From NCBI GenBank assembly GCA_000004985.1, contig GG738882.1: a stretch of DNA of 64,000 nt; one strand, 5' to 3'. This document shows, piece after piece, positions 1 through 64,000 of the stretch. Under the pieces are notes generated by a model. That model did not search any database. It saw only the letters and a program-made list of their open reading frames with translations, and had not been told where the DNA came from. The translations under genes were made by a program, and so were the position numbers. Positions within the stretch are counted from its first letter, which is position 1; each line of letters starts with the position of its first letter. The stretch is from Naegleria gruberi. Its lineage: Eukaryota.

Positions 1-46
1 GAATGCTAGTCGTTTTGTTACGATAGAAATTTCACAAGTAATTTTA

Positions 47-805
47 ATGAGCGATTTGTCGACCCCAAACGCCTATCTTTATCCTCACACCAGTCGAGTA
101 ATTGATTCAGAGACAGCACCATCTTCTCCATCTGAATTGATTCTCAACCAACAGTGTATTGTACCATTACTAAATAATATTCACATCATGAATGAACACC
201 ATGAACAAAAAAAGAAGAATATTCTCCTAAAACTAGTTCAAAATCTCAATAAGGAAGATGAAAAGGATCCAAAAGAAAAATCCCACAAGAAGGAGATTAT
301 TGATAAGTCCAACAATCCACCTTCAGCTGCTCAAGTTTTATCTACAAGTCCCCAAATTTCTAATTTACAAAAGAGATTGAGTGTGGAAAATGATGAAGAT
401 TCATCAGATGAAGGAGAGGATGGTAAACTTGAAAAAGTTCCATCTCTGGAAGTTAAAATTGACTATTGGGATGCTAGTCTCGAAGATAAAAGCAAATGCA
501 CAACCAAACATTCCTTCTCTCACGTCGAAATATTCAAGTTGCCATCCACAGACCTTCCTGATGAATTCCAACCAAAACCAGAAACCTTTACTCTTTCCAC
601 CAGCAAACCTAAAAAGAAAAAGAAACAACCAAACGAGGAAATTGAAAGAAAATGCAATCTTACCAAAGTAATTTGTAAAGTAGAAAAAAAGAAGCAAACA
701 GCAAGAGCAGTCATTGATGGTGTAGAATGGTCGAATGTTAAGGTTATTTCAGTAACTCCCAAATGGGTTAACAATTTGAGTTTCAAAGTAGCATCCTTCA
801 AATAA
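47..805 (+). CDS. Hypothetical Lys/Glu-rich low-complexity protein. It may be a 3' portion of a gene that begins upstream of the window.
   Basis: 252-aa ORF beginning 46 nt from the window edge. It has K/E-rich low complexity and a basic KKKKK tract; no recognisable domain. Confidence 0.3.
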   Translation: MSDLSTPNAYLYPHTSRVIDSETAPSSPSELILNQQCIVPLLNNIHIMNEHHEQKKKNILLKLVQNLNKEDEKDPKEKSHKKEIIDKSNNPPSAAQVLSTSPQISNLQKRLSVENDEDSSDEGEDGKLEKVPSLEVKIDYWDASLEDKSKCTTKHSFSHVEIFKLPSTDLPDEFQPKPETFTLSTSKPKKKKKQPNEEIERKCNLTKVICKVEKKKQTARAVIDGVEWSNVKVISVTPKWVNNLSFKVASFK

Positions 806-966
806 ACCATATGAACCAACAACTCTCATATTACAAAGCAATCACATGTAGCCACTGTATCTGCATTGTATTATAGCTCCTTAGATTTTTTGTAAATGAA
901 ATCTATTTTGAAACGTTATTCATCTCTCCCTCCATTTTCAATCTTTTAAGAATACAAAGGAAAAAA

Positions 967-2428
967 ATGCAAAACAACTCAACAATGGTAGATAAACGAT
1001 TATCGTTTTCATCATCACCATCATTGAATTCAATAATACCAATAGGTAACGCCAATAATCACCACCATCATCGAAATAATCACTACTTTTTTGGGAGTAA
1101 TTTACAAGGACAATTGGGATCATGTGCCAATCATCGATTATCAAATAATAATGGATCGAATTATTCGAGTTTACTTGTTGATGATTTGATTAAAACATTA
1201 CCAATTACACAAATTGCTTGCGGATCACACCATACAGTAATATTGACAGAGAGGAATGATTTGTATGTAAGCGGAAGAAATGTCAATCATCAATTGGGAA
1301 TACCAAATGATATTGATGAGTCGATTGAAGTTGTTTCACCAAATTCTGGACAATCCATAGTTTCAAATTCATATATTCGAGATTTTAAAAGAGTATCCTT
1401 CGGAAAGAAGATTAAAAAGATTGCTTGTTCGAGTGATCAGACATTTCTAGTCACAAGGGATGATGAAATTTATTATTGTGGAGGAAGTCAACCTGTAAGG
1501 GATCCGTTTGCTGTAAATACTTGTCAAGAAATTTCAATGATTAATCCTTTGAAATCTTGGAATGATCTTAATCAGAAAGTTGACATTTTTGTAACGAGTT
1601 GCTTTACTAGCTGTTTTGTACTTGTATCGAGAGAAGGTAATATTTATGTGAGTGGATCACAGAATGCATTCAATTCTGGAATGTTGGGTGTTGGAAATGT
1701 TGATTATACAAGAGGTAAATTCCATCGTGTGACACTTCCTAACACTCAATCAAAACCAAAAATTGTTGCCCTTGGATCCCAACATTCAATTATTGTAACT
1801 GAGAAAAATGAGTTTTATTGGTATGTGTATTGGAATATATTGAATATGTATTTAATCATCTCATTATAGTTCTGGATCTAATATGAATTATCAATTGGGT
1901 TTTCAGACATCATGTGGAAAACAAATCCATTTTGTAAAGCCAAAGAATATTCCTTTCAATGGAAAGAGAATTGAACAAGTGGCTTGTGGAGCTGATTTTA
2001 CATTTGTATTAACGGAGGGAAATCTTTTGTTTGGATGTGGAAATGGTGTGAGTGGATCGCTTGGAATTGGATCTAGTGAGAGAATTAACTTTTTCACCAG
2101 AATTTCCATTCCATTCAAAATCAAACACTTATCATGTGGTGAGGATTTTACAATTATCATGGCTACCAATGGTATGTGTTTCAGGAGTGGAAATAACAAA
2201 CTTGGCCAAATTGGATTGAAAAACACACCAACCCATCCTGTGGAAAAGGTTTGCAAATTTGAACCACTCTATGTGGACGATGGAATTGAGGACATAGTAT
2301 GCGGTGTAGCCCATACTTTCCTCTACAAGTCATCAGAATCTTGCTTTAATAGATATCTCCCTTACTATTCAGATATTAATCCACTCAATTGCCAACAAGC
2401 CCCATTTTGGGATGTAATTTTATGCTAA
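967..2428 (+). CDS. RCC1-repeat (regulator of chromosome condensation-like) protein. Two exons, 967..1820 and 1870..2428, about 470 aa.
   Basis: Recurring RCC1 blade signatures (ACGSHHTVILTE, DLYVSGRNVNHQLG, CGADFTFVLTEG, LLFGCGNGVSGSLG). A GTATGT donor at 1821 and an attatag acceptor ending at 1869 (49-nt intron) join ORF 967..1869 to ORF 1883..2428 in frame, giving EFY-C-SGSNMNYQLG. The ATG is preceded by aaaaaaa. Confidence 0.7.
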
Positions 2429-2584
2429 CTTTGTAAATATTGAACTAACTTGTAAAATAATACTATTAAATAATCATGTATGATATTATATTTGATAATA
2501 CTTTAAATAAGCTTAAAATGAATAATACTAATCAAATAATTTGAATAAATAATTTTTTGAAATTTTAATAAATGGAAAAAAAAT

Positions 2585-4273
2585 TTAAGGAGTAACTCTG
2601 TTTGGATCTCTTGGGAACATTGATGTCTTTCTAACGTTACCCAAACCAAGATACAACATGACAATTCTTTCCAAACCAATACCGCAACCAGCGTGTGGCC
2701 AAGCTCCGTATTTGAAAGCATCAACATAAGGTTGAATTGGAGTCAAATCGACACCCTTTTCATTAGCAACCTTTTGCAAAAGTTCTGGATCGTGGATACG
2801 TTGAGCACCTGATGAGATTTCTTCACCACGCAAATAAATATCGTAAGAGTTGGACAAAGTTGGGTCTTCTGGACATGGCATTGTGTAGAATGGACGCAAT
2901 TTCATTGGGAATTTATCAACCATGAAGAAGTCAGTGTTATACTTTTCCTTGATAATTTCACCCAACATTCTTTCTTGGGATGAGTTAATATCTTCATCGC
3001 TAGCAAGTCCTAAATTGTGCTTTTCGTTAAGCAAAGCAATAGCTTCGGAATATGGCATTCTGAGGTTAGTTTTTTGGTTATAAGTGATAGATTCGAATGG
3101 ATATTGAGCTCTGATAATTTCCAATTCCTTAGCAAATTCAGTTTCAAGACGATTGAAAATGTAAATGAACATCTTGTCAATAACTTCCAAAGCTTCAGTG
3201 TAGTGAGACTTGATAGCCATTTCAAGATCCAAACCAACGAATTCAGTCAAGTGACGATGGGTGAAACTCTTTTCAGCTCTGAAAACTGGACCAATTTCGA
3301 AAACTCTTTCCAAATCACCAATGATAGCCATTTGCTTGTACAATTGTGGTGATTGAGCCAAATAAGCAGCTCCGTTGAAGTATCCGACCTTGAAAACGTC
3401 AGCACCACCTTCGGAGGCAGTAGCGATCAACTTTGGAGTGTGAATTTCAGTAAAGTCCAAAGTGTAGAGGAATTCTCTAAAGTATCTACCCATAGCAGAT
3501 TGAATCTTGAAAATAGCCAATTGTGCAGGAGCTCTCATATCAATAACACGGTTATCCAAACGATGCTTTTGACCAACAGCCTTTGGTGCATTTTCATCAC
3601 CTTCCTTTTCTTCTTCCAATTCAGCCATGTTAGCCTTCATTTGTTCTTCCTTGGTTTCAACTCTCATACAGTCTTCAATTTGAATTGGCAAACCAGCAGC
3701 CGATGAAATACAATAGATCTTTTTAATCTTGATTTCAACATCTTGTTGAGTAGCCTTTTCAACCTTTTGTTCAACTTTAACAATAGTACCGACGAGTTGA
3801 ATAACAGATTCCTTGCTGAGTTTTTGAGCATATTTAGCCATAGCAGCTTCCTCTTCGTTTTCGGCAAAGAGAGTAGCTTGAACAGAGAAACATCCTTCTC
3901 TCAAAGTGATGAAGCAAGCTTTACCCTTACCGGTAACGTTGTGAATTCTAGATCTAACGGTAACGACACTTCCTTCCTTTGAAGCATCCAAATCTCTAAT
4001 TCTATCAAAAGTAATTTCAGTCTTGAAAGTAGATCTAATAATTGGAACGTGACCAAAGTTTTTAGATTGTTGCAAAAATTCTTCTTCGGTAAGTTCGACA
4101 ACTTGAGCCTTGAGAGCAGCCTTTTGTTGTTCTTCTCTCTTCAATTGTCTTTGTCTCTTCTTTTCATCTTGTTCCCTCTTGGCTTGTTCCTTGAGAGCCT
4201 TCTTTTCCTCAGGTGTAAGCTTTTTAGTTTCTTCGGTAGAGGCAGCGACTGGTGTTTCAGTTGGTTCAGACAT
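2585..4273 (-). CDS. Aspartyl-tRNA synthetase, cytoplasmic type (class IIb).
   Basis: 562-aa ORF. N-terminal lysine-rich extension, then an OB-fold anticodon-binding region. Class II motifs 2 and 3 are present (FRAEKSFTHRHLTEF ... GCGIGLERIVMLYLGLGNVRKTSMFPRDPNRVTP). The C-terminal PRDPxRxTP is typical of eukaryotic AspRS. Confidence 0.85.
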   Translation of the reverse strand: MSEPTETPVAASTEETKKLTPEEKKALKEQAKREQDEKKRQRQLKREEQQKAALKAQVVELTEEEFLQQSKNFGHVPIIRSTFKTEITFDRIRDLDASKEGSVVTVRSRIHNVTGKGKACFITLREGCFSVQATLFAENEEEAAMAKYAQKLSKESVIQLVGTIVKVEQKVEKATQQDVEIKIKKIYCISSAAGLPIQIEDCMRVETKEEQMKANMAELEEEKEGDENAPKAVGQKHRLDNRVIDMRAPAQLAIFKIQSAMGRYFREFLYTLDFTEIHTPKLIATASEGGADVFKVGYFNGAAYLAQSPQLYKQMAIIGDLERVFEIGPVFRAEKSFTHRHLTEFVGLDLEMAIKSHYTEALEVIDKMFIYIFNRLETEFAKELEIIRAQYPFESITYNQKTNLRMPYSEAIALLNEKHNLGLASDEDINSSQERMLGEIIKEKYNTDFFMVDKFPMKLRPFYTMPCPEDPTLSNSYDIYLRGEEISSGAQRIHDPELLQKVANEKGVDLTPIQPYVDAFKYGAWPHAGCGIGLERIVMLYLGLGNVRKTSMFPRDPNRVTP

Positions 4274-4635
4274 TTTTTTTTCGAATTTCTCTAAATATTT
4301 TTTTTAATGTTTTATTTTATTTTGGTTCATAGCACAGGCCTTTTATTGTAGATTTATTGAGAATGAGTACAGTAAGCAAAAAGGTTCTCCACAAGAGTGT
4401 TGTGAGATTCTTCGATCGGGTTTTCTAACATGCATTGGGTGGATGATATGAAGGAAACACAATCAAAATTCTTGGAAAATCTATTTTTGAATGTGCTTTT
4501 TCGATATTGTAAAGATGGTTAGTTTTTGGAAAATGAATGAATTTTGATTGATTCAATTTGATTGTGCTGTTACATTTTCTGTATTCATCTGTAAGGTGAC
4601 GATTCTTTCAATTATTAGTATTATGTTTCCATTCG

Positions 4636-6744
4636 TTAATCCTTTTGTTGTAATAGCATATGAGTCAACTTTGATAAATGGTGAGAATCAAGATTCAAGA
4701 AAACGTTTCCTTCTGATGCTCTTTTATGCTCATTGTATCCTTTTGGAAAGAAAAAGTCTTCTGCTGTTGGAGGAACATCTAACAGGACTGAATGCAATTT
4801 TTGATTTCTGACTCCTTCCAAGTGACACGTTCCTAATGGCTTAATAGTACACACTTCTTCCAAGATGGTGGCTGTATTACCATCACAAACAATGGACCCT
4901 TTCAAATGGTCATTGGCATAGTTACAGAATGAAATGGAACGCTTTATCAACTCTCCAAATAGTCCATATTCTCTTCGAAAGTCAGATCCAACACTTCCTC
5001 TAAAACTGTATCCAGTTGCATATCCAATTCCTGTAAATTGTAATTGTTCTCTTTCCACAATTTCTCTCATACATTGAATCACTAGCGATGGATTTTCCTC
5101 AGCAATATGTCTCTCGAAGGTATACACAAACATGACACAATCCTTCTCGTAGAACAAGTCATGGAACGTGGCATTATATTGCTCTATAATTTCTTGTACT
5201 GAGGTTACAATCTTATTCTTAACGGTTAAATCATGTTCTGGAATGCTCGACCCAAATAGAGATGCCTTAATTGAATGTGTACACACCACCAATTCCACAA
5301 CTGAATTCATTGACTCGATTGTTTTAGTTTCAATTCCATAAAGTAAATTCTTATTCAAAAAGAGAAGAATTGCCTGTGAGAAGGAACAATGAAATGTTAT
5401 CGAAGCAAGTGGATGATGATCAATATCTTTAGTAACGTGAGTTACTAAAAAGAGATTCCCTGGTTCCTCACTCGCCACTAAGGATTGTTTACACTTGTTA
5501 TAGGCATCCTTGGTAATGAAGACTAATCCTTCCTTACAATCCTTCAGACGTTTCCTTGTTTGATAAACAACTTGGCCTCCAAACATTCTCATCCAATGAT
5601 TTCCAAAACCACCCAAATGATACGATAAGGAATCTCCAACACCTATCAAACATTTAATTTCCAAAGGTGCACTTTCACTAATACACTTGTAGGTCTTTAA
5701 ATTGGCCAATGATTGAATCCTGAATGCACATTGAATGGCAGAAAGAATTGAATCAGTGAATGAGCGATCCACTCTAGGTGAAAAGAATTGACACACCAAA
5801 AGATCAGCCTCAAATTTCTCAATATCACCCCCCATGTCATGAATGATCGCAATTAACGTAGTGTACATGTAATAAATATATCTGGAAATTTCCGCAACAT
5901 CACAATTTGTTGAACAATCATAGAAAGAGTCCACAACTTTTGAAAATCCCTTCATTTCAATCACCAGGATGCAAGTCTCATTCCCAAATTCACTCAATGG
6001 AAGTACTTGCTTGATCCTATCCTCTTCCTGTTGTGCTGCAGAGACTACTGGTTTTGCAGCTTTTGTCTTATTATTCCTATTACCACCTGAACGGTTGGTT
6101 CTCATCGTGTTGGTTGTTGATGTGGAGAGTCTTCTCTTGAAGATTGAAGCTATTTTCCCATTATTATGTGCATGGGAATCTTGATAGTGAGAAGAGTAGT
6201 CGGTATTTACAGAGACAAAGGCAGACCACTTGCTTTCATTATCTACAAGACAACTTCCATCGTTGTGTGAAAAACTTTGTGGAAGAGGAGTGGCTAGCTT
6301 TTTCTTATATTGCTTCCCCTCACCTCCATAATAAATATATCTCAAACAGAAGAGCAAATGTTGTGGGAGGTAAGAACAACACAATTCCAAATTCACTTCC
6401 TCTTGAGATTTTCCTTGTGGAGTTTGGGGAAAACCAATCCAGCTCACACGAAGGCCAGGAATTCTAAATGATGATACCTTCTTTGCCCTCAGATCCAAAG
6501 TTTCAATTTCAGATGACACAGAATTCTCTCGTGATTGCTTCTTTCCGAATTGAAACCTGGCAGAATTTGCAAGAGAATTATCATTCTGATGATATACATT
6601 TTCCACACCTCCCCTTTGAGAACCGACCATGCCATTACCATTGGTGTTTAAAGTTGTGCTGGTGGTATTGCTCTGATGACGACGATAAGAGCTTGGCTCA
6701 CTGTGTAGTAGTACCTCAAAGTGAGAACTACATCCAGCTCCCAT
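4636..6744 (-). CDS. Divergent class III nucleotidyl-cyclase homology domain (CHD) protein, N-myristoylated and soluble, with two CHD-like regions.
   Basis: MGAGCSS N-terminus (Gly2/Cys5/Ser6 myristoylation/palmitoylation consensus). The first CHD is ILVIEMKGFS...HDMGGDIEKFEADLL...KCLIGVGDSLSYHLGGFGNHWMRMFGGQVV...GLVFITKDAY. The second, shorter CHD-like region is CVMFVYTF...TGIGYATGYSFRGSVGS...GLFGELIKRS. No TM helix. Several canonical catalytic positions are substituted. Confidence 0.5.
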   Translation of the reverse strand: MGAGCSSHFEVLLHSEPSSYRRHQSNTTSTTLNTNGNGMVGSQRGGVENVYHQNDNSLANSARFQFGKKQSRENSVSSEIETLDLRAKKVSSFRIPGLRVSWIGFPQTPQGKSQEEVNLELCCSYLPQHLLFCLRYIYYGGEGKQYKKKLATPLPQSFSHNDGSCLVDNESKWSAFVSVNTDYSSHYQDSHAHNNGKIASIFKRRLSTSTTNTMRTNRSGGNRNNKTKAAKPVVSAAQQEEDRIKQVLPLSEFGNETCILVIEMKGFSKVVDSFYDCSTNCDVAEISRYIYYMYTTLIAIIHDMGGDIEKFEADLLVCQFFSPRVDRSFTDSILSAIQCAFRIQSLANLKTYKCISESAPLEIKCLIGVGDSLSYHLGGFGNHWMRMFGGQVVYQTRKRLKDCKEGLVFITKDAYNKCKQSLVASEEPGNLFLVTHVTKDIDHHPLASITFHCSFSQAILLFLNKNLLYGIETKTIESMNSVVELVVCTHSIKASLFGSSIPEHDLTVKNKIVTSVQEIIEQYNATFHDLFYEKDCVMFVYTFERHIAEENPSLVIQCMREIVEREQLQFTGIGYATGYSFRGSVGSDFRREYGLFGELIKRSISFCNYANDHLKGSIVCDGNTATILEEVCTIKPLGTCHLEGVRNQKLHSVLLDVPPTAEDFFFPKGYNEHKRASEGNVFLNLDSHHLSKLTHMLLQQKD

Positions 6745-7427
6745 TTTAATTTAATGTGTTCACTCACACCACTCAAAGAAATCAAATTTTGGGGAGAGCC
6801 TCTTAATCTAACGCGTGCTGCTTGGGTGTATTAAGGAAGAGGAGATGGGGTGTGAAAACAACTATCATTCTTGGAAAAATTGTTTTCAGCTGTGATAAAA
6901 GAGGAAATTTGAATGTCTTTCGAGGGAGTTAGGTCCAAAGTTCGTGCGTTAATGGTCCCTTGTTTGGAAGTCTGATACTAATTGTTTGTTGAGGCACCAT
7001 CATTTGGATAACTTTGCCTTAATTCATGTAGATATCTCTCAGTCCTTAATTTTAACAAATAAACGCTTCAAATAAAAGTGGAAAATTCAGCAACATTCCT
7101 TTTATCGTATGTTGATGGATTTGTGATGGTCAATCTGGAAAATAGTTCAATGATTTAAGATGAAAAAGATGAAAGTGATTTTATACAATGAGAATATTAA
7201 GGTGTGCACTTTAAGAATCCAAGCATATGGAAATCAATTTGCCTCAAAAGAGTCAGAAATTTCAGCTTCATATTAAGAATCTTTGAGAATGATATCTTGT
7301 AATTAACATTTTTAGAGCGGCACTGTTTTTGGAGTATCTGTTGCCAATTTAATTCAAGGGTCACCCCCTTTGGATCTTTTTAGCACAATTCTAATATTGT
7401 ATGCTTTGCATTCCATTATAATTCCTT

Positions 7428-8579
7428 TCACTCGAATGAAAATGATGGTGGTAGTGCTTCTCGAATTGAAATATGTCCATTCTCACTCAAATCCAAAAAC
7501 ACAATGTTTCTAAGGCAATTGCTTTTTGCCAACATGTTAGCACCTTCGTCGTTGATGTAATTCTGTGAAAGGAACAGCAATTTCAAATTGGAAAGGTTTT
7601 GACTATGTGCCAAGTGCTTTACACCCTCATTTCCAATCTTGTTATAATCTAACAAGAGTGTATGAAGAGATTTGAGTTGATTGCAATTGGATAAATGCCT
7701 AACACCTTCATTTCCAATCAGATTCCGCGCTAAGTTGAGTTCAGTAAGATTTGAGAGAGGATTTGAACAGAGAGATTGAATACAATCCGAGTTGAGATGA
7801 AGATTTTCTAAATCCAAGTGAGTGAGATGTGAAGATTTCATTCCATTGAAATAGAAATGATCTGTACTGCTATTCGAAATGGCACGATTGAATCCAATTT
7901 TTAGAGTTGATAAATTCAAATTCTTGCTCATAGATATCATTGATAGTCCTTCATTCGACATTCCATTACCAGAGACATCTAAATAGACAAGTTTGTAATC
8001 CAATCTCATCTCTGAAAAGTTTTTTCTTATCGAATCTAAACTCAACTTGTTTTGTCCCAAATACAGACTTGTTAGATTTGGAAACTTGGACAAGTCAATA
8101 TTGGTAATGGAATTTCCTCTCAATTTCAATGTTTTCAATGAGAGTGCCAACTTGGATTGTTGCATCTTTTCAATGCATTCATCATCAATTCCACAATCAC
8201 AAGCAGTCAACTCGGCTAACTTTCTCAAATGATCAGAACAAGAAATTATTTGGAGAATCAATTCTTTAAATTCTCCAATTACTAGTTCAATTTTTTCCAA
8301 ATAGCAAATTTTCGAATGATGAGAAAATAAACCTTTCAAATCATCAATTCTATTCAAATAATTCTCAGGTTGCACATTGATTGAATTAATACGAAAGGGA
8401 ATTAATCTAAATAATTTGCATTTTGTTTTTGATTGAATCGAATAGTGAATGGGAATAATTTGACATGTTTCTCTCCACTGTCTACATACAGTAGAACATT
8501 GTACAATCCTCTCCTGCTCATCCACAAATTGCAATATTTGATAAATCATATCGGGATACAATAATTGACTCGTGGACAT
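7428..8579 (-). CDS. F-box-like / leucine-rich repeat (RNI-type LRR) protein.
   Basis: N-terminal F-box-like segment (LLYPDMIYQILQFVDEQERIVQCSTVCRQWRE). C-terminal ribonuclease-inhibitor-type LRRs (LNLARNLIGNEGVRHLSNCNQLKSLHTLLLDYNKIGNEGVKHLA). The start is placed at the ATG (MSTSQ...) preceded by an A-run rather than the longer track ORF beginning at 8618. Confidence 0.6.
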   Translation of the reverse strand: MSTSQLLYPDMIYQILQFVDEQERIVQCSTVCRQWRETCQIIPIHYSIQSKTKCKLFRLIPFRINSINVQPENYLNRIDDLKGLFSHHSKICYLEKIELVIGEFKELILQIISCSDHLRKLAELTACDCGIDDECIEKMQQSKLALSLKTLKLRGNSITNIDLSKFPNLTSLYLGQNKLSLDSIRKNFSEMRLDYKLVYLDVSGNGMSNEGLSMISMSKNLNLSTLKIGFNRAISNSSTDHFYFNGMKSSHLTHLDLENLHLNSDCIQSLCSNPLSNLTELNLARNLIGNEGVRHLSNCNQLKSLHTLLLDYNKIGNEGVKHLAHSQNLSNLKLLFLSQNYINDEGANMLAKSNCLRNIVFLDLSENGHISIREALPPSFSFE

Positions 8580-8767
8580 TTTTTTTAATATAATTAAATT
8601 TAGCTTATTTAATCCCAATCAACTCACCATTAAGAAACCTCACTATAATATTAAATACATCATACCATGAAATAAAACTACTTCTTAATCTTCTTGCAAC
8701 ATTTTTTAAAATTTCCAATTTGCCTCCAACAATCAAATTCACTAAAAAAGAACTCTATTAGAAAAAA

Positions 8768-9940
8768 ATGAGTACACCAACAGATCGTCAAACTGCAGTC
8801 ACAACCCCACCTAATCAAGCACCAAAGAAGAGACAAACACAACTCTCTGCTGGTAGTAGTGGCAGTGCTGATCATGCTAATATTGATCAACTCTTGACAA
8901 AGGGAAGTATTGGAGAGGATTTGACAAATATTTGGTCCGAAAGAGATTTACACGGACATTCTGTTCTTCACGTGGCTAGTTTTGTAGGAGTGAATAATGA
9001 ATTGTTTGATAGAATTTTACAATCGGTAAAGGATCAATCAACATTGAAGGAAATTTGTAATTTGAAAAGTAGTGATGAGAAGACTGCCTTGTCTATTGCC
9101 TGTGAAAGAGGCCATTTGGAAATTGTAAAAAAGTTGTACGACTTGACAGACTCATCAAATGATTTATATTCACCAATTCATATTGCTGCTATGAATGGTC
9201 ATACTAATGTTGTAGAATATCTTGTTCGTGAAAAGAATGTTGATGTAAATAGCTTAATGAACATCTATGGATTTACTCCATTGCACCTTGCAGCACAATA
9301 TGGAAGAGTGGAAATGGTTTATTATTTGATCGATGAACTCGGAGCAAAGAAGGATATTGCCTGTACCACTGAAGGAATGCTTCCTATTCACACTGCTATT
9401 TTGAATAATAATGTGGAAGTTTTGAAGGCATTAGTTCATATTCACTCAAAGGAACACGAAGTTTCCACTGTTAAATATTATGAAAGATTATCCAACGATC
9501 ACATACATATTAATCCACTTCTTTTGGCTATTGCCAACTCACATTCAGAAGAGGAAGGTGTCACACCAGAGACCTTGAAGGCATCTGCTGAAATGGTTAA
9601 ATTTTTAGTTAATGAATTGGATGCTGACTATTCACTTTCTGGAAATAATGGAATTTCTGCTCTCCATATGGCCTCAGAAGTTGGTAATTGTGATCTCATT
9701 AACTTCTTTGTAACTGAAAAGAAGGAAAAAGTTGATCAAGTTTGTGACATTACTGAAGATACACCACTCTATCTTGCTGTTATTAATTGTCACCTTGATG
9801 CTGTCAAATTACTCGTCTCGCTTGGTGCTGATATTAATGCAAAGAATAGAAGAGGTAACTCACCACTCTCCATTGCTCAAGAATTATCATCCAAACATGA
9901 GAAATTCCAAAACATTAACCAATTTCTTTCTTCTCAATAA
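8768..9940 (+). CDS. Ankyrin-repeat protein.
   Basis: 390-aa ORF with at least six ANK repeats (SVLHVASFVGVNN..., TALSIACERGHLEIVKKL, SPIHIAAMNGHTNVVEYL, TPLHLAAQYGRVEMVYYL, LPIHTAILNNNVEVLKAL, SALHMASEVGNCDLINFF, TPLYLAVINCHLDAVKLLVSLGADINAKN). Confidence 0.75.
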   Translation: MSTPTDRQTAVTTPPNQAPKKRQTQLSAGSSGSADHANIDQLLTKGSIGEDLTNIWSERDLHGHSVLHVASFVGVNNELFDRILQSVKDQSTLKEICNLKSSDEKTALSIACERGHLEIVKKLYDLTDSSNDLYSPIHIAAMNGHTNVVEYLVREKNVDVNSLMNIYGFTPLHLAAQYGRVEMVYYLIDELGAKKDIACTTEGMLPIHTAILNNNVEVLKALVHIHSKEHEVSTVKYYERLSNDHIHINPLLLAIANSHSEEEGVTPETLKASAEMVKFLVNELDADYSLSGNNGISALHMASEVGNCDLINFFVTEKKEKVDQVCDITEDTPLYLAVINCHLDAVKLLVSLGADINAKNRRGNSPLSIAQELSSKHEKFQNINQFLSSQ

Positions 9941-10067
9941 TAAATTTCCAACTCTAAAATCTTCTTCAGAGAATCTAGTGATTTTATTATTGGTGTCTTT
10001 TTTGAATTAAATAATAATTAAAAACTATTCCATTCATTTTAAATTCCTAAAAATAAATATCAAAAAA

Positions 10068-12428
10068 ATGAAGCTTTATGCTCTTGGTGAAGGATGTCAC
10101 ATACTCACCTTTAAAAATACAACTGTGATGCTTGATTGTGCATTGGATTGGGGTAATCAGACTAGCAGTTGGGATTTTGTAAAGCGGAATGTTATTCAAA
10201 ATGATCCATCATCAGGAACAAAATCAATGCTAAATTTATTGAATAGAACAAACCGATTGAATGTAAACTCTCTTTCATCATCATCAACTAAAATTACACA
10301 ACAAGATTTACAACCTCCATCAATAGTTTTTAAAGCTCCGAATTTTCATAAAATTGATGCCTCACAAATAGATTTAATCCTCATCACAAATCCACATAAT
10401 TTATTAGCTCTACCATTCTTATATCAGCATTTAAAGGAAATTGCTAAGGATCAAAATTCAGACAAGGTCAAAATGCCTACTATTTATGCCACCGAACCAA
10501 CAGTACAACTCGGAAAGAAAATGATGCAAGAATTAATTGCCTATGTGAAACAAAGTGAACATTTGGAATTATCTAGAGCAAGTCAAATATTCAAACCGGA
10601 GGAAAATATTTTCATGAACAAATTATCACCACTCTTATCCGAAAAGTTTATTTATTCTAATGATGATGTATTAAGAGTTGTAGAGTCAATGAAGAGTGTC
10701 AGTTATCAGGAAAGAGTTGCAGTATTTGGTGGAGTATTCGAAATATCTGCACTCAGTAGTGGTTACAGTCTAGGATATTGTAATTGGTTAATTAGAACAG
10801 AATATGAGAAAATATTTTATGTTAGTCATAGTAGTAGATCTGGAGTTCAAGTACGTCATCCTGCAGAAATGGATCTCTCAACTGTGACATCTATCGTGCA
10901 GGCCCCTGGATCATCATCTGGAACTGTAGCAACAATTCAATCAGGAGTCAGTGGATCTATGGTAAATACTGTCATGATTGTATCAAATATTTGTCCAAAG
11001 AGTGACAGAAACTTACAATATTTTGAGCAAGTATATCAACAACTTGCCTCAACACTAGGACCAATATCTAAGAGTCAATTATATGCTATCGATACTGAAA
11101 ATATCAAAATTGTAAAACCATTATGTCATTACTATCCAGAAGCAACTTTAAATGATATTTGTAGAATAATAGGAAAAACTATTGAATCAGGAGGAGATGT
11201 TCTCATTCCTTGCCATACTACTGGGCTTATTTATGATTTGATTGACTTTTTATCTACATTCTTCAACTCTGTACATTTGGGTAATACTCTCATTTATTTA
11301 GTATCACCAGTGGCAGATCATGCTATTCAATATGCTAACATCAGCGCTGAATGGTTGTGTGACTCAAAAATGGATAAAACTCTGACAGCAGAAAGTCCAT
11401 TTGCCCACGTCAATTTGCTTCAAAACAAATCCTTAGTAGTTTTTGATAGTGTAAACTCTAAATTTATGAGTTATTATCAGAGTCACAGAGTTTCCAATCC
11501 GTGTGTTATTTTTGCTGGTCATCCTTCTTTGAGAATGGGAGATATTCTCCAACTCATTCCAATCTTCCAAAGAAATAGCAACAATGCCATGATAATGATT
11601 GAACCAGAATATTCCTTCCTCGATACAATTGAACCATTTTTACCTCCACCTGGACAGCAATCAATGAAGTTTATTCATTGCCCTATTGATCTTCGTTTGA
11701 AAAATTCAGATGTTGTACACATGGTAAAACAAGTAGCTCCTCAACATTTGATTTTGACCAATGTTGCTGTAGACATTCCACCTTATAACCTGAAGAATTG
11801 TTCACCAAGTACAGAATTACAAATTGCTTTGAATAGCTACTCTGCTTCAACTGCCAGTACCCTCTTGAACAGTTTGGATATGCGAACAATTTCTAAGTTT
11901 GTTTCAGAAAAGATTCATACAATTTCCACTCCTGGCTCAAGTATAAGATATGGCATTGATGGTGATGATATTCTCTCAATCAAGAGACATCACATGAAGA
12001 GGAAATACGAAATGGCAACTCTCTCACACAACCTTGCTCAAACCATTTATCCAAAGGTAGTTAAGGGTGTTTACGTCTCACGTGTCTCTGCTGAATTAAC
12101 ATCTAAGGATGGAAAACATATATTGGATGTGACATCAGAAGATGATTCACAATCTGAAGAATCATCCTCCAAGAAGAGAAAACACGATAAGGATCTAATG
12201 GTATTTGGTGACATTAGTGTGGAGAAAATTGTTAAACATTTACAAGTTGAAGGATTTGATAATATCACAGTACTGACATCTCCAACAGATTATGGTACCT
12301 ACACAATCGTCATTCCACAACTTGGTAAAATTATCTTTAACGCAGAAGACACCACCATTGAGACACAGGACGAGACCTCACGTCAGTACCTCAAAGAGGT
12401 CCTCATGCAAAATTTGTACATGTTGTAA
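10068..12428 (+). CDS. Integrator complex subunit 9-like protein (inactive metallo-beta-lactamase / beta-CASP fold).
   Basis: 786-aa ORF. The N-terminus MKLYALGEGCHILTFKNTTVMLDCALDWG matches the INTS9 start (MKLYCL...IMLDCGLD). The MBL HxHxDH motif is replaced (ILITNPHN), as in INTS9. Confidence 0.6.
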   Translation: MKLYALGEGCHILTFKNTTVMLDCALDWGNQTSSWDFVKRNVIQNDPSSGTKSMLNLLNRTNRLNVNSLSSSSTKITQQDLQPPSIVFKAPNFHKIDASQIDLILITNPHNLLALPFLYQHLKEIAKDQNSDKVKMPTIYATEPTVQLGKKMMQELIAYVKQSEHLELSRASQIFKPEENIFMNKLSPLLSEKFIYSNDDVLRVVESMKSVSYQERVAVFGGVFEISALSSGYSLGYCNWLIRTEYEKIFYVSHSSRSGVQVRHPAEMDLSTVTSIVQAPGSSSGTVATIQSGVSGSMVNTVMIVSNICPKSDRNLQYFEQVYQQLASTLGPISKSQLYAIDTENIKIVKPLCHYYPEATLNDICRIIGKTIESGGDVLIPCHTTGLIYDLIDFLSTFFNSVHLGNTLIYLVSPVADHAIQYANISAEWLCDSKMDKTLTAESPFAHVNLLQNKSLVVFDSVNSKFMSYYQSHRVSNPCVIFAGHPSLRMGDILQLIPIFQRNSNNAMIMIEPEYSFLDTIEPFLPPPGQQSMKFIHCPIDLRLKNSDVVHMVKQVAPQHLILTNVAVDIPPYNLKNCSPSTELQIALNSYSASTASTLLNSLDMRTISKFVSEKIHTISTPGSSIRYGIDGDDILSIKRHHMKRKYEMATLSHNLAQTIYPKVVKGVYVSRVSAELTSKDGKHILDVTSEDDSQSEESSSKKRKHDKDLMVFGDISVEKIVKHLQVEGFDNITVLTSPTDYGTYTIVIPQLGKIIFNAEDTTIETQDETSRQYLKEVLMQNLYML

Positions 12429-12611
12429 ATACTATCAAGTATAATAATAATATTTTATACAATCATCATTAAACATTACCTTCTTTCAAATTCTTAATAT
12501 CTTTTCACATGTTACAGTTGACACGTTCTCTCCTTCCAAATAATTCGAGTCCCAATTAAATATCTGAGCAGATTTTTACAATGAATTTTCATTTGCAACG
12601 AATTTAAAAAA

Positions 12612-14801
12612 ATGTCCTTCACCGCTTACTTTAGCTATCAGGCAAATTTACGGCCAGCCTGGAAGACCTACTACATTTCATACCCAGAACTTAAGAATGC
12701 ACTCCATCACATTAGAGAGGAACTCACACAAATGAAACAAGAACAAAAGGAGCATCGGAAACGAAGATTGCAACAACAACAAGAAGAGGAGAGGAAAACC
12801 TCAGAAAATTCTGCCCTATTGTCCTATCAGCAACAGGCTGTAACAAGTGGAGATAGTAATAATAATAATAATACAACAATAGTATCATCGTCATCATCAT
12901 CACTGTTGCCTGCTAATAGCAGTGGTGCATTGAATCCAATTGAAAACTTTGGATTATCACTGCGGAGAGTCTATTCAGAACAAGATTCATCAATTCAGGA
13001 GAATGATGGAGAGAAAATAGGAGGAACCATTGTTGATGATTACTTTTTCAGATTGGAAATTGGAGAAAGTTTGAATATGCATATTGAAAATTTCAAAAAC
13101 ATGTTTAAAAAGGACGTAGAGACTGTTTTTAAAAAGTACAATTTTGAATTGAAGAAAGTCAATGAAATAACATTGAGAACACAAAAGGAATTGTCAGAAG
13201 CAAGAATGAAACCATTTTTCAATAGTGAAACTGGTCCAGTACTGAAAGAGAAATTTGTTGAAATTTACAGAGAGTTGGAATTTCTCTACAGCTTTTTGCA
13301 TGCCAACAGAATTGCTAGTAATAATTTATTGACTAAATTTGAATTTTGTGGTGAACATTCAAGAGATTTAAAACATTGGTATGAAGATTTACCAAATGCT
13401 GACTTTAGCACCAATCAATTGAAACAAAGTATGGAAAATGTCGAACAGATATTTGCCAAATATTTCACATCCTCAGATCAGAGTAGAGCCTTGTCATTCC
13501 TTCGTGAACCTTCCACTCACCACACCCACGGTGACACTTTCAAATTGGCTCTGGCTATTGGTTCCATTGTGCCATTGTTTGTCCTTCTGGTTGCTGTGTG
13601 GTTCTTTAAGGAGCCATCAATTAATGATATTCCAGGTTTCTTTGATGTACTTCCAATTTTCCGTTCTATCATGTTATACATTCTCTATGGTTGGCTCTAT
13701 GGATTGAATTTGTTTGTTTGGGAAAGATACAAGGTCAACTTTGCCTATCTTTTTGAATTTGATCCAGTGAATCACTTGAAAGCTATCAAAATTTGGAAGA
13801 CAACTAGTGTTTTGACAGTTTTTTGGTTCTTTTTCTTTTTCCTTTACATGATAACAGTGAAAGGTTATTTAACAATATTAGATGCTTCATGGTATCCATT
13901 AATTATGAGCTTGATGATGGTCTTTATTGCCATTTTACCAATGCACTTTGTTCACTTGAGTGCAAGATATACTCTCCTTAAGGTCTTGGGTAAATTGTTG
14001 ATCACACCATTTGGTCACATTAGATTCAGAGAATTCTTTGTTGCTGATGTTTTAACAAGTATGGTTATTCCAATAACTGATACAGCTTACATGTTGTGCT
14101 TTTATTTCTCTTGGAGTAGTGGTGAAAATCAATGTCATGAATTTAACAAATTCTTGGGTCCTTGCCTTACTTTCCTTCCTTTCTTGTGGAGAATGTTACA
14201 GTGTTGCAGAAGATTTTACGATGACAGATCACAAAAGAGTCAGCTTCTCAATGCTCTCAAATACGTTGCTGCTCTCTCTGTGATTTTATTCAACACCTTG
14301 CACGTCAATTTGGAAGATAACGATGCTTGGGGACCTTTCAGATATATTTGGATTATTCTGACACCAGTCAGTACTGCCTATGCTTTCACTTGGGATATTC
14401 TGATGGATTGGGGCTTATTCAAATTCAAACAAGTTAAGGAAGAGGAAAGAGCCAAGACGAAATTGGAAGCAATTAAGAAATTTTTCACCTCACAAACAAT
14501 TATGGGCTACAAATTTGTAATGCGTAGCAGAAGAATTTATGGTAGAAGAAAACTTGTCTATCGTTTGGCAATTGCTTTCAATTTGATTGCTAGATTTGCA
14601 TGGGCTGGTACCATCTCAACTTACTTTAAGCAAAATAAGGAATTTTTAGCCATTCTCTTTGGTAGTGTCGAGTTGATGAGAAGATGTAGTTGGAGTGTCT
14701 TTAGATTGGAATGGGCAGCAATCTCTAATGATGAGGGCTGGCGTAAACATGGAATTGGAGACTTGGCATCTATCTATCTTGGTATTAACACTTCAAAATA
14801 A
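12612..14801 (+). CDS. SPX-EXS domain protein (XPR1/PHO1-type phosphate exporter homolog).
   Basis: N-terminal SPX region (MSFTAYFSYQANLRPAWKTYYISYPELKNAL). Multiple TM helices. C-terminal EXS domain signatures (WDILMDWGL, RRCSWSVFRLEWAAISN). Confidence 0.8.
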   Translation: MSFTAYFSYQANLRPAWKTYYISYPELKNALHHIREELTQMKQEQKEHRKRRLQQQQEEERKTSENSALLSYQQQAVTSGDSNNNNNTTIVSSSSSSLLPANSSGALNPIENFGLSLRRVYSEQDSSIQENDGEKIGGTIVDDYFFRLEIGESLNMHIENFKNMFKKDVETVFKKYNFELKKVNEITLRTQKELSEARMKPFFNSETGPVLKEKFVEIYRELEFLYSFLHANRIASNNLLTKFEFCGEHSRDLKHWYEDLPNADFSTNQLKQSMENVEQIFAKYFTSSDQSRALSFLREPSTHHTHGDTFKLALAIGSIVPLFVLLVAVWFFKEPSINDIPGFFDVLPIFRSIMLYILYGWLYGLNLFVWERYKVNFAYLFEFDPVNHLKAIKIWKTTSVLTVFWFFFFFLYMITVKGYLTILDASWYPLIMSLMMVFIAILPMHFVHLSARYTLLKVLGKLLITPFGHIRFREFFVADVLTSMVIPITDTAYMLCFYFSWSSGENQCHEFNKFLGPCLTFLPFLWRMLQCCRRFYDDRSQKSQLLNALKYVAALSVILFNTLHVNLEDNDAWGPFRYIWIILTPVSTAYAFTWDILMDWGLFKFKQVKEEERAKTKLEAIKKFFTSQTIMGYKFVMRSRRIYGRRKLVYRLAIAFNLIARFAWAGTISTYFKQNKEFLAILFGSVELMRRCSWSVFRLEWAAISNDEGWRKHGIGDLASIYLGINTSK

Positions 14802-14840
14802 TAAAAATTAATTCAATTATTAAGTTAAATACAGGTAGAT

Positions 14841-17393
14841 TTATAACAAATGTTTAATACGATCTAAAAAGCTCTCTGCAACAGAATCACTTGTCTTTTT
14901 TTCAGTCAGGTACTCTTCCAATACCTGAACTGCTTGTGGGTATTGAGAGGCAAAGAATAGCTCACAAGCTTGATGATACTTTAACCAACGATTTTTCTTT
15001 TCTTTGGCTTCCAATTCATACATCCATTCTATTATTTGATTAAAGATTATATTATTACTAATACTAAAAAATTATTACTTACCATCTGCTGTAACATCAT
15101 TACTTTCTCCCAATTCGTATATTTTTCTTGCGTGATAGGCAACTTGCTGTGTTGAGGCCAAAAGAGGTGATGAATAATAGTCATCCTCAATCATATCCTT
15201 AGTGTCGACATATCTTGCTTGGAATTGATTGTTATTCTTTTCGAATAATTCTTCTGAAATGACAATATCCAAATCGAAACGGTTGGCGATCTCAATCATC
15301 ACTTCAGTATTGTACTGATGACTTCCCAGAACAGAAAAGTTCATCACTTGCTTGGATCCAACATTTCCACACAAATTACTCTGACAATGTGCAACTATTC
15401 TAAACTTGAAATCATTCAATAGAGCTTGATGTGATTTCAAAATTGAATTTTTCGACAACTTTCCTTCCTTAATAGAATTTAACTTGGCAAGAACAATTGA
15501 GCTCATTTGAACACCTTTCAACTGGTGATTTGATTGATCATTAGTTGCATTAAAATGAATGCTAAGTGTTTCATTTTCGAATTTACCAATTTGCCCATTA
15601 TTTGCTCTTGCTATCTGGCCAACACTTTCGAAAATATCACTCAAAATATTAACACATTCATTGGGATTGATGCTGAGCAACCATTGATTCAACCCTTGCA
15701 TGTAAGTATTCACAAAAGTAACTTTCCTTTTCTCCAAATAGAGAGAAAACATATTCCCTGTTGGCTGTTTTCCAAACTTTCCAGATTGACGAAGATCGCT
15801 GTGAGAGCGACTAGATTTACTGTACATGGATTCTTCACGCTTGGAGTTGGACACAGCTGTGGAACTTTCATGATTTTCATTATTCGATTCTTGAGTACTT
15901 TCTTTTTGAGAATTTCCATCCAATTGCATTAACAAGTGAGGTGGAATGAATCTTCTGTAGAGCTTAATTCTTCCAATCATACTCTTAAAGTGAGTTTGAA
16001 GGGATTTAACCTCAGAGAATCGAGTCTTGTAAAGGTGTAGATTTTCAAGTTCCATATTCGAAACCATCTCAAATGCTTGTATGAGGTTATTGAATGGCCT
16101 AACAATTTTGAGAGAGAACAAGATAGCCATACTTATACTAGCCCCAACAATTATAATTGCTCCCAATAGAGCACAAATTATAGCAATAACCATAGAGCCC
16201 ATATAATTCCATTGTGGAACTTTAAACACCAGAATCCTAAAAGTTACAAATCAATATAAATTCTGAAATTCTGTATTGAAAACTTACCAATCAATACCTT
16301 CATTTGTACACAATCTTTGAATGGATATGAAATCAATGAGTGTAGTTAAATCCTGCTTGGTATTACATGCAATTTCATTAAACGTTTTAAATCTATTGTA
16401 AATAATGTTACCCGTCACTGAAATGTCACCACCAAAATCTAGAGCTGTCTTTCGATGAATTACTCCCTGATTATCCCAGGTGGCCACAACAGCATCTGGA
16501 TCATCACTTGCAATAATGAAATCTGTCTTTTTTTCAATTACAAAAGCAGTAGATCCTCTCACTGATTTTGTAATCTCAATCAAAAAATTCGAAACTGTTG
16601 CAACACTCATATCAAAAGCAAAATGGAATGAGAAATTATCTCCTGGTTTGATTGTTCCAACATTTGTAAAACTCGAAACTGTAGTCAAAAAGACGAATTG
16701 TGGCATTGTTGGATCGGCATATGACAGTGTGACAACTGGATTGCCAGGATTAGTCGAAGCAAACTGAGCTACATAGTTTGAGGTGAATGGTGGAATCACA
16801 ACATTCGGCTCAACAGTTCTATTGCAATACTCATTTGAAGCAATATCTCTACATTCCCAAAAATATTGATCCAAACCAAGTGTAGTATTAAAGTATTGAG
16901 CTGAATCACCCAAATTGACCATTCCATAATTAGAACCATCTGGATAACCAATATATACAGCTAGAACCACTTGCCTGAGATAGTTCTTTACAACCTTGAA
17001 CGTTTTATAGGTGTGTCTCTCTAGAGAAATGGGATCCAGATAATTAAAGTCATTGTAAAGTTGAGCTTTGACAGATTCCACAACAAGTAACACATCCTGA
17101 AGTGTTCTCTCAATGAACGAAACAATTTTTGAGAAATCTTCCTCCCTCACTTTTGTACTTTGCTCTGCAATTGAAGAACTAAATGTACTTATCCAAATAA
17201 CTGACAAGACAATAACAGAAATCAACACCAATAAGGAAATCATGAGCATCAAAAGAAATTTGATTGAGGAAAAGAAGGAAGGTTTGGATTCGTCCTTTTC
17301 AAAACTTGATTGACTAGTACTTTCCAATAATTGATTTTGCTCTTCAATGGGATAGGATTTTTCAGGAGAGGAGGTGGGTTTAACTCGTGTCAT
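14841..17393 (-). CDS. Receptor-type cyclase-like protein: TM, extracellular double-Cache-like domain, TM, HAMP-like linker and cyclase homology domain. Three exons, 17393..16288, 16236..15083 and 15028..14841.
   Basis: Two track ORFs (16284..17465 and 15075..16229) plus the small ORF 14841..15023 join in frame through GTAAGT donors and (T)AG acceptors on the minus strand. The introns are plus 16237..16287 and 15029..15082. Exon 1 has a TM helix, then a roughly 300-aa extracellular region with a Cache-like motif (YIGYPDGSNYGM). Exon 2 has a TM helix, an amphipathic HAMP-like linker and a CHD (FRIVAHCQSNLCGNVGSKQVMNFSVLGSHQYNTEVMIEIANRFD). Metal-binding Asp positions appear substituted (VTFVNTYMQG). 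The start is placed at MTRVKP behind an A9 run; the alternative ATG is at 17465. Confidence 0.5.
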
Positions 17394-17846
17394 TGTTTTT
17401 TTTTGTTTCGAATAATAGTAATGTAAGAGAGATTGATATTGTTTGAAATGAATTACAAAATCCATGTTTCGGCACTACATGCCAAATATTCCAAATAAGA
17501 TGTGAATCTTAACAAATTTGGAGTAATTCAACCATGCATTAGTATTCAGGTAACGTGATGGGATTGTAAACCAAAAAGCTTACATTAGAGAGATTGAGAG
17601 TGTATCAAAACGTGGTATTAATTTGATAAGATTATCTTTAGTCTATCAATTAAAATCAGATATGTTGCCCAAATTAGAGAGTTTTTTGTAGTGGAATTTA
17701 GATGGGTAGAAAATCATGATTTACAAATTCAAATTGTTTCATTCAAAATGAAATAAACTTTATTGAAAACTAAGCAATTTTGCAATTTGCTTCAACCAAT
17801 TTCACAAAGTAAGAGAATGTTCTTACACATCTCTTATCATAGATAT

Positions 17847-18425
17847 TTAACGAAGGTACAAAGTTGAAGGAGAAAGTGGGTTGAGAGAACCTGTTGAAGC
17901 AGATGCATTTCTCAGTTTGTTCTTTTGTGGAGTTTGCAATGAAGAGCTTGTCAACTTCTTAATTCTTGAAGGTTGTGTCGAGGTTTGACCCAGCACAGAT
18001 AATGTAATATCTTTGAGTGGATCTCTAATATTGTTGTTAGGTGTTGTTGTACAGTTAGACTTTGAGTTAGAATTATTATTGAAGAGATTTGATGAGGAGG
18101 ACATTGGATAGACCCTACCAGTTAATGGGTCAATGTTTTCCTTGTTAATACCACATGTTAGCAGATGAGGATTTACATTCAGGTCAACATATCCCATTGC
18201 TGCTTTTGTATTTTGTTTGGTAGATGATATTATCTTTCCATTGTTAATATTATTATTATATTGTTGGTTGTAGTTATTGTTATTAGTCACTGCTAGCATC
18301 ATCATGGATTTATTCGAGGACATCCTTGATGACAACATGGGTGTAGACTTTGAACAAGATGTACGGCTCAGAGTTTGTACCTCATCAACGGAGCATACAT
18401 CTTCATAGACAGTGTAGGATGGCAT
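17847..18425 (-). CDS. Hypothetical Asn/Ser-rich low-complexity protein.
   Basis: 192-aa ORF with poly-N tracts and no recognisable domain. It may belong to a larger spliced gene. Confidence 0.3.
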   Translation of the reverse strand: MPSYTVYEDVCSVDEVQTLSRTSCSKSTPMLSSRMSSNKSMMMLAVTNNNNYNQQYNNNINNGKIISSTKQNTKAAMGYVDLNVNPHLLTCGINKENIDPLTGRVYPMSSSSNLFNNNSNSKSNCTTTPNNNIRDPLKDITLSVLGQTSTQPSRIKKLTSSSLQTPQKNKLRNASASTGSLNPLSPSTLYLR

Positions 18426-18870
18426 TGTTTTTGCTTTTTTTTATGAATGATTTTTCAAATCTTTTCCCGCTTTTATTCACCGTTACACTTTTCTCTCTTT
18501 CAAAACCTTTCAATTTATTGATGGTAAATACAATCGGCAAGAATGTAGAGAATTAAATGCATGTAAAGATACTGACATCTCTTCTAGAATTATCAAAATA
18601 GTGCCTTTGAGATTGAGAGTAAGAGATGGAAACTCTTCGCAAATTTAAAGAATTCCATCTGTAAAGGGTGTGAAAGAGATGAATGTCTGTCAATCAACTT
18701 TTTTGGAAGTATTGATGGTCAACCGTGCTGTTGAATAAAATTTACAGTGATTGCGATAGAAAGTATTAGAGTTGATGAATTGAAAAATAGAAACACTCAT
18801 CTACAAATTAAGAGAACGTCCCTGCCTCTTTTGAAGTATTGAATCTTGTGAAAAGATATTATTTTGCATC

Positions 18871-20409
18871 TTAAATGTCCTTATCATTTTGAACTAGTGT
18901 TCTGAGAGCCATGTCAATAGCACGTTGCTTGTCCTCTTGTGGAAGGAGAGCTACAAAATAGATGAGCTCTCTTAAACCATTAGAGAAATCCTCAAGGGTA
19001 GATACTGGTTGAGTAGATTGAGGTACTGGAACTTGAATGGCTGTATTGGATCCATGAATTTCCTGTAGCCTAGCCCTCTTTTCATCAATTAATCTCTGAA
19101 TCTTTTTCCTCTTTTTGCTTTCGGCTGTTCTTTGTGGCTTCTTCCTTCTAGCAGAGGTAAGAAAAGGAGCTCCCTGTACAATGCAAAATGGTAAATCATC
19201 TTCATAATAATCCTCAGGGAAGTAGTATCTTATTTGAATGGTAAATGCTCGATTTTTGTAGTGAGCCGACACTACATCAATGTTAAATTTTGTTCTATTT
19301 TCCATAATTGAGTTGGGATCTTCTCTCTGTGAGAGTGGCTTCATCAATTCCAATCCTCTAATATCACCGGCAATAACATCCTTAGTGACTCCTCCTTGTT
19401 TTTCTGGAATTAAATTTGCAGGAACTGGTATTTGATTCATTTCTACAACCTGAACTATTTTTTGAACTTCCTCTCCAGTATCACGGAATGCCAATTTAAT
19501 ATCAGCAATAATCTTTTCGTAATTTCTCCTAATTTTCTCATGGAATAGTACTGTTTGATGAAATTGGTAAACAAGAGATGTGTACAAATTTTCTGGAATG
19601 TAAGGAGTTGGATCATCACTTCTAGTTTGCAAGACATATGAATAATCAATTATTGGAGATTCTGATCCAATTAACTCGATGAGTTTTTGATTTTTGGCCA
19701 TGAGTGAAAATATTGTCTCATTGATAAATGAATTCTCTTCGTGTGAAATTTCAATTGGTGCAGAGCTGGATCCAAAATTATTCGAAGAAGTATAGAGAGT
19801 AGATGTATTTGTTGGATAACAAATCTGCCATTCTCTCAAATCCACATTTTCCTCATCCTCCTCATCTTCCATCTCCTCATCATCCTCTGTAGTGTCACTT
19901 TCGTCCATTTCCGATGAAGAATCTTCATCCGAAGACGAAATCACACCTTCGGAACGATTTGCCATCATTGATCCATTATAACTAGCACTATCATTAATCA
20001 TACTACTGCTACCCATACGACTATGCATTGCTGATGATCCTACCCCCAGCCTATTTTCCAAATTCTCTTCATCAAGCCTAAAATAAATATTATTAAAATT
20101 TGGCTGACGACGATGTTGATGATGATTTTTCTGAATACTCGCATAACTACTACTCTGTGATTCGTCATCATCCTCCATACTAATCATTCTATTATCGATA
20201 GGATTGATAAATGGATAACCCGAACCATAAGAAGAAGAATTAATTCTTGTTGTATTAGCACTCATTGATGATGAAGTGTTGGTTCGTTCCAAAATATTAA
20301 TTCCATCACGAATCATACCACTGATCATTTTAGCTTCATCTTCCGAAGATTCCGATGTCTCATCTAAAAGTGCAGCGTCATATTCATCGTCAGACGATGA
20401 CGAACTCAT
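18871..20409 (-). CDS. Hypothetical acidic, nuclear-type protein.
   Basis: 512-aa ORF with a long D/E/S-rich acidic region and a C-terminal basic KRK-rich segment (RRKKPQRTAESKKRKKIQRLIDEKRARL). The ATG is preceded by aaaaaaaa. Confidence 0.4.
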   Translation of the reverse strand: MSSSSSDDEYDAALLDETSESSEDEAKMISGMIRDGINILERTNTSSSMSANTTRINSSSYGSGYPFINPIDNRMISMEDDDESQSSSYASIQKNHHQHRRQPNFNNIYFRLDEENLENRLGVGSSAMHSRMGSSSMINDSASYNGSMMANRSEGVISSSDEDSSSEMDESDTTEDDEEMEDEEDEENVDLREWQICYPTNTSTLYTSSNNFGSSSAPIEISHEENSFINETIFSLMAKNQKLIELIGSESPIIDYSYVLQTRSDDPTPYIPENLYTSLVYQFHQTVLFHEKIRRNYEKIIADIKLAFRDTGEEVQKIVQVVEMNQIPVPANLIPEKQGGVTKDVIAGDIRGLELMKPLSQREDPNSIMENRTKFNIDVVSAHYKNRAFTIQIRYYFPEDYYEDDLPFCIVQGAPFLTSARRKKPQRTAESKKRKKIQRLIDEKRARLQEIHGSNTAIQVPVPQSTQPVSTLEDFSNGLRELIYFVALLPQEDKQRAIDMALRTLVQNDKDI

Positions 20410-20798
20410 TTTTTTTGAATGTTGTTTTTAACATTCTTTAAGAATATTTTGTAAACAATAAAATTACAATATTTTGTAAAGTATTTGGGCAATGGAAAGG
20501 AAGATTTATAAAGCAACTCCTGAAACATTCAATTACTTACCAATCTCCTCCTAATGGTTCACAAACAATAATGTGCAAAGTGCTTGCTACGGAGATTTGT
20601 CAAAAAGCTCTCGGACTTTTAAAAAAAATGAAAAATCTGCAACTCTGAATTTTGGTCAAATTTCATCAGCGTTAAGATTTTCATCACACCATCATATCAG
20701 TTAATATAGAAAATTAATAATAATAATTTAAATAGAACAAATATAACAAGAAAATTATATATTGTACATAAAGAGCGGAAAAGTGGATTTTTTGAAAT

Positions 20799-23598
20799 AT
20801 GGGAAATAATATTAAATCAGCCAGTAATGATCGGGAGGCCCCTACTAGGAGTTTATATGAAGAAGAGGTATCCCCATCAGCTTCATCATCAACAAATTAT
20901 CAAGACGATTTGCAGAGTTACAAGTCATATATTACACAACATCAAATTATTGATCAAATACAATTTCGATCACTTCCCGATAAGTTTTGTAGTGTGAGAA
21001 TTTTGATAATGCAAAGTGGAATGAATGGCAATACACTCATGTACGATACTCATCATGATAATAACTTTAAACAATTTAAAGCCAAATTAAATCAAAATAC
21101 AAAGGAGGTTAATGAAAGATTTAGAAAAATGCAAATGTTGAAGAGTACAAGAGCTGTCAACAAGATTAAGACCAGCTCACCATCTTTGAAACCACTATTG
21201 GGAGGTTTATCTCAAAATAATTTGAATCAATCCTTCCAATCACAAACAAATAATACTTCGAGTAATAATAATATTAATAACAAACAATCAGTGGGAATGA
21301 ACGATACTAGTATTCTAGGTGAAATATTATTTGGATCTATTCCAATACAGATACTTGGACAAAATACTAAAATTCACACTCTTTCACAGCACAAACAAAC
21401 CTGTCTCAGTAAGGTGTTCAGAGTTGGTTTGCCAGTCAGTACAATAATTAAGACAGACGTACAGAGTGATCATGGAGATGACTCTAGCTCAACATCAAAG
21501 GATATTCCACCAAATACAGAACCAAATCCAAACCCCGTTAGCACATCACCAACACCATCACCAACTGTGAGAAATAGAGCTGTCAGTATAATTCAACAAC
21601 CAAATGCAAACCAAGTATCAGCAACTGCTTATAGTCCAAACACCTTGGGTACTCGTAATAGAAGCTATTCCACATCTGTTACAGATGCCATTAGAGATAA
21701 TTTCACTGAAAAAGCAGCTGCTGCCTCTACTACCACTGAAGATACAAAGCAAGCTCACAAGAAGAAAGACAGAAAAAAGAAGCTACACAAAGATCAGGAT
21801 ATTTCATTCATGTGCAAATCTTCATTTGGAATAGCTGTCTTATTGGTTTTCCATGACTGTGGAGAAGATAAGGATGAGCTTCAAAATCCAAGTCAGTTGC
21901 AAAGACTCATATTCTCTCACTTCCCAATATTTGAACACAAACTGAGAAAATTGCTCAACTCTTGTAAAAACTCAATTCAAAACTACCTGAAGAAGAAAGT
22001 TGATGAAGCTCGAGAATCAGACAAGCTAGACGAAATTTTCAGTGGTTTTACTTTCAATATCAAATCATTCCATGGATGTCTTCAAGATTCTGAAGAAATT
22101 TCTAATGCATCCATAGATTTCAACAAGTTTATTATCTCTTTCCTACATGCGCCTCGTTTCAATGTAAGTGTCTGATATGTATTTATTTTCTCACTTATCT
22201 TTTTAGGAACCAATTTGGCAATCACAATCACTTTTGCCTCTTGAAAAATCTAACAATTTCTCTACCTTTTTAACTGATCTTGCCTTGCTAACGAGGAAAG
22301 ACGAACAACATCTTTCATTCTTTTCTCTAGTGTTGACTACCATTTTATCAAACCACCTTTCATGGGTTTCACAATTCATACAATCTGAAAGGAGTGACTG
22401 TGATGATAATCCTTCACTACTCATTCAGAAATATCTAAAATCTCTGTATGGAAGTGGCTACCTTCCAACATTGACATCTGGTGAACAAGACAAGAAAGGT
22501 CTGAAAAAGTTTTGTAAAATAATTGTTGTTGGAAGTAATAACAAAGATATTAGATATTGTATATCCATGATTACGTTCCTCCTTCAATCAACTCTACTTT
22601 TAGAAAAAGAATTTTCCATTGACAAGCCTCAACAATCCTCCAATCTCGATTCTAAATTCCTTCCAGAAACTCTTTTAACCCTAACTCCAATGCAATTTGT
22701 TGAAATGAAACCTCCACTTAAAACTAAGCCACGACAAAAACACTCCCACGACACAACGAATCCAAATATAGCTATTCATACAATAGAGAGTGATTCAGAT
22801 GAAGATTCTGAATATCATATCAAACCTGTAGTTTTAGTTCCAAAACCTAATTTCACACTTGCAGCTTATGACAATAACGTTGAGGAAATGAATTTGAAAA
22901 TGAAATTCAACAAGTTTGGAAATTCACTTTTTGCTGACGTTTGTACGTGGTATTGTGGTGGATTCGTAATATCTGGCTTGCCTAGGTATGTCAATTTCCA
23001 AAAGGAGCTCATAGAAGACTTGGAATTCATTCAAACAGAAAGCATTGATGGAGATCCAAGATTACCAGATGTAGCCAGTTGCATTATAATTGATATTGAA
23101 GGAAGGTCTTGCAATGTTGTAACGAGTAAGCACAAGACAGCTAAATTCGAAGAAGGTCATAACTCTAGCATAATCTCCAAGTTATTGCACGAACTTTTAT
23201 TCCTTAGATCAGTAGATCAGACATCAGAAGGTGAAAAAGCATGTGAGCAGATATTTAAAGATACACTTTATGGACTAGTTCTAAAGACCAAGCTTATGTT
23301 TTCAATTGTGGACTCGATAGATTCGGAAACGAATAGAATTATACCAACAAACGCCGTTCATTGGCGCTCTGATTCCAAACAAACACCAACAAAGAGTTTA
23401 TCAGAACAACTCAAAAAGATACTTGTATCCAAACCTAAGAAGAATGGATCTGAGAGAATCACCTACGAGCAATTGTCTCATCTATTACATGTTAATATTT
23501 CAGACATACCCTTACTCATGTCCATTGCCAGTGCTTTCCGTAGTGATATTTCAAAGAAGGTCATTCCACATAAAGTGTCAAAAAAGAAAAAACGATAA
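20799..23598 (+). CDS. Hypothetical protein of about 918 aa. Two exons, 20799..22163 and 22207..23598.
   Basis: ORF 20799..22175 ends at a GTAAGT donor at 22164. The acceptor tttttag ends at 22206. The 43-nt intron joins it in frame to ORF 22234..23598, whose track 'M' is a TTG. N-terminus is MGNNIKS, followed by low-complexity S/T/N-rich linkers. No confident domain assignment. Confidence 0.5.
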
Positions 23599-23710
23599 AA
23601 ACATAATGTGTTAGTTGCCATACCATTTAGAAGTTTATTGGAACGTCCAAACACAAATCAAACACTTCAAATTCCATCGCAATTTTAAATGGTGAAAAAG
23701 AATAGAAAAA

Positions 23711-24370
23711 ATGTCACAACAACCTTCAAAGGGACAAATAGTGAGTGGAATCTTTGCAAGTATTCTTGTGTTATTGTGCATTATAATAGTGTTGGTTACT
23801 CTGGGGACTTGCTATCAAACCACAGGAACAGAAGAACCTGTTTCAGCATGTGGAAGAAATAATTCACCCAATAGAGCTCTATTCATTGCATGTTTTGCTG
23901 TCGGAACCTGTTTGGTTCTTCTTTTCTGTCCGAGCAGATTGATATCACTTCATTATTCAACCTATGGCACGATAAAGCCACAATTCAAGAGTATTTACTT
24001 TTGGTTTTTAGTGTTGCATTTCATTCCGATGGTGTTGAGTATGCCCTTACTATTGGTAATGGCTATAATTCCAGATACATCTGATTTGGGAATGCTTCAT
24101 TTGGGAGTTGCTATTGCTGGGATGGGATTGTTGCTTGTTTATGGATTCCTTAATTGTGTTTTGAATGGTATTAGAATTGTTAGATTATTCTTTGGAAGAT
24201 TTTGGATTGTAAGATTTTGTACCTGGAGTAGGAGTTTACCAAACTGGATCTTGTGTATCTTGTTTACATTGTCAATACTCTGTAACGTTGGATTGGTTAT
24301 TGGTGCCATCATTGAATGGTTCAGTGGAAGAGTGGAAATCTTGCTGGAGAATGGGCTGCTGTTTTCTTAA
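23711..24370 (+). CDS. Multi-pass membrane protein, hypothetical. The C-terminus may continue in ORF 24316..24510.
   Basis: 219-aa ORF with at least five hydrophobic helices. The overlapping +1-frame ORF 24316..24510 encodes a further hydrophobic segment (AAVFLIVSQLIPIFIESLMLIFL), which suggests a frameshift or sequence error near 24316..24367. Confidence 0.4.
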   Translation: MSQQPSKGQIVSGIFASILVLLCIIIVLVTLGTCYQTTGTEEPVSACGRNNSPNRALFIACFAVGTCLVLLFCPSRLISLHYSTYGTIKPQFKSIYFWFLVLHFIPMVLSMPLLLVMAIIPDTSDLGMLHLGVAIAGMGLLLVYGFLNCVLNGIRIVRLFFGRFWIVRFCTWSRSLPNWILCILFTLSILCNVGLVIGAIIEWFSGRVEILLENGLLFS

Positions 24371-24545
24371 TTGTCAGTCAATTGATACCAATCTTTATTG
24401 AAAGCTTAATGTTAATTTTCTTGAATGAGGAAAAGAAAGAGCAAATTATCGAAGAGGAAAAGCAATCAATCATAGTGAAGAATCAAGTTGAAACTTTAAA
24501 TAAATATTGAAACTGATTTAGTGAAATAAATAATTTGTGAATTTA

Positions 24546-25928
24546 CTATTCCCATTGGAATGAATTACAAAGTTGAACTGTTGGTGCCTGTGTTAACACA
24601 AACTTTTTAAAATCATTCAACCATGACTTTACACGTTTTTCATTGGTATCTTTGAGATCAAACTTTGATCTAGAATAAATTACAATTGAAAACTTTGGTT
24701 TTCTAACTTCTTCGGTGGATTGAGTATCGTCATAAAGATTATTAGAAGTATCGGACAGTAAATCTCTAATATCAAAATCTGTCGTTCTTCTAATACTAAA
24801 TCTTTTCAAAATATCACCAACATTGCTCTCAAAATTTGGTGGTGACATATTTGATAAGGTATCATCTAGCTCTTCGTTTTTGTTGGGTGAGGTAACTTCT
24901 GCTGTTGTTTCAGTATTAGTTTCAGGTGATTTTGGTGGAATTTCCTGAACAAATTGCACAGTTATAAAGTCATTAATAAATGATGCTTTCTGCATATAGG
25001 TATACAAGCAAATATCATGATTCGAATCGACCAATTCTACCTTCTCCAGTTTTGAAATAAACTTTTCCCATAAATTAATCAGAGTTTCAATACTAATGTT
25101 TTGGAAAATGGGTGAAATATACTCTGCTCTCCTATCGAATGAAGTACTGAACTTTTCAAAACCTAATGGTGCCGAAAAGAACCAATTATTTCTGGAATTT
25201 GGTTTGTGAATCATCCAATCAATATTCTTATTGGGATGTTTCGAAGGATTTGATTCTGATAAAACTAGTGGTGGTTTAGCTGAAAAGAAGTGCGTAACTA
25301 GCTTTTGCAACTCTGAATTATCCTCCTTCAATATAATATCAACCATCTTTTTGAAATACTCGTTAAATTGTTCAACTCTCTTTTCAATATTTTCCTTTTT
25401 TAAATTTCCAATAATTAGCTTTTTCGGAAAGAGTGATTTCATATCCTTACTGTTCTGTAGGGAGGTAGTAGTAGTAGTAGTAATTTCAATGAAACGTTGA
25501 TGATAATCATACAATTCACTATATCTTTTAGTAACTGTCCAATCGGAGTGATTCATAAATCCACAAGTCTCTCGAGGTGATTCATGATGATGTTGATTAT
25601 TGTGATTGTGATGGTGGTGATGATGATGATGTTGATTAGGAGAGGCTCCTCCTCCACCACCATTAGAAGTAGTCTCTGAATGTGATGACGTAGAAATCCC
25701 ATCATCATCAAACTCCTCCACATATGAATACTTGTACTCTCTATCAAAAGGTGATGAATAATTGAGTGGCACAACATCACCACTCAACTCTGCATTCTCC
25801 AAGTGTGATGACGAGACTCCAAGTTGCTTCCTTTTTCTCCTATTTTCAATTTGTATCGTGTATAATACAAATGGTTTGGAATCATCTGTTTGATGATGAA
25901 GTTCGTATCGTATTACCTTGATATTCAT
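24546..25928 (-). CDS. PX (phox-homology) domain protein with a poly-His tract.
   Basis: N-terminal PX-like region (VLYTIQIENRRK...WTVTKRYSELYDYHQRFIE). Run of H residues (HHHHHHHHNHNNQHHH). The track 'M' at 25952 is a TTG; the first ATG is at 25928 (MNIKVIRY). Confidence 0.55.
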   Translation of the reverse strand: MNIKVIRYELHHQTDDSKPFVLYTIQIENRRKRKQLGVSSSHLENAELSGDVVPLNYSSPFDREYKYSYVEEFDDDGISTSSHSETTSNGGGGGASPNQHHHHHHHHNHNNQHHHESPRETCGFMNHSDWTVTKRYSELYDYHQRFIEITTTTTTSLQNSKDMKSLFPKKLIIGNLKKENIEKRVEQFNEYFKKMVDIILKEDNSELQKLVTHFFSAKPPLVLSESNPSKHPNKNIDWMIHKPNSRNNWFFSAPLGFEKFSTSFDRRAEYISPIFQNISIETLINLWEKFISKLEKVELVDSNHDICLYTYMQKASFINDFITVQFVQEIPPKSPETNTETTAEVTSPNKNEELDDTLSNMSPPNFESNVGDILKRFSIRRTTDFDIRDLLSDTSNNLYDDTQSTEEVRKPKFSIVIYSRSKFDLKDTNEKRVKSWLNDFKKFVLTQAPTVQLCNSFQWE

Positions 25929-26119
25929 CAACAACAATTTTTCCTTTTCCAATGGTATGATGATATATTGATAATATTTACACTCTATAATAATACAGTA
26001 TAATACAGTATCCTCTCACTCACTCAATATATTACACGCACACACTATTAATTTCACTGCACAAACAGAAAGTAGCAACAGGATGGACCACTCAAGAGGT
26101 TACTTTTTTTTATTGTAAA

Positions 26120-26200
26120 AGTTTGTCTTGTCGGTTGGCCAATAATAAGAATGAAATGTGTGTGATTACTTCTTCTGATTGGTCCGCTGATATGATAATG
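26120..26200. promoter_or_regulatory. Candidate promoter elements upstream of the PX-domain gene: paired CCAAT/ATTGG boxes.
   Basis: ggttggCCAATaataag and ctgATTGGtccgctga lie about 200-260 nt upstream of the minus-strand start at 25928. A local direct repeat taatacagta x2 sits at 25990-26010. Confidence 0.2.
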
Positions 26201-26291
26201 GTAATTATATTTTGGTATTTGTTGTAATACTTTGATTTACAGGATAACATGAATATAATAGGTGTGAAACAGATCAGATAATGTTAAAAAA

Positions 26292-27154
26292 TTATCGGAG
26301 TGATCTTGTGGATTGTTCAATAAGATCTAATTTGGGTTGAATATCTTGGTTGAAAGATTGAGTGATGGTTTTGAGTGTGGAGCCATCTTGAATGATCTTT
26401 TGATAGGAATCTTTGATTTGATTTACGTTTTTGACAAACTATTAGAGTTTTTAGTGAAAGATCGATATAAAAAGAATAACTTACTGTCTCTAAAGTAGTC
26501 AAAACTTCTGGAATGGAGACTGATAATTCTTCGAGTTGGGATTTCTCTTCTACAGGTTTTGGATTGATCCATTGTGTAAATTCCTCATGATAGACGTGCA
26601 TAAATTGGTCAACTAAGGTGCTGAATCGACCGATGGCTTCACCCAATAGTTGTATCTTTTCATTGTGTTCCACTGAGAGATTGGACATGATATAATAATT
26701 TCCTCCCGTATGTAAGGTCTGTTCATTCAAAACAACTGATTGTCCTCTATGTTGCTCATCAATATTTGTCTGTAATTCCTCAATAATATCCTGATATCTT
26801 TGAATGTGAAGATTTGCCTTTTCCACATCTGTTTTGAATGAGGCAGCATCTGGAAGTTTCTTCCTCTTGAATTTAGAACTCATTTCATTTGAGAAGAGTT
26901 TCATATCATTGGCCAAAACTGAATCCTTATTGTGACATATGTGATTGATAAAATTGTGATCCTTTGTAAATTGTTGTTTCAATTCCTCTGTATTATTGAA
27001 TCTGTTCAATTTGGAATAGAGATTTAGTAATTATTTCTTTTAGAATATTGTCACATAAAGAAACCTACCCTTTCACTGAATAGATCAAATCCAAAATATC
27101 CATTATGAATTTAATATTTCTCTCCAATGTACATTCTCCTCTTACAATTTCCAT
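26292..27154 (-). CDS. Hypothetical coiled-coil protein, at least three exons (27154..27069, 27001..26485, 26438..26292). It may be the 3' part of a larger gene that includes 27211..27495.
   Basis: The track ORF 26317..27009 starts at a TTG and reads through a 46-nt intron (minus-strand GTAAGT donor at plus 26484, aatag acceptor at 26439). Splicing gives a C-terminal exon ...EVLTTLET|FVKNVNQIKDSYQKIIQDGSTLK... An upstream exon (MEIVRGECTLERNIKFIMDILDLIYSVKG) joins through a GTAGGT donor and gaacag acceptor (67-nt intron). Confidence 0.4.
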
Positions 27155-27210
27155 ATCACAAAATTCAATAATTCCCAACCAAGAGAAAGCTCGGAGAATG
27201 GCTAGTTAAA

Positions 27211-27495
27211 TTAAATAATACTAGTATTGGATGAATAACACTTACATTGTTCTTTGTGATCATTACTGTCCAAAGGCAATCGGAGAGCATTGTTTACTTC
27301 ATCAGGAAAATAACTAGGAACAAAGTATTTGTTCAACATGTACATTAAAATGTCATAGCGAATGTATCCTGCATTTAATAGATAATCTTCCTCTATGGAT
27401 TGTCTGTAGAGCGTGATGGCTTGTGGATGTGAATCCCAAGATAAAACTGTTTTGATTTTTTCAATGAGTTTTGAAACGGTTGGAAGTTTATGCAT
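27211..27495 (-). CDS. Hypothetical small protein, or the 5' exon(s) of the downstream 26292..27154 gene.
   Basis: The ATG (MHKLPTVSKLIEKIK...) is preceded by aaaaaaa. A GTAAGTG donor immediately follows ...DHKEQ. An in-frame acceptor 41 or 53 nt downstream would link it to the exon carrying the ATG at 27154. The gap between the two models is only about 56 nt on the same strand. Confidence 0.35.
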   Translation of the reverse strand: MHKLPTVSKLIEKIKTVLSWDSHPQAITLYRQSIEEDYLLNAGYIRYDILMYMLNKYFVPSYFPDEVNNALRLPLDSNDHKEQCKCYSSNTSII

Positions 27496-27601
27496 TTTTT
27501 TGGCGCGTGAATTTAACAGAAACAAGGTGGGAAATGAATTCAAAAGGAAAGAACAAAGATGATGTAAATGTTTGATTTAATGTTAAAAAAAGATAAAAAG
27601 T

Positions 27602-30133
27602 TTATTGTTGATGACCATAAGGATGGTGCTGTAAAGAAGAATTGTGTTGTGGAGGCATGTTCATGAAAGGTTGTTGAATGTCTTGCATTGAATTATGTCG
27701 AAGAGACATATTGTTGATTGGAGGTAAATGTTGTGGTGGCTGTTGTTGTTGTTGGTCAAAAGCAGGATAAGAATCACCAAATCCTCCCTCTTCCAGAACT
27801 ATTTCTGTAGTATCATTTTTCTTTGGCTCAGGAACGAAATGAGAAGATGTCATAGGACCATCCATTGGAGGTAATCTGGCCAATCTTTCCTGGAATCCTT
27901 GATAAGGGGTTGGAGTTAGTATCTCTGTGGACGTCAGATTGATATCATTTACAATGTGATGCGTCGAGTCCAATGAAATGGTGTGACTATTAGTAACATG
28001 TGATGTACCTTGATTTACAAGAGTTCTCATTATGATACCATCCCTGGAATCAGTTTCTGGTTGGGATCTGTATGATTGTTGAGGAATGTTAGTTGGAGCT
28101 ACCATTGATCGAGAATACTTATGTTCCTCTGGAATATTGGAATGCATAGTTGGAGGAGATTGGTGTTGAGGATAAGCATAGTGTGAACTAGATGATTGTT
28201 GTTGAACTGGTGGAAGATACAGGTCATTAGGAGTTTGGGAGGAAGGTGCATTAGATGCTGATGTTTGATAGGATTGAATTAGATCTTGGAGGGAAGGAAT
28301 GTATTGGTTGCAACTGACAGAAGCCAAAACATCAATACTGCTTGGTGATTGAGCTCCTTTCTTTGCTTTTTTGTTTTTACGTAATTGGGAATTGTTACTG
28401 ACTTGAAGTGAGGTAGAAAGTGATCGTTGAGGTCTATTTTCTATTGAACTTGTTGGAGATTCATCGAGTGGTGAACCCTTATCTTGAACTTCTCCAGCCA
28501 ACACTGATAGAGTGAACAAATCAGGGGTGGCAACCTCTGGATTAGATTCAACATATGGAATAGGGCTCTTCTTTTTCTTTCTACGTTTTGTTGGTAAAGT
28601 AAGGCCCAATTTGATCTTGTAATTCAAAAAGAGATTTCTAATTTGAGTTTCAGTTTTGGTTGGAATGAGTTCAGCAATAGTTTTCCAGTCACGTCCATAC
28701 TCTCTGAAATATTCAAGGAATGCATCTCTTTCGCTGACAGTCCAAATAGAAACAATTTTGAGAATCTTTTTAGTCTTGTTTGGTTTGGTGATTCCTGCAG
28801 GAGGTGTAGATGGAGGCAATACTGGAGTAACTTCCTTCTTCTCTGGAACTTCCTTTGTTATCTTTTTAGTTGCTGGAGAAGTGGTACTAGGTGGTGGAAT
28901 AGCAGTCGATGAAGATGAGATAACAGCAGGTGTAGTATTAGTTGTACTAGCAACAGTGGAAGCTGCTTGTGTCTTCTTCTTCTTGTTGGCATCTTTAGTA
29001 TTGGTATTTGCAGCTACAAGTTTAAGTTTGACCTTATTGTCCTCGAAAAATTGTTTACATTGAGCTTCATCTCTAGTTTTAAGTTTTTGAGCAATCTTGG
29101 AGAAATCTGCACCAAATTTGGTGAAATGATTTTTAAATTTGGTAATTTCAGCTTGAGACCATTCTGCTAATAATTCTTCTTCCTCCTTCTTCTTATTTCT
29201 AGCTGCCACATTAGCTCTATTTTCAGCAGCTGCAACTTTAGCATCCTTTGTAAAGATTGGCTCAAGGGGAGTCATAGGAGATTCTGGTTCATTATAATCC
29301 TTTCGTTTACCTTCATCTACAAACCTTTTCCTATATTTTTGGCTTAGTTTTAACTCGTTTTTCATCTTTTTAAAATCCTCAGTCAATTTGTAATTATAAT
29401 AGAAAGTAACAACATCACCAGTTGTCTTATTTGGCAAGTATGATGCAATTACTCTCATATCCTTAGGTGTTTTTGTAAACTTATCAACAAATGTTTTCTT
29501 TTCTTCCTCTGTCCAAATCTCTTCGAGAATTCTAGTTTCTTGATACTGTTGAAGAACTTTTTCGCTTGCAGTCAAGTGGTTAGTACTAATAAAGCAGTTT
29601 CTCTTCTCCTCATCGTTGAGCATTGGTGGCACAACAGCAAGTTGATCCTTGAATCTGGTATTCTCGTTTCTAACGTCATCAATGGTAATCCTGTTTTTAG
29701 CCCACCATTCATATCTTAGCTTCTTGAAAAGATTGCCATTCTCGATATTTTTCTTTTCAAGCTTTTCTAGTCTGCCCTTGACGATCTTTGTAAGATCGGG
29801 AAGAATTTCCTGGAAAATCTCTTCATTCTTCTCACAAAAATCATAATCTTGTGGTTTTCTGAGAGTCTTTTCCATCTTTTCGTCATCCTTGTAGAGCAAG
29901 GAATCAAACTTTCTGTCGGCATATAGACTGTTTTTCATGTTTTGGTAGTACACAGCTTGGATTCTATTCTTTGGAACAAAAGGTTCGGTTTTAGTGCTCT
30001 GCTCTGTGCTCGGAAGTGTCCTATTGTTGACTGCCTCAAGTTGTTCTTCGTAGGTTTTAACTAGACTCTCCATCTTTTGAATTTCCTTCATAATTTCCTC
30101 CTGTGTTGGTTGCGAAGAGCTGAACAGGCTCAT
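27602..30133 (-). CDS. NCoR/SMRT-like co-repressor homolog with multiple SANT/Myb-like domains.
   Basis: 843-aa ORF. SANT-like units WTEEEKKTFVDKFTKTPKDMRVIASYLPNKTTGDVVTFYY, WSQAEITKFKNHFTKFGADFSKIAQKLKTRDEAQCKQFF and WTVSERDAFLEYFREYGRDWKTIAELIPTKTETQIRNLFLNYK. C-terminal S/T/P/Q-rich low complexity. Confidence 0.6.
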   Translation of the reverse strand: MSLFSSSQPTQEEIMKEIQKMESLVKTYEEQLEAVNNRTLPSTEQSTKTEPFVPKNRIQAVYYQNMKNSLYADRKFDSLLYKDDEKMEKTLRKPQDYDFCEKNEEIFQEILPDLTKIVKGRLEKLEKKNIENGNLFKKLRYEWWAKNRITIDDVRNENTRFKDQLAVVPPMLNDEEKRNCFISTNHLTASEKVLQQYQETRILEEIWTEEEKKTFVDKFTKTPKDMRVIASYLPNKTTGDVVTFYYNYKLTEDFKKMKNELKLSQKYRKRFVDEGKRKDYNEPESPMTPLEPIFTKDAKVAAAENRANVAARNKKKEEEELLAEWSQAEITKFKNHFTKFGADFSKIAQKLKTRDEAQCKQFFEDNKVKLKLVAANTNTKDANKKKKTQAASTVASTTNTTPAVISSSSTAIPPPSTTSPATKKITKEVPEKKEVTPVLPPSTPPAGITKPNKTKKILKIVSIWTVSERDAFLEYFREYGRDWKTIAELIPTKTETQIRNLFLNYKIKLGLTLPTKRRKKKKSPIPYVESNPEVATPDLFTLSVLAGEVQDKGSPLDESPTSSIENRPQRSLSTSLQVSNNSQLRKNKKAKKGAQSPSSIDVLASVSCNQYIPSLQDLIQSYQTSASNAPSSQTPNDLYLPPVQQQSSSSHYAYPQHQSPPTMHSNIPEEHKYSRSMVAPTNIPQQSYRSQPETDSRDGIIMRTLVNQGTSHVTNSHTISLDSTHHIVNDINLTSTEILTPTPYQGFQERLARLPPMDGPMTSSHFVPEPKKNDTTEIVLEEGGFGDSYPAFDQQQQQPPQHLPPINNMSLRHNSMQDIQQPFMNMPPQHNSSLQHHPYGHQQ

Positions 30134-30961
30134 AATATCTGTCGACTCGTCTTGTTTGACATTTTGCTTTTGCTTCTTTTTGTTGTTTTGTCCCGAATTT
30201 CCCTTGGAAGTTGATGATGTAGTATTCTCTGTGTTTCTAAATTATTGTTGATAATAAAATAGATCAAAACAATCCAACATTAATTTGTAATAAACGTGAT
30301 GATGTAAAATAATATAATAACAAAATAATAGTAAATATCATCCAAACACAAGACATCATCATTGATAAATAATATTAAAAAAAGGTATTTGATTAATATT
30401 ATATTGTCATCAGTAGCCACTTACCGTTTTCTCTTGGTGGAATTATTATTTAGCATGGTGATTATATTAATACAGAATGATGAATTTAAATTATAGCAAA
30501 ACAGATTATGAGCGGACCCCCATGTAGAGAGAATTATTACGTTATTGATAACCCTCTCCTTGAATAAAACTTATTGATAGATGGTGGAAGGTACTTTTGA
30601 TTTGTTGTATCAATCCCGGATAGTGATTTCTTATTTTTTTAATCTTTAAATTTTTTAAGATTTAAAAAAAGTTGCAACATGAAGACTTGAGAATATTTCG
30701 GTTGGCGATCACATCCATCAAGTTGATAAAAACAAGGCGCGGAAATTCTTTCTCACTTCAATACACTTGGAGAGATGAACATTTAGTCTCTTGAACGTGA
30801 AATACACTCATTGAATTATTATTATCAAATAAAAATTGAAATTCTCTTCATCTTCCATGTTTCCTCAATTCTTTCAAATTGGAACATTTCGCTCTGGTCA
30901 AAGAACAGCATCTAATTGCCGTTGAAAGATGAACATGTTCTGAAAGGAATACACTAAAAAA

Positions 30962-32158
30962 ATGTCATCATCCATAATCACACACCATTCAACATCGATA
31001 GTGGATACAACACATGTCCATACGGAGGAGTCGGACGAAGTTCAACTATTGAAAAAGCACAACAATACAAATATTAGTACATCAAAGAGATCGGATCTTT
31101 CAAACCAAGAAGGACGATATTCATGTTGTTTAATGAGGGATATTGCTATTGGATTGTATTCGCTTGTATTTTCATTGAGTATAATTTTCATTGCCGTTGT
31201 GGCTATTATTTGGAAGGCTTCATCATCAGATTGGGCTCAAGCCATGTTGGATACACCAATTCCTAGTTATGTAACCAGTGTAAATTCTATTCCATCTAGT
31301 ATTCCATATTCTGTTTCAAACTCAACACAAGCTGTGACTGTACAGGATGCAGATTATGGAATTAAATTGTATGGAAATGTATCATTATGTGCTGAGTGTT
31401 ATTATAGACCATTTGCAACATTGGATATGTTGAGTCAATACTCAATTTCTCCTCCATGTGTCAGTGAACAGAATTGCTCTTTCTATGGAGTTAGAAGTCA
31501 GGAAATCCAAAACAGGATTTCTACACTAGGTGAAAATTGGTATCAAAATTGGGAGCCTGCAAAGAAGGTATTTGTGATTGCATTCCATCACGGTGAACGT
31601 CTCTATGCACCAAGACAAAAAATTGATCAAGTTGTTTTTGAACTTATTGGACCAACAAATACTAATTTCAGTCTTGTAATTTCTACAAATTATCCATATC
31701 AAGAACAACAGAAATTTTTCATTAGAGTTCATCCACGTGTTAAGGTGAGGAATATTCTCATTCATGGAGCTTCTAAATTCCCAGTTCCTTACAAACTTGT
31801 TGCTAAGGAATTCAGTGACAGAAATTATATCAAGACTATCAATGTTACTTCTTTGAGTAATGTTACAGATAGTGCCTACTATAGTCCAGAGTCATTTGTT
31901 TCAGCTCTTAAATACAAATACCCTGATATTGAAAGCTACACTCACTACATGATGTGTGTCACCTCACATATGTTTGAAATTAGACAAGGTGGCAAATGCT
32001 ATTCTGAAGTTAAATCCTTTGCTATTGAATTTTTGTGGATTACTTACACTGTTTGTGGCAGTTTCTTGGTGTTAGCTTTTGTGAGTATGGTTGCCTTCTT
32101 TGTTGCCTCTTGTTGTGCGTGTAAGGAAAGCTTTGCACAACCAGAAAGATTAGAATAA
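30962..32158 (+). CDS. Hypothetical membrane protein: N-terminal signal-anchor TM, Cys-containing lumenal/extracellular domain and C-terminal TM.
   Basis: 398-aa ORF with TM helices near residues 60-85 and near the C-terminus (FLVLAFVSMVAFFVASCC). Several N-glycosylation sequons. ATG behind aaaaaaa. Confidence 0.4.
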   Translation: MSSSIITHHSTSIVDTTHVHTEESDEVQLLKKHNNTNISTSKRSDLSNQEGRYSCCLMRDIAIGLYSLVFSLSIIFIAVVAIIWKASSSDWAQAMLDTPIPSYVTSVNSIPSSIPYSVSNSTQAVTVQDADYGIKLYGNVSLCAECYYRPFATLDMLSQYSISPPCVSEQNCSFYGVRSQEIQNRISTLGENWYQNWEPAKKVFVIAFHHGERLYAPRQKIDQVVFELIGPTNTNFSLVISTNYPYQEQQKFFIRVHPRVKVRNILIHGASKFPVPYKLVAKEFSDRNYIKTINVTSLSNVTDSAYYSPESFVSALKYKYPDIESYTHYMMCVTSHMFEIRQGGKCYSEVKSFAIEFLWITYTVCGSFLVLAFVSMVAFFVASCCACKESFAQPERLE

Positions 32159-32204
32159 TTTCACTCAACTGTATTAATAAATATTTTTCTATTTACAACT
32201 TGAT

Positions 32205-33257
32205 TTATTCTTGATCTTCTTCTGAAGATTTATGTAAATTCAAGAATGCAGACCAATAGTTGTGCATATCAATAGCAACAACACATGAATCCTTAACAGC
32301 TTCAACTTCATCAGCTTGGAATTCTTCTAATAATTTGAGTGATTCTGGTTCAGAAATTGATCCCAAAGCTTCAGCAGCTTCGTGACGGACCATAGCATGT
32401 TGATTCTTATCACGCAATGTACTTTCGAGAGCTTCAGCAGCAGCTCTTTCTTGAATTTGACCCAAAACAAAGGCAACTTCATGTTTGAAAAGAGCACCTT
32501 CTTCTGGATTAGTCAAACCTTGACACAAAACTTCAATAGCTTGTCCCTTTCTCTTATAACACAAAGCATAATCATGCTTGTCCAATTCCAAATATTGACC
32601 AGCAATGTTTCTCAAAGTAAACATAGCCTTATATCTTTCAAAAAGTGGCTTGCTCATATCGAGGAAAGTATTCTTAATATCATCAAATTGGAGTTTCTTA
32701 TCATTTTCACAAGCTGGAGCAGGATCGACACTTGAGAATGGTGAATAGATAGTCTCTTCGTCACTTTGTTTCTTCTTTAATTGTTCTTGTTGATATTCAA
32801 TATTCAAAATAGCCAATTCACAAGTTTCTCTAACTTCTCTGAGGGAATCCTTGCTGTGTTCTTCAAGTGCAGGGAGAGCAAGAGGTGATCCGATAGCACC
32901 CAAAGCTTCACCAGCTTCGTGACGAACCATGCAATCTTCGGAAAGATCACTTAAAATCTTGACAAGAATAGGAATGGCATGCTCAGAGTGAATTTGACCC
33001 ATCACATAACCAATTTCGTGTCTCAAGAGAGCACTCTTACTGACAAAACCACTTGAAAGAACATCAATGGCTCTTTTAATTTTATCTTCGGATTCAGTCC
33101 ATTGCTTTAAATAATAAAGCATACGTGAACGTCTACTGACTGGAATGTCATCATTGGACAATAATTGTTTCAATTCGTCATCTGTGAAGGCAGCAAATTC
33201 ATCGGCTGGATCGTTGAAATTGTGTTTATCGGTTGAGATTTCTTCTTGTTGGCTCAT
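32205..33257 (-). CDS. Deoxyhypusine hydroxylase (HEAT-repeat di-iron enzyme).
   Basis: 350-aa ORF with paired HEAT-like repeats carrying the conserved His-Glu motifs (RHEIGYVMGQI, RHEAGEALGAIG, KHEVAFVLGQI, RHEAAEALGSI). ATG behind aaaaaaa. Confidence 0.8.
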   Translation of the reverse strand: MSQQEEISTDKHNFNDPADEFAAFTDDELKQLLSNDDIPVSRRSRMLYYLKQWTESEDKIKRAIDVLSSGFVSKSALLRHEIGYVMGQIHSEHAIPILVKILSDLSEDCMVRHEAGEALGAIGSPLALPALEEHSKDSLREVRETCELAILNIEYQQEQLKKKQSDEETIYSPFSSVDPAPACENDKKLQFDDIKNTFLDMSKPLFERYKAMFTLRNIAGQYLELDKHDYALCYKRKGQAIEVLCQGLTNPEEGALFKHEVAFVLGQIQERAAAEALESTLRDKNQHAMVRHEAAEALGSISEPESLKLLEEFQADEVEAVKDSCVVAIDMHNYWSAFLNLHKSSEEDQE

Positions 33258-33569
33258 TTTTTTTGTTGACGAAGAACTTTTTCAATTAATTATTCAATTT
33301 ATTTCAATTTTTCAAATGTAAATAGATAGAAAGGTTGTGTTTGTTGATATGAACAATTGATGTTACAATGGAATCAAATGATTGGACCAAGTGTTCTGTC
33401 GAAGAATTTCATAGAAAGTGTGTTCCGATGATAGTTTATCCAAATTGCACACTTGATCTATTCTTTCTCATTCCAAAATCCTATTTAAAGCACATGGTTC
33501 AATAATCTTTTTGTCATCAAGTGTACACTTTTTGTAAACAATTCAACAATCAATAGGCGGTCATCACAT

Positions 33570-36500
33570 ATGTTAATTAGTGATTGTAAAAATAATAATT
33601 GGAACAAGATGAACTCGAGTCCGATGATGAACATGAGTTTTCAAAATTTACAAACACAAAAAAAAATGATCAGCTCCAAGCCCTTGTCATTTGTGATCAA
33701 TTCTTCTGCATCAGATGAAAATTCGGAAGAGAAGAATACAACAACATCAGCAACAAGTGAAAATGAAATGGAAAGAAAGAGATATGATAGACAAATGAGA
33801 GCAATTGGTAAGGAGGCCATGACACAGATTGGATCGGCAAGAATTTTGGTGATTGGATGTGGTGGTTTAGGTGTTGAAATTGTCAAGAATTTAATGTTGA
33901 TGGGATTCAAGTCTATTACAGTTTTTGATAACAAGAAGATTGTATCATATTTGGATTTGAACAGTCATTTCTACTTGAATGAAGATCATGTTGGATTGAA
34001 TAGACTCGATTCTGTGATTGATAGCTTGTACGAATTGAATCCATATTGTAAATTAGAAAAGTTAGAGGCCGAAACTTTGACTGAAGATATCATCAAGAAA
34101 TTTAACATTGTCATCAGTAGTGATGAGTTGATTGTTTCGGATTATGTAATTAATATTTCAGAAATTTGTCACACCAATGGTATCAAGTTTATTGCAGGCT
34201 ATACCATCGGCTTGTTTTCATCGAGTTTTGTTGATTTTGGAGAGGGATTTGTTGTCAAGGATGCAGATGGTGAGGCTCCTTCACATGGTATTGTATCCGG
34301 AATTGAAATTGTTCAAAAAGATGGAATCTCTGTTGCCATCATCAATACAAAGGATGAAACACAACCAGAGCCACACAACTTGTCCAATGATGACTATGTT
34401 AAATTCCACTCTATTGAAGGAATGGTCCAATTGAACAATACTGAAAAACCTTTCCAAGTCAAGGTAGTAGATGTTTACAGATTTGAACTTATAGGATTGG
34501 ATGTTTCAGAGTTTGGATCATACACACAAGGAGGTTACTTTAGACAGGTTAAACAAGAGAAAGTCTTGGATTTCAAGAGTTTGAAGCAATCTCTTGTTGA
34601 TATCGATGCTGGATTGTTTGATGATATTTCTGCATTCCTATTGTACAATTTTGCCAAGATGGATTATCCTATCAAATTGCACTATTATTCCCTTGCTCTC
34701 AATAGATTCATTTCACAAAAAGGCAGACTTCCTCAAAATTATAACACTGAAGAAGCTAAGGAAATAATCTCTATTGCTTCAAATATTTTGGAATCTACTG
34801 AAAGAAAGGCTCCATACTTTGTTGATGAAATTTTATTCTCCCTCTTGTCTTATACCATGTCAGGTCCATTGAATCCAATGTGTACCATGTTGGGTGGTTT
34901 GCTTGCACAAGAAGCTCAAAAGGCATGTACTGGAAAATTCTCTCCTCTCTTCCAATGGTGTTACTTGGAATCTGTTAATTCAATTCCAGATATTATTACC
35001 AATGCTATCAAGGAAAATGTTAATGCTGACATTCGACCAACCCTCTCCAAATTGAATATTGATGTCGAGCCAAAGAATAATAGATATGATGCACAAAATA
35101 TGATATTTGGTGCTGATTTCCAACAACATTTGACCAATCAAAAAGTTTTCCTTGTAGGAGCTGGTGCTTTGGGATGTGAGTATTTGAAGAATTTTGCCAT
35201 GATTGGTTTGGGTTCAGGACCAAGAGGTACACTCTCTGTGACTGATATGGATTCTATTGAAGTATCCAATTTGAGTAGACAATTCTTGTTCAGAGAGGAA
35301 CATGTGGGAAAGATGAAGAGTGAATGTGCTGCCAAGGCTGCTCAAAAGATGAATCCATCACTCAATATTAGAGCTATGGCTGATAGAGTTGGAAAGGAAA
35401 CTGAAAATGTTTTTGATTCTTCTTTCTGGGGTGAGCTTGACCTTGTTGTCAATGCTCTGGATAATTTGGAAGCAAGACTCTATGTTGACTCCAAGTGTGT
35501 CTACAATCAAAAACCATTATTGGAAAGTGGTACTCTTGGAGCTAAGGCTAATAGTGAAGTCATTTTACCATTCGTCACCAACAATTATGGTAAACATAAG
35601 GATCCACCTCAAAAGCAATTCCCTGAATGTACCATTCACAGATATCCAAACATGATTCAACACACTATTTCTTGGGCTAAAGCTTTCTTCCAATCTTCAT
35701 TCACCAAATCTGTTGAAGAAGCAAAACTCTTCTTGAAATCACCGCAAGCATTCTTTGAAGAGAAGGGAAACAATATGGTTACTTTGGACTCTGTAACAAT
35801 GTACTTGTGTCAAAGACCTCAAAGTTTTGAAGACTGCTTGAGCTGGAGTGTAATTAGATTTGAAGAGCTTTACAATCACTCAATCAAAAATATTTTACTC
35901 ACTTACCCAGAAGCTTTCACAACAAGTTCTGGTGCCAGATTTTGGAGTGGTTCCAAGAAATGTCCAAAGCCGATCGAATTTTCTGTTGAAGACGAAACTC
36001 ATTTGAAATTTGTATTTTATGGCGCTTTACTTTATGCCTCACTCTTTAATATTGAAGGTCCAGCCGATTGCAGATCTAACCATGCCAAGTTCTTCGAAGC
36101 TAACAAACAATATCTTATTGATGTGGTTTCTAGAACAGTCATTCCAAAATACATTCCAAATCCAATTAGCAGAGACGATGACGATGCTAAGGACTCTTCA
36201 AAGGAAGGATCTTCTGAAAAGCCAAAGGAGCTATCTGAAGAAGAAATTGAACGTCAACAAAGACAAATGAATGAATATACCACCAAGCTTAGAAATGATC
36301 TCACCACTGTAGCAGAGAAAATTGATAGCGACCGTGCCTTATTGGAAACAGCCTTCTTTTTGACTGATATCGACTTTGAAAAAGATGATGACATGCATAT
36401 GGAATTTATCACCAGTGCTAGTAATTTAAGAGCCAGATGTTACAATATTCCTGAAATTGATGTTTATGAAACTAAGGGTATTGCTGGAAGTATCATTCCA

Positions 36501-37124
36501 GCCATGATTACCACCACTGCACTCATTACTGGTCTTGTTGTTCTTGAGCTCTATAAGGTTTTGGATTTGAACTTTAATGAACTCAAAGAAAAACTCAAGA
36601 CTGAAGGAGATAAGGAAAAGTTTTTGGAAAGATTTAGCAATTCCTATGTAAATATTGGAATTCCATTCATTACTCAATCCGAACCAGTTCCATGCAAGAA
36701 AGATGTTGCCAATGGTTTGTACGATATTTGGGAAACTATCAATATTTCAAAGACCAAGGATAATGTTGGAACTCTGGGTGAGCTCATCGAACACATTCAA
36801 TCAACAACCAAGTTGACAGTCACCAGTGTTACTTACGAAGGTGCCATACTGTACACCTGTTTTATGGCTGATGAAACTAAGGAAAAGAGAATGGCTCGTC
36901 CACTCGATCAACTTTTGAATGCCATTTTCAAATCAGAAAAGAGCAAGACAGTTTTCAACTTGGGAGTTTTGGCTATGGATCTCAACAGTACAACCAACTC
37001 TGATATTGTAACTTTACCAACAGTTGTTTACTCTGCAGAGAAGGGTGGTTTATCTGAGGAAGAAAAGAAGAAACTATTATTAGAAAAGAAAAAGCAATTG
37101 CTTAAACAAAAGCAACAAAAGTAA
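33570..37124 (+). CDS. Ubiquitin-activating enzyme E1 (UBA1/UBA6 family).
   Basis: 1184-aa ORF. Two ThiF/MoeB adenylation repeats (RYDRQMRAIG...ILVIGCGGLGVE; RYDAQNMIFG...VFLVGAGALGCEYLKN). The catalytic Cys context is ESGTLGAKANSEVILPFVTNNYGKHKDPPQKQFPECTIHRYPNMIQHTISWAK. The true start may be the ATG at 33610 (MNSSP...). Confidence 0.85.
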   Translation: MLISDCKNNNWNKMNSSPMMNMSFQNLQTQKKMISSKPLSFVINSSASDENSEEKNTTTSATSENEMERKRYDRQMRAIGKEAMTQIGSARILVIGCGGLGVEIVKNLMLMGFKSITVFDNKKIVSYLDLNSHFYLNEDHVGLNRLDSVIDSLYELNPYCKLEKLEAETLTEDIIKKFNIVISSDELIVSDYVINISEICHTNGIKFIAGYTIGLFSSSFVDFGEGFVVKDADGEAPSHGIVSGIEIVQKDGISVAIINTKDETQPEPHNLSNDDYVKFHSIEGMVQLNNTEKPFQVKVVDVYRFELIGLDVSEFGSYTQGGYFRQVKQEKVLDFKSLKQSLVDIDAGLFDDISAFLLYNFAKMDYPIKLHYYSLALNRFISQKGRLPQNYNTEEAKEIISIASNILESTERKAPYFVDEILFSLLSYTMSGPLNPMCTMLGGLLAQEAQKACTGKFSPLFQWCYLESVNSIPDIITNAIKENVNADIRPTLSKLNIDVEPKNNRYDAQNMIFGADFQQHLTNQKVFLVGAGALGCEYLKNFAMIGLGSGPRGTLSVTDMDSIEVSNLSRQFLFREEHVGKMKSECAAKAAQKMNPSLNIRAMADRVGKETENVFDSSFWGELDLVVNALDNLEARLYVDSKCVYNQKPLLESGTLGAKANSEVILPFVTNNYGKHKDPPQKQFPECTIHRYPNMIQHTISWAKAFFQSSFTKSVEEAKLFLKSPQAFFEEKGNNMVTLDSVTMYLCQRPQSFEDCLSWSVIRFEELYNHSIKNILLTYPEAFTTSSGARFWSGSKKCPKPIEFSVEDETHLKFVFYGALLYASLFNIEGPADCRSNHAKFFEANKQYLIDVVSRTVIPKYIPNPISRDDDDAKDSSKEGSSEKPKELSEEEIERQQRQMNEYTTKLRNDLTTVAEKIDSDRALLETAFFLTDIDFEKDDDMHMEFITSASNLRARCYNIPEIDVYETKGIAGSIIPAMITTTALITGLVVLELYKVLDLNFNELKEKLKTEGDKEKFLERFSNSYVNIGIPFITQSEPVPCKKDVANGLYDIWETINISKTKDNVGTLGELIEHIQSTTKLTVTSVTYEGAILYTCFMADETKEKRMARPLDQLLNAIFKSEKSKTVFNLGVLAMDLNSTTNSDIVTLPTVVYSAEKGGLSEEEKKKLLLEKKKQLLKQKQQK

Positions 37125-37153
37125 ATTATTGTTTTGTAAGTAATAAGTAATAT

Positions 37154-37924
37154 TTATTTGTAATAATAAATAACCAAAAAAGCAAACATTATGATAATTG
37201 TGATGGCTTTAAATAAATCAATAACTTCTTTTCTTTCCTTGCTAAGTAAAATAGATTCCATATTTGCAAACCCATGCTCCACAGTTTTTTCAACTAACGT
37301 AACCTGACTCTTCAAATTTGATATCCTCTTTTTGAGTTTTTCAATTTTGCGACAAGTTTCATGACTGTTGCTGATTGATGTTATGGTGTCCGAAGAACTT
37401 ATAGTGGAAGCAGACGATCTGTCATTTCTTGGAGAAAGTGGATATGTTGGAGGGTATATTTTGGTCGGACCATACTGTTCATCACTTGAAACAACGTTGA
37501 AGTCTTTAATACTGTCGTTCAACTTTTCAGCAAGATTGAATAGTTGAGAAATAATATTAGTTGCTTTGTCTCTGTTACATTGAAAAACAACATCTATTAA
37601 ATTATCACCACATCTGCGAATACCACCATCAAGTTTAAAATCTTGCAAGAGAGTGTTGTAGTTTGTCTTTGATCCGTTAATGTCTTTATTTTTACTAATT
37701 CGGGAATAAATTGTAATATTTTCCGATTTTCCAAAGTTTTTTGTCTTGTTTTCTACTAAATGAATAGCCGTTAATTTGGAAATTTTAGGCCTTCTATTTA
37801 CATCACTATTGAATATTACAGCGTTGTTAAAATGTTTGCAAGTCATCATCAAGTTGTATTTGATTGACGGAGAGAAGGCAATAATTTCAGAAAGCAAATG
37901 GTAAGGAAAAAGTTGTTGTTTCAT
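37154..37924 (-). CDS. Hypothetical F-box-like, tail-anchored protein.
   Basis: 256 aa. N-terminal F-box-like segment (LFPYHLLSEIIAFSPSIKYNLMMTCKHFNNAV). Coiled-coil region. A single C-terminal hydrophobic helix ends the protein (ITIIIMFAFLVIYYYK). Confidence 0.4.
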   Translation of the reverse strand: MKQQLFPYHLLSEIIAFSPSIKYNLMMTCKHFNNAVIFNSDVNRRPKISKLTAIHLVENKTKNFGKSENITIYSRISKNKDINGSKTNYNTLLQDFKLDGGIRRCGDNLIDVVFQCNRDKATNIISQLFNLAEKLNDSIKDFNVVSSDEQYGPTKIYPPTYPLSPRNDRSSASTISSSDTITSISNSHETCRKIEKLKKRISNLKSQVTLVEKTVEHGFANMESILLSKERKEVIDLFKAITIIIMFAFLVIYYYK

Positions 37925-38292
37925 TTTTTATTTTTAGTCTAGTTTTTAGAAACAGGTTTGGATTTTTTAGACTTGGAATCAATCTGCATATCTTTGATTT
38001 GAATATCAGCGACTGTAATAAACTTGTAGCCATTACATGAGGTATCAATTTATAATTTTTGTTGCATTTCAATTGCTTCAGTAACAGTTCTTAAAGGATA
38101 GACTAAAAATGTTGAAATGTCATTAGCAATACAACGACACTGGTAAAAATTCTTGAGAAAACGTCTCCGGCCAGCGTCCGTGATTCAACAATTAAAAAAA
38201 AATGATCAAACAACAACATGATACTATCTCATCCTTTGATCACTCTATAGAGATCCAACAACAAAAAAACAACACAACTTTTACTTTTAAAT

Positions 38293-39066
38293 ATGACTAA
38301 ATCAGCAAATAAATTAATAGATTTCGTTACTTATACCAATGATTGCTTTACGTCAAAAAGCAAGCCAAAGGTAGAGAAGATCTTTGACTCAATCGAGAAG
38401 AAGGTTGCCAAGAAAAGAAAGGTAAGTTTTTTATTTATTATTATTATATATGTATTATAATTGAATTGAATTAAATAATACAATTAGAGCACTACCACCA
38501 AGAAAACAAGCAAGAACACACTCATCAACATTCCAAAGAAAGCAACCAAGCCTACACCTTGTCAATTTGGTGGTGTTGATTGGAGATCTGTTATTGCCAC
38601 TTATGATCAAGATATATTGGAACTCTACTATCAAAACAGAAGACTAAAAGAATTTACAATGGAGGCTGCAAACATTTTGCACACAAGATTGCAACCAAAT
38701 TTCAGCAAGTTCGGAACGTGGAATTTTCTAGGATCTTGTACAAAGGAATTATTGAACAAACTGTTCTCTCATCAAGATTGTTTGACTTGGGACGCTCCTT
38801 TTACATCAAAAGAAAACGGACAAGTTATCAAGAAGACTCAAACCTTCTTCTATTTTTGTGGATCTATGCCAGATTTATTAACAGGAGAGTTTGAATGGGA
38901 ATTTAAGCAACATCCAATTACGGAAGATTTCAATTTTAAACAGATCGAATCTTTTTATAATGAGCTAGTAATTATCATCAAACCAGATAATCGAGTCTTC
39001 TGTCATTACTCTCAAGTAACACAAAGCTTTTGTCCAATTCTCAAGAAATATCTTCGTGTTTGTTAA
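38293..39066 (+). CDS. Hypothetical protein. Two exons, 38293..38421 and 38488..39066.
   Basis: ATG (MTKSANKLIDF...) followed by a GTAAGT donor at 38422. The AT-rich 66-nt intron ends caattag at 38487 and is in frame with track ORF 38617..39066. No recognisable domain. Confidence 0.4.
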
Positions 39067-39126
39067 GTTTCAATAAATATGCCAATTTCAAAAATTACGT
39101 CAAGTTTCAATTTTAAATAAATCCAA

Positions 39127-41427
39127 TTAATTTATTTCAAAACCTCCTATTCTTTGAGGTGGCATTCTTTCTGGTGCTATCATTGCTTCAGGCATTGGAA
39201 CATTTCCTTCTTCATCTCTGTGTAAATTGGTTAAAGAGACCAACCAATTTTCATCATTCATTTCACCAAGTTCCATAATTAGTAATTTGGAGTGAAGGAA
39301 TGAGTGATCACTTTGTTCAACTTCTTTCAGTTCAGTGTGTTTTCCTAGCCATGGGAAACCATTTACACTTGCTAAATAAATACGTCTGTGCTCTTGTTGT
39401 AACAGTTGGAGAGTTTCTAACTTATTTGCTTTTCCACCTGAAGCTGTGCTTCTTTCTAGAGCTAACCGATGGCCAGCATGGATGTTTTCACTTCCTTCAT
39501 TAGCAAATTTCACTAATGGACCATAAATGAAAATCAAATCTGGAACATGCTTAATCAAAATGTGGAAGTAATATGCAAATTTTGATGTTGGATAAATCTC
39601 TCTCAATAAACGGCCAACGTACTTGCACATTAATTGTAAAGTGTCCTTCTTGTCCACATCACCAATTAGCGAATCAGGACCTTCAATAAAATCAAAAAAA
39701 ATAACTCGAACCAACTCCCACAACATCACTCCTTTGTAATCCAAATAGCCATCAAATATTTTCTCAAAGTTGCGGAGGATTTCATCAACTTGATCACCAT
39801 TTAAATATGGAATTTTTGGATAATGTTGATCACTCACACCTTCATCTTCATCCTCTTGTCTCTCGTTTCTGTATTTGAATTGAGATAGATGTGGTAATCT
39901 TTTCATTCTTGATTCAATTACATCCCATACATCTTTTCCGTGTTGGAGTAAAATCTGTACCACCAAACAAGAAACAATTCTCATCTTCATATGCAAGGAA
40001 CAAATAATATTATGGACTAGGACATTAGGCATCATTCTGAAAAATAATGTTCTTGGATCATTATCATGTTCATAAAGATGACGTTGTGATTTCTTACATT
40101 TACAATAAGGACAAAAACATTCTTCATCATTCAAGTCAGATATTAATCCAAACATCTTCAAATCATGTACCATGAATATTTTGATTGGAATGGAAGTATC
40201 ATTATACATTATTTCAAAGAAACCAGTTAAAGAATTGTAACTTTCCTCTAATATTGAAGTAATGAACCTTAAAATGGCATTAGATGCTTCCATATTTTCA
40301 TCATAATCTAGAATGGCACAAATAATTTGAGAGAATCTGGATTGTGCTGCCACTTGTAAATTTAAAGGAGCAACAGATCCCACCAAATAAGTCTCAGTTC
40401 CCTTATCTAATGAAAGTTTCAAGTCTACACTAGAAAGGCTATTGCTAATATTATTCTTGCTACAAATTGATTTGTGAATATTTAACATGTCACCCAATAC
40501 TTTCACAAAATTACAACAAACGGCTACACCATTAACAAACACGTTATATCTAGCTTGGGTGCATTCATGAATGGCACTTCTCAATCTACACAATGTTCTA
40601 GAACAAGGAAGAATACATTTCAAACCTGTATATTCAATGAATGTTTGATATTTCTCATCACTTAGTAGAATGAAATCTTTCACATATTGAATTAGTTTCT
40701 TGCTTATATCTAATTTACTTTTGACTGTAGAAACAGCATTCTTGATTTGTAACCATAATGATTCGTTTTCTTTACCTGTGGATGGATTAATTCTCATACA
40801 CCTTAACATCTTCACAAATTCTGGGATATTTCTTTGAAAGTAGAGAGCTAACATTAACAGTAAGTTTAATCCACAAGCTGTACAAATACCATACAAAATA
40901 TTCATAACATTATTTACAATTTTGTTTCTATAGGTAGCATCTGTCATTTCTGTAATTTTCTTTCTATACTTTGTGGAACATGTGATACTTTCATTACCAC
41001 AAGCAGAACAGCAACCTCCTACGAATTTCAAATTAATTCCTGACTGCTCAACATTATTTCTTATTACAATGGGTGTTAAATCTTGGACTAAATATTTGGA
41101 AATTAATTCCAAAACAGATTCTTTACATTTACAGGATGGACTCAATAGAAATGATAAGGCCCAAACCGGTTCAACAAATTTATTTTTTTCAATCATCATT
41201 CCTTTCCAATTGGATTTATTAGGTTTAAAATATTTTGGCTTTCTTGGAGTTGTACTATATTTCTTTAATAATTTTGTAATATTAATGTATTTTTCTTCAT
41301 TTTGGGTTGTTATTTCAATATCAGTTCGATCAAAAATAGTATGGATATTTGGAATTACCTCACTTAGTGACAGAAATTCGGATTGTTGATCATTACTTGA
41401 TGATTGAGTATGATCAAGGGATGACAT
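39127..41427 (-). CDS. Large cysteine-rich protein of unknown function. It may be transposase-derived or a member of a multicopy family.
   Basis: 766-aa ORF with Cys clusters (SPSCKCKES, VGGCCSACGNESITCS, YGICTACGL, LKCILPCSRTLCRLRSAIHEC, ECFCPYCKCKKSQRH). A degraded paralogous copy lies immediately upstream (see the pseudogene feature). ATG behind an A-rich run. Confidence 0.5.
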   Translation of the reverse strand: MSSLDHTQSSSNDQQSEFLSLSEVIPNIHTIFDRTDIEITTQNEEKYINITKLLKKYSTTPRKPKYFKPNKSNWKGMMIEKNKFVEPVWALSFLLSPSCKCKESVLELISKYLVQDLTPIVIRNNVEQSGINLKFVGGCCSACGNESITCSTKYRKKITEMTDATYRNKIVNNVMNILYGICTACGLNLLLMLALYFQRNIPEFVKMLRCMRINPSTGKENESLWLQIKNAVSTVKSKLDISKKLIQYVKDFILLSDEKYQTFIEYTGLKCILPCSRTLCRLRSAIHECTQARYNVFVNGVAVCCNFVKVLGDMLNIHKSICSKNNISNSLSSVDLKLSLDKGTETYLVGSVAPLNLQVAAQSRFSQIICAILDYDENMEASNAILRFITSILEESYNSLTGFFEIMYNDTSIPIKIFMVHDLKMFGLISDLNDEECFCPYCKCKKSQRHLYEHDNDPRTLFFRMMPNVLVHNIICSLHMKMRIVSCLVVQILLQHGKDVWDVIESRMKRLPHLSQFKYRNERQEDEDEGVSDQHYPKIPYLNGDQVDEILRNFEKIFDGYLDYKGVMLWELVRVIFFDFIEGPDSLIGDVDKKDTLQLMCKYVGRLLREIYPTSKFAYYFHILIKHVPDLIFIYGPLVKFANEGSENIHAGHRLALERSTASGGKANKLETLQLLQQEHRRIYLASVNGFPWLGKHTELKEVEQSDHSFLHSKLLIMELGEMNDENWLVSLTNLHRDEEGNVPMPEAMIAPERMPPQRIGGFEIN

Positions 41428-41429
41428 TT

Positions 41430-42700
41430 TATTTTAAACTTGTTTACAATAAAATTCCAGAAATATTTGGAGTTGTAGTATGTTCTCAATCTATAATTAA
41501 TTTTTTGAAGGTGGCATCTGGGGAGTTGTTGAAGCTTTATTAGGTTCATGGATATAAAAAGCTTCGCTTCTATAAAGAATGGGGCAACCAGGAGTGCACC
41601 ATCAGTAGGGTATTGTCATTGTATTGACATTTACAATAATCTCCTTTTTGGCATTTACATTTAGAACATGTATAGCTTTCAAGAAATAATGATAGCCATC
41701 TTTGTACAGAATCCCAAATCCAAGGACCTATTAGAATTCCAATCTTTTCAATTGAATCAGTGTAAGAGTTATAAACATCAATTGATTTTCCATTAATTTC
41801 ATTCAACTCTTCAACTAGTTTTGTAGCTAATTTGAATTGGGAAATAAGAAGCACAACAATTGTAAATAAATTAATCAGTTTTACTTCAAATTAATTTTCA
41901 GCAGAGTAAATTAAGGGCAACTTTCAGTCAAATACCAACACACTAAAAGCCGCATAGAAACTGAATGTTCACCGAATAGTCACTGAATGTTTACCATATA
42001 ATAACTGAATGGTTACTGAATATTTATTGAATAGTTACCCACAACAAAGCCTTGATAAAAATCAAGTCGCCAAGATGATGTAAAGACACCATGACAATAA
42101 ATCCAATCATCAAATCTTTTTCAATAAATTTCTTAATAACAATATTTCTAATTTGTAAAGGTAGCATTATTTGGATTTGAGAACTTACTTTCCACTAACT
42201 GTGATTGCAAATTGAGATTCTTGGAATATTGATATTGAAACTAAGAATTTTACCTAAACAATCTTTCTTCACCACCATGACATCATTAGCCGTAGTGTTA
42301 ACATGAAATTCCTATGTTTGAGTATTAATTATGAATGATTTGTTTCAATGATACTTACATAATTCTTATCAATAAGTTGGAGTAATGATGAATTTTCTTC
42401 TTTAGAGATACGAATAGACACTTCCCTTGAAATATTAATTGATTCTGCGAGGTAGTTTCAACTTGATATGTGCCATGAATAAATTTCTTGAATATCTTAT
42501 TATAGGATTCATATGGAAAACATAGGAGACCATGTCTCTCAATTTCGGTTAAATGAATAAGATGATGAACATTTAAGGACAAATATTCTGGAGGGTTCAA
42601 TTCATCGTACTCCAATACTGATATATATTTGCTTTTTCCAAATCCTCTTTGGAAATACAATCAGAAAATAATATTCTCAATGCTTCAGAAAGGTACTAAA
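41430..42700 (-). pseudogene. Decayed tandem paralog of the 39127..41427 Cys-rich gene.
   Basis: Fragment ORF 41570..41854 (…YNSYTDSIEKIGILIGP…TCSKCKCQKGDYCKCQYNDNTLLMVHSWLP) aligns with …MYNDTSIPIKIFMVHDL…ECFCPYCKCKKSQRHLYEHDNDPRTLFFRMMP of the intact gene. Fragment ORF 42355..42660 (KYISVLEYDELNPPEYLSLNVHHLIHLTEIERHGLLCFPYESYNKIFKKFIHG) aligns with KYVGRLLREIYPTSKFAYYFHILIKHVPDLIFIYGPLVKFANEGSENIHAG. Both lie on the same strand and in the same order, interrupted by frame breaks. Confidence 0.45.
41925..42055. repeat. Short degenerate tandem repeat (actgaatRgtYacc-like units).
   Basis: cactgaatgttcaccgaatagtcactgaatgtttaccatataataactgaatggttactgaatatttattgaatagttaccc shows 4-5 imperfect direct copies within the decayed paralog region. 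Confidence 0.3.
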
Positions 42701-43105
42701 ACCTCATGGCATTTCCACAACTAATAATCATCCAATGATGAAATTACAGCTCCATAAATTAACAATAGTGAACTATGTGACTTATTGTTAACCTTGGGAT
42801 TCTATGGAGATTACAATGAATGTAATACAGAGCTAAAGAAACACTTAGAAAGCAATCTCGAGTTCAATGAAGAGGAGAAACAAGATTTATCAGAAGCACT
42901 TTGCTATTTATTCAAAGATTGTTGTCCGACTTATGAAGGTTTGGAGCTAATCATTCAAGTAATGAAAAAGTTCAATATTACCTATGAATTGAGTAAGAAA
43001 TATCCAACAAAATCTGTTAATCCATATTCAGAAAGTGGAAGTAGAGGAAGACACAATAAATTCTTCAAATAAAAGGCAATCACTTAAGGTTATAGAGCTA
43101 ATATC

Positions 43106-44365
43106 TTAGAAATAAATATCATAATTGTGTTTTGGAATTTTTGAGAATAAGCTAATAGGATGTTGAATCAGAAGGGCATTAGTATTCTTATCTTGATAAA
43201 CTACTGATACAACATTTCCAAATCCAAACATTTCCCTTCTTGTTCTTGCTAATAAAACTCTTCCAAATTGAGGATCCCTTTCAAATGTTGTAAGGAAACC
43301 ATTTTGAGACATTAAGCTGTCATGCCCCGTTTGAAACCTGTGGGATATCTTAATTCCAATTCTTAGTTTGTTTCCAGAGCCCTGTATTCTTTCAATTTTC
43401 CCAAATAGTTTGGATTTGCAAAAAATCCAACATGTTTGATTAATATATATATCCTTATTGATGTTATCTGAGTTGAAATGAGTATAATCAATCCAAAACG
43501 AATCTACCTTAATCATTTTAATCTTTTCCGAATAGTAATTTCCACTTAAAAAGTGTTTATACTTATGAGAATAAGAGCGTGGAATCAATTCTTTCATAAA
43601 AGGAGCAAAGAATATATTACCAGGAAGAAATACTTTAGGTTTTTCATAACTAAAAGTTGCCAAGTAATCGGCACCCTCTACTTTAAACTTTCGTTCTCCA
43701 TTATTCGTATTAAAATAAATTTCCTCTCCTTGATGAACTATTCCACTTAATACTTTAAAATGACAAGTGGCATACAATCTACAAGAATAAACAGTTTGTA
43801 ACATTTGTATTCTGACAGGTTGAGCAGCCAATCGATCAAAATCTATTTTAATAGGCAACGAGTGAATCCAATCCTTAACTTTGTCAATTGAATTCCAATT
43901 TAAAAATTCACAAGTCAATTCAACCACTGATTCTTTTCTAATTACTTTTCTAATCCAATCATAAACTTGATCATTACTTTTAACATTCCGATTATTATCC
44001 ACCAACAATAAAATCCTATCAATTAAAGAATAATTCACCATTCGAATACAATCTCTCAATCGTTGATACATAATTTCATCATCAGTACTTTCAACAATGA
44101 TAATTGCATAATCCGAAACCATCAATGCCTTGTTCATATTTGTGATGGTGCACTGTCTAGCGCCTATCCCCACCAATTGAATAATTAATTTCCTATCAAC
44201 ATCATCATCATTCATTGAATTCGGATCATTCATTACATTGTAATTGATGGTTCTTCTCCATGTAAAATTATATAGTTTGAAATATCGGTAAAATCGCTCG
44301 GAATGATCCGAGTGATCTCCTATCAGTGCAATCGTGATATTTTCTCTAAAGTAATGTTGAGACAT
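43106..44365 (-). CDS. eEF1A/HBS1/Ski7-family translational-GTPase-like protein with degenerate G motifs (predicted pseudo-GTPase).
   Basis: 419 aa. The G-domain aligns to eEF1A: NITIALIGDHSDHSE against NIVVIGHVDSGKST, CTITNMNKALMVSDYAIIIVESTDDE against [28 protein letters not shown], and LLLVDNNRNV against LIVGVNKMDS. Domain III aligns as well (GRVLLARTRREMFGFGNVVSV against [20 protein letters not shown]). The P-loop Lys, the DxxG motif and the NKxD motif are all lost. Confidence 0.55.
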   Translation of the reverse strand: MSQHYFRENITIALIGDHSDHSERFYRYFKLYNFTWRRTINYNVMNDPNSMNDDDVDRKLIIQLVGIGARQCTITNMNKALMVSDYAIIIVESTDDEIMYQRLRDCIRMVNYSLIDRILLLVDNNRNVKSNDQVYDWIRKVIRKESVVELTCEFLNWNSIDKVKDWIHSLPIKIDFDRLAAQPVRIQMLQTVYSCRLYATCHFKVLSGIVHQGEEIYFNTNNGERKFKVEGADYLATFSYEKPKVFLPGNIFFAPFMKELIPRSYSHKYKHFLSGNYYSEKIKMIKVDSFWIDYTHFNSDNINKDIYINQTCWIFCKSKLFGKIERIQGSGNKLRIGIKISHRFQTGHDSLMSQNGFLTTFERDPQFGRVLLARTRREMFGFGNVVSVVYQDKNTNALLIQHPISLFSKIPKHNYDIYF

Positions 44366-44649
44366 TTTTTTCTAATATTCTCTTTACAATTTTGTTACAA
44401 CAAAGAAATTGGATCAATTACAAAGAGTATTATTGAATGACAAAATTTGATCTACAGTTCTTTTTCTAAAGTGCCATAGTACTGCTTCTCTATTCTCTCC
44501 AATTTTCAATTTTTCATTCACCAACTTCATCTTTTTCAAAAAGTTCTATTTTTACAACAAGAATTCACCTTTGCTATTTAAACAAAAAACAAGCAACGGC
44601 CTTTGATTTCATAATTATAAAAAAATAGAACAACAACAATAACGAGAAA

Positions 44650-47600
44650 ATGAACGGTGCCTTTACCTACTCACCAGTGGATTTGTCTTCCATTGATAGA
44701 ATTCAGTTTGGCATTTTGAATCCACATGTGGTTGAGAAAATGTCTGCATGTGAAATAATTCATGCCGAAACTGAGGAGAAAGGTCTTCCAAAGGAAGGTG
44801 GTTTGATGGATCTTCGTATGGGAACTGTAAATAGTGCACTCTCCTGTATGACATGTGGCTGTGGAGTGAGTGAATGTCCAGGACACTTTGGACATGTCAA
44901 TATTCATCCAACATTTAATATATTATTCCTAAAGACAATTGTCAAGATATTGAAATGTACATGTGTCCATTGCAGTAGATTGCTCTTCAATAGAAACACT
45001 CCAGAATTCAAGAGAATCCAACAAATCGCCAACAAACGAAAAAGATTTAACGAATTGATGAAACTGAAACCAATGGACAAGTGCATGATTGATGATTATA
45101 CAGGTTGTGGTGGTATTCAACCTAAAATATCGAAGAATCAACTGTCCATCACTCAAATATTTCCAAATTCCAATGAAATCAAGCAAGAAATCAAAGCTGA
45201 AAGTGTCTTGCAGATTTTCAAGAGAATTTCAACACAAGATTTGGAATTACTTGGTTTTGATTCAATTAATTCGAATCCAGAATGGATGATATTAACTTGT
45301 CTTCCAGTGCCACCTCCACATGTTCGTCCTTCTGTGATGCATGGCTTGAATGATAAGGCAGAAGATGATTTGACTCATAAACTTGCTGACATTATCAAGT
45401 CAAATGCCACAATTCAGAAATTGAGCAAATCTGGATCTCCACAACATTATCTTGATGACATGATCAAGATTTTGCAATATCATTGTGCTACTTATATGAA
45501 TAATGAAATTTCTGGAGTGCCAATGTCAACTACCAAGAATGGAAGAATGTTAAAAAGTTTGAGACAAAGATTGAAGGGCAAGGAAGGACGTGTCAGAGGT
45601 AATTTGATGGGTAAACGTGTAGATTTCTCAGCAAGAACTGTGATTACTCCAGATCCAACCATTGAAATAGATCAGGTTGGTGTTCCAAGAACAATTGCAA
45701 GAAATATGACAGTTCCAGAAAAAGTGACACCTTTCAACTTTGAGAGAATGAATGAATTGGTCATGAATGGTCCAGAAACCTATCCAGGTGCTAAATACGT
45801 CCTTCGTGATGATGGTACTCGAATTGATTTGAAATTTCTTTCAGATAGATCAACAGATCAAGTTCAATTACAATACGGTTACACAATTGAACGTCATTTA
45901 CAAGATGGTGATGTCGTTCTCTTCAATAGACAACCTTCCCTTCACAAAATGTCCATGATGGGTCACAGAGTTAAGGTTATGCCTTACAGCACTTTCAGAT
46001 TAAATCTCTCCGTAGTAACTCCGTACAATGCCGATTTTGACGGAGATGAAATGAATTTGCATTTGCCTCAATCTTTGCAAACCAAAACTGAATTGTTAGA
46101 GCTCATGATGGTTCCAAAGAATATCATCACTCCTCAAAGTCATCGTCCTCTCATTGCACTAGTTCAGGATACATTACTGGCAGGTTCAAAATGTACAAGA
46201 AGAGATGTCTATATTGAGAAGGATGTCATGATGAATTGTCTAATGTATTTGCAAGATTTTAATGGTCAATTGCCAGTTCCAGCAATTTTAAAGCCAAAAC
46301 CATTGTGGACTGGAAAACAATTATTTTCACTTCTATTACCCTCAATTGACTATTATGGAATTTCTTCCACACACGATGATGAAGTTGGAGATTTGAAACA
46401 TTTGGATGATCATTTACCTGAATTCGATACTGGAATAATCATTTCTAATGGAGAACTCTTAACAGGTATTTTAGATAAGAAATCTTTAGGGTCATCCCAT
46501 GGCTCCTTAATTCACATCATTGTTAATGATAAGGGAACTCAGGAAGGAAAGAAATTCCTTGGACAATGTCAACATGTACTGAACTATTGGTTGCTTCAAC
46601 ACGGATTCAGTGTTGGTATTGGAGATACAATTGCAGATGGGGAAACTGTTAAGAAAATTGAAGAAATCATTAATAATGCTGAGAGAGAAGTTAAGAAAAT
46701 TGTCAAACAAGCTCATAATGGATTGGTGACAGCTGAACCTGGAAGAACAGTTGAGCAATCATTTGAAAGATCAATCAATTCAACATTAAATGCCGCCAGA
46801 GAGGATGCTGGTATGCATGTCAAAAAGTCACTCAAAGATTCGAATAGCATCAAATCAATGGTTACTTCAGGAAGTAAGGGTTCCTACCTTAACATTTCAC
46901 AAATCATTGCCTGTGTCGGTCAACAAAACGTTGAAGGTAAGAGAGTACCTTTCGGATTCAAGAACAGAACACTCCCTCACTTTAGTACAGATGATCATGG
47001 ACCTGAGAGTCGTGGTTTTGTTGCCAACAGTTACCTCAGAGGACTTACACCTCAGGAATTCTTCTTCCACACAATGGGAGGTCGTGAAGGGTTGATTGAT
47101 ACAGCTGTCAAGACAGCTGAGACTGGTTATATTCAGAGAAGATTGGTGAAGGCCATGGAAGATGTTAAGGTCAACTATGACGGAACTGTGAGAGATGCTT
47201 CTGGAAATATTATCCAGTTCTTGTATGGTGAAGATGGAATGGATCCAATCAAGTTGGAAAGCCAATCGTTTGAAATGTTAAGTTTGAGTGATGAGATATT
47301 TGAAGAAAAGTACAAATGGTCAACCAAGTTGGAAGACCACAACATTCCAGAAAGTGATTTGAATGAAATTTCCTTAGATTTTGCCAATTATTTGATGAAA
47401 CTGAATGATGAATATAAAAAATTGCAAGAATATCGTCACTTGGTAAGAGATGAAATATTACAATCAGTAGATTCAAAGATTGTCTTTCCAGTCAACTTGT
47501 CCAGATTGATCAAGAGAGTTCAAAGAGAATATGGTAGAAAGCACTCTACTTTCAACAACTCCTCAGATTTGAATCCACTCTACGTTATCAAGAAGGTCAA

Positions 47601-49602
47601 CTCTACATGTGAAGAGCTACTCATCATTAAGGGAAAAGATAAATTATCAGAAGAAGCTCAAAGAAATGCAATTTTGCTTTTTTCAATTTTCTTGAAATTT
47701 TCATTGGCATCCAAGGTTGTTATGAATGAATTGAATTTGACTCGAGAATCTCTTGAATATTTATTGGGAGAGGTCAAGTACACATTCTTGAATGGTTTGG
47801 TTCAACCTGGTGAAATGGTTGGTTGCATTGCAGCTCAGTCAATTGGTGAACCTGCTACTCAAATGACTTTGAATACCTTTCACAATGCTGGTGTTTCGTC
47901 TAAGAATGTTACTTTGGGTGTTCCTCGATTGAAAGAACTCCTCGATGTTTCAAGAAATATCAAAACTCCTGGGTTGACCATTTATCTCAAAAATGATAAT
48001 GATTGTGAAATTGCCAAAATGGTTAAGGAAGAATTGGAATATTCTAATTTAGGTTCCATTACTAGATCTACTCAGATTATCTACGATCCAGATATTTTCA
48101 ATTCAGTTATTGAAAGTGATCAATTTTTCATTAGAGAAATGCTGGAAGAAAAAACCATTGATCCTAATACGTTTAGTCCATGGTCATTGAGATTCGTATT
48201 AGATAGAGAAATGATGAGTGAACATTTGAACATGTCTCAGATTGCAAATATTATCAAACAAGAATTTCAAAATGACATTTCATGTTTCTATTCGGATGAT
48301 AATTCAGAGGAGTTAATCTTGATAATTCGTATTCGAAACAGTGAGAAATCCAAATCTGAAACTGAGGACGATGAAGAGGATTCTTCCATGATTGTTGAAT
48401 TCCTTAAAAGACTCGAGTCCAACATGCTTAGTCAACTCTCCCTTAAAGGTCACAACAATCTCAAGAAGGTTTTCTACAGAAAAGATGAAAATATTAAATT
48501 CTTTTCCAATAAGGGAGTTGAAAAGAAGACAAGATGGTCATTAGAAACAGAAGGTTGTGATTTACTTTCAGTCATGTCTCATCCACAAGTTGATTTTAGA
48601 AATACCTTGTCAAATGATGTTATTGAAGTTGAGAAAGTGTTGGGAATTGAAGCTTGTAGAAATTTATTAATGAAAGAATTGAGAAAGGTTATTGAGTTTG
48701 ATGGTTCCTATGTCAATTATAGACATTTGGCTATTTTATGTGATGTAATGACTCAAGGAGGTGTTATTACAGCTGTCACTCGTCACGGTTTGGCCAGAAG
48801 TGATAATGGACCACTTATGAGATGTTCATTCGAGCAAACAGTTGAAGTACTTGTGGAAGCAGCTCAATTTTCAGATGTTGATACCTTGAAAGGAGTTTCA
48901 GCCAATGTTATGGTTGGTAAATTGGCTCCGATTGGAACAGGAACTTTTGATCTAGTCCTAGATGAGCAATTATTGAAGGAAACCATTCAACCAACCTTTA
49001 TGAAGGCTTCTCATTTGACAAATATTTCAATAAGCTCTCCTCATGCTGTCATGACTCCTTATCACTCAACTTTCTCTACACCTTCCTGTTCAACACCATT
49101 CTCTTCATCACCATCTAGTCCTTGGACTCCACAATATTCTCCATACACTTCTGCATTTTCACCAATTACATCCATTGCAAGTTCTCCAACAAGTCATAAT
49201 GCAAGCTATTCACCAAGTGCAAATCATAATTATTCACCAAGCAGCCCAGCCAATTATAGCCCAAGCTCACCATTAGGATCTTATTCACCAAGTAGTCCAA
49301 ATTATAGAGACTATAGTCCAACATCTCCATTAATTAATGGTCCAATGTCACCAATCTATAGTCCTTCTTCACCTGCCTACACTCCAATGAATAGTCCTGG
49401 AAGATATAGCCCTAGCTCTCCTGCATTCTCACCTCTGAGTCCAAATGTTTATTCACCATCCAGTCCTGGAAGATACAGCCCTAGCTCTCCATCAAGTCCT
49501 AATATTTATTCACCAACTAGTCCAATCTATAGTCCAACATCTCCATACTCTCCGTCAAGTCCAAGTTTTAGCCCAACTTCACCAATAGATTGGAAACAAT
49601 AG
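44650..49602 (+). CDS. rpb1: DNA-directed RNA polymerase II largest subunit (RPB1), with a short degenerate CTD.
   Basis: 1650-aa intronless ORF. Clamp zinc motifs (CMTCGCGVSECPGHFGH), the catalytic NADFDGDEMNLH motif and a trigger-loop/bridge region. The C-terminal tail carries about 15 imperfect heptads (YSPSSPA, NYSPSSP, YSPTSP, GRYSPSSP...). Confidence 0.95.
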   Translation: MNGAFTYSPVDLSSIDRIQFGILNPHVVEKMSACEIIHAETEEKGLPKEGGLMDLRMGTVNSALSCMTCGCGVSECPGHFGHVNIHPTFNILFLKTIVKILKCTCVHCSRLLFNRNTPEFKRIQQIANKRKRFNELMKLKPMDKCMIDDYTGCGGIQPKISKNQLSITQIFPNSNEIKQEIKAESVLQIFKRISTQDLELLGFDSINSNPEWMILTCLPVPPPHVRPSVMHGLNDKAEDDLTHKLADIIKSNATIQKLSKSGSPQHYLDDMIKILQYHCATYMNNEISGVPMSTTKNGRMLKSLRQRLKGKEGRVRGNLMGKRVDFSARTVITPDPTIEIDQVGVPRTIARNMTVPEKVTPFNFERMNELVMNGPETYPGAKYVLRDDGTRIDLKFLSDRSTDQVQLQYGYTIERHLQDGDVVLFNRQPSLHKMSMMGHRVKVMPYSTFRLNLSVVTPYNADFDGDEMNLHLPQSLQTKTELLELMMVPKNIITPQSHRPLIALVQDTLLAGSKCTRRDVYIEKDVMMNCLMYLQDFNGQLPVPAILKPKPLWTGKQLFSLLLPSIDYYGISSTHDDEVGDLKHLDDHLPEFDTGIIISNGELLTGILDKKSLGSSHGSLIHIIVNDKGTQEGKKFLGQCQHVLNYWLLQHGFSVGIGDTIADGETVKKIEEIINNAEREVKKIVKQAHNGLVTAEPGRTVEQSFERSINSTLNAAREDAGMHVKKSLKDSNSIKSMVTSGSKGSYLNISQIIACVGQQNVEGKRVPFGFKNRTLPHFSTDDHGPESRGFVANSYLRGLTPQEFFFHTMGGREGLIDTAVKTAETGYIQRRLVKAMEDVKVNYDGTVRDASGNIIQFLYGEDGMDPIKLESQSFEMLSLSDEIFEEKYKWSTKLEDHNIPESDLNEISLDFANYLMKLNDEYKKLQEYRHLVRDEILQSVDSKIVFPVNLSRLIKRVQREYGRKHSTFNNSSDLNPLYVIKKVNSTCEELLIIKGKDKLSEEAQRNAILLFSIFLKFSLASKVVMNELNLTRESLEYLLGEVKYTFLNGLVQPGEMVGCIAAQSIGEPATQMTLNTFHNAGVSSKNVTLGVPRLKELLDVSRNIKTPGLTIYLKNDNDCEIAKMVKEELEYSNLGSITRSTQIIYDPDIFNSVIESDQFFIREMLEEKTIDPNTFSPWSLRFVLDREMMSEHLNMSQIANIIKQEFQNDISCFYSDDNSEELILIIRIRNSEKSKSETEDDEEDSSMIVEFLKRLESNMLSQLSLKGHNNLKKVFYRKDENIKFFSNKGVEKKTRWSLETEGCDLLSVMSHPQVDFRNTLSNDVIEVEKVLGIEACRNLLMKELRKVIEFDGSYVNYRHLAILCDVMTQGGVITAVTRHGLARSDNGPLMRCSFEQTVEVLVEAAQFSDVDTLKGVSANVMVGKLAPIGTGTFDLVLDEQLLKETIQPTFMKASHLTNISISSPHAVMTPYHSTFSTPSCSTPFSSSPSSPWTPQYSPYTSAFSPITSIASSPTSHNASYSPSANHNYSPSSPANYSPSSPLGSYSPSSPNYRDYSPTSPLINGPMSPIYSPSSPAYTPMNSPGRYSPSSPAFSPLSPNVYSPSSPGRYSPSSPSSPNIYSPTSPIYSPTSPYSPSSPSFSPTSPIDWKQ
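49105..49590 (+). repeat. Coding heptad-like tandem repeats: the RPB1 CTD, degenerate YSP(S/T)SP units.
   Basis: Visible periodicity of (t/c)attcaccaag(t/c)agtcca / tatagtccaacatctcca units within the 3' end of the RPB1 ORF. Confidence 0.7.
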
Positions 49603-49954
49603 AATAAAATAAACACATTGATGTGAATTATGTTGTATTAAGGGTTCAAAATCATGTTCATGTGAAATTATGAGAAATGTGCATATAGAGAAGCTAAATC
49701 TTAGTAAATAGGAATTGGTCCTACTTTTTGAGAGGCTTACAGTAACGTCAATATTACTACGCCGTAAAGTTAGAGTTCTCCAATTTCTATAACACCAAAT
49801 AAATTCTCGCTATCAAAACGGCAATTGGAAAGCTTACGGCGAGCACAATTTTTTATTAAGGATGATTGTTGCTTTATTCGTTCGTTGAGCGAATTGGGAT
49901 TTTCGCAAGAACACTTCTGCCTTAAAAACAAATACAAAAAAAATCTGTAACACC

Positions 49955-50413
49955 ATGATGGAACATCTAGCAAGAATGAATTGTTTGGAAAAGAAGCCTT
50001 GTAGTGAGGTAGAAGATCCTGTCCAAGACTTGTATTATAAAAGTGAAAAGCCGAATCGATCATTATCGCTGGGGTGGTGTGTTGGTGTCTTTATGGTACT
50101 GATTTTGACAATATTCATCGATGATACTTTTTCAAGTCAGCCTTTTCAATATGAAGTATCACAAATTCTCTTATTGAATATCCTCTATTTCATGCTGTCT
50201 ACTACATCATTGGTATTCTCATTGATTTTGGTGAGCAATCCTCAATTTTGTTTATCTCTTACTGATGATAAGGAAGGAATACTCAGAGAAAATTTGAGTC
50301 CTATGCTGAATTGTATCATGTATGCCTTGTTGATGGTATTTACCATCTTATGGGTTGTGAGTGTCAAGGCTTTATTTCATTCCGTCCTTGTATCATTATC
50401 TTATTCATTGTAG
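49955..50413 (+). CDS. Hypothetical small multi-pass membrane protein.
   Basis: 152-aa ORF with three or four hydrophobic helices. No homology recognised. Confidence 0.3.
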   Translation: MMEHLARMNCLEKKPCSEVEDPVQDLYYKSEKPNRSLSLGWCVGVFMVLILTIFIDDTFSSQPFQYEVSQILLLNILYFMLSTTSLVFSLILVSNPQFCLSLTDDKEGILRENLSPMLNCIMYALLMVFTILWVVSVKALFHSVLVSLSYSL

Positions 50414-50562
50414 AGTCATCTATTCGAGAATGAAGTTTTTACAATACTATAGCTGCGAGTTGTACCATATCCTATTCTTTTGTTAATTATATTAAATTCT
50501 TAATCATAATTACTATTTAATTTAAATTTAATATCATCAACTATTTTCAGAAATTTTAAAAA

Positions 50563-51897
50563 ATGTTCAAATTAATTCCGTCATCTTCATCATTATCCAT
50601 GTTGATGAAATCCAATCAATTACGGAGTCGATTTGCCATCACTCATTCTATTAACAAGCACAAATTATTCGGAATAAACAATAGATACTTTTCAATTCTT
50701 TCATCAAAACAATTTCAACAACAACAAATAATTTCTCCCACTAACAATGAACAAGAAAAAGCACTTTTGGAACAAGAAGAATGTAATAGAGTATTTAAAT
50801 TATTGGATAATTATCCAAAGGAGACGGGTATCATTTTACATGAAATTAAAAAACAATTAACAAGATTGGAATTAGGAAAAGGAAAGAGAGAAGCAGGCCA
50901 ATTGATTGGTCTATTGAAGATTACACTTCCTTGGCTGAAGAATTTTCTCACCACTTCAATACAAATGAAGGATATGACATTCCTGCTGAAATATTTCAAT
51001 AAGGATGTGTTTATTGGAGATAGAGCCAATCCAGAAATTGTTTCGAGGCAGGTTTCACTCATGAGTCCTATTGAGCAGCCAGTTTTTAATGAAATGACAA
51101 TTAAGGAACCTGAAAGGAAGAGAATTATTTTCACTGATATTCAATCATGTGGACCATGGATTGATTTGCTGGTGAGTCATAACAAGACGATTTGCTTTGA
51201 TTGTGAGTGGAATTTTCATTCGAGGTCAACTGATGGACCTAAAGTGATTCAACTATCGAATGGATGGCTCACTCTAATCATTTACGTGGATTCAATACAA
51301 GTATCAAGTGGGAAAATTCATGATCTCTTCTGGGATAAGAAAATTACAAAGTTTGGATATGACATTAGTCCAGATGTGAAACGTTTATCAAATTGGTTCA
51401 ACTACAAGAAATTGAATCCCCTCCCAGAAATGAGCAACCTTTCGAGTATTGGAATTCTAGATGCTGATCCTCTCAAATTTGGTCTCACTAATTTACTAAA
51501 ATTTGGAGTTGTTAAGGGAAGAGAAATTGTACCACTTGTTGGAAAACAAAAAAACAATTACAATTTTCACATTTGGAATTTGGATCAATTAGATCCATAC
51601 ACTGGCAATGGAATGCACCACTTGGAATACGCAGCCAGTGACGTCATTGCAGGATTCTACTACTTCTCCAATGCTGACATTCACTCCAAAGATAATCAAG
51701 ATTTAAATTATTGGATCAATATTCTTAACCAGAATGGATTCCCAAATACTGAACCACGAGCTACCAACGAAGAATTGAAAAGAGTTGTCAATATTGCCAC
51801 CAATCAACGATTGAATTATACAGATACTTCTTTCGGTATTCCACTCTTTTTCTCTATTGATGATCATCAGAAGAATAAATCATTGAGGTATAGATGA
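50563..51897 (+). CDS. 3'-5' exonuclease domain protein (DEDDy; WRN-exo / EXD2 / RNase D-like), possibly organellar.
   Basis: 444 aa. Exo I ICFDCEWNF, Exo II KFGYDISPDVKRL and Exo III YAASDVIAGFYY motifs are in canonical order and spacing. The N-terminus (MFKLIPSSSSLSMLMKSNQLRSRFAITHS) is Ser/basic and acid-free, like a mitochondrial presequence. ATG behind aaaaaa. Confidence 0.6.
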   Translation: MFKLIPSSSSLSMLMKSNQLRSRFAITHSINKHKLFGINNRYFSILSSKQFQQQQIISPTNNEQEKALLEQEECNRVFKLLDNYPKETGIILHEIKKQLTRLELGKGKREAGQLIGLLKITLPWLKNFLTTSIQMKDMTFLLKYFNKDVFIGDRANPEIVSRQVSLMSPIEQPVFNEMTIKEPERKRIIFTDIQSCGPWIDLLVSHNKTICFDCEWNFHSRSTDGPKVIQLSNGWLTLIIYVDSIQVSSGKIHDLFWDKKITKFGYDISPDVKRLSNWFNYKKLNPLPEMSNLSSIGILDADPLKFGLTNLLKFGVVKGREIVPLVGKQKNNYNFHIWNLDQLDPYTGNGMHHLEYAASDVIAGFYYFSNADIHSKDNQDLNYWINILNQNGFPNTEPRATNEELKRVVNIATNQRLNYTDTSFGIPLFFSIDDHQKNKSLRYR

Positions 51898-52108
51898 TCA
51901 CTTAACAAAGAGAGAAATTCCAACGTCTGAACTCAATCCTTTCCATTCTTAATCACTCAGGTAAACCATTAGAAACTAATCCTTCCATTATTCGCCAAAC
52001 ATTGCAGGTATCACTGTGGATGAAAATCGTCTCATTTCACATCGAGAGAAGAAACAAGTGGAAAAAATAGCAAGACGAAACTCTGTGGTGTGACAATCTA
52101 ATTTCGTC

Positions 52109-55100
52109 ATGATGCAAGTTGTACAACAACAAGAATCGAATAATAATAACACAGCTTCTCAACATGAACCGATGATGGTAGTAGCATCTTCTTCATCTAC
52201 AACTTCACAACAATTAAACACCACAACAACAGCTCCAAAGAATGAAGGACAATCAACGGAAGGCATTCTGTTAAATTTTGATTCGAATAACAATAATAAC
52301 GAAACGATTGGTGAAGCATCAGAAGGCAATCATCAACATGAGAGAGTTATTTCTGATGTGGTTACTAACATCATTGACAAGATGATTAAAGATCATAACA
52401 ATGATGATAAGTCATCAGTTGAAGGTGGTGTTGTTGAAGAAAATTATAATCAACAAGAAGAATCTTCATCAACAATTGACGATGGACACAATGTGAAAAG
52501 TGTAACCTTTAATGATCAGGAAATATCTGATAAGAAAGCAGACGAAACAAAGGATGTGTCCTCTTCATATCCAACACCACCAAACATGACACCAAATGAT
52601 CATTCCATTCACTTGTCCACTCTTGACTGGGTCTCCAAACAAACCATGACAGGATCTTTTGGTGCAAGAGCTAAACACACAACAGTTTCGTTTACAAATT
52701 CTAAACAAGAACCTTGTATTTTAATTTTTGGAGGACAATCAAATATGGAAAGCTCAAAATCATCTTTATCTACAAATAGTATTGCTGAAAACTTGAATGG
52801 TATTGAAAATTCACTCTTCCTTCTCAAGAAATCTGCAGAACATGGTGATTGGCATTGTTTCTGTCCAGCTGTGAAGAATATTGCTCAATCTCCACCTAAA
52901 CTTCGTTATCATTCGGCTGTTTATTTTGAAGGAAGAATGTATGTATTTGGAGGAAAGAATAATTTGAGATATTTTGATCAATTATATGTAAGTTTTTCAG
53001 ATTGATTTAAATATTGAACTGTTTTTCATAAATTTCACAATTTTTCTAAATTTGATTGAAAAATTAGTCACTGAATTGTGAAACTTGGGAATGGAGTCAT
53101 ATTGTTTCACTCCAAAAATTCAGTACCAAACTCATCAAGGATTTCAAGAAACAATCATCAAGTAATTCACCATCAAATTCTCCACCCATTGGAAGAACTG
53201 TCAGAGAACAAATTAGCTTTGAGTCACTGATCAAGTTTCCATGTAAGAGAAGTAATCACACTGCAGTAGTTTTACCAAAATATAAGAAAATGCTTATTCA
53301 TGGAGGTAAATGTGGTGGTGAGGTTTTGGGAGATTTGTGGAGTTTTGATTTGGAAAGTTATGAATGGGATCATATTCAAATTGATATTAACAAGACATTG
53401 GTACCAAGTGAACGTCACTCTCACGCAGCAACTACACTCTACGAAAATCCAAATGTAATGCTATTCTATGGTGGTACTAATGGTAGTCATCAATTGAATG
53501 ATTTGTGGATGTTTGATATTTCATCTCGAGTTTTCACACCCATCACTCTGTGGAATAGTGTGTTAAATAATCCAGGACTCTCATTCAAAATGAGTGATAG
53601 TGGTGCTTCACATGCTGTTCAAGTTGCCACCAATTCTGTTTTTGGAAAGAAGCCATCAAGCTCTGACACCAAGAATATGGTAATTCCTCAACCAAGAACT
53701 GGACACACTTTCATTTCTCTTGGTAATGGCTACCTTATGGTGCATGGTGGCTATTCTAACAGAAGATTCTGTAAAGATTTTGTAATTATAGACTTGCAAA
53801 AGATGGAATACATTGATTGCTCTGATTTGCCAAGAAAAGAGTTGCCATGCTCTAGAAAATCTCACACCATGACAAGTATCTCTGATGAATATATTGCTCT
53901 GATTGGCGGTGTCTCTAGAAAACGAGGCAAGCTTGGTGATTTTGAATTGATTGATAAGAAGTCACTTCTCCACACATTGATGAATGATGAGCAGTGTGAT
54001 GTGGAGGATTTCAAGTCTGTTCTAAAAAAGAAATTTAATCTCGATTTGGATGATTCTACGAGATCTGCCTCCTCACACATTCAATCGTTGGATAATGTCA
54101 AGGATTTGTTAGATGCTGGATCCATCTTACTTTCTATTAGGGAGTATTCTTTGGCTAGAGAATGTTTCTCCAAAGCTTGCTCAATCAGTCCAAAGAATGT
54201 AGAAGCCAGAGAGAAGAGAGCTGTCTGTAGCTACATGATTGGTGAACATTTGGAATGTATTGAAGATTTTAGTAGTATTGAGAAATGCACCGATCAAACG
54301 TACGATCTCATCAAGGCCCATTGCTACCTTAGAATGGGACAATATCGAACTGCATCAACCATTCTTCAAACCATCAAGCAACAAGTCAACCAAGATGAAC
54401 AATCTGTTCTCCTCGATGTTATGAGACAAATTATGGAACATTACGAGTCTAGCACTGAAAACAAGAACAAGACATCTGGTGCCAGAGAAAGTAGAGCTTC
54501 TCAAGCTTACTATGCTTCACACATTGATGATTATATTTTCGAGCCAAATTTTGCACGTTATGTTGACTTGGAAGCAGAGAATAAGACAAATGACGAGTTG
54601 AATACTTCAATTGCCGAACCGTTCTCATTACTCTTTATAGGTGAAGATAAGAGTGGATTGACATCATATTTACAACAAATAAGAACCATGTTCAGACAGA
54701 GTGTCAGTTTACAGGAAGCCAAAACCTACAAGCAACATATTCAAGCATTCACTGCCTGGTTGTTCCATCAATTTATTAGTTTGAAACAATTGTTGCAAGC
54801 TTTAGATAAGGAAGAACCACTTATTGTACTTTCACCTGATTTGTCAAAGAATTGCGAAGCCCTTTTTGATATTTTGGATAATTCTGATAAGCATGCCTGC
54901 ACATTCCTCATTCCACAAGTGAGAGATTCCATTGTTGCCTTGTCCACCAATAAGGAATTTGTCAAGATCTTTACAAATTTATCCTCAATCTATGGAAAGC
55001 TTTCTAACAAGTATTATTTCACGTCACTTCCACACGACATTCACAAATTGTTCTTTACTGCCAACATTGCATAGTAAGTGCTTTTATTTTCTCATTGTTT

Positions 55101-56039
55101 TTAACATATATTATTATTGTAGCTTTTTGAATGAAGCTCCAAGAATTCTCCAAGAAAATTACTTACCAACAGAGTTTGATATTGTTGCCTATCCAGAAAA
55201 GACTCATTTCCATCCATTGAACATAATTGAAAATGAATTGGCCAGCAGGGAAATGACAGAAGAAGTTAGAAGATCCTCTATCAAGACCACATCTTCACAA
55301 AGCATTAGTGATGACATGTTCACCGAAGACCTTTCACAATACAGAAATAATTACGAAAGTTTGAATATGAGTACTGAAAAGGCGCCTCTCGAATTCATGT
55401 TCAGAAGAACACCGTATACCATCTTCTCAACAAGAACCAGTGTAGATGAGAAGAAGGTCACCTCTGCAATTAAAGAGCTCTCTATCGATGCCATTGTCAT
55501 TACTGTTTCCCTGGAAGATATTGATCAACAAAATAATTCAGTGGTCGGATCAAGTTCAATACCAACTCTAAACTTTTTAAAGAAACAAGTAATTGTCAAT
55601 GGAAAATCAAGTGCATCCATTGTAAACATTTTCAAAATTTTGGAAAAATTATTGATGGCAGAAGAGTTTGCAGACACTCAAATTTGCTTTATTTTCACAC
55701 ATCTCGATATATTTGTAAGTAGATTTAACATTCCTCAATCAAATATTAACAATTTCCATCTGAAACCCTTTTTAACAGAATCAAAAACTTTCTCAAGATC
55801 CATCCCTACTCACCAAGGTTTTCCCTAAATATTCCCCAAGCCCTAAAAAACCACCAATCAAATATTTGGAAGAAACATTTGAACTTTTCAATAGCAAACA
55901 TAAGAGAAGAAGAAGATTCCACTATTCGTTTGTTAATACATTTGATAAGGAAGATGTTAGAAAGTCCTTTAAGAATATTCACGAGGTGGTATACAGTGTT
56001 GAACTCAAGAGAAAATTGGACATGTACAAGATGTTGTAA
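52109..56039 (+). CDS. Kelch beta-propeller, TPR-like repeats and G-alpha-like (pseudo-G-alpha) domain fusion protein. Four exons, 52109..52987, 53068..55073, 55123..55714 and 55779..56039; about 1245 aa.
   Basis: Kelch blades span exons 1-2 (RAKHTTVSF...ILIFGGQ, RYHSAVYFEGRMYVFGG, NHTAVVL...LIHGG, RHSHAATTL...FYGGTNG, RTGHTFISL...VHGG). The exon junction reads LY|SLNCETWEW. Exon 2 continues into TPR-like helices and then a G-alpha domain: a P-loop-like FSLLFIGEDKSGLTS (compare LLLLGAGESGKST), a helical-domain segment and ...AYFLNEAPRILQENYLPTEFDIV (compare [24 protein letters not shown]) across the exon 2/3 junction. Exon 3 contains IKTTS (switch I-like), FMFRRTPYT (in place of FDVGGQ), SIDAIVITVSLEDID (compare VTAIIFCVALSDYD) and ICFIFTHLDIF (compare IILFLNKKDLF). 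Exon 4 reads KVFPKYSP...FHYSFVNTFDKEDVRKSFKNIHEVVYSV (compare ICFPEY...[24 protein letters not shown]). All introns have GTAAGT donors and AG acceptors and are in frame. Confidence 0.6.
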
Positions 56040-56759
56040 ATCTACTAGAATATTGTTTGGAATCTTGATTATGATGAAATGAAAATTGTATTTTTTGAAT
56101 TGTAAATATATGAATTGCGTTTATTCTTCTTCAAACTTATTGTCCTGTAACAAACATCCTAAATTGGAATTTTTCTCAACATAAAAATGGACAGTTGACT
56201 TTGGTCAAACGTCTTGTGAACTTGAGACTGAAGAATAACAAATACAATTTATTCCAATGATTCGAATATTAACCCAAACAACTTGAACATTTCCAACTTT
56301 CGAATTACAACTAATAACAACTCAAGTTTAGTTATTGTTTCATCTATTAAAACACGAATCACACCCAACAGTTCTGTCAAAATGAAACCCCACATGTGGG
56401 CGTCCTCAAACAAAAACGTACAATTTACTGATTTGCTAAAAGTGACATGTCAAATGTATAGCAAATTAATGCACCTTCTAGAAGAAATAAAAACCTTCAA
56501 AAAAACGAACAAGCATCCTTCATCATTACATTCTAGAGTGCTGTTCTCAGTGGTTCACTTTCTCACATTTGATCATCAATAGGTTCTATTCGAAACTTGA
56601 GAATTTGCGAATTGGATAGAAATAATCTTCAGTGAAATCTTCATCAATATTTATTCAAAGGTCCAAAAACAAGACTGACAAGCCCACAAACATTCATTTC
56701 TGAAAAAAGAATCTTAATTTGTGAGTCTTTCGAATAGTGAGAGACCTTCATTAAATTCA

Positions 56760-57506
56760 ATGGTTGCAACAACAGCAAGTACCACAACAACAACGAATAC
56801 TACTGGTAGACACCTTCTCACATCATCCTCTTCATCTTCCACTGATCACAATGAAATGATTAATAATTCTAATAATTATTCGAATCCTACCCACAACAAG
56901 TACTCTCCTAAACCTTTCATTGTCTCCAAGGAACGATTTAGAAGTGTGAGTTCGGCAACAATCAGTCCTCATCTCCCTCCAACATCTTTACTTTCCAATA
57001 ATTCTTCATCTTCATCAAGCCAACTTTCGAATACGACTACTCAACAAGACCCAAATCACCAGCACACCTCAACAACAACACCAACAATCCGAGATTTAAA
57101 CCTTCCCACAGTTCGTAAATCGAGAAGGAAAAAACCCATCCACTCACAAGATGGTGAAAATCCACTCTCCGAAGAAGAATATCGAAGACTCATGATGTTG
57201 AAGAGGAAATCGAGGTTTATCTACTCTTCTTCAATGACTGTAAATTCCCGCCAAAAAGAAAATTACGATAATGAAGATGATGATGAAGGAAGCTTTTATG
57301 ATGAAGAGGAGGTGAATTCTTCTTCTGGGGTGATGATGAAAAATGTTATGGGAGATAATGATTTTTCAAAGCTATTTGATAATTTGGAGGGACAAGATTT
57401 GGAGACGCAATTTAATAACTTTCTGAATGCCTTGCAAGGTAGAACAACAAATAGTAATTTAAGTCTTCTTCCTCCGATCCCGCTATTAGTAATAATAATA
57501 ATTTAA
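56760..57506 (+). CDS. Hypothetical S/T/N-rich low-complexity ORF. It may be the 5' part of the downstream RGS gene, separated by a frame break.
   Basis: The track ORF 56721..57506 begins at a GTG; the first ATG is at 56760. The frame of ORF 57584..60292 is open back to 57458, so it overlaps the end of this ORF within an aataataataat tract. A 1-nt indel there would fuse the two. Confidence 0.3.
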   Translation: MVATTASTTTTTNTTGRHLLTSSSSSSTDHNEMINNSNNYSNPTHNKYSPKPFIVSKERFRSVSSATISPHLPPTSLLSNNSSSSSSQLSNTTTQQDPNHQHTSTTTPTIRDLNLPTVRKSRRKKPIHSQDGENPLSEEEYRRLMMLKRKSRFIYSSSMTVNSRQKENYDNEDDDEGSFYDEEEVNSSSGVMMKNVMGDNDFSKLFDNLEGQDLETQFNNFLNALQGRTTNSNLSLLPPIPLLVIIII

Positions 57507-57583
57507 ATACTGATAATGTTCCTCATTATCCACATAATGATAATATTAATGGTAATATTAATGATAACAATGAAATATCAACA

Positions 57584-60292
57584 ATGAAGAATAATCATCA
57601 TCCTCATCAACATAATAACAACTCATGCAGACACTCAGACATTCCTCGTGTATTGATGGAACATTTCCAAAAGGAGGAATTTGAGTGGAAGCAACAGGTA
57701 AGGCAACTCAATGCCTCCCGAGAAGCTACAACGCTACACCACCTTCCAGACAAGTACTGCCAGATGTCTACTTTCACCCTCAATAATAACGGCTCGTCTA
57801 CTGAATCGGATCTTTTCGAATCACATCATGATGGTCTCAACAACAAGAAACTAAAAAACAATAATAACACTACTTCTGTATCTTCAACATTGGAAGAGCA
57901 GAGAAGAGGTCAACAACAACAATATTCGAGTAATCATTACAATTTCAACAATAACACCTACGCTAATACTTTTGCATCATCTTCCTTTAGCGGTGCAGAA
58001 AGCAATCATTTACTGATCGGTAATAATAACGAGAATACTTTTAACTATTCGAAACCTTTCTACACAACACATTCCATGATGAATGAAAGCGAGTATCTGC
58101 AGGCAACTTCCTCTGCAACTGACTATTCCTATCCAATGTTTCACACTGATGATGAATCCTCTCTCATGTTCGATGACGATAATCATCAAGCAACAACAGA
58201 CTCATCACCTTTTGAAAAACTCATACTCGACGATGATGAATTACTTGACTATGGTGATTGTGATACATATGGAGATCTTGATGAATTTAATAATAACGAT
58301 AAGACTCCAACAATGGAAGATTACATGGACGAATCATCCTTCTTTATTGAACAAACACCTCCTCCACAGAGACCAATTTACCTCTCCTTACAGCCAGTAT
58401 CACCACTCATGTCTGCAACAAGCTCTGAATTGACCAAGCCAAGAAAATCCTCTACAAGTGGTGGAATTAATTCACCTTCATCATCAAGAACGACAAATAA
58501 TTTGAACAACAATACACTTCTGGTGGCATCAGATGAATTGGATGTTTTTACTGGGGATTCACCATCTCTGAACACAGCAACCATTTCGAATGAGAATACT
58601 TGTGTTACAGGTAGTCCAATAGATACATCGAGAAAATCCAAGGTGAGACACGGATCCGTGCCTTCAGAGGAATTCAACAAGTTTCTTCAAATTTCATCTC
58701 CACAACAACAACAACTTTTTCAGGGGGCTTGTTCTCCTGCCAGAGCTTTATCACCAACCACTTCTTCTATTGCTTGTTCTCCTGGCAAGGTATCTTCTCA
58801 TCATTCTAGGAAAATGTCTAATCATGGAATTGGTCATATGAGGAGTAATTCTGGAATTAAAAAACAACCACGAGCCAACAGTTATACAGTTTCATCAATT
58901 CTAGGAGATCCACAACTCAAGCCATTATTTTTCGACTTTCTAAATGAACATCACAATTCGGAGCTAGTTCTCTTCTTACAGGAAGAAGAAGAATTCAGAT
59001 CAGAGTGCCAGAACTGCATTGCTTCAAATATTGGAAAGTTAATGATAGAGTATGAAATCAAAATGGAAAGGATTAAACAAATTTTCGAGACATATATTAA
59101 ACCAGGATCAAATAGCGAGCTTAATTTATCAAACGAAACCAGACTCAAAGTCGAGAATAGAGTCAGTGCTTTATTGATTCCACCAGTGATATCGAGACAT
59201 AAGGGTGTTGGCGATTTACATCTTTCGAGGTGGATTTCTCCAGATACTTTCGAGGCAGCCACAACAGAGGTCAAGATTAGCTTGAAAAATCACATTCTTC
59301 CACTTTTCCTTGAGAGTTCACGATTTGAAAATTATCTTGTGCAGAAACACATTCAAGATAATACAGTTTCTAATTTGAGAGGAAAGAAAATCCAAAGAAT
59401 GCTGGGTTATTACATACCAGAGAGTGCTAAGGATTATTCATTCTATGTTAATGGAACAACTGTTGGACTTGGCAAGCAACAGCAGCAACAACAACAAATG
59501 CAACAACCACAGCATTCACAACATCATCACTATTCTACTATCAATGACCCAACAGCCAAGAAGAGTAGACCTAAGAAATCGTTGGCTGCCCTCTTTGGAA
59601 ATAACCATGCGCCATCCCAAAATCATAATAATCCAACAATGGAGCAACCAGTACTTAATGACACATCTCCAAAGAGTCCATTCAAGAATGAACAACACAA
59701 GAATCAATCATTGAGCAAATTCAAAAATTGGATTTTAGGAAAGAGACATCCTGCAGAAAGCCCAAATCCATCTTCTTCATGGTCAACTCTCTCCAAAAAG
59801 TCTCAACTCACTGTTAATAATGCTTCTAACTCTTCCCCACAACTTGTTGGAACCTCTAGTCATATTAAGATTTCACCTCGAGAAATGGAATCAGATCCAA
59901 ATAAGAAGGTTGCCAATGCATTCTTACCTCTAACAATGTCATCTGGTCAATCCAACAACACAAATACTCCAGAAATCAACTCGCTCATCAATGATGGTAT
60001 TATTTTCATCAAGGTTCATACAAAAAAGAGAGGAAACTGCAAAATTCTTGAAATTAATATCGACAAAATGTCCCTGTTATCAGACCAAGACAAGAAACTT
60101 GCCAATCAACTCAAAAATGTCTTACTAACCCACATTGATGCAGATATTAATCCTTTCGACAAGTATCCTCACCTGAGAGAATTTCTTCAAACAAAAATCT
60201 CTGTTCAATCCCAAAAGAATTGGGAAGAAATCAATGAAGATTGCATCATCAAGGTCAAAAGTCCAGCAACTAGTAACTTTTTCAAACTATAA
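57584..60292 (+). CDS. RGS (regulator of G-protein signalling) domain protein.
   Basis: 902-aa ORF with a central RGS domain (SSILGDPQLKPLFFDFLNEHHNSELVLFLQEEEEFRSECQN...IKMERIKQIFETYIKPGSNSELNLSNETRLKVENRV). Poly-Q, poly-N and poly-H tracts. Confidence 0.65.
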   Translation: MKNNHHPHQHNNNSCRHSDIPRVLMEHFQKEEFEWKQQVRQLNASREATTLHHLPDKYCQMSTFTLNNNGSSTESDLFESHHDGLNNKKLKNNNNTTSVSSTLEEQRRGQQQQYSSNHYNFNNNTYANTFASSSFSGAESNHLLIGNNNENTFNYSKPFYTTHSMMNESEYLQATSSATDYSYPMFHTDDESSLMFDDDNHQATTDSSPFEKLILDDDELLDYGDCDTYGDLDEFNNNDKTPTMEDYMDESSFFIEQTPPPQRPIYLSLQPVSPLMSATSSELTKPRKSSTSGGINSPSSSRTTNNLNNNTLLVASDELDVFTGDSPSLNTATISNENTCVTGSPIDTSRKSKVRHGSVPSEEFNKFLQISSPQQQQLFQGACSPARALSPTTSSIACSPGKVSSHHSRKMSNHGIGHMRSNSGIKKQPRANSYTVSSILGDPQLKPLFFDFLNEHHNSELVLFLQEEEEFRSECQNCIASNIGKLMIEYEIKMERIKQIFETYIKPGSNSELNLSNETRLKVENRVSALLIPPVISRHKGVGDLHLSRWISPDTFEAATTEVKISLKNHILPLFLESSRFENYLVQKHIQDNTVSNLRGKKIQRMLGYYIPESAKDYSFYVNGTTVGLGKQQQQQQQMQQPQHSQHHHYSTINDPTAKKSRPKKSLAALFGNNHAPSQNHNNPTMEQPVLNDTSPKSPFKNEQHKNQSLSKFKNWILGKRHPAESPNPSSSWSTLSKKSQLTVNNASNSSPQLVGTSSHIKISPREMESDPNKKVANAFLPLTMSSGQSNNTNTPEINSLINDGIIFIKVHTKKRGNCKILEINIDKMSLLSDQDKKLANQLKNVLLTHIDADINPFDKYPHLREFLQTKISVQSQKNWEEINEDCIIKVKSPATSNFFKL

Positions 60293-60597
60293 ATTTTTTA
60301 TCAATTTATAATATGAATGCCATCCAAATGATAATTATTAACTTCAAGCACATTGTGTCTCGGAAAGTGTTTTATACAAAACAAACTTTCTTGCAAATTG
60401 TACAAAATGTTGTGTTTTTTTGAGTGTTGGGAATTCTCAACTTATTGTGCCTTTGAACCTTTAAAAGCCTTCAAATAATTCAATTTCAACTAGAAAAAAA
60501 TAACAAAACACACAAAGCACATCAGCAAATATATTTTCGTCTGTTGAAAAAAGGCTTCGGAAAGGCTTTAGCAATCACAAAACAATAATCACACACA

Positions 60598-63294
60598 ATG
60601 AGTTCAAATAGAGGAGGTGGAGGTAATAGTAGAGGAGGAGAGAGAGGAGGTGGCACTTATAGAGGTGGCAGTAGAGGAGGTGGAGGTGCTGGTAGGGGAA
60701 GTGGTAGTAGCAGAGCAGTGGTGGATCATCATTCTGGAGGAAGTAGCAGTGGTCAATTCCATTCAAGTAGACCTTCGTCATCATCATCATCAGGTGGAGC
60801 TAGTAGTAGTAGCAGTAGCAGTCGTGGTTCTTATGGTTCAAAGACACCTTCCCATGGTGGTCGTGGAACTGGTTTCAACCAACAGCCTTCTCAACTATCA
60901 TTTGGTAATAGAAAAGCCATTGAGGAAGTTTCCATCAGAACTATCAAGATTGAAGATCTCTCAAATGTTGGCTCTTCGAGTGCACAAACAGAAAGACCAG
61001 CAGAAAGCACTACCTCACGTGCTGTAGTCAACTATTTCCCTGTAAAAGCTCCTGAGGGACCTTTCTATCTCTATGATGTAAAGATTAATCCTGATGTTGA
61101 CAGCAAGTATTTTGCTGGGAACTTAGTCAAACAAGTCATGCCAATCAATGAGATTTATCTTTTTGATGGAACAACAGTTCTCTACACTAAAAATCCACTC
61201 ACCAAGAATAAGGAAACTTTTGAGAAAACTTTAGTTAAGGATAAGAAAGTCTACAAGGTTACAATTAATTTTGCTAGAAGTATAACCTCTAAAGTAATAG
61301 ATGCAACCACTCTCCAATTTATGAATATCATTTTGAGAAAGGCTCAAAACAGCTTGCATTTACAAAGAATTGGCAGACATTACTATAATACTAACGAAAA
61401 AGTCGTTGCCAATATTGAAAATCATCATATTAAGATATTACCTGGTGCATTATCAACAACATTCTTAGGCAGCAAGGGGCTGATGTTGAATGTGGACATG
61501 ATCTACAAAACTTTAAGAACAGACACTGTGTATTCTATGCTTATGGATCTAATGGACAAGTTTGATAGTCATGACAGAATTGCAAATGAATTCAGAAATA
61601 CCATTGTATTATGCACCTACAATCAACGAACTGTACATATTGATGATGTAGATTTTGAAAAGACCCCAAAATCTACATTTGTAAAGAAAACTGGTGAAAA
61701 GATTACATTTGCCAAATATTATCAAGAACAATACAAAATTAAGGTTAAGGATATGAATCAACCATTGTTAAAGCATGTAGATAGAAAAGACCCTCAAAAA
61801 ATTGAATATTATCTACCTGAATTGTGTTTGCTTACTGGATTGACTGATGATATGAGAAAGAATCACCAATTAATGAAGGCTCTCAAGGATGCCACAGGTC
61901 TCACTCCAAATCAAAGAATTAGACAAATTGTACACTCACAACAAGAATGTCTTCAAAATGAGGAATATACCGACCAATTAGGTCTTTGGGGATTGGAAAT
62001 TAATGATAAGTTATTGGAGGTGGAGACCACTGTTCTTCCATGCGAGAAAGTGGAATTTGGTGATAATTTGCAAAAAACTGCCACTGGAGCATCTTGGGAG
62101 GTAAAGAGAGAAAAACTCTTCAAACCAGTTAAGATCGACAATTGGTGTGTTTTCCATCCAAATGGAACAAAACAAGACACTACAAACTTTATCAAATCAT
62201 TGAATGATGTTTCCAAGCCAATAGGAATGATTTTAGGAACTCCTAAACTAGTTGAACTTAGTGGAAACAATGAGGAAACATATGCATCTGAAATTGAAGA
62301 ATATATGAGCGGTAATAAGCCTTCTTTTGCTCTGGTGGTTTTATTTAATGATCAAAAGCAAAGATATTCGAGAGTCAAGGAGGTATTGTGCAATCAAGTT
62401 GGTATAATTAGCCAATGTGTTAAATTGAGTACCATTACTAACGAAAAGGGATTAGCATCTAAGGCAACCAAGGTAATAGTGCAAATTTGTTCTAAAATGG
62501 GAGGTGCACCATGGACAGTTCCTCTTGCTTTTCCAAACAAGGAACCAACTATGATTATTGGAATGGATGTATACCACTCAGGAGAAATTTACAAAAGAAA
62601 AAAGGCTAGTGTAGCTGGATTTGTAGCAAGTATTGATGCAAAAATTTCTACATACTTTACAAAGTGTATAATTCAAGAAGCTGGAAAGGAAATTGTAGAT
62701 GAGTTGGAAGAATGTATGACTGCTGCCCTCAACAAATTCAAGGAAAAGAATAAGATATTACCAAAACATGTTATTTTCTATAGAGATGGTGTTGGAGAAG
62801 GCCAGAAAGAGGCTGTATTGGAGAGGGAAGTAATGGCTTGTAAGAAAGCTATTATGAATATTGCTCCAAGTTGCAAACTCAATTATATTGTAGTTTCCAA
62901 GAGAATTAATACTAGAATATTTGCTCAAACAGATCCAACCAAGCCAACTGATTTCACCAATCCACAACCTGGAACAGTTTTGGATTATGGAGTTACCAGT
63001 CAAAGAGAAGATCCTTTGGCCATTGAATTTTATTTGGTTGCTCAAAAGGTTGATAATGGTCAAGGAACAGCTACTCCAACCAAATACCACTCCATCTTTA
63101 ACGAAAGCTCTCTGTCTAAACAATATTTGGAGACACTTTCATTCAGACTTTGCCACAATTATTATAATTGGTTTGGAACTATCAGAGTGCCATCTCCATG
63201 TATGTATGCACACAAGATTGCTTCCTTAGTTGGACAATACACCAAATCAGCAGACTTTAAAGATGTGCTTAACGACAAACTCTTCTACTTGTAA
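60598..63294 (+). CDS. Argonaute/Piwi family protein with an RGG/GAR-rich N-terminus and an intact DDH catalytic triad.
   Basis: 898 aa. N-terminal Gly/Arg repeats (GGGGNSRGGERGGGTYRGGSRGGGGAGRGSGSS). PAZ-like middle region. The Piwi domain carries IIGMDVYHSGE, VIFYRDGVGEGQ and PSPCMYAHKIASLVG (D, D, H). Confidence 0.9.
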   Translation: MSSNRGGGGNSRGGERGGGTYRGGSRGGGGAGRGSGSSRAVVDHHSGGSSSGQFHSSRPSSSSSSGGASSSSSSSRGSYGSKTPSHGGRGTGFNQQPSQLSFGNRKAIEEVSIRTIKIEDLSNVGSSSAQTERPAESTTSRAVVNYFPVKAPEGPFYLYDVKINPDVDSKYFAGNLVKQVMPINEIYLFDGTTVLYTKNPLTKNKETFEKTLVKDKKVYKVTINFARSITSKVIDATTLQFMNIILRKAQNSLHLQRIGRHYYNTNEKVVANIENHHIKILPGALSTTFLGSKGLMLNVDMIYKTLRTDTVYSMLMDLMDKFDSHDRIANEFRNTIVLCTYNQRTVHIDDVDFEKTPKSTFVKKTGEKITFAKYYQEQYKIKVKDMNQPLLKHVDRKDPQKIEYYLPELCLLTGLTDDMRKNHQLMKALKDATGLTPNQRIRQIVHSQQECLQNEEYTDQLGLWGLEINDKLLEVETTVLPCEKVEFGDNLQKTATGASWEVKREKLFKPVKIDNWCVFHPNGTKQDTTNFIKSLNDVSKPIGMILGTPKLVELSGNNEETYASEIEEYMSGNKPSFALVVLFNDQKQRYSRVKEVLCNQVGIISQCVKLSTITNEKGLASKATKVIVQICSKMGGAPWTVPLAFPNKEPTMIIGMDVYHSGEIYKRKKASVAGFVASIDAKISTYFTKCIIQEAGKEIVDELEECMTAALNKFKEKNKILPKHVIFYRDGVGEGQKEAVLEREVMACKKAIMNIAPSCKLNYIVVSKRINTRIFAQTDPTKPTDFTNPQPGTVLDYGVTSQREDPLAIEFYLVAQKVDNGQGTATPTKYHSIFNESSLSKQYLETLSFRLCHNYYNWFGTIRVPSPCMYAHKIASLVGQYTKSADFKDVLNDKLFYL

Positions 63295-64000
63295 ATAATA
63301 TATATTACTACTGTATTAAATATCAATAATTAAACAATCTTGTTTTGATGCTACATTGAAAAAACACGTCCAGATGTTGGTGATATCCCTTAAAAATTAG
63401 TCCTTAAAAAAAACCAAAAGACCAACGACTAAAAAATTCAGGTAGAGACAAAAAACGATGCCATCATTAAAGAAGAACCAACATGGAACTCCCTGTTCTG
63501 TTATCATTCACCTTTCAACAATTTCTTCCCAAGCATCTTGACTTATATGATCTGGAAACTATCTCGATGGTGTTCTATTCAATAATCTATATGAAAATGA
63601 GAAGAATTCTTAATACAATTAACTATTCAATTGATGAAATCTGCTCAACTAAAGGAGAGAGTTGGGGAATGGATACTTGCTCTAATCCTGATTCCAAAAA
63701 GTTAGAGGAAATAGAAGATGGTAAATATGTAAACGCAAATTCATTTTGATATTGCTGTATTAATATGGGATTTATATTTATCTGAAGGAAATAAGGAACT
63801 GCGTACCATAAAAAACATTAATTATTTAATTGATCTTTTGATTTTCTGCAAAATAGAATGATGTTGTTGGTAACCCGCTAAAATATTTCCACGTAAATAT
63901 TTTTATTTTTTCATAAATTTTTTCGCACTTTTGTTAACAAAAATTCAAGTCAAACTTTATTGATTTTCGTTAATAATTAACAAAAAAAACGAAATAAAAA

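Follow-up and report, generated by a model that had tools for sequence, protein, structure and literature searches.

A probable cut-and-paste DNA transposon with a RAG1-fold transposase and a convergent partner gene in Naegleria gruberi

Background

A cysteine-rich reading frame of 766 codons in the genome of Naegleria gruberi raises the questions of whether it lies next to a decayed tandem copy of itself, as a sequence-only reading had proposed, and whether it belongs to a mobile element. It lies in a stretch of 64,000 nucleotides, called here the window, which is the whole of the N. gruberi DNA under analysis. The answer given below is that positions 38127..41626 are very probably a single cut-and-paste DNA transposon, 3.5 kb long and encoding a DDE transposase of the RAG1 fold.

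RAG1 and Transib have been studied intensively, because the antibody-gene recombinase of vertebrates derives from such a transposase. They have been placed in the CACTA-Mirage-Chapaev-Transib/RAG1 or 'CMCT' clade (Kojima 2025), marked by a C(2)C and H(3-4)H signature and by 5'-CA..TG-3' termini; its published lineages make target-site duplications of 2-5 bp (PMC12730594), those of RAG, RAGL and Transib being 5 bp long.

Results

The reading frame at 39127..41427 on the minus strand proved to be real and uninterrupted, with ECFCPYCKCKKSQRH occupying aa 436-450 of its product. P0001 matches a protein predicted for Naegleria gruberi at 100%. A deep HMMER search returned 140 relatives. The 766-aa protein and most of these relatives match no Pfam family, and the Pfam RAG1 model in particular has no match in the 766-aa protein; among the relatives its matches (18-30 bits) are local and confined to the H(4)H-E region, and do not count as evidence of true RAG1 membership. 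Three family members match DUF1280, and weak or local matches to Transposase_21 and Transposase_23 were also obtained, that to Transposase_21 in one distant member (E 0.008).

A family profile compared with the sequences of the PDB matched zebrafish RAG1 (E 3.2e-8), amphioxus RAG1L (1.6e-6) and HzTransib, from Helicoverpa zea (2e-4); the second D, the C(2)C, the H(4)H and the E motifs line up in the alignment, the second D and the E with the catalytic motifs of RAG1. An AlphaFold model computed from a 59-sequence alignment has a pLDDT of 79.2 overall and of more than 90 across most of aa 240-700. When this predicted structure was submitted to Foldseek, the top 46 hits were RAG1, RAGL or Transib (best E 4e-12), followed by the Hermes fold at 6e-3.

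In the family alignment D341 is conserved in 38 of 39 sequences, D422 in 46 of 46 and E647 in 51 of 52. Three further motifs are near-invariant, C439-x2-C442 (46/46 and 46/47), C476-x2-H479 (H479 in 55/55) and H622-x4-H627 (52/53 and 52/52). The protein has an RNase-H-like catalytic domain, for which we propose the triad D341, D422 and E647; D341 would be the first catalytic residue, as its conservation and predicted strand position suggest. These near-invariant residues supersede the earlier remark that no catalytic motif could be recognised by eye. H622 and H627 precede E647 by 25 and 20 residues, the same spacing as that of H937 and H942 to E962 in RAG1. A DDE triad on an RNase-H-like fold is thus found, with a putative D341, together with the zinc signature of the CMCT clade, C439-x2-C442 and H622-x4-H627 (definition from PMC12730594).

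Terminal inverted repeats, which the sequence-only reading had suggested looking for around 39100..42750, are indeed present, but at 38127 and 41626. They measure 12-13 bp and enclose a 3,500-bp element (38127..41626), the termini of which read 5'-CAATACAAC(G/T)AC...GTCGTTGTATTG-3'. The 3' repeat, on the side of the second gene, is CAATACAACGAC (38127..38138, plus strand) and matches the terminus of locus L001 exactly, with one mismatch to the N. lovaniensis terminus. The 5' repeat, on the transposase side, reads CAATACAATGAC on the minus strand (41615..41626) and differs from its partner at 38127 by one mismatch, so that 11 of 12 positions are matched; by calculation, an exact 12-mer would be expected by chance about 0.008 times in the window. 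All 5 copies (the window, L001, and L002, L003 and L004 of N. lovaniensis) have the ends CAATACAAC...GTTGTATTG, giving the 5'-CA...TG-3' termini of the CMCT clade. Neither the Willaertia locus L005, which is AT-rich, nor L006, a short contig, yielded convincing termini.

The distance from the 5' inverted repeat to the ATG of the transposase is 199 nt in the window and 193 nt in L001; the untranslated and subterminal region proper occupies 41428..41614 on the minus strand and includes a degenerate 5' box at 41601..41606. A 3' subterminal box at 38156..38165 (plus strand) was delimited by ungapped comparison of the ends from three species and by analysis of shared 6-mers; within it AGAAAACG, at element positions 30-37 of the 3' end, is kept in the 3 species. 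In L001 and L003 alike, an AATGA[G/C] box starts at position 21 on the 5' side and at position 34 on the 3' side, which leaves spacers of 7 and 20 bp. In the window copy the 3' box (positions 34-39) has degenerated to AACGTC, so that two lineages only, L001 and L003, back this arrangement, which hints at bipartite, asymmetrically spaced ends.

Two convergent genes are contained in the element, the transposase gene and ORF2, which encodes 235 aa and has one intron. Exon 1 of ORF2 (38293..38421, plus strand) encodes a basic N-terminal region, and exon 2 (38488..39066, stop codon included) a conserved C-terminal domain of about 150 aa, which the ORF2 profile matches at E 9e-111. They are separated by a 66-nt intron (38422..38487) with a canonical GTAAGT donor, reading GTAAGT...TTAG. 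After its removal, an intact protein of 235 aa is obtained, which equals the annotated N. gruberi protein P0144 (100% identity at 100% coverage).

ORF2 homologues occupy the matching convergent position in L001, L002, L003, L004 and L006. The tail-to-tail arrangement between inverted repeats was observed in the window and in L001 to L004. The two genes are likewise paired in L006, a metagenomic locus with a transposase 31% identical, and the linkage spans four lineages. Word-indexed ORF2 homologues were found in three Naegleria genomes only. No Pfam or PDB match and no kelch, PHD or RAG2 match was obtained for ORF2, nor any detectable relative of known function or likeness to known accessory proteins or TnpA. 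Since ORF2 gives no kelch or PHD signal, it is not RAG2-like. By analogy with TnpA of En/Spm and with RAG2, it would most likely be an accessory factor for recognition of the DNA ends or for regulation.

The two-gene unit with matching ends also occurs in another Naegleria-like genome, where its flanks are unrelated. N. lovaniensis holds three copies, 99.7-100% identical at aligned positions, of which one is intact, one frameshifted and one internally deleted. L002 and L003, the latter being the intact copy, are sharply bounded units of 3,690 and 3,733 bp; a 1-bp frameshift, a 42-bp indel and 11 substitutions distinguish them. L004 is the internal-deletion derivative, 99.9-100% identical and with the same ends as the other copies. 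The coexistence of these three forms at such identity makes a live system plausible. The five copies (window and L001 to L004) have termini of identical type and unrelated flanks.

Two paralogous empty sites in L003 read CTCAACGACAAA directly followed by GGTTTGTTG, and the element lies exactly at the junction of these two sequences. The filled site matches both empty sites exactly, which gives a target-site duplication of 0 bp, as opposed to the 2-5 bp of the CMCT clade. No flanking direct repeat was found at any of the five insertion sites (window, L001, L002, L003 and L004); the empty-site proof concerns one insertion, by means of its two paralogues, and the other four sites contribute the absence of a repeat. 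When the element was removed in silico from the window, no ORF was restored across the joined flanks, which gives no indication of a host exon interrupted by the insertion.

The DNA upstream of the transposase gene was what had led to the proposal of a local tandem duplication followed by decay, in which an intact host gene would stand beside a frame-broken duplicate at 41430..42700. The two minus-strand fragments quoted in its favour do exist, at 41570..41854 (94 aa) and at 42355..42660 (101 aa), and they bear short resemblances to the protein (CSKCKCQK against CPYCKCKK, and HHLIHL...G...E against HILIKH...G...E). The region 41627..43105 moreover holds two stop-free stretches of at least 90 aa against 0.11 expected, a number reached in 1 of 500 shuffles, so that some former coding sequence may sit there. 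The resemblances, however, did not extend to detectable similarity. A tblastn search of the whole window with the 766-aa protein gave nothing in 41428..43105 at E<=10, and in Smith-Waterman alignment with the protein the fragments scored 40 and 39, compared with 33.9+/-5.1 and 34.0+/-4.7 for shuffled sequences, which reached the observed values in 44 of 300 and 47 of 300 cases. Permissive blastn and tblastx comparisons of the two segments returned noise (best E 0.012, with lax scoring, and 0.45). When all six-frame pieces of the window were searched with the family profile of 59 sequences under --max, only the gene itself was found (E 3e-141), the piece 42660..42358 giving E=76, and blastx of 41627..43105 against 148 family proteins reached at best E 0.29.

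The order of the fragments, said to be correct, is in fact reversed: on the strand of the gene HHLIHL (42660 to 42355) comes before CSKCKC (41854 to 41570), whereas in the transposase CPYCKC (aa 439-444) precedes HILIKH (aa 622-627). Furthermore, codons 77-94 of the 94-aa fragment (QYNDNTLLMVHSWLPHSL) are the terminal inverted repeat and subterminal DNA read in frame, its tail (QYND...) being the translated repeat CAA TAC AAT GAC at 41626..41615. The boundary of the element at 41626 parts the gene from the upstream DNA, and the apparent decayed duplicate is an artefact of a transposon end read in frame. With no similarity by six approaches, the wrong order and an element boundary in between, the tandem duplicate was rejected, and we regard it as very improbable. 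Judged by these comparisons, 41627..43105 is flanking host DNA unrelated to the transposase family. What stands of the proposed transposase-related multicopy family is that the protein is a DDE transposase and that the element is multicopy in N. lovaniensis; the decayed tandem copy does not.

Discussion

If 38127..41626 is a transposon copy, it might nevertheless have been domesticated or immobilised in N. gruberi, its genes being kept for a host function while its ends decay, much as in the RAGL loci that are fossilised in echinoderms. In an AT-rich genome, the two ORFs have stayed intact over 3 kb, ORF2 carries a spliceosomal intron, the catalytic residues are kept, and for N. gruberi the protein collection has a single record of each of the two proteins. 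This copy may not be mobile, because its inverted repeats differ at one position and its subterminal AATGA[G/C] boxes are degenerate. On the other hand, the repeats still match at 11 of 12 positions, one having exactly the sequence of the L001 terminus, the unit is demonstrably mobile in N. lovaniensis, and a recent insertion predicts intact ORFs equally well. The flanks differ in all species examined, which means that there is no conserved host locus. We regard domestication as an unlikely explanation.

The element is a DDE transposon of the CMCT clade, and its place within that clade has to be weighed against each described lineage. RAG1 and RAG1L give the best profile match (E 3e-8), at 11-15% identity to the Naegleria transposase, and RAG1 shares with it the motif order D, D, C(2)C, C/D(2)H, H(4)H, E. 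The layout, consisting of an end, the transposase gene, a convergent second gene and the other end, resembles that of ProtoRAG (PMC9435367, PMC10462144), and convergent genes between inverted repeats are found here as in RAGL/ProtoRAG elements. The kelch partner of the RAG2 type, with or without PHD, is lacking, as ORF2 has neither domain; the ends begin with CAATACA rather than with a CAC heptamer, and the duplication is 0 bp instead of 5 bp.

The Naegleria element is like Transib in being a cut-and-paste element bounded by terminal inverted repeats and in encoding a DDE transposase that resembles the RAG1 core strongly in fold, whereas in sequence it takes a family profile to reach HzTransib (E 2e-4); the protein is structurally nearer to RAG1/RAG1L in the predicted model. 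Transib ends were reportedly described by Kapitonov and Jurka in 2005 as CAC-type and heptamer-like. The Naegleria element has the terminus CAATACA, a 0-bp duplication and two genes, whereas in Transib elements one protein is encoded and the duplications are of 5 bp (PMC10462144).

With the other CMC lineages (EnSpm/CACTA, Mirage and Chapaev; Plavaka, ESTA and Lanisha), the Naegleria element has in common the 5'-CA..TG-3' termini as well as the signature of C(2)C and H(3-4)H. En/Spm encodes TnpA and TnpD, and the capacity for two proteins is a likeness to it; the CACTA termini, the 3-bp duplication and the Transposase_21-type TnpD of EnSpm/CACTA are not found, the 766-aa protein giving no Transposase_21 match. 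The DUF1280 matches are the sole hint toward Mirage, Chapaev, Plavaka, ESTA or Lanisha. Outside the clade, Spy elements (PIF/Harbinger-ISL2EU-Spy) offer a functional parallel, as published eukaryotic cut-and-paste DDE transposons that insert without target-site duplication (PMC4122938), but their transposase superfamily is unrelated, and no PIF/Harbinger match was found in the Naegleria element.

It could accordingly be asked whether the element belongs to a lineage already named or catalogued, such as Transib, RAGL, Chapaev, Mirage or EnSpm/CACTA, the missing duplication being a quirk of the few sites available. Fold, motifs and 5'-CA..TG-3' ends are those of the CMCT clade, and the DUF1280 matches of three family members and the weak Transposase_21 match of one point the same way. 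This reading is nonetheless doubtful: all published CMCT lineages make duplications of 2-5 bp (PMC12730594) against 0 bp here, the termini are neither CAC nor CACTA, the 766-aa protein and most relatives are without any Pfam family, and ORF2 is neither a kelch RAG2-like protein nor a known TnpA. Full-text literature searches found no paper in which a Naegleria element was described as Transib, Chapaev, Mirage, EnSpm or CACTA. By its 0-bp duplication and unassigned accessory gene, the element departs from the published lineages as the literature describes them. We tentatively consider, as a serious possibility short of a probable one, that it stands for a lineage of RAG1-fold (CMCT) transposons not described before, which would occur in Heterolobosea and have relatives among other protists; it would integrate with no target-site duplication, have bipartite asymmetric ends, depend on a novel convergent non-kelch partner and still be active in N. 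lovaniensis.

Transposition of such an element would begin with the transposase bringing the two ends together. A nick at the CA termini would be followed, as in RAG, RAGL and Transib, by a hairpin on the flanking DNA that frees the element, this nick-hairpin chemistry being suggested by the family, and the 3'-OH ends would then be joined to the target. Since the insertions are without target-site duplication, both ends appear to be joined with no stagger.

The element sits in a deep-branching protist, with a second convergent gene and zero duplication, and could reveal how the integration stagger is set in the RAG1 fold, whether two-component organisation arose repeatedly, and the breadth of this fold among eukaryotes. 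If the proposed lineage is real, N. lovaniensis would be a tractable outgroup for RAG-type target stagger and partner recruitment, and the RAG1/RAG2-like two-component layout would have arisen with a non-kelch partner.

A possible KilA-N DNA-binding domain at aa 36-73 of the transposase, seen in the N. gruberi copy only, stays below the cutoff of 23.8 bits with a score of 16.9 and is noted as a lead. One member of the transposase family is fused to an Ulp1 protease. The public gene model of the transposase, annotated as 591 aa, is corrected here to the supported protein of 766 aa.

Element boundaries and copies

The gene at 39127..41427 (-) belongs to a complete transposon of the CMCT clade. 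Its enzyme is RAG1-like, the convergent gene that partners it is novel, and the target duplication is 0 bp. A deep profile search yielded 140 relatives of its product, including three N. lovaniensis proteins that are >90% identical and lie on three contigs. Two of these loci (L002 and L003) have in common a unit with sharp boundaries (3,690 and 3,733 bp), with 11 substitutions, one frameshift and one 42-bp indel between them, while the third (L004) is an internal-deletion derivative from which positions 849-2318 are gone, the remainder being 99.9-100% identical. The N. lovaniensis units have at their ends a 12-bp inverted repeat without mismatches, CAATACAACCAC...GTGGTTGTATTG, and a homologous gene pair in a Naegleria-like Logan assembly (L001, 5684..9218) is bounded by CAATACAACGAC. 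Termini matching those of the other copies were found in the window at 38127..38138 (+, CAATACAACGAC) and 41626..41615 (-, CAATACAATGAC), which provides the terminal inverted repeats that the sequence-only reading had proposed looking for. Since the same termini are surrounded by unrelated DNA in all five copies (window, L001, L002, L003 and L004), 38127..41626 is a 3,500-bp TIR-bounded element. It has recently been active in a sister species of N. gruberi.

Beyond the 13-bp terminus, the sole 6-mer common to both ends of one element is AATGA[G/C]. In L001 and L003 alike, it occupies position 21 at the 5' end and position 34 at the 3' end. This placement in two lineages suggests bipartite, asymmetrically spaced ends, similar to those of RAGL and some Transibs. 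In the window copy the boxes are degenerate and one base differs between the repeats, and for these reasons the copy may no longer be mobile, or may have been domesticated. A G/C-run hairpin (CCCCCCCTGCGGAAACAGGGGGGG) lies in the N. lovaniensis 5' subterminal region (9680-9706 in L002, L003 and L004) and is missing from the other two lineages.

Target site

In L003 the element splits a sequence of which the locus has two further, unsplit copies. These empty paralogues both read ...CTCAACGACAAA|GGTTTGTTG..., and the element lies exactly at the bar, with 0 bp duplicated and 0 bp lost. A flanking direct repeat was found at none of the five insertions. The element inserted there (PYSW02000025.1, 1-22331) into tandemly arrayed paralogous genes of approximately 495-526 aa without known domain; the units of the array are 88-98% identical and are the source of the empty sites.

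The transposase

The window, which comes from N. gruberi, is eukaryotic and intron-poor, and encodes a ubiquitin-activating enzyme E1 and the largest subunit of RNA polymerase II. The 766-aa ORF and its cysteine clusters, both described from the sequence, are real, and a predicted N. gruberi protein is 100% identical to the product across 74% of the ORF length. In the public model (P0001, 591 aa) the first residue is ORF residue 161, and the last 24 aa are an unrelated spliced tail; the 766-aa reading is better, because homologues can be aligned with the continuous ORF over roughly residues 1-730, and orthologues support it.

No Pfam family matched the protein. A 59-sequence alignment was used for the profile and the structure model. 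Compared by sequence with solved structures, the profile matched zebrafish RAG1 (E 3.2e-8), amphioxus RAG1L (E 1.6e-6), mouse RAG1 (E about 1e-5) and Helicoverpa Transib (E 2e-4), pairing "DLK" with "DEK", "FCPFC" with "ICTLC" and "YiHIlvkHlp...GsL...nqGfE" with "YLHKTLAHVP...GSIGAWASEGNE"; the signature residues are nearly invariant across the family. The AlphaFold model (pLDDT 79.2, pTM 0.69) has most of residues 240-700 at pLDDT >90, and the top 46 Foldseek matches in the PDB are RAG1, RAGL or Transib only, down to E 4e-12, followed by Hermes at 6e-3. The N-terminal beta/alpha domain of the model could be an end-binding domain. Within this confidently modelled domain, residues 36-73 match KilA-N weakly (16.9 bits, cutoff 23.8); no such match was seen in the orthologues.

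The object is a mobile, TIR-bounded two-gene unit with a RAG1-type enzyme core, in which the DDE and the zinc site are intact. From solved relatives we infer that the transposase would pair the element ends, that the CA termini would be nicked and the flanks would form hairpins, and that strand transfer to the target would follow with a stagger of 0 bp here.

Comparison with known families

The CMCT clade comprises EnSpm/CACTA, Mirage, Chapaev, Transib, Plavaka, ESTA, Lanisha and RAG1 (PMC12730594). The Naegleria element carries its C(2)C/H(3-4)H signature and 5'-CA...TG-3' termini, but not its 2-5-bp target duplication. Transib and RAGL have a 5-bp duplication and a CAC heptamer, and the Naegleria element shows neither; the RAGL partner is RAG2-like, that of the Naegleria element is not. 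It also lacks CACTA ends and a Transposase_21 match, both of which are EnSpm/CACTA traits. A precedent without target duplication, Spy, comes from an unrelated superfamily (PMC4122938). By published descriptions, the element would be a variant of the CMCT kind that may stand apart from the named lineages. The superfamilies put forward from the sequence (MULE, hAT, KDZ, piggyBac and P) do not fit. Full-text literature searches found no description of a Transib, Chapaev, Mirage, EnSpm or CACTA element in Naegleria, and Kolobok was the sole DNA-transposon superfamily found recorded for the genus (PMC9587614).

The second gene

In every full copy the transposase is followed by a gene of convergent orientation. 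In the window this ORF2 occupies 38293..39066 (+), with a 66-nt intron (GTAAGT...AG) at 38422..38487, and its 235-aa spliced product is an annotated N. gruberi protein. A homologue (E 8e-31) occupies the same position in a metagenomic contig (L006) whose transposase is just 31% identical; it is absent beside the more divergent members of the family from Willaertia (L005) and N. lovaniensis (L007). ORF2 had no match in Pfam or among solved structures. As it is conserved together with the transposase and has the place that RAG2L takes in ProtoRAG (PMC9435367), ORF2 is most simply viewed as a putative accessory factor.

The supposed decayed copy

The sequence-only reading rightly proposed a transposase of a multicopy family, but its derivation by tandem duplication found no support, and 41430..42700 contains no decayed copy. 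Neither protein nor DNA similarity was detected between the gene and 41428..43105. The two fragments on which the copy was based, "CSKCKC" (41570..41854, -) and "HHLIHL" (42355..42660, -), scored inside the shuffled-control range, the observed scores being reached by 44/300 and 47/300 shuffles. Along the coding strand, "HHLIHL" comes before "CSKCKC", the reverse of the protein's order. Across the whole window, the unfiltered 59-sequence profile had the gene as its only match (E 3e-141), the piece at 42660..42358 giving E = 76, and none of 148 family proteins matched the flank at 41627..43105. The "CSKCKC" ORF runs across the 5' repeat of the element, and its last 18 codons (from QYND) are the repeat (CAA TAC AAT GAC) and adjoining subterminal DNA read in frame; 41428..41626 is the leader of the element itself and 41627..43105 is external to it.

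This 1.5-kb flank has no long ORF. It is similar to none of the sequences compared, and so may be what remains of an unrelated gene or element. It contains two stop-free stretches of at least 90 aa (0.11 expected; two reached in 1/500 shuffles) and, at 41950-42015, three tandem 22-bp units (CCGCATAGAAACTGAATGTTCA-like, 73-82% identical). Beyond it, a 419-aa ORF without Pfam family (43106-44365, -) has an N-terminus (ITIALIGDHSDHSERF) that looks like the P-loop of a translation-type GTPase in degenerate form. An orphan 256-aa ORF (37154-37924, -) with a hydrophobic C-terminal tail, also without Pfam family, lies between E1 and the element.

Distribution and fusions

Relatives occur in N. gruberi (a second, divergent paralogue, P0021), N. 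fowleri (a fragment), N. lovaniensis, Willaertia magna, Pharyngomonas kirbyi (a transcript) and the amoebozoan Planoprotostelium fungivorum. The family also includes many metagenomic proteins, some with a fused Zn2Cys6 domain or Ulp1 protease. In L007 (9066-13386) the two genes that come after a distant N. lovaniensis transposase paralogue have fungal-type Zn2Cys6 (Zn_clus) domains, and a 1,232-aa metagenomic member (P0010) has Zn_clus fused, in what looks like a recurring association. Another member, P0028, carries a C-terminal Ulp1 (Peptidase_C48) domain, an accessory domain common among CACTA and Mutator-type elements.

What the first reader, a model, noticed from the sequence alone, without database searches (positions are those of the whole stretch)
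43106..44365. Stand-alone eEF1A/HBS1-family protein with every GTPase motif degenerate
A 419-aa ORF aligns along its full length with translational GTPases. The G-domain, domain II and domain III are all collinear with eEF1A/HBS1. However, G1 (GHVDSGKS becomes GDHSDHSE), G3 (DAPGH becomes VGIGARQ) and G4 (NKMD becomes DNNRN) are non-functional. Yeast Ski7 is the classic pseudo-GTPase of this family and acts as an exosome/Ski-complex adaptor. This gene could be an analogous adaptor, or a different co-option of the eEF1A fold, in this lineage.
Basis: partly seen in the sequence, partly recalled or inferred. Interest (0 to 1): 0.6.

Follow-up and report, generated by a model that had tools for sequence, protein, structure and literature searches.

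The report
Dead EF-Tu-like GTPase relic in Naegleria
This Naegleria gruberi gene probably encodes a very diverged copy of a translation-elongation-factor GTPase that has lost every residue needed to bind GTP; it is a lineage-specific curiosity and shows no sign of being a Ski7-like RNA-decay adaptor.

Summary
The ORF is real. It runs 43106-44365 on the minus strand, encodes 419 aa, and equals N. gruberi XP_002674799.1 / D2VMF9, annotated only as "predicted protein". Its single relative among about 15 billion proteins is an N. gruberi paralogue (D2V967, 64% identical).

Standard profile searches do not place it in the translational GTPase family. Pfam, NCBIfam and PDB searches give no hit, and hhalign gives P=0.09.

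Three independent lines do place it there:
- A small EF1-family HMM scores the protein above 1000/1000 shuffles and above all 73 native control windows.
- A low-stringency hhalign alignment is collinear over residues 1-396.

At the aligned positions, G1, G3 and G4 are non-canonical, and no canonical motif occurs anywhere in the protein.

My verdict is a lineage-specific EF-Tu/eEF1A-fold protein that probably cannot bind nucleotide. It most likely comes from N. gruberi's known expansion of divergent eEF1A copies.

The Ski7 analogy fails. There is no N-terminal extension and no exosome-binding motif, and a canonical Hbs1 exists elsewhere in the genome. Function is unknown. Interest is moderate.

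The parts
43106..44365 (-). Complete single-exon coding sequence (419 codons plus stop) of N. gruberi NAEGRDRAFT_70119 / XP_002674799.1 / D2VMF9
   Evidence: ORF list. 100% match to the database protein. Frame-0 codon-usage preference. P(no stop) about 5e-17.
43844..44365 (-). Degenerate G-domain, residues 1-174. It is about 60 residues shorter than in eEF1A, is only 1.7% glycine and has pI 6.1.
44297..44320 (-). G1 / P-loop position: GDHSDHSE (residues 16-23) in place of GHVDSGKS. The second Gly, the Lys and the Ser/Thr are all lost, and three acidic residues sit in the loop.
   Evidence: Translation. Alignment. No GxxxxGK[ST] anywhere in the protein.
44153..44173 (-). G3 / switch II position: VGIGARQ (residues 65-71) in place of DAPGHRD. 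The Walker-B Asp is lost, and the catalytic His position is Ala or Arg depending on a one-residue register choice.
   Evidence: Translation. hhalign alignment anchored on the conserved NM of switch II (N76 M77 to N101 M102 of eEF1A). No DxxG anywhere in the protein.
44093..44149 (-). Switch-II helix plus β4 remnant: TITNMNKALMVSDYAIIIV (residues 73-91), compared with eEF1A [19 protein letters not shown].
   Evidence: Residues 77-91 are almost invariant between the two paralogues.
43985..44017 (-). β5 plus G4 position: RILLLVDNNRN (residues 117-127), compared with QLIVAVNKMDS. NKxD has become DNNR, so the guanine-specifying Asp is replaced by Arg. The paralogue has DDYR.
   Evidence: No [NT]KxD anywhere in the protein.
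43889..43909 (-). G5 region remnant: EFLNWNS (residues 153-159), compared with eEF1A PISGWNG. WN is retained and the S-G/A is lost.
   Evidence: The first HMM domain hit starts here (residues 153-223 to family HMM positions 205-273).
43511..43843 (-). Linker plus β-barrel domain II, residues 175-285. It contains AQPVRIQMLQTVYS (compare DKPLRLPLQDVYK) and FKVLSGIVHQGEEIYF (compare GRVETGVIKPGMVVTF). pI is 9.4.
   Evidence: Best BLASTP and hhalign segment. The only Pfam hit for this fragment is GTP_EFTU_D2 at residues 201-224, E=0.14. HMM domain 1. AlphaFold strands with the highest pLDDT of the model.
43190..43510 (-). β-barrel domain III, residues 286-392. It ends in FERDPQFGRVLLARTRREMFGFGNVVSV (compare eEF1A [27 protein letters not shown]). 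pI is 9.6.
   Evidence: Second collinear BLASTP HSP. hhalign. HMM domain 2, residues 311-390 to HMM positions 352-430. Foldseek alignments of 283-345 columns to three-domain EF-Tu-type chains.
43109..43189 (-). C-terminal tail, residues 393-419 (KNTNALLIQHPISLFSKIPKHNYDIYF). It has no counterpart in eEF1A and is 70% identical between the paralogues.
44366..44649 (.). 284-bp intergenic region shared with the divergently oriented RPB1 gene. It holds in-frame stops directly upstream of the ATG, so it leaves no room for an N-terminal extension.
   Evidence: Sequence and upstream in-frame translation. RPB1 ORF at 44650-49602.

Best explanation
The gene encodes a lineage-specific, extremely diverged member of the EF-Tu/eEF1A-type ('EF1S') branch of translational GTPases. 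It keeps the three-domain architecture: a G-domain, β-barrel domain II and β-barrel domain III. Every residue that canonical members use to bind and hydrolyse GTP is lost: the P-loop Lys and Ser/Thr, the Walker-B Asp, the catalytic His and the NKxD guanine-specificity motif. It should therefore be a 'class i' pseudoGTPase that neither binds nor hydrolyses nucleotide.

It most likely arose within Naegleria gruberi's unusually large expansion of divergent eEF1A paralogues. It then duplicated once, giving D2VMF9 and D2V967, and both copies have been kept as open reading frames.

Shown:
- the ORF, its paralogue and the absence of all canonical motifs;
- the absence of an N-terminal extension;
- fold-level and weak sequence-level similarity to EF1S GTPases.

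Inferred:
- homology itself, which rests on low-confidence models and weak statistics;
- loss of nucleotide binding, which rests on sequence only;
- origin from eEF1A rather than from another EF1S member.

Speculative mechanism, about 0.2 on its own: the protein has no GTP switch, so it can only act by constitutive binding. That binding most plausibly goes through its basic domains II/III, whose overall pI of 9.1 matches eEF1A. The partner would be RNA, the ribosome or a partner of eEF1A. In other words it would be an inactive mimic or decoy of a translation factor, as Tsr1 is for eIF5B, and not an exosome adaptor.
For: Fold:
- The AlphaFold model of the protein, built from an alignment of only two sequences, gave 216 Foldseek PDB hits at E<=1e-3. 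The top 50 are all EF-Tu, eRF3a, Ski7 or CysN, with E from 3e-9 and 283-368 aligned columns.
- A second model, with the paralogue as target, again gave a top 50 made only of eIF2γ, EF-Tu, mtEF-Tu, Ski7, SelB, Sup35 and Hbs1.

Sequence:
- I built an HMM from four verified family members: yeast eEF1A, E. coli EF-Tu, human eRF3a and human eEF1A1.
- It scores the protein at 8.7 bits, with 0/1000 shuffles reaching that value. The paralogue scores 2.0 bits, with 6/1000 shuffles reaching it.
- Each protein gives two collinear domain hits at the expected places.
- None of 73 native control windows from other ORFs of this window reaches 2.0 bits.
- hhalign at low stringency gives one collinear alignment, residues 1-396 to eEF1A 1-446, which puts the degenerate strings exactly at G1, G3, G4 and G5.
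- GTP_EFTU_D2 is the only Pfam family hit by the domain-II fragment.

Motif loss: no GxxxxGK[ST], DxxG or [NT]KxD occurs anywhere in the protein. The G-domain is 1.7% Gly. The G4 position differs between the paralogues (DNNR versus DDYR) while the flanking strand is conserved.

A real gene under constraint:
- P(no stop) is about 5e-17.
- Codon usage favours frame 0 in every segment.
- The paralogue is 64% identical, evenly across domains (62-70%), and keeps an intact ORF.

Lineage context: Atkinson 2015 counts 37 translational GTPases in N. gruberi, including 12 eEF1A, one 'aEF1A' and 9 eEF2. The paper calls such protist copies 'often highly divergent' (PMC4342817).
Against: - No curated profile recognises the protein. 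PDB sequence searches find nothing.
- Pairwise and profile-profile statistics are not significant.
- Both AlphaFold models are poor: mean pLDDT 36 and 40, pTM 0.28-0.30. Foldseek TM-scores are only about 0.2-0.3. Residues 1-76, which carry G1-G3, have pLDDT 22-34. The tool itself warns that low-confidence models can give meaningless matches.
- The two models share one two-sequence alignment and are not independent.
- The register at G1-G3 is uncertain. An alternative alignment, RRTINYNV to GITINTSHV, would keep the G2 threonine.
- The annotated paralogue lacks the first 76 residues altogether.
- No expression data, no orthologue in any other organism and no partner information were found.
- Codon-usage typicality is lower than for neighbouring genes.
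Confidence: 0.62

Rival explanations
1. It is a Ski7-like adaptor: a pseudo-GTPase of the HBS1 lineage that bridges the cytoplasmic exosome and the Ski complex.
Against: [quoted passage not shown] This protein starts 8 residues before β1, has in-frame stops upstream and lies 284 bp from RPB1.
- It has no PF[DRK]F...SPDD motif.
- Ski7 still binds GTP, whereas here the P-loop is gone.
- Ski7 hits rank no better than EF-Tu, eIF2γ or SelB.
- N. gruberi has its own Hbs1.
Confidence: 0.03
2. It is an unrelated orphan protein. The resemblance to translational GTPases comes from chance motif matches plus AlphaFold's bias towards a heavily represented fold.
For: There is no significant hit with any standard profile or pairwise method. 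The models have pLDDT 36-40 and TM about 0.2. There are no intermediates in 1.8 billion representatives.
Against: - The HMM score beats 1000/1000 shuffles and 73/73 native controls, with collinear hits.
- The order of α/β half-domain, then barrel, then barrel matches.
- The only Pfam hit of the domain-II fragment is GTP_EFTU_D2 at the right place.
Confidence: 0.13
3. It is a decaying or non-functional duplicate of an elongation-factor gene, a relic on its way to loss with no cellular role.
For: - It is restricted to one species.
- All functional motifs are lost.
- The codon-usage score is lower than for its neighbours.
- The paralogue is annotated without the N-terminal 76 residues.
- No literature or expression record was found.
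Against: - Two copies that have diverged to 64% identity both keep long open frames in a genome where stops arise at about 8.6% per random codon.
- Divergence is even across domains, with blocks of invariant residues.
- Frame-0 codon preference holds throughout.
These are signs of purifying selection on a protein.
Confidence: 0.12
4. It is still a nucleotide-binding protein that uses a non-canonical pocket, binding GTP or ATP without hydrolysis (a class ii/iii pseudoGTPase).
For: The register at G1-G3 is uncertain. A possible G2-like Thr39 (RRTIN) exists. Several pseudoGTPases, Ski7 among them, retain binding.
Against: The P-loop lysine and hydroxyl are absent and are replaced by an acidic His/Asp/Glu-rich loop. 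There is no DxxG or NKxD anywhere. The G4 position is not conserved between the paralogues.
Confidence: 0.08

Closest known systems
EF-Tu / eEF1A-type translational GTPases (Atkinson's 'EF1S' family: EF-Tu, eEF1A, eRF3, Hbs1, SelB, eIF2γ, GTPBP, CysN)
   Same: Predicted G-domain plus two β-barrel domains in the same order. Collinear remnants of β1, switch II/β4, β5, the G5 'WN', the domain-II start (P-x-R-x-x-x-Q-x-V-Y) and the domain-III end (GR-x-x-x-R...G-x-V). Overall pI of 9.1, as in eEF1A.
   Different: - All G motifs are lost.
- The G-domain is about 60 residues shorter than in eEF1A.
- The protein falls below every curated Pfam threshold.
- The domain-II GxGTV loop is lost.
- There is a novel conserved C-terminal tail.
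- It cannot be assigned to any subfamily.
[quoted passage not shown]
   Same: Translational-GTPase architecture similar to EF-Tu/SelB, with the active-site residues for GTP binding and hydrolysis absent. It acts by occupying a site, not by switching (abstract). It is the best functional analogy for a motif-dead protein with this fold.
Yeast Ski7 / HBS1L-V3 (SKI7)
   Same: A paralogue with a translational-GTPase fold that no longer works as a GTPase switch. It appears among the fold hits.
   Different: Ski7 binds GTP (PMC4509514). Its adaptor function needs N-terminal SKI7-like and Patch-4 motifs (PMC6143672). Neither an N-terminal region nor those motifs exist here.
Class i pseudoGTPases in general (for example the AAGAB N-terminal domain, PMC12490416)
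   Same: A G-fold that lacks the G motifs and nucleotide binding and is used as a protein-interaction module.
   Different: Those are small-GTPase-like single domains. This is a three-domain translation-factor-type protein, and its lack of nucleotide binding is inferred, not measured.

Membership tests
Translational GTPase superfamily, EF-Tu/eEF1A-type (EF1S) branch | Three-domain architecture: G-domain followed by β-barrel domains II and III | tested here: met
Translational GTPase superfamily, EF-Tu/eEF1A-type (EF1S) branch | Significant match to the curated profiles GTP_EFTU (PF00009), GTP_EFTU_D2 (PF03144) and GTP_EFTU_D3 (PF03143) | tested here: not met
   No hit for the whole protein at E<=10. 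On fragments, only D2 matches, at 13 bits (E=0.14) against a cut-off of 30.3 bits. No NCBIfam hit.
Translational GTPase superfamily, EF-Tu/eEF1A-type (EF1S) branch | Sequence similarity above chance to family members | tested here: inconclusive
   Unfiltered four-sequence family HMM: 8.7 bits with 0/1000 shuffles above it, and 2.0 bits with 6/1000 for the paralogue. 0/73 native controls reach 2.0 bits. But hhalign gives P=0.07-0.16, and BLASTP and Smith-Waterman are not significant.
Translational GTPase superfamily, EF-Tu/eEF1A-type (EF1S) branch | Canonical G1 (GxxxxGK[ST]), G3 (DxxG) and G4 ([NT]KxD) motifs | tested here: not met
   None is present anywhere in the protein. The aligned positions read GDHSDHSE, VGIGARQ and DNNR. 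This is the finding itself: it is at best a catalytically dead member.
eEF1A / HBS1 / eRF3 subfamily specifically | Phylogenetic placement within the subfamily, or subfamily-specific G-domain insertions | tested here: not met
   G1-to-G3 spacing is 50 residues against 77 in eEF1A. G4-to-domain-II spacing is 60 against 90, so the eEF1A-type insertions are absent. Fold hits rank EF-Tu, eIF2γ and SelB as high as eRF3 or Hbs1. No phylogeny was attempted because the alignment is too weak to support one.
eEF1A / HBS1 / eRF3 subfamily specifically | N-terminal extension before the G-domain (HBS1, eRF3, Ski7) | tested here: not met
   β1 starts at about residue 9. In-frame stops lie upstream, and the intergenic region to RPB1 is 284 bp.
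Ski7 | [quoted passage not shown] | tested here: not met
   Motif definitions come from PMC6143672. There is no PF[DRKE]F, PF.F or SPDD in either paralogue. The only RxxxFxxxL-like string lies inside domain III.
Ski7 | Retained GTP binding (intact P-loop) | tested here: not met
   Ski7 binds GTP (PMC4509514). Here the P-loop Lys and Ser/Thr are absent. Binding itself was not measured.
Class i pseudoGTPase (G-fold, no nucleotide binding, no catalysis) | G-domain fold | tested here: inconclusive
   The C-terminal half (β4 to α5) is modelled consistently, with pLDDT 50-65 in the paralogue model. The N-terminal half, residues 1-76, has pLDDT 22-34 and is absent from the annotated paralogue.
Class i pseudoGTPase (G-fold, no nucleotide binding, no catalysis) | No nucleotide binding or hydrolysis | not testable with these tools
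   This is inferred from the absence of motifs only and needs biochemistry.
Tsr1/Bms1 family | AARP2CN / RIBIOP_C domains and a four-domain, roughly 800-residue architecture | tested here: not met

The most novel reading that the evidence does not exclude
N. gruberi has evolved a private, nucleotide-blind protein family with an EF-Tu fold, from its expanded eEF1A gene set. The family would act as a constitutive mimic or decoy of a translation factor. It would occupy the ribosomal factor-binding site or sequester an eEF1A partner (tRNA, eEF1B, an eRF1/Pelota-like protein or actin), for example during the amoeba-to-flagellate switch or under stress. That would make it an independently evolved, compact analogue of Tsr1.
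Probability: 0.15. Interest if true: 0.6.

Novelty: new variant of a known kind. Interest (0 to 1): 0.4.

Why it matters
If the assignment is right, a protein family filed as 'predicted protein', invisible to Pfam and without homologues elsewhere, is the far end of a translation-factor expansion. It would be a compact, stand-alone, three-domain EF-Tu-fold protein with no nucleotide pocket.

That would add an independently evolved case to the very short list of motif-dead translational-GTPase mimics, of which Tsr1 is the clearest. It would also give a natural experiment on what the EF-Tu scaffold can do without its switch.

It further shows that censuses of translational GTPases based on HMMs undercount the most diverged paralogues.

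The practical impact is limited. The family is confined to one free-living amoeba, and no function or expression is known.

Tried and rejected
Sequence and profile searches:
- Pfam, NCBIfam, PDB phmmer and PDB hmmsearch on the whole protein and on the two-sequence profile gave nothing relevant.
- BLASTP and Smith-Waterman/semi-global scores against four family members with 500 shuffles gave no signal, z<=2.5.
- hhalign against a narrow yeast-type eEF1A alignment found only a spurious 27-column match. hhalign -glob gave a meaningless end-to-start overlap.
- The HMM of the two paralogues searched against family members was not significant except for eRF3a, at 12/300.

Database and context searches:
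- My second and third large protein searches were meant to build a diverse EF1-family profile. Both returned about 120 near-identical fungal eEF1A sequences, so they added no diversity. The third was effectively wasted.
- The Foldseek afdb50 library was unavailable.
- The look-up of encoding contigs had no record for either paralogue. I therefore could not obtain the paralogue's DNA, compute dN/dS or check its missing N-terminus.
- The accessions do not appear in the held supplements of Atkinson 2015 or in any searchable paper.
- Metagenome and viral contig scans found no relatives, so a giant-virus or mobile-element origin is not supported.
- The neighbourhood consists of ordinary host genes.
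- Rfam and tRNA scans of the window were empty.

Considered and not done: I did not feed AlphaFold a hybrid alignment that included EF-Tu family rows. It would have been circular.
Full report
WHAT IS THERE

The window is Naegleria gruberi nuclear DNA. The ORF at 43106-44365 (minus strand, 419 aa, ATG start) is 100% identical to XP_002674799.1 / EFC42055.1 / UniProt D2VMF9 / NAEGRDRAFT_70119, named only 'predicted protein'.

It sits among ordinary host genes:
- RNA polymerase II largest subunit at 44650-49602(+), only 284 bp away and divergently oriented
- ubiquitin E1
- a HEAT/PBS-lyase repeat protein
- Kelch/Gα proteins
- a class II aminoacyl-tRNA synthetase
- an EXS/SPX protein
- an Argonaute

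The window contains no tRNA and no Rfam match.

IS IT A REAL GENE?

At the local composition (31% G+C), a random codon is a stop with probability about 0.086. A 419-codon open frame therefore has P of about 5e-17. A codon-usage log-likelihood trained on neighbouring genes is highest in frame 0. This holds for the whole ORF and for each of four segments, including codons 1-76. The score is lower than for the neighbouring genes.

The only relative among 5.8 billion clusters and 1.84 billion representatives read in full by HMMER is a second N. gruberi protein, XP_002679280.1 / D2V967 (353 aa, 64% identical), on another scaffold. A third 'hit' is a spurious repeat protein. Identity between the paralogues is even across regions, at 62-70%. 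Two copies this diverged that both keep long open frames argue for selection on a protein. I could not obtain the paralogue's DNA, so dN/dS is untested. Nothing related was found in metagenome or viral contigs.

IS IT A TRANSLATIONAL GTPASE RELATIVE?

- Pfam and NCBIfam give no GTP_EFTU, D2 or D3 hit for the whole protein.
- PDB sequence and profile searches give nothing.
- BLASTP against yeast eEF1A gives E=0.52 and 6.7. The two best segments are collinear, though: residues 178-218 to eEF1A 238-278, and 358-394 to 410-442.
- Pairwise scores do not exceed shuffles.
- hhalign gives P=0.07-0.16.

Three further lines nevertheless point the same way.

(a) Fold prediction.
- AlphaFold2 with the two-sequence alignment gave a poor model: pLDDT 36, pTM 0.28.
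- Foldseek against the PDB still returned 216 hits at E<=1e-3. The top 50 are all EF-Tu, eRF3a, Ski7 or CysN, with E from 3e-9 and about 283-368 aligned columns.
- A second model, with the paralogue as target, had pLDDT 40 overall and 50-65 over residues 11-190. Its secondary structure there reads β4-α3-β5-α4-β6-α5 followed by a barrel.
- That model again gave a top 50 made only of eIF2γ, EF-Tu, mtEF-Tu, Ski7, SelB, Sup35 and Hbs1.
- Caveats: TM-scores are only 0.2-0.3, the domain packing is wrong, and the two models share one shallow alignment. This is a prediction, not a structure.

(b) Sequence statistics with decoys.
- I built an HMM from four family members.
- With HMMER's filters off, the protein scores 8.7 bits, and 0 of 1000 composition-preserving shuffles reach it (maximum 5.8 bits). 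The paralogue scores 2.0 bits, and 6 of 1000 shuffles reach it.
- Each protein gives two collinear hits at the expected places. For the protein these are residues 153-223 to HMM 205-273, and 311-390 to HMM 352-430.
- None of 73 control windows cut from the other long ORFs of this window reaches 2.0 bits. The maximum is 1.6.

(c) Pfam on fragments. Scanning the isolated domain-II fragment gives GTP_EFTU_D2 as the only family, at residues 201-224 (E=0.14, 13 bits, far below the 30.3-bit cut-off).

Taken together, I put homology to the EF-Tu/eEF1A-type branch at roughly 0.8-0.85.

ANATOMY UNDER THAT ALIGNMENT

With hhalign at -mact 0.05 the alignment is collinear from residue 1 to 396 against eEF1A 1-446. 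Coordinates were checked by translation.

| Element | This protein | eEF1A |
|---|---|---|
| β1 + G1 | ITIALIGDHSDHSE | INVVVIGHVDSGKS |
| G3 | VGIGARQ | DAPGHRD |
| switch II / β4 | TITNMNKALMVSDYAIIIV | [19 protein letters not shown] |
| β5 + G4 | RILLLVDNNRN | QLIVAVNKMDS |
| G5 | EFLNWNS | PISGWNG |
| domain II start | AQPVRIQMLQTVYS | DKPLRLPLQDVYK |
| domain II hairpin | FKVLSGIVHQGEEIYF | GRVETGVIKPGMVVTF |
| domain III end | FGRVLLARTRREMFGFGNVVSV | [21 protein letters not shown] |

- The P-loop loses its second Gly, its Lys and its Ser/Thr, and gains Asp, Asp and Glu.
- The Walker-B Asp and the catalytic His are gone.
- The guanine-specifying Asp of NKxD is Arg.
- A regular-expression scan finds no GxxxxGK[ST], DxxG or [NT]KxD anywhere.
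- The G-domain has only 1.7% Gly.
- The G4 position differs between the paralogues (DNNR against DDYR) while the flanking strand is conserved. This is as expected if guanine binding is not under selection.
- The G-domain is about 60 residues shorter than in eEF1A: G1-to-G3 is 50 residues against 77, and G4-to-domain-II is 60 against 90.
- The register in residues 1-76 is uncertain, because pLDDT there is 22-34. An alternative pairing of RRTINYNV with EF-Tu GITINTSHV would retain the G2 threonine.
- The annotated paralogue begins at the residue equivalent to M77. It therefore lacks G1-G3 altogether, or is mis-annotated.
- Domains II and III are basic (pI 9.4 and 9.6). Overall pI is 9.1, the same as eEF1A.
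- A 27-residue C-terminal tail with no eEF1A counterpart is 70% conserved between the paralogues.

WHICH SUBFAMILY?

This cannot be decided. Fold hits rank EF-Tu, eIF2γ and SelB as high as eRF3, Hbs1 or Ski7, and the eEF1A-type insertions are absent. Origin from eEF1A is suggested only by context. Atkinson's census lists 37 translational GTPases in N. gruberi: 12 eEF1A, one 'aEF1A', 9 eEF2, and single Hbs1, eRF3, eGTPBP and eSelB. The paper describes such protist copies as often highly divergent (PMC4342817). The basic pI is a second, weaker hint. The two accessions are not in the held supplements.

THE SKI7 IDEA

[quoted passage not shown] The defining SKI7-like and Patch-4 (PFDFxxxSPDDIV) motifs lie N-terminal to the GTPase-like part (PMC6143672; PMC4933942 and PMC4942675 abstracts). 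Ski7 also still binds GTP (PMC4509514).

Here the fold begins about 8 residues after the start codon. In-frame stops lie immediately upstream, and the whole intergenic space to RPB1 is 284 bp. No Patch-4-like string exists. A canonical Hbs1 is present elsewhere in the genome. The analogy is not supported.

HOW IT MOST LIKELY WORKS

Shown: a conserved three-domain ORF with no canonical nucleotide-binding residues.

Inferred: it cannot bind or hydrolyse GTP, which would make it a 'class i' pseudoGTPase in the sense used in PMC12490416. It therefore cannot cycle.

The rivals are given with probabilities in the structured fields. They are an unrelated orphan, a decaying duplicate, non-canonical nucleotide binding and a Ski7-like adaptor.

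VERDICT

The support comes from fold prediction and decoy-controlled weak sequence signal, not from standard profile searches. The favoured Ski7 interpretation is not supported.

This is a new, very diverged and probably nucleotide-blind variant of a known kind, namely translational-GTPase-fold pseudoenzymes. It is confined to one species, and its function and expression are unknown. Interest is moderate, at 0.4.

Noticed in passing
window 44650-49602 (+): RNA polymerase II largest subunit (1650 aa, single ORF). Its C-terminal domain is made of degenerate SP-rich repeats (YSPSSP, YSPTSP, SPxYSP) and not regular YSPTSPS heptads. It shares a 284-bp divergent intergenic region with the target gene.
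   Followed up: partly
window 39127-41427 (-) and 40001-44000: A 766-aa Cys-rich ORF with no Pfam family lies next to the target. The 40-44 kb stretch has the lowest G+C of the window (0.30 against 0.33-0.38). Both genes here are lineage-specific 'predicted proteins'.
   Followed up: partly
window 41428-43105: A 1.7-kb stretch between two minus-strand genes has no ORF longer than 101 aa, no Rfam match and no tRNA. It could be a long 3'/5' UTR region, a degraded gene or an unannotated intron-containing gene.
   Followed up: no
window 53290-55828 (+): Kelch repeats plus TPR plus the N-terminal part of a G-protein α subunit (profile positions 20-147) lie in one ORF. The Gα continuation (profile positions 144-267) lies in an overlapping ORF in another frame. 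This is probably one intron-containing gene for an unusual Kelch-TPR-Gα fusion. An RGS-domain protein follows at 57584-60292.
   Followed up: partly
paralogue P0002 (XP_002679280.1, D2V967; not in the window): The annotated paralogue starts exactly at the residue equivalent to Met77 of the target. It therefore lacks the strands and loops that would carry G1-G3. This is either a mis-called start or missed exon, or a real N-terminal truncation of the G-domain. Its DNA could not be retrieved.
   Followed up: partly
window 44237-44260 (-), residues 36-43: WRRTINYN resembles the EF-Tu switch-I/β2 string RGITINTS. An alternative alignment would keep the G2 threonine (Thr39) even though G1, G3 and G4 are lost.
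   Followed up: no
window 60598-63294 (+), 32205-33257 (-), 33570-37124 (+), 2585-4273 (-): Ordinary housekeeping genes confirm normal chromosomal context: an Argonaute (ArgoN-PAZ-Piwi), a HEAT/PBS-lyase repeat protein of deoxyhypusine-hydroxylase type, ubiquitin-activating enzyme E1, and a class II (Asp/Lys/Asn-type) aminoacyl-tRNA synthetase.
   Followed up: partly
protein P0003 (database hit, not in the window): The only other hit of the exhaustive HMMER search (E=1.4e-5, 10 stretches) is a 577-aa protein made of tandem repeats of about 48 residues (…TSCWNPHVEYMSYRVYKDKLLESTCWIYVLQSLQGQAVGIHMLNICLTEF…). It is a spurious repeat-driven match to residues 287-323.
   Followed up: yes
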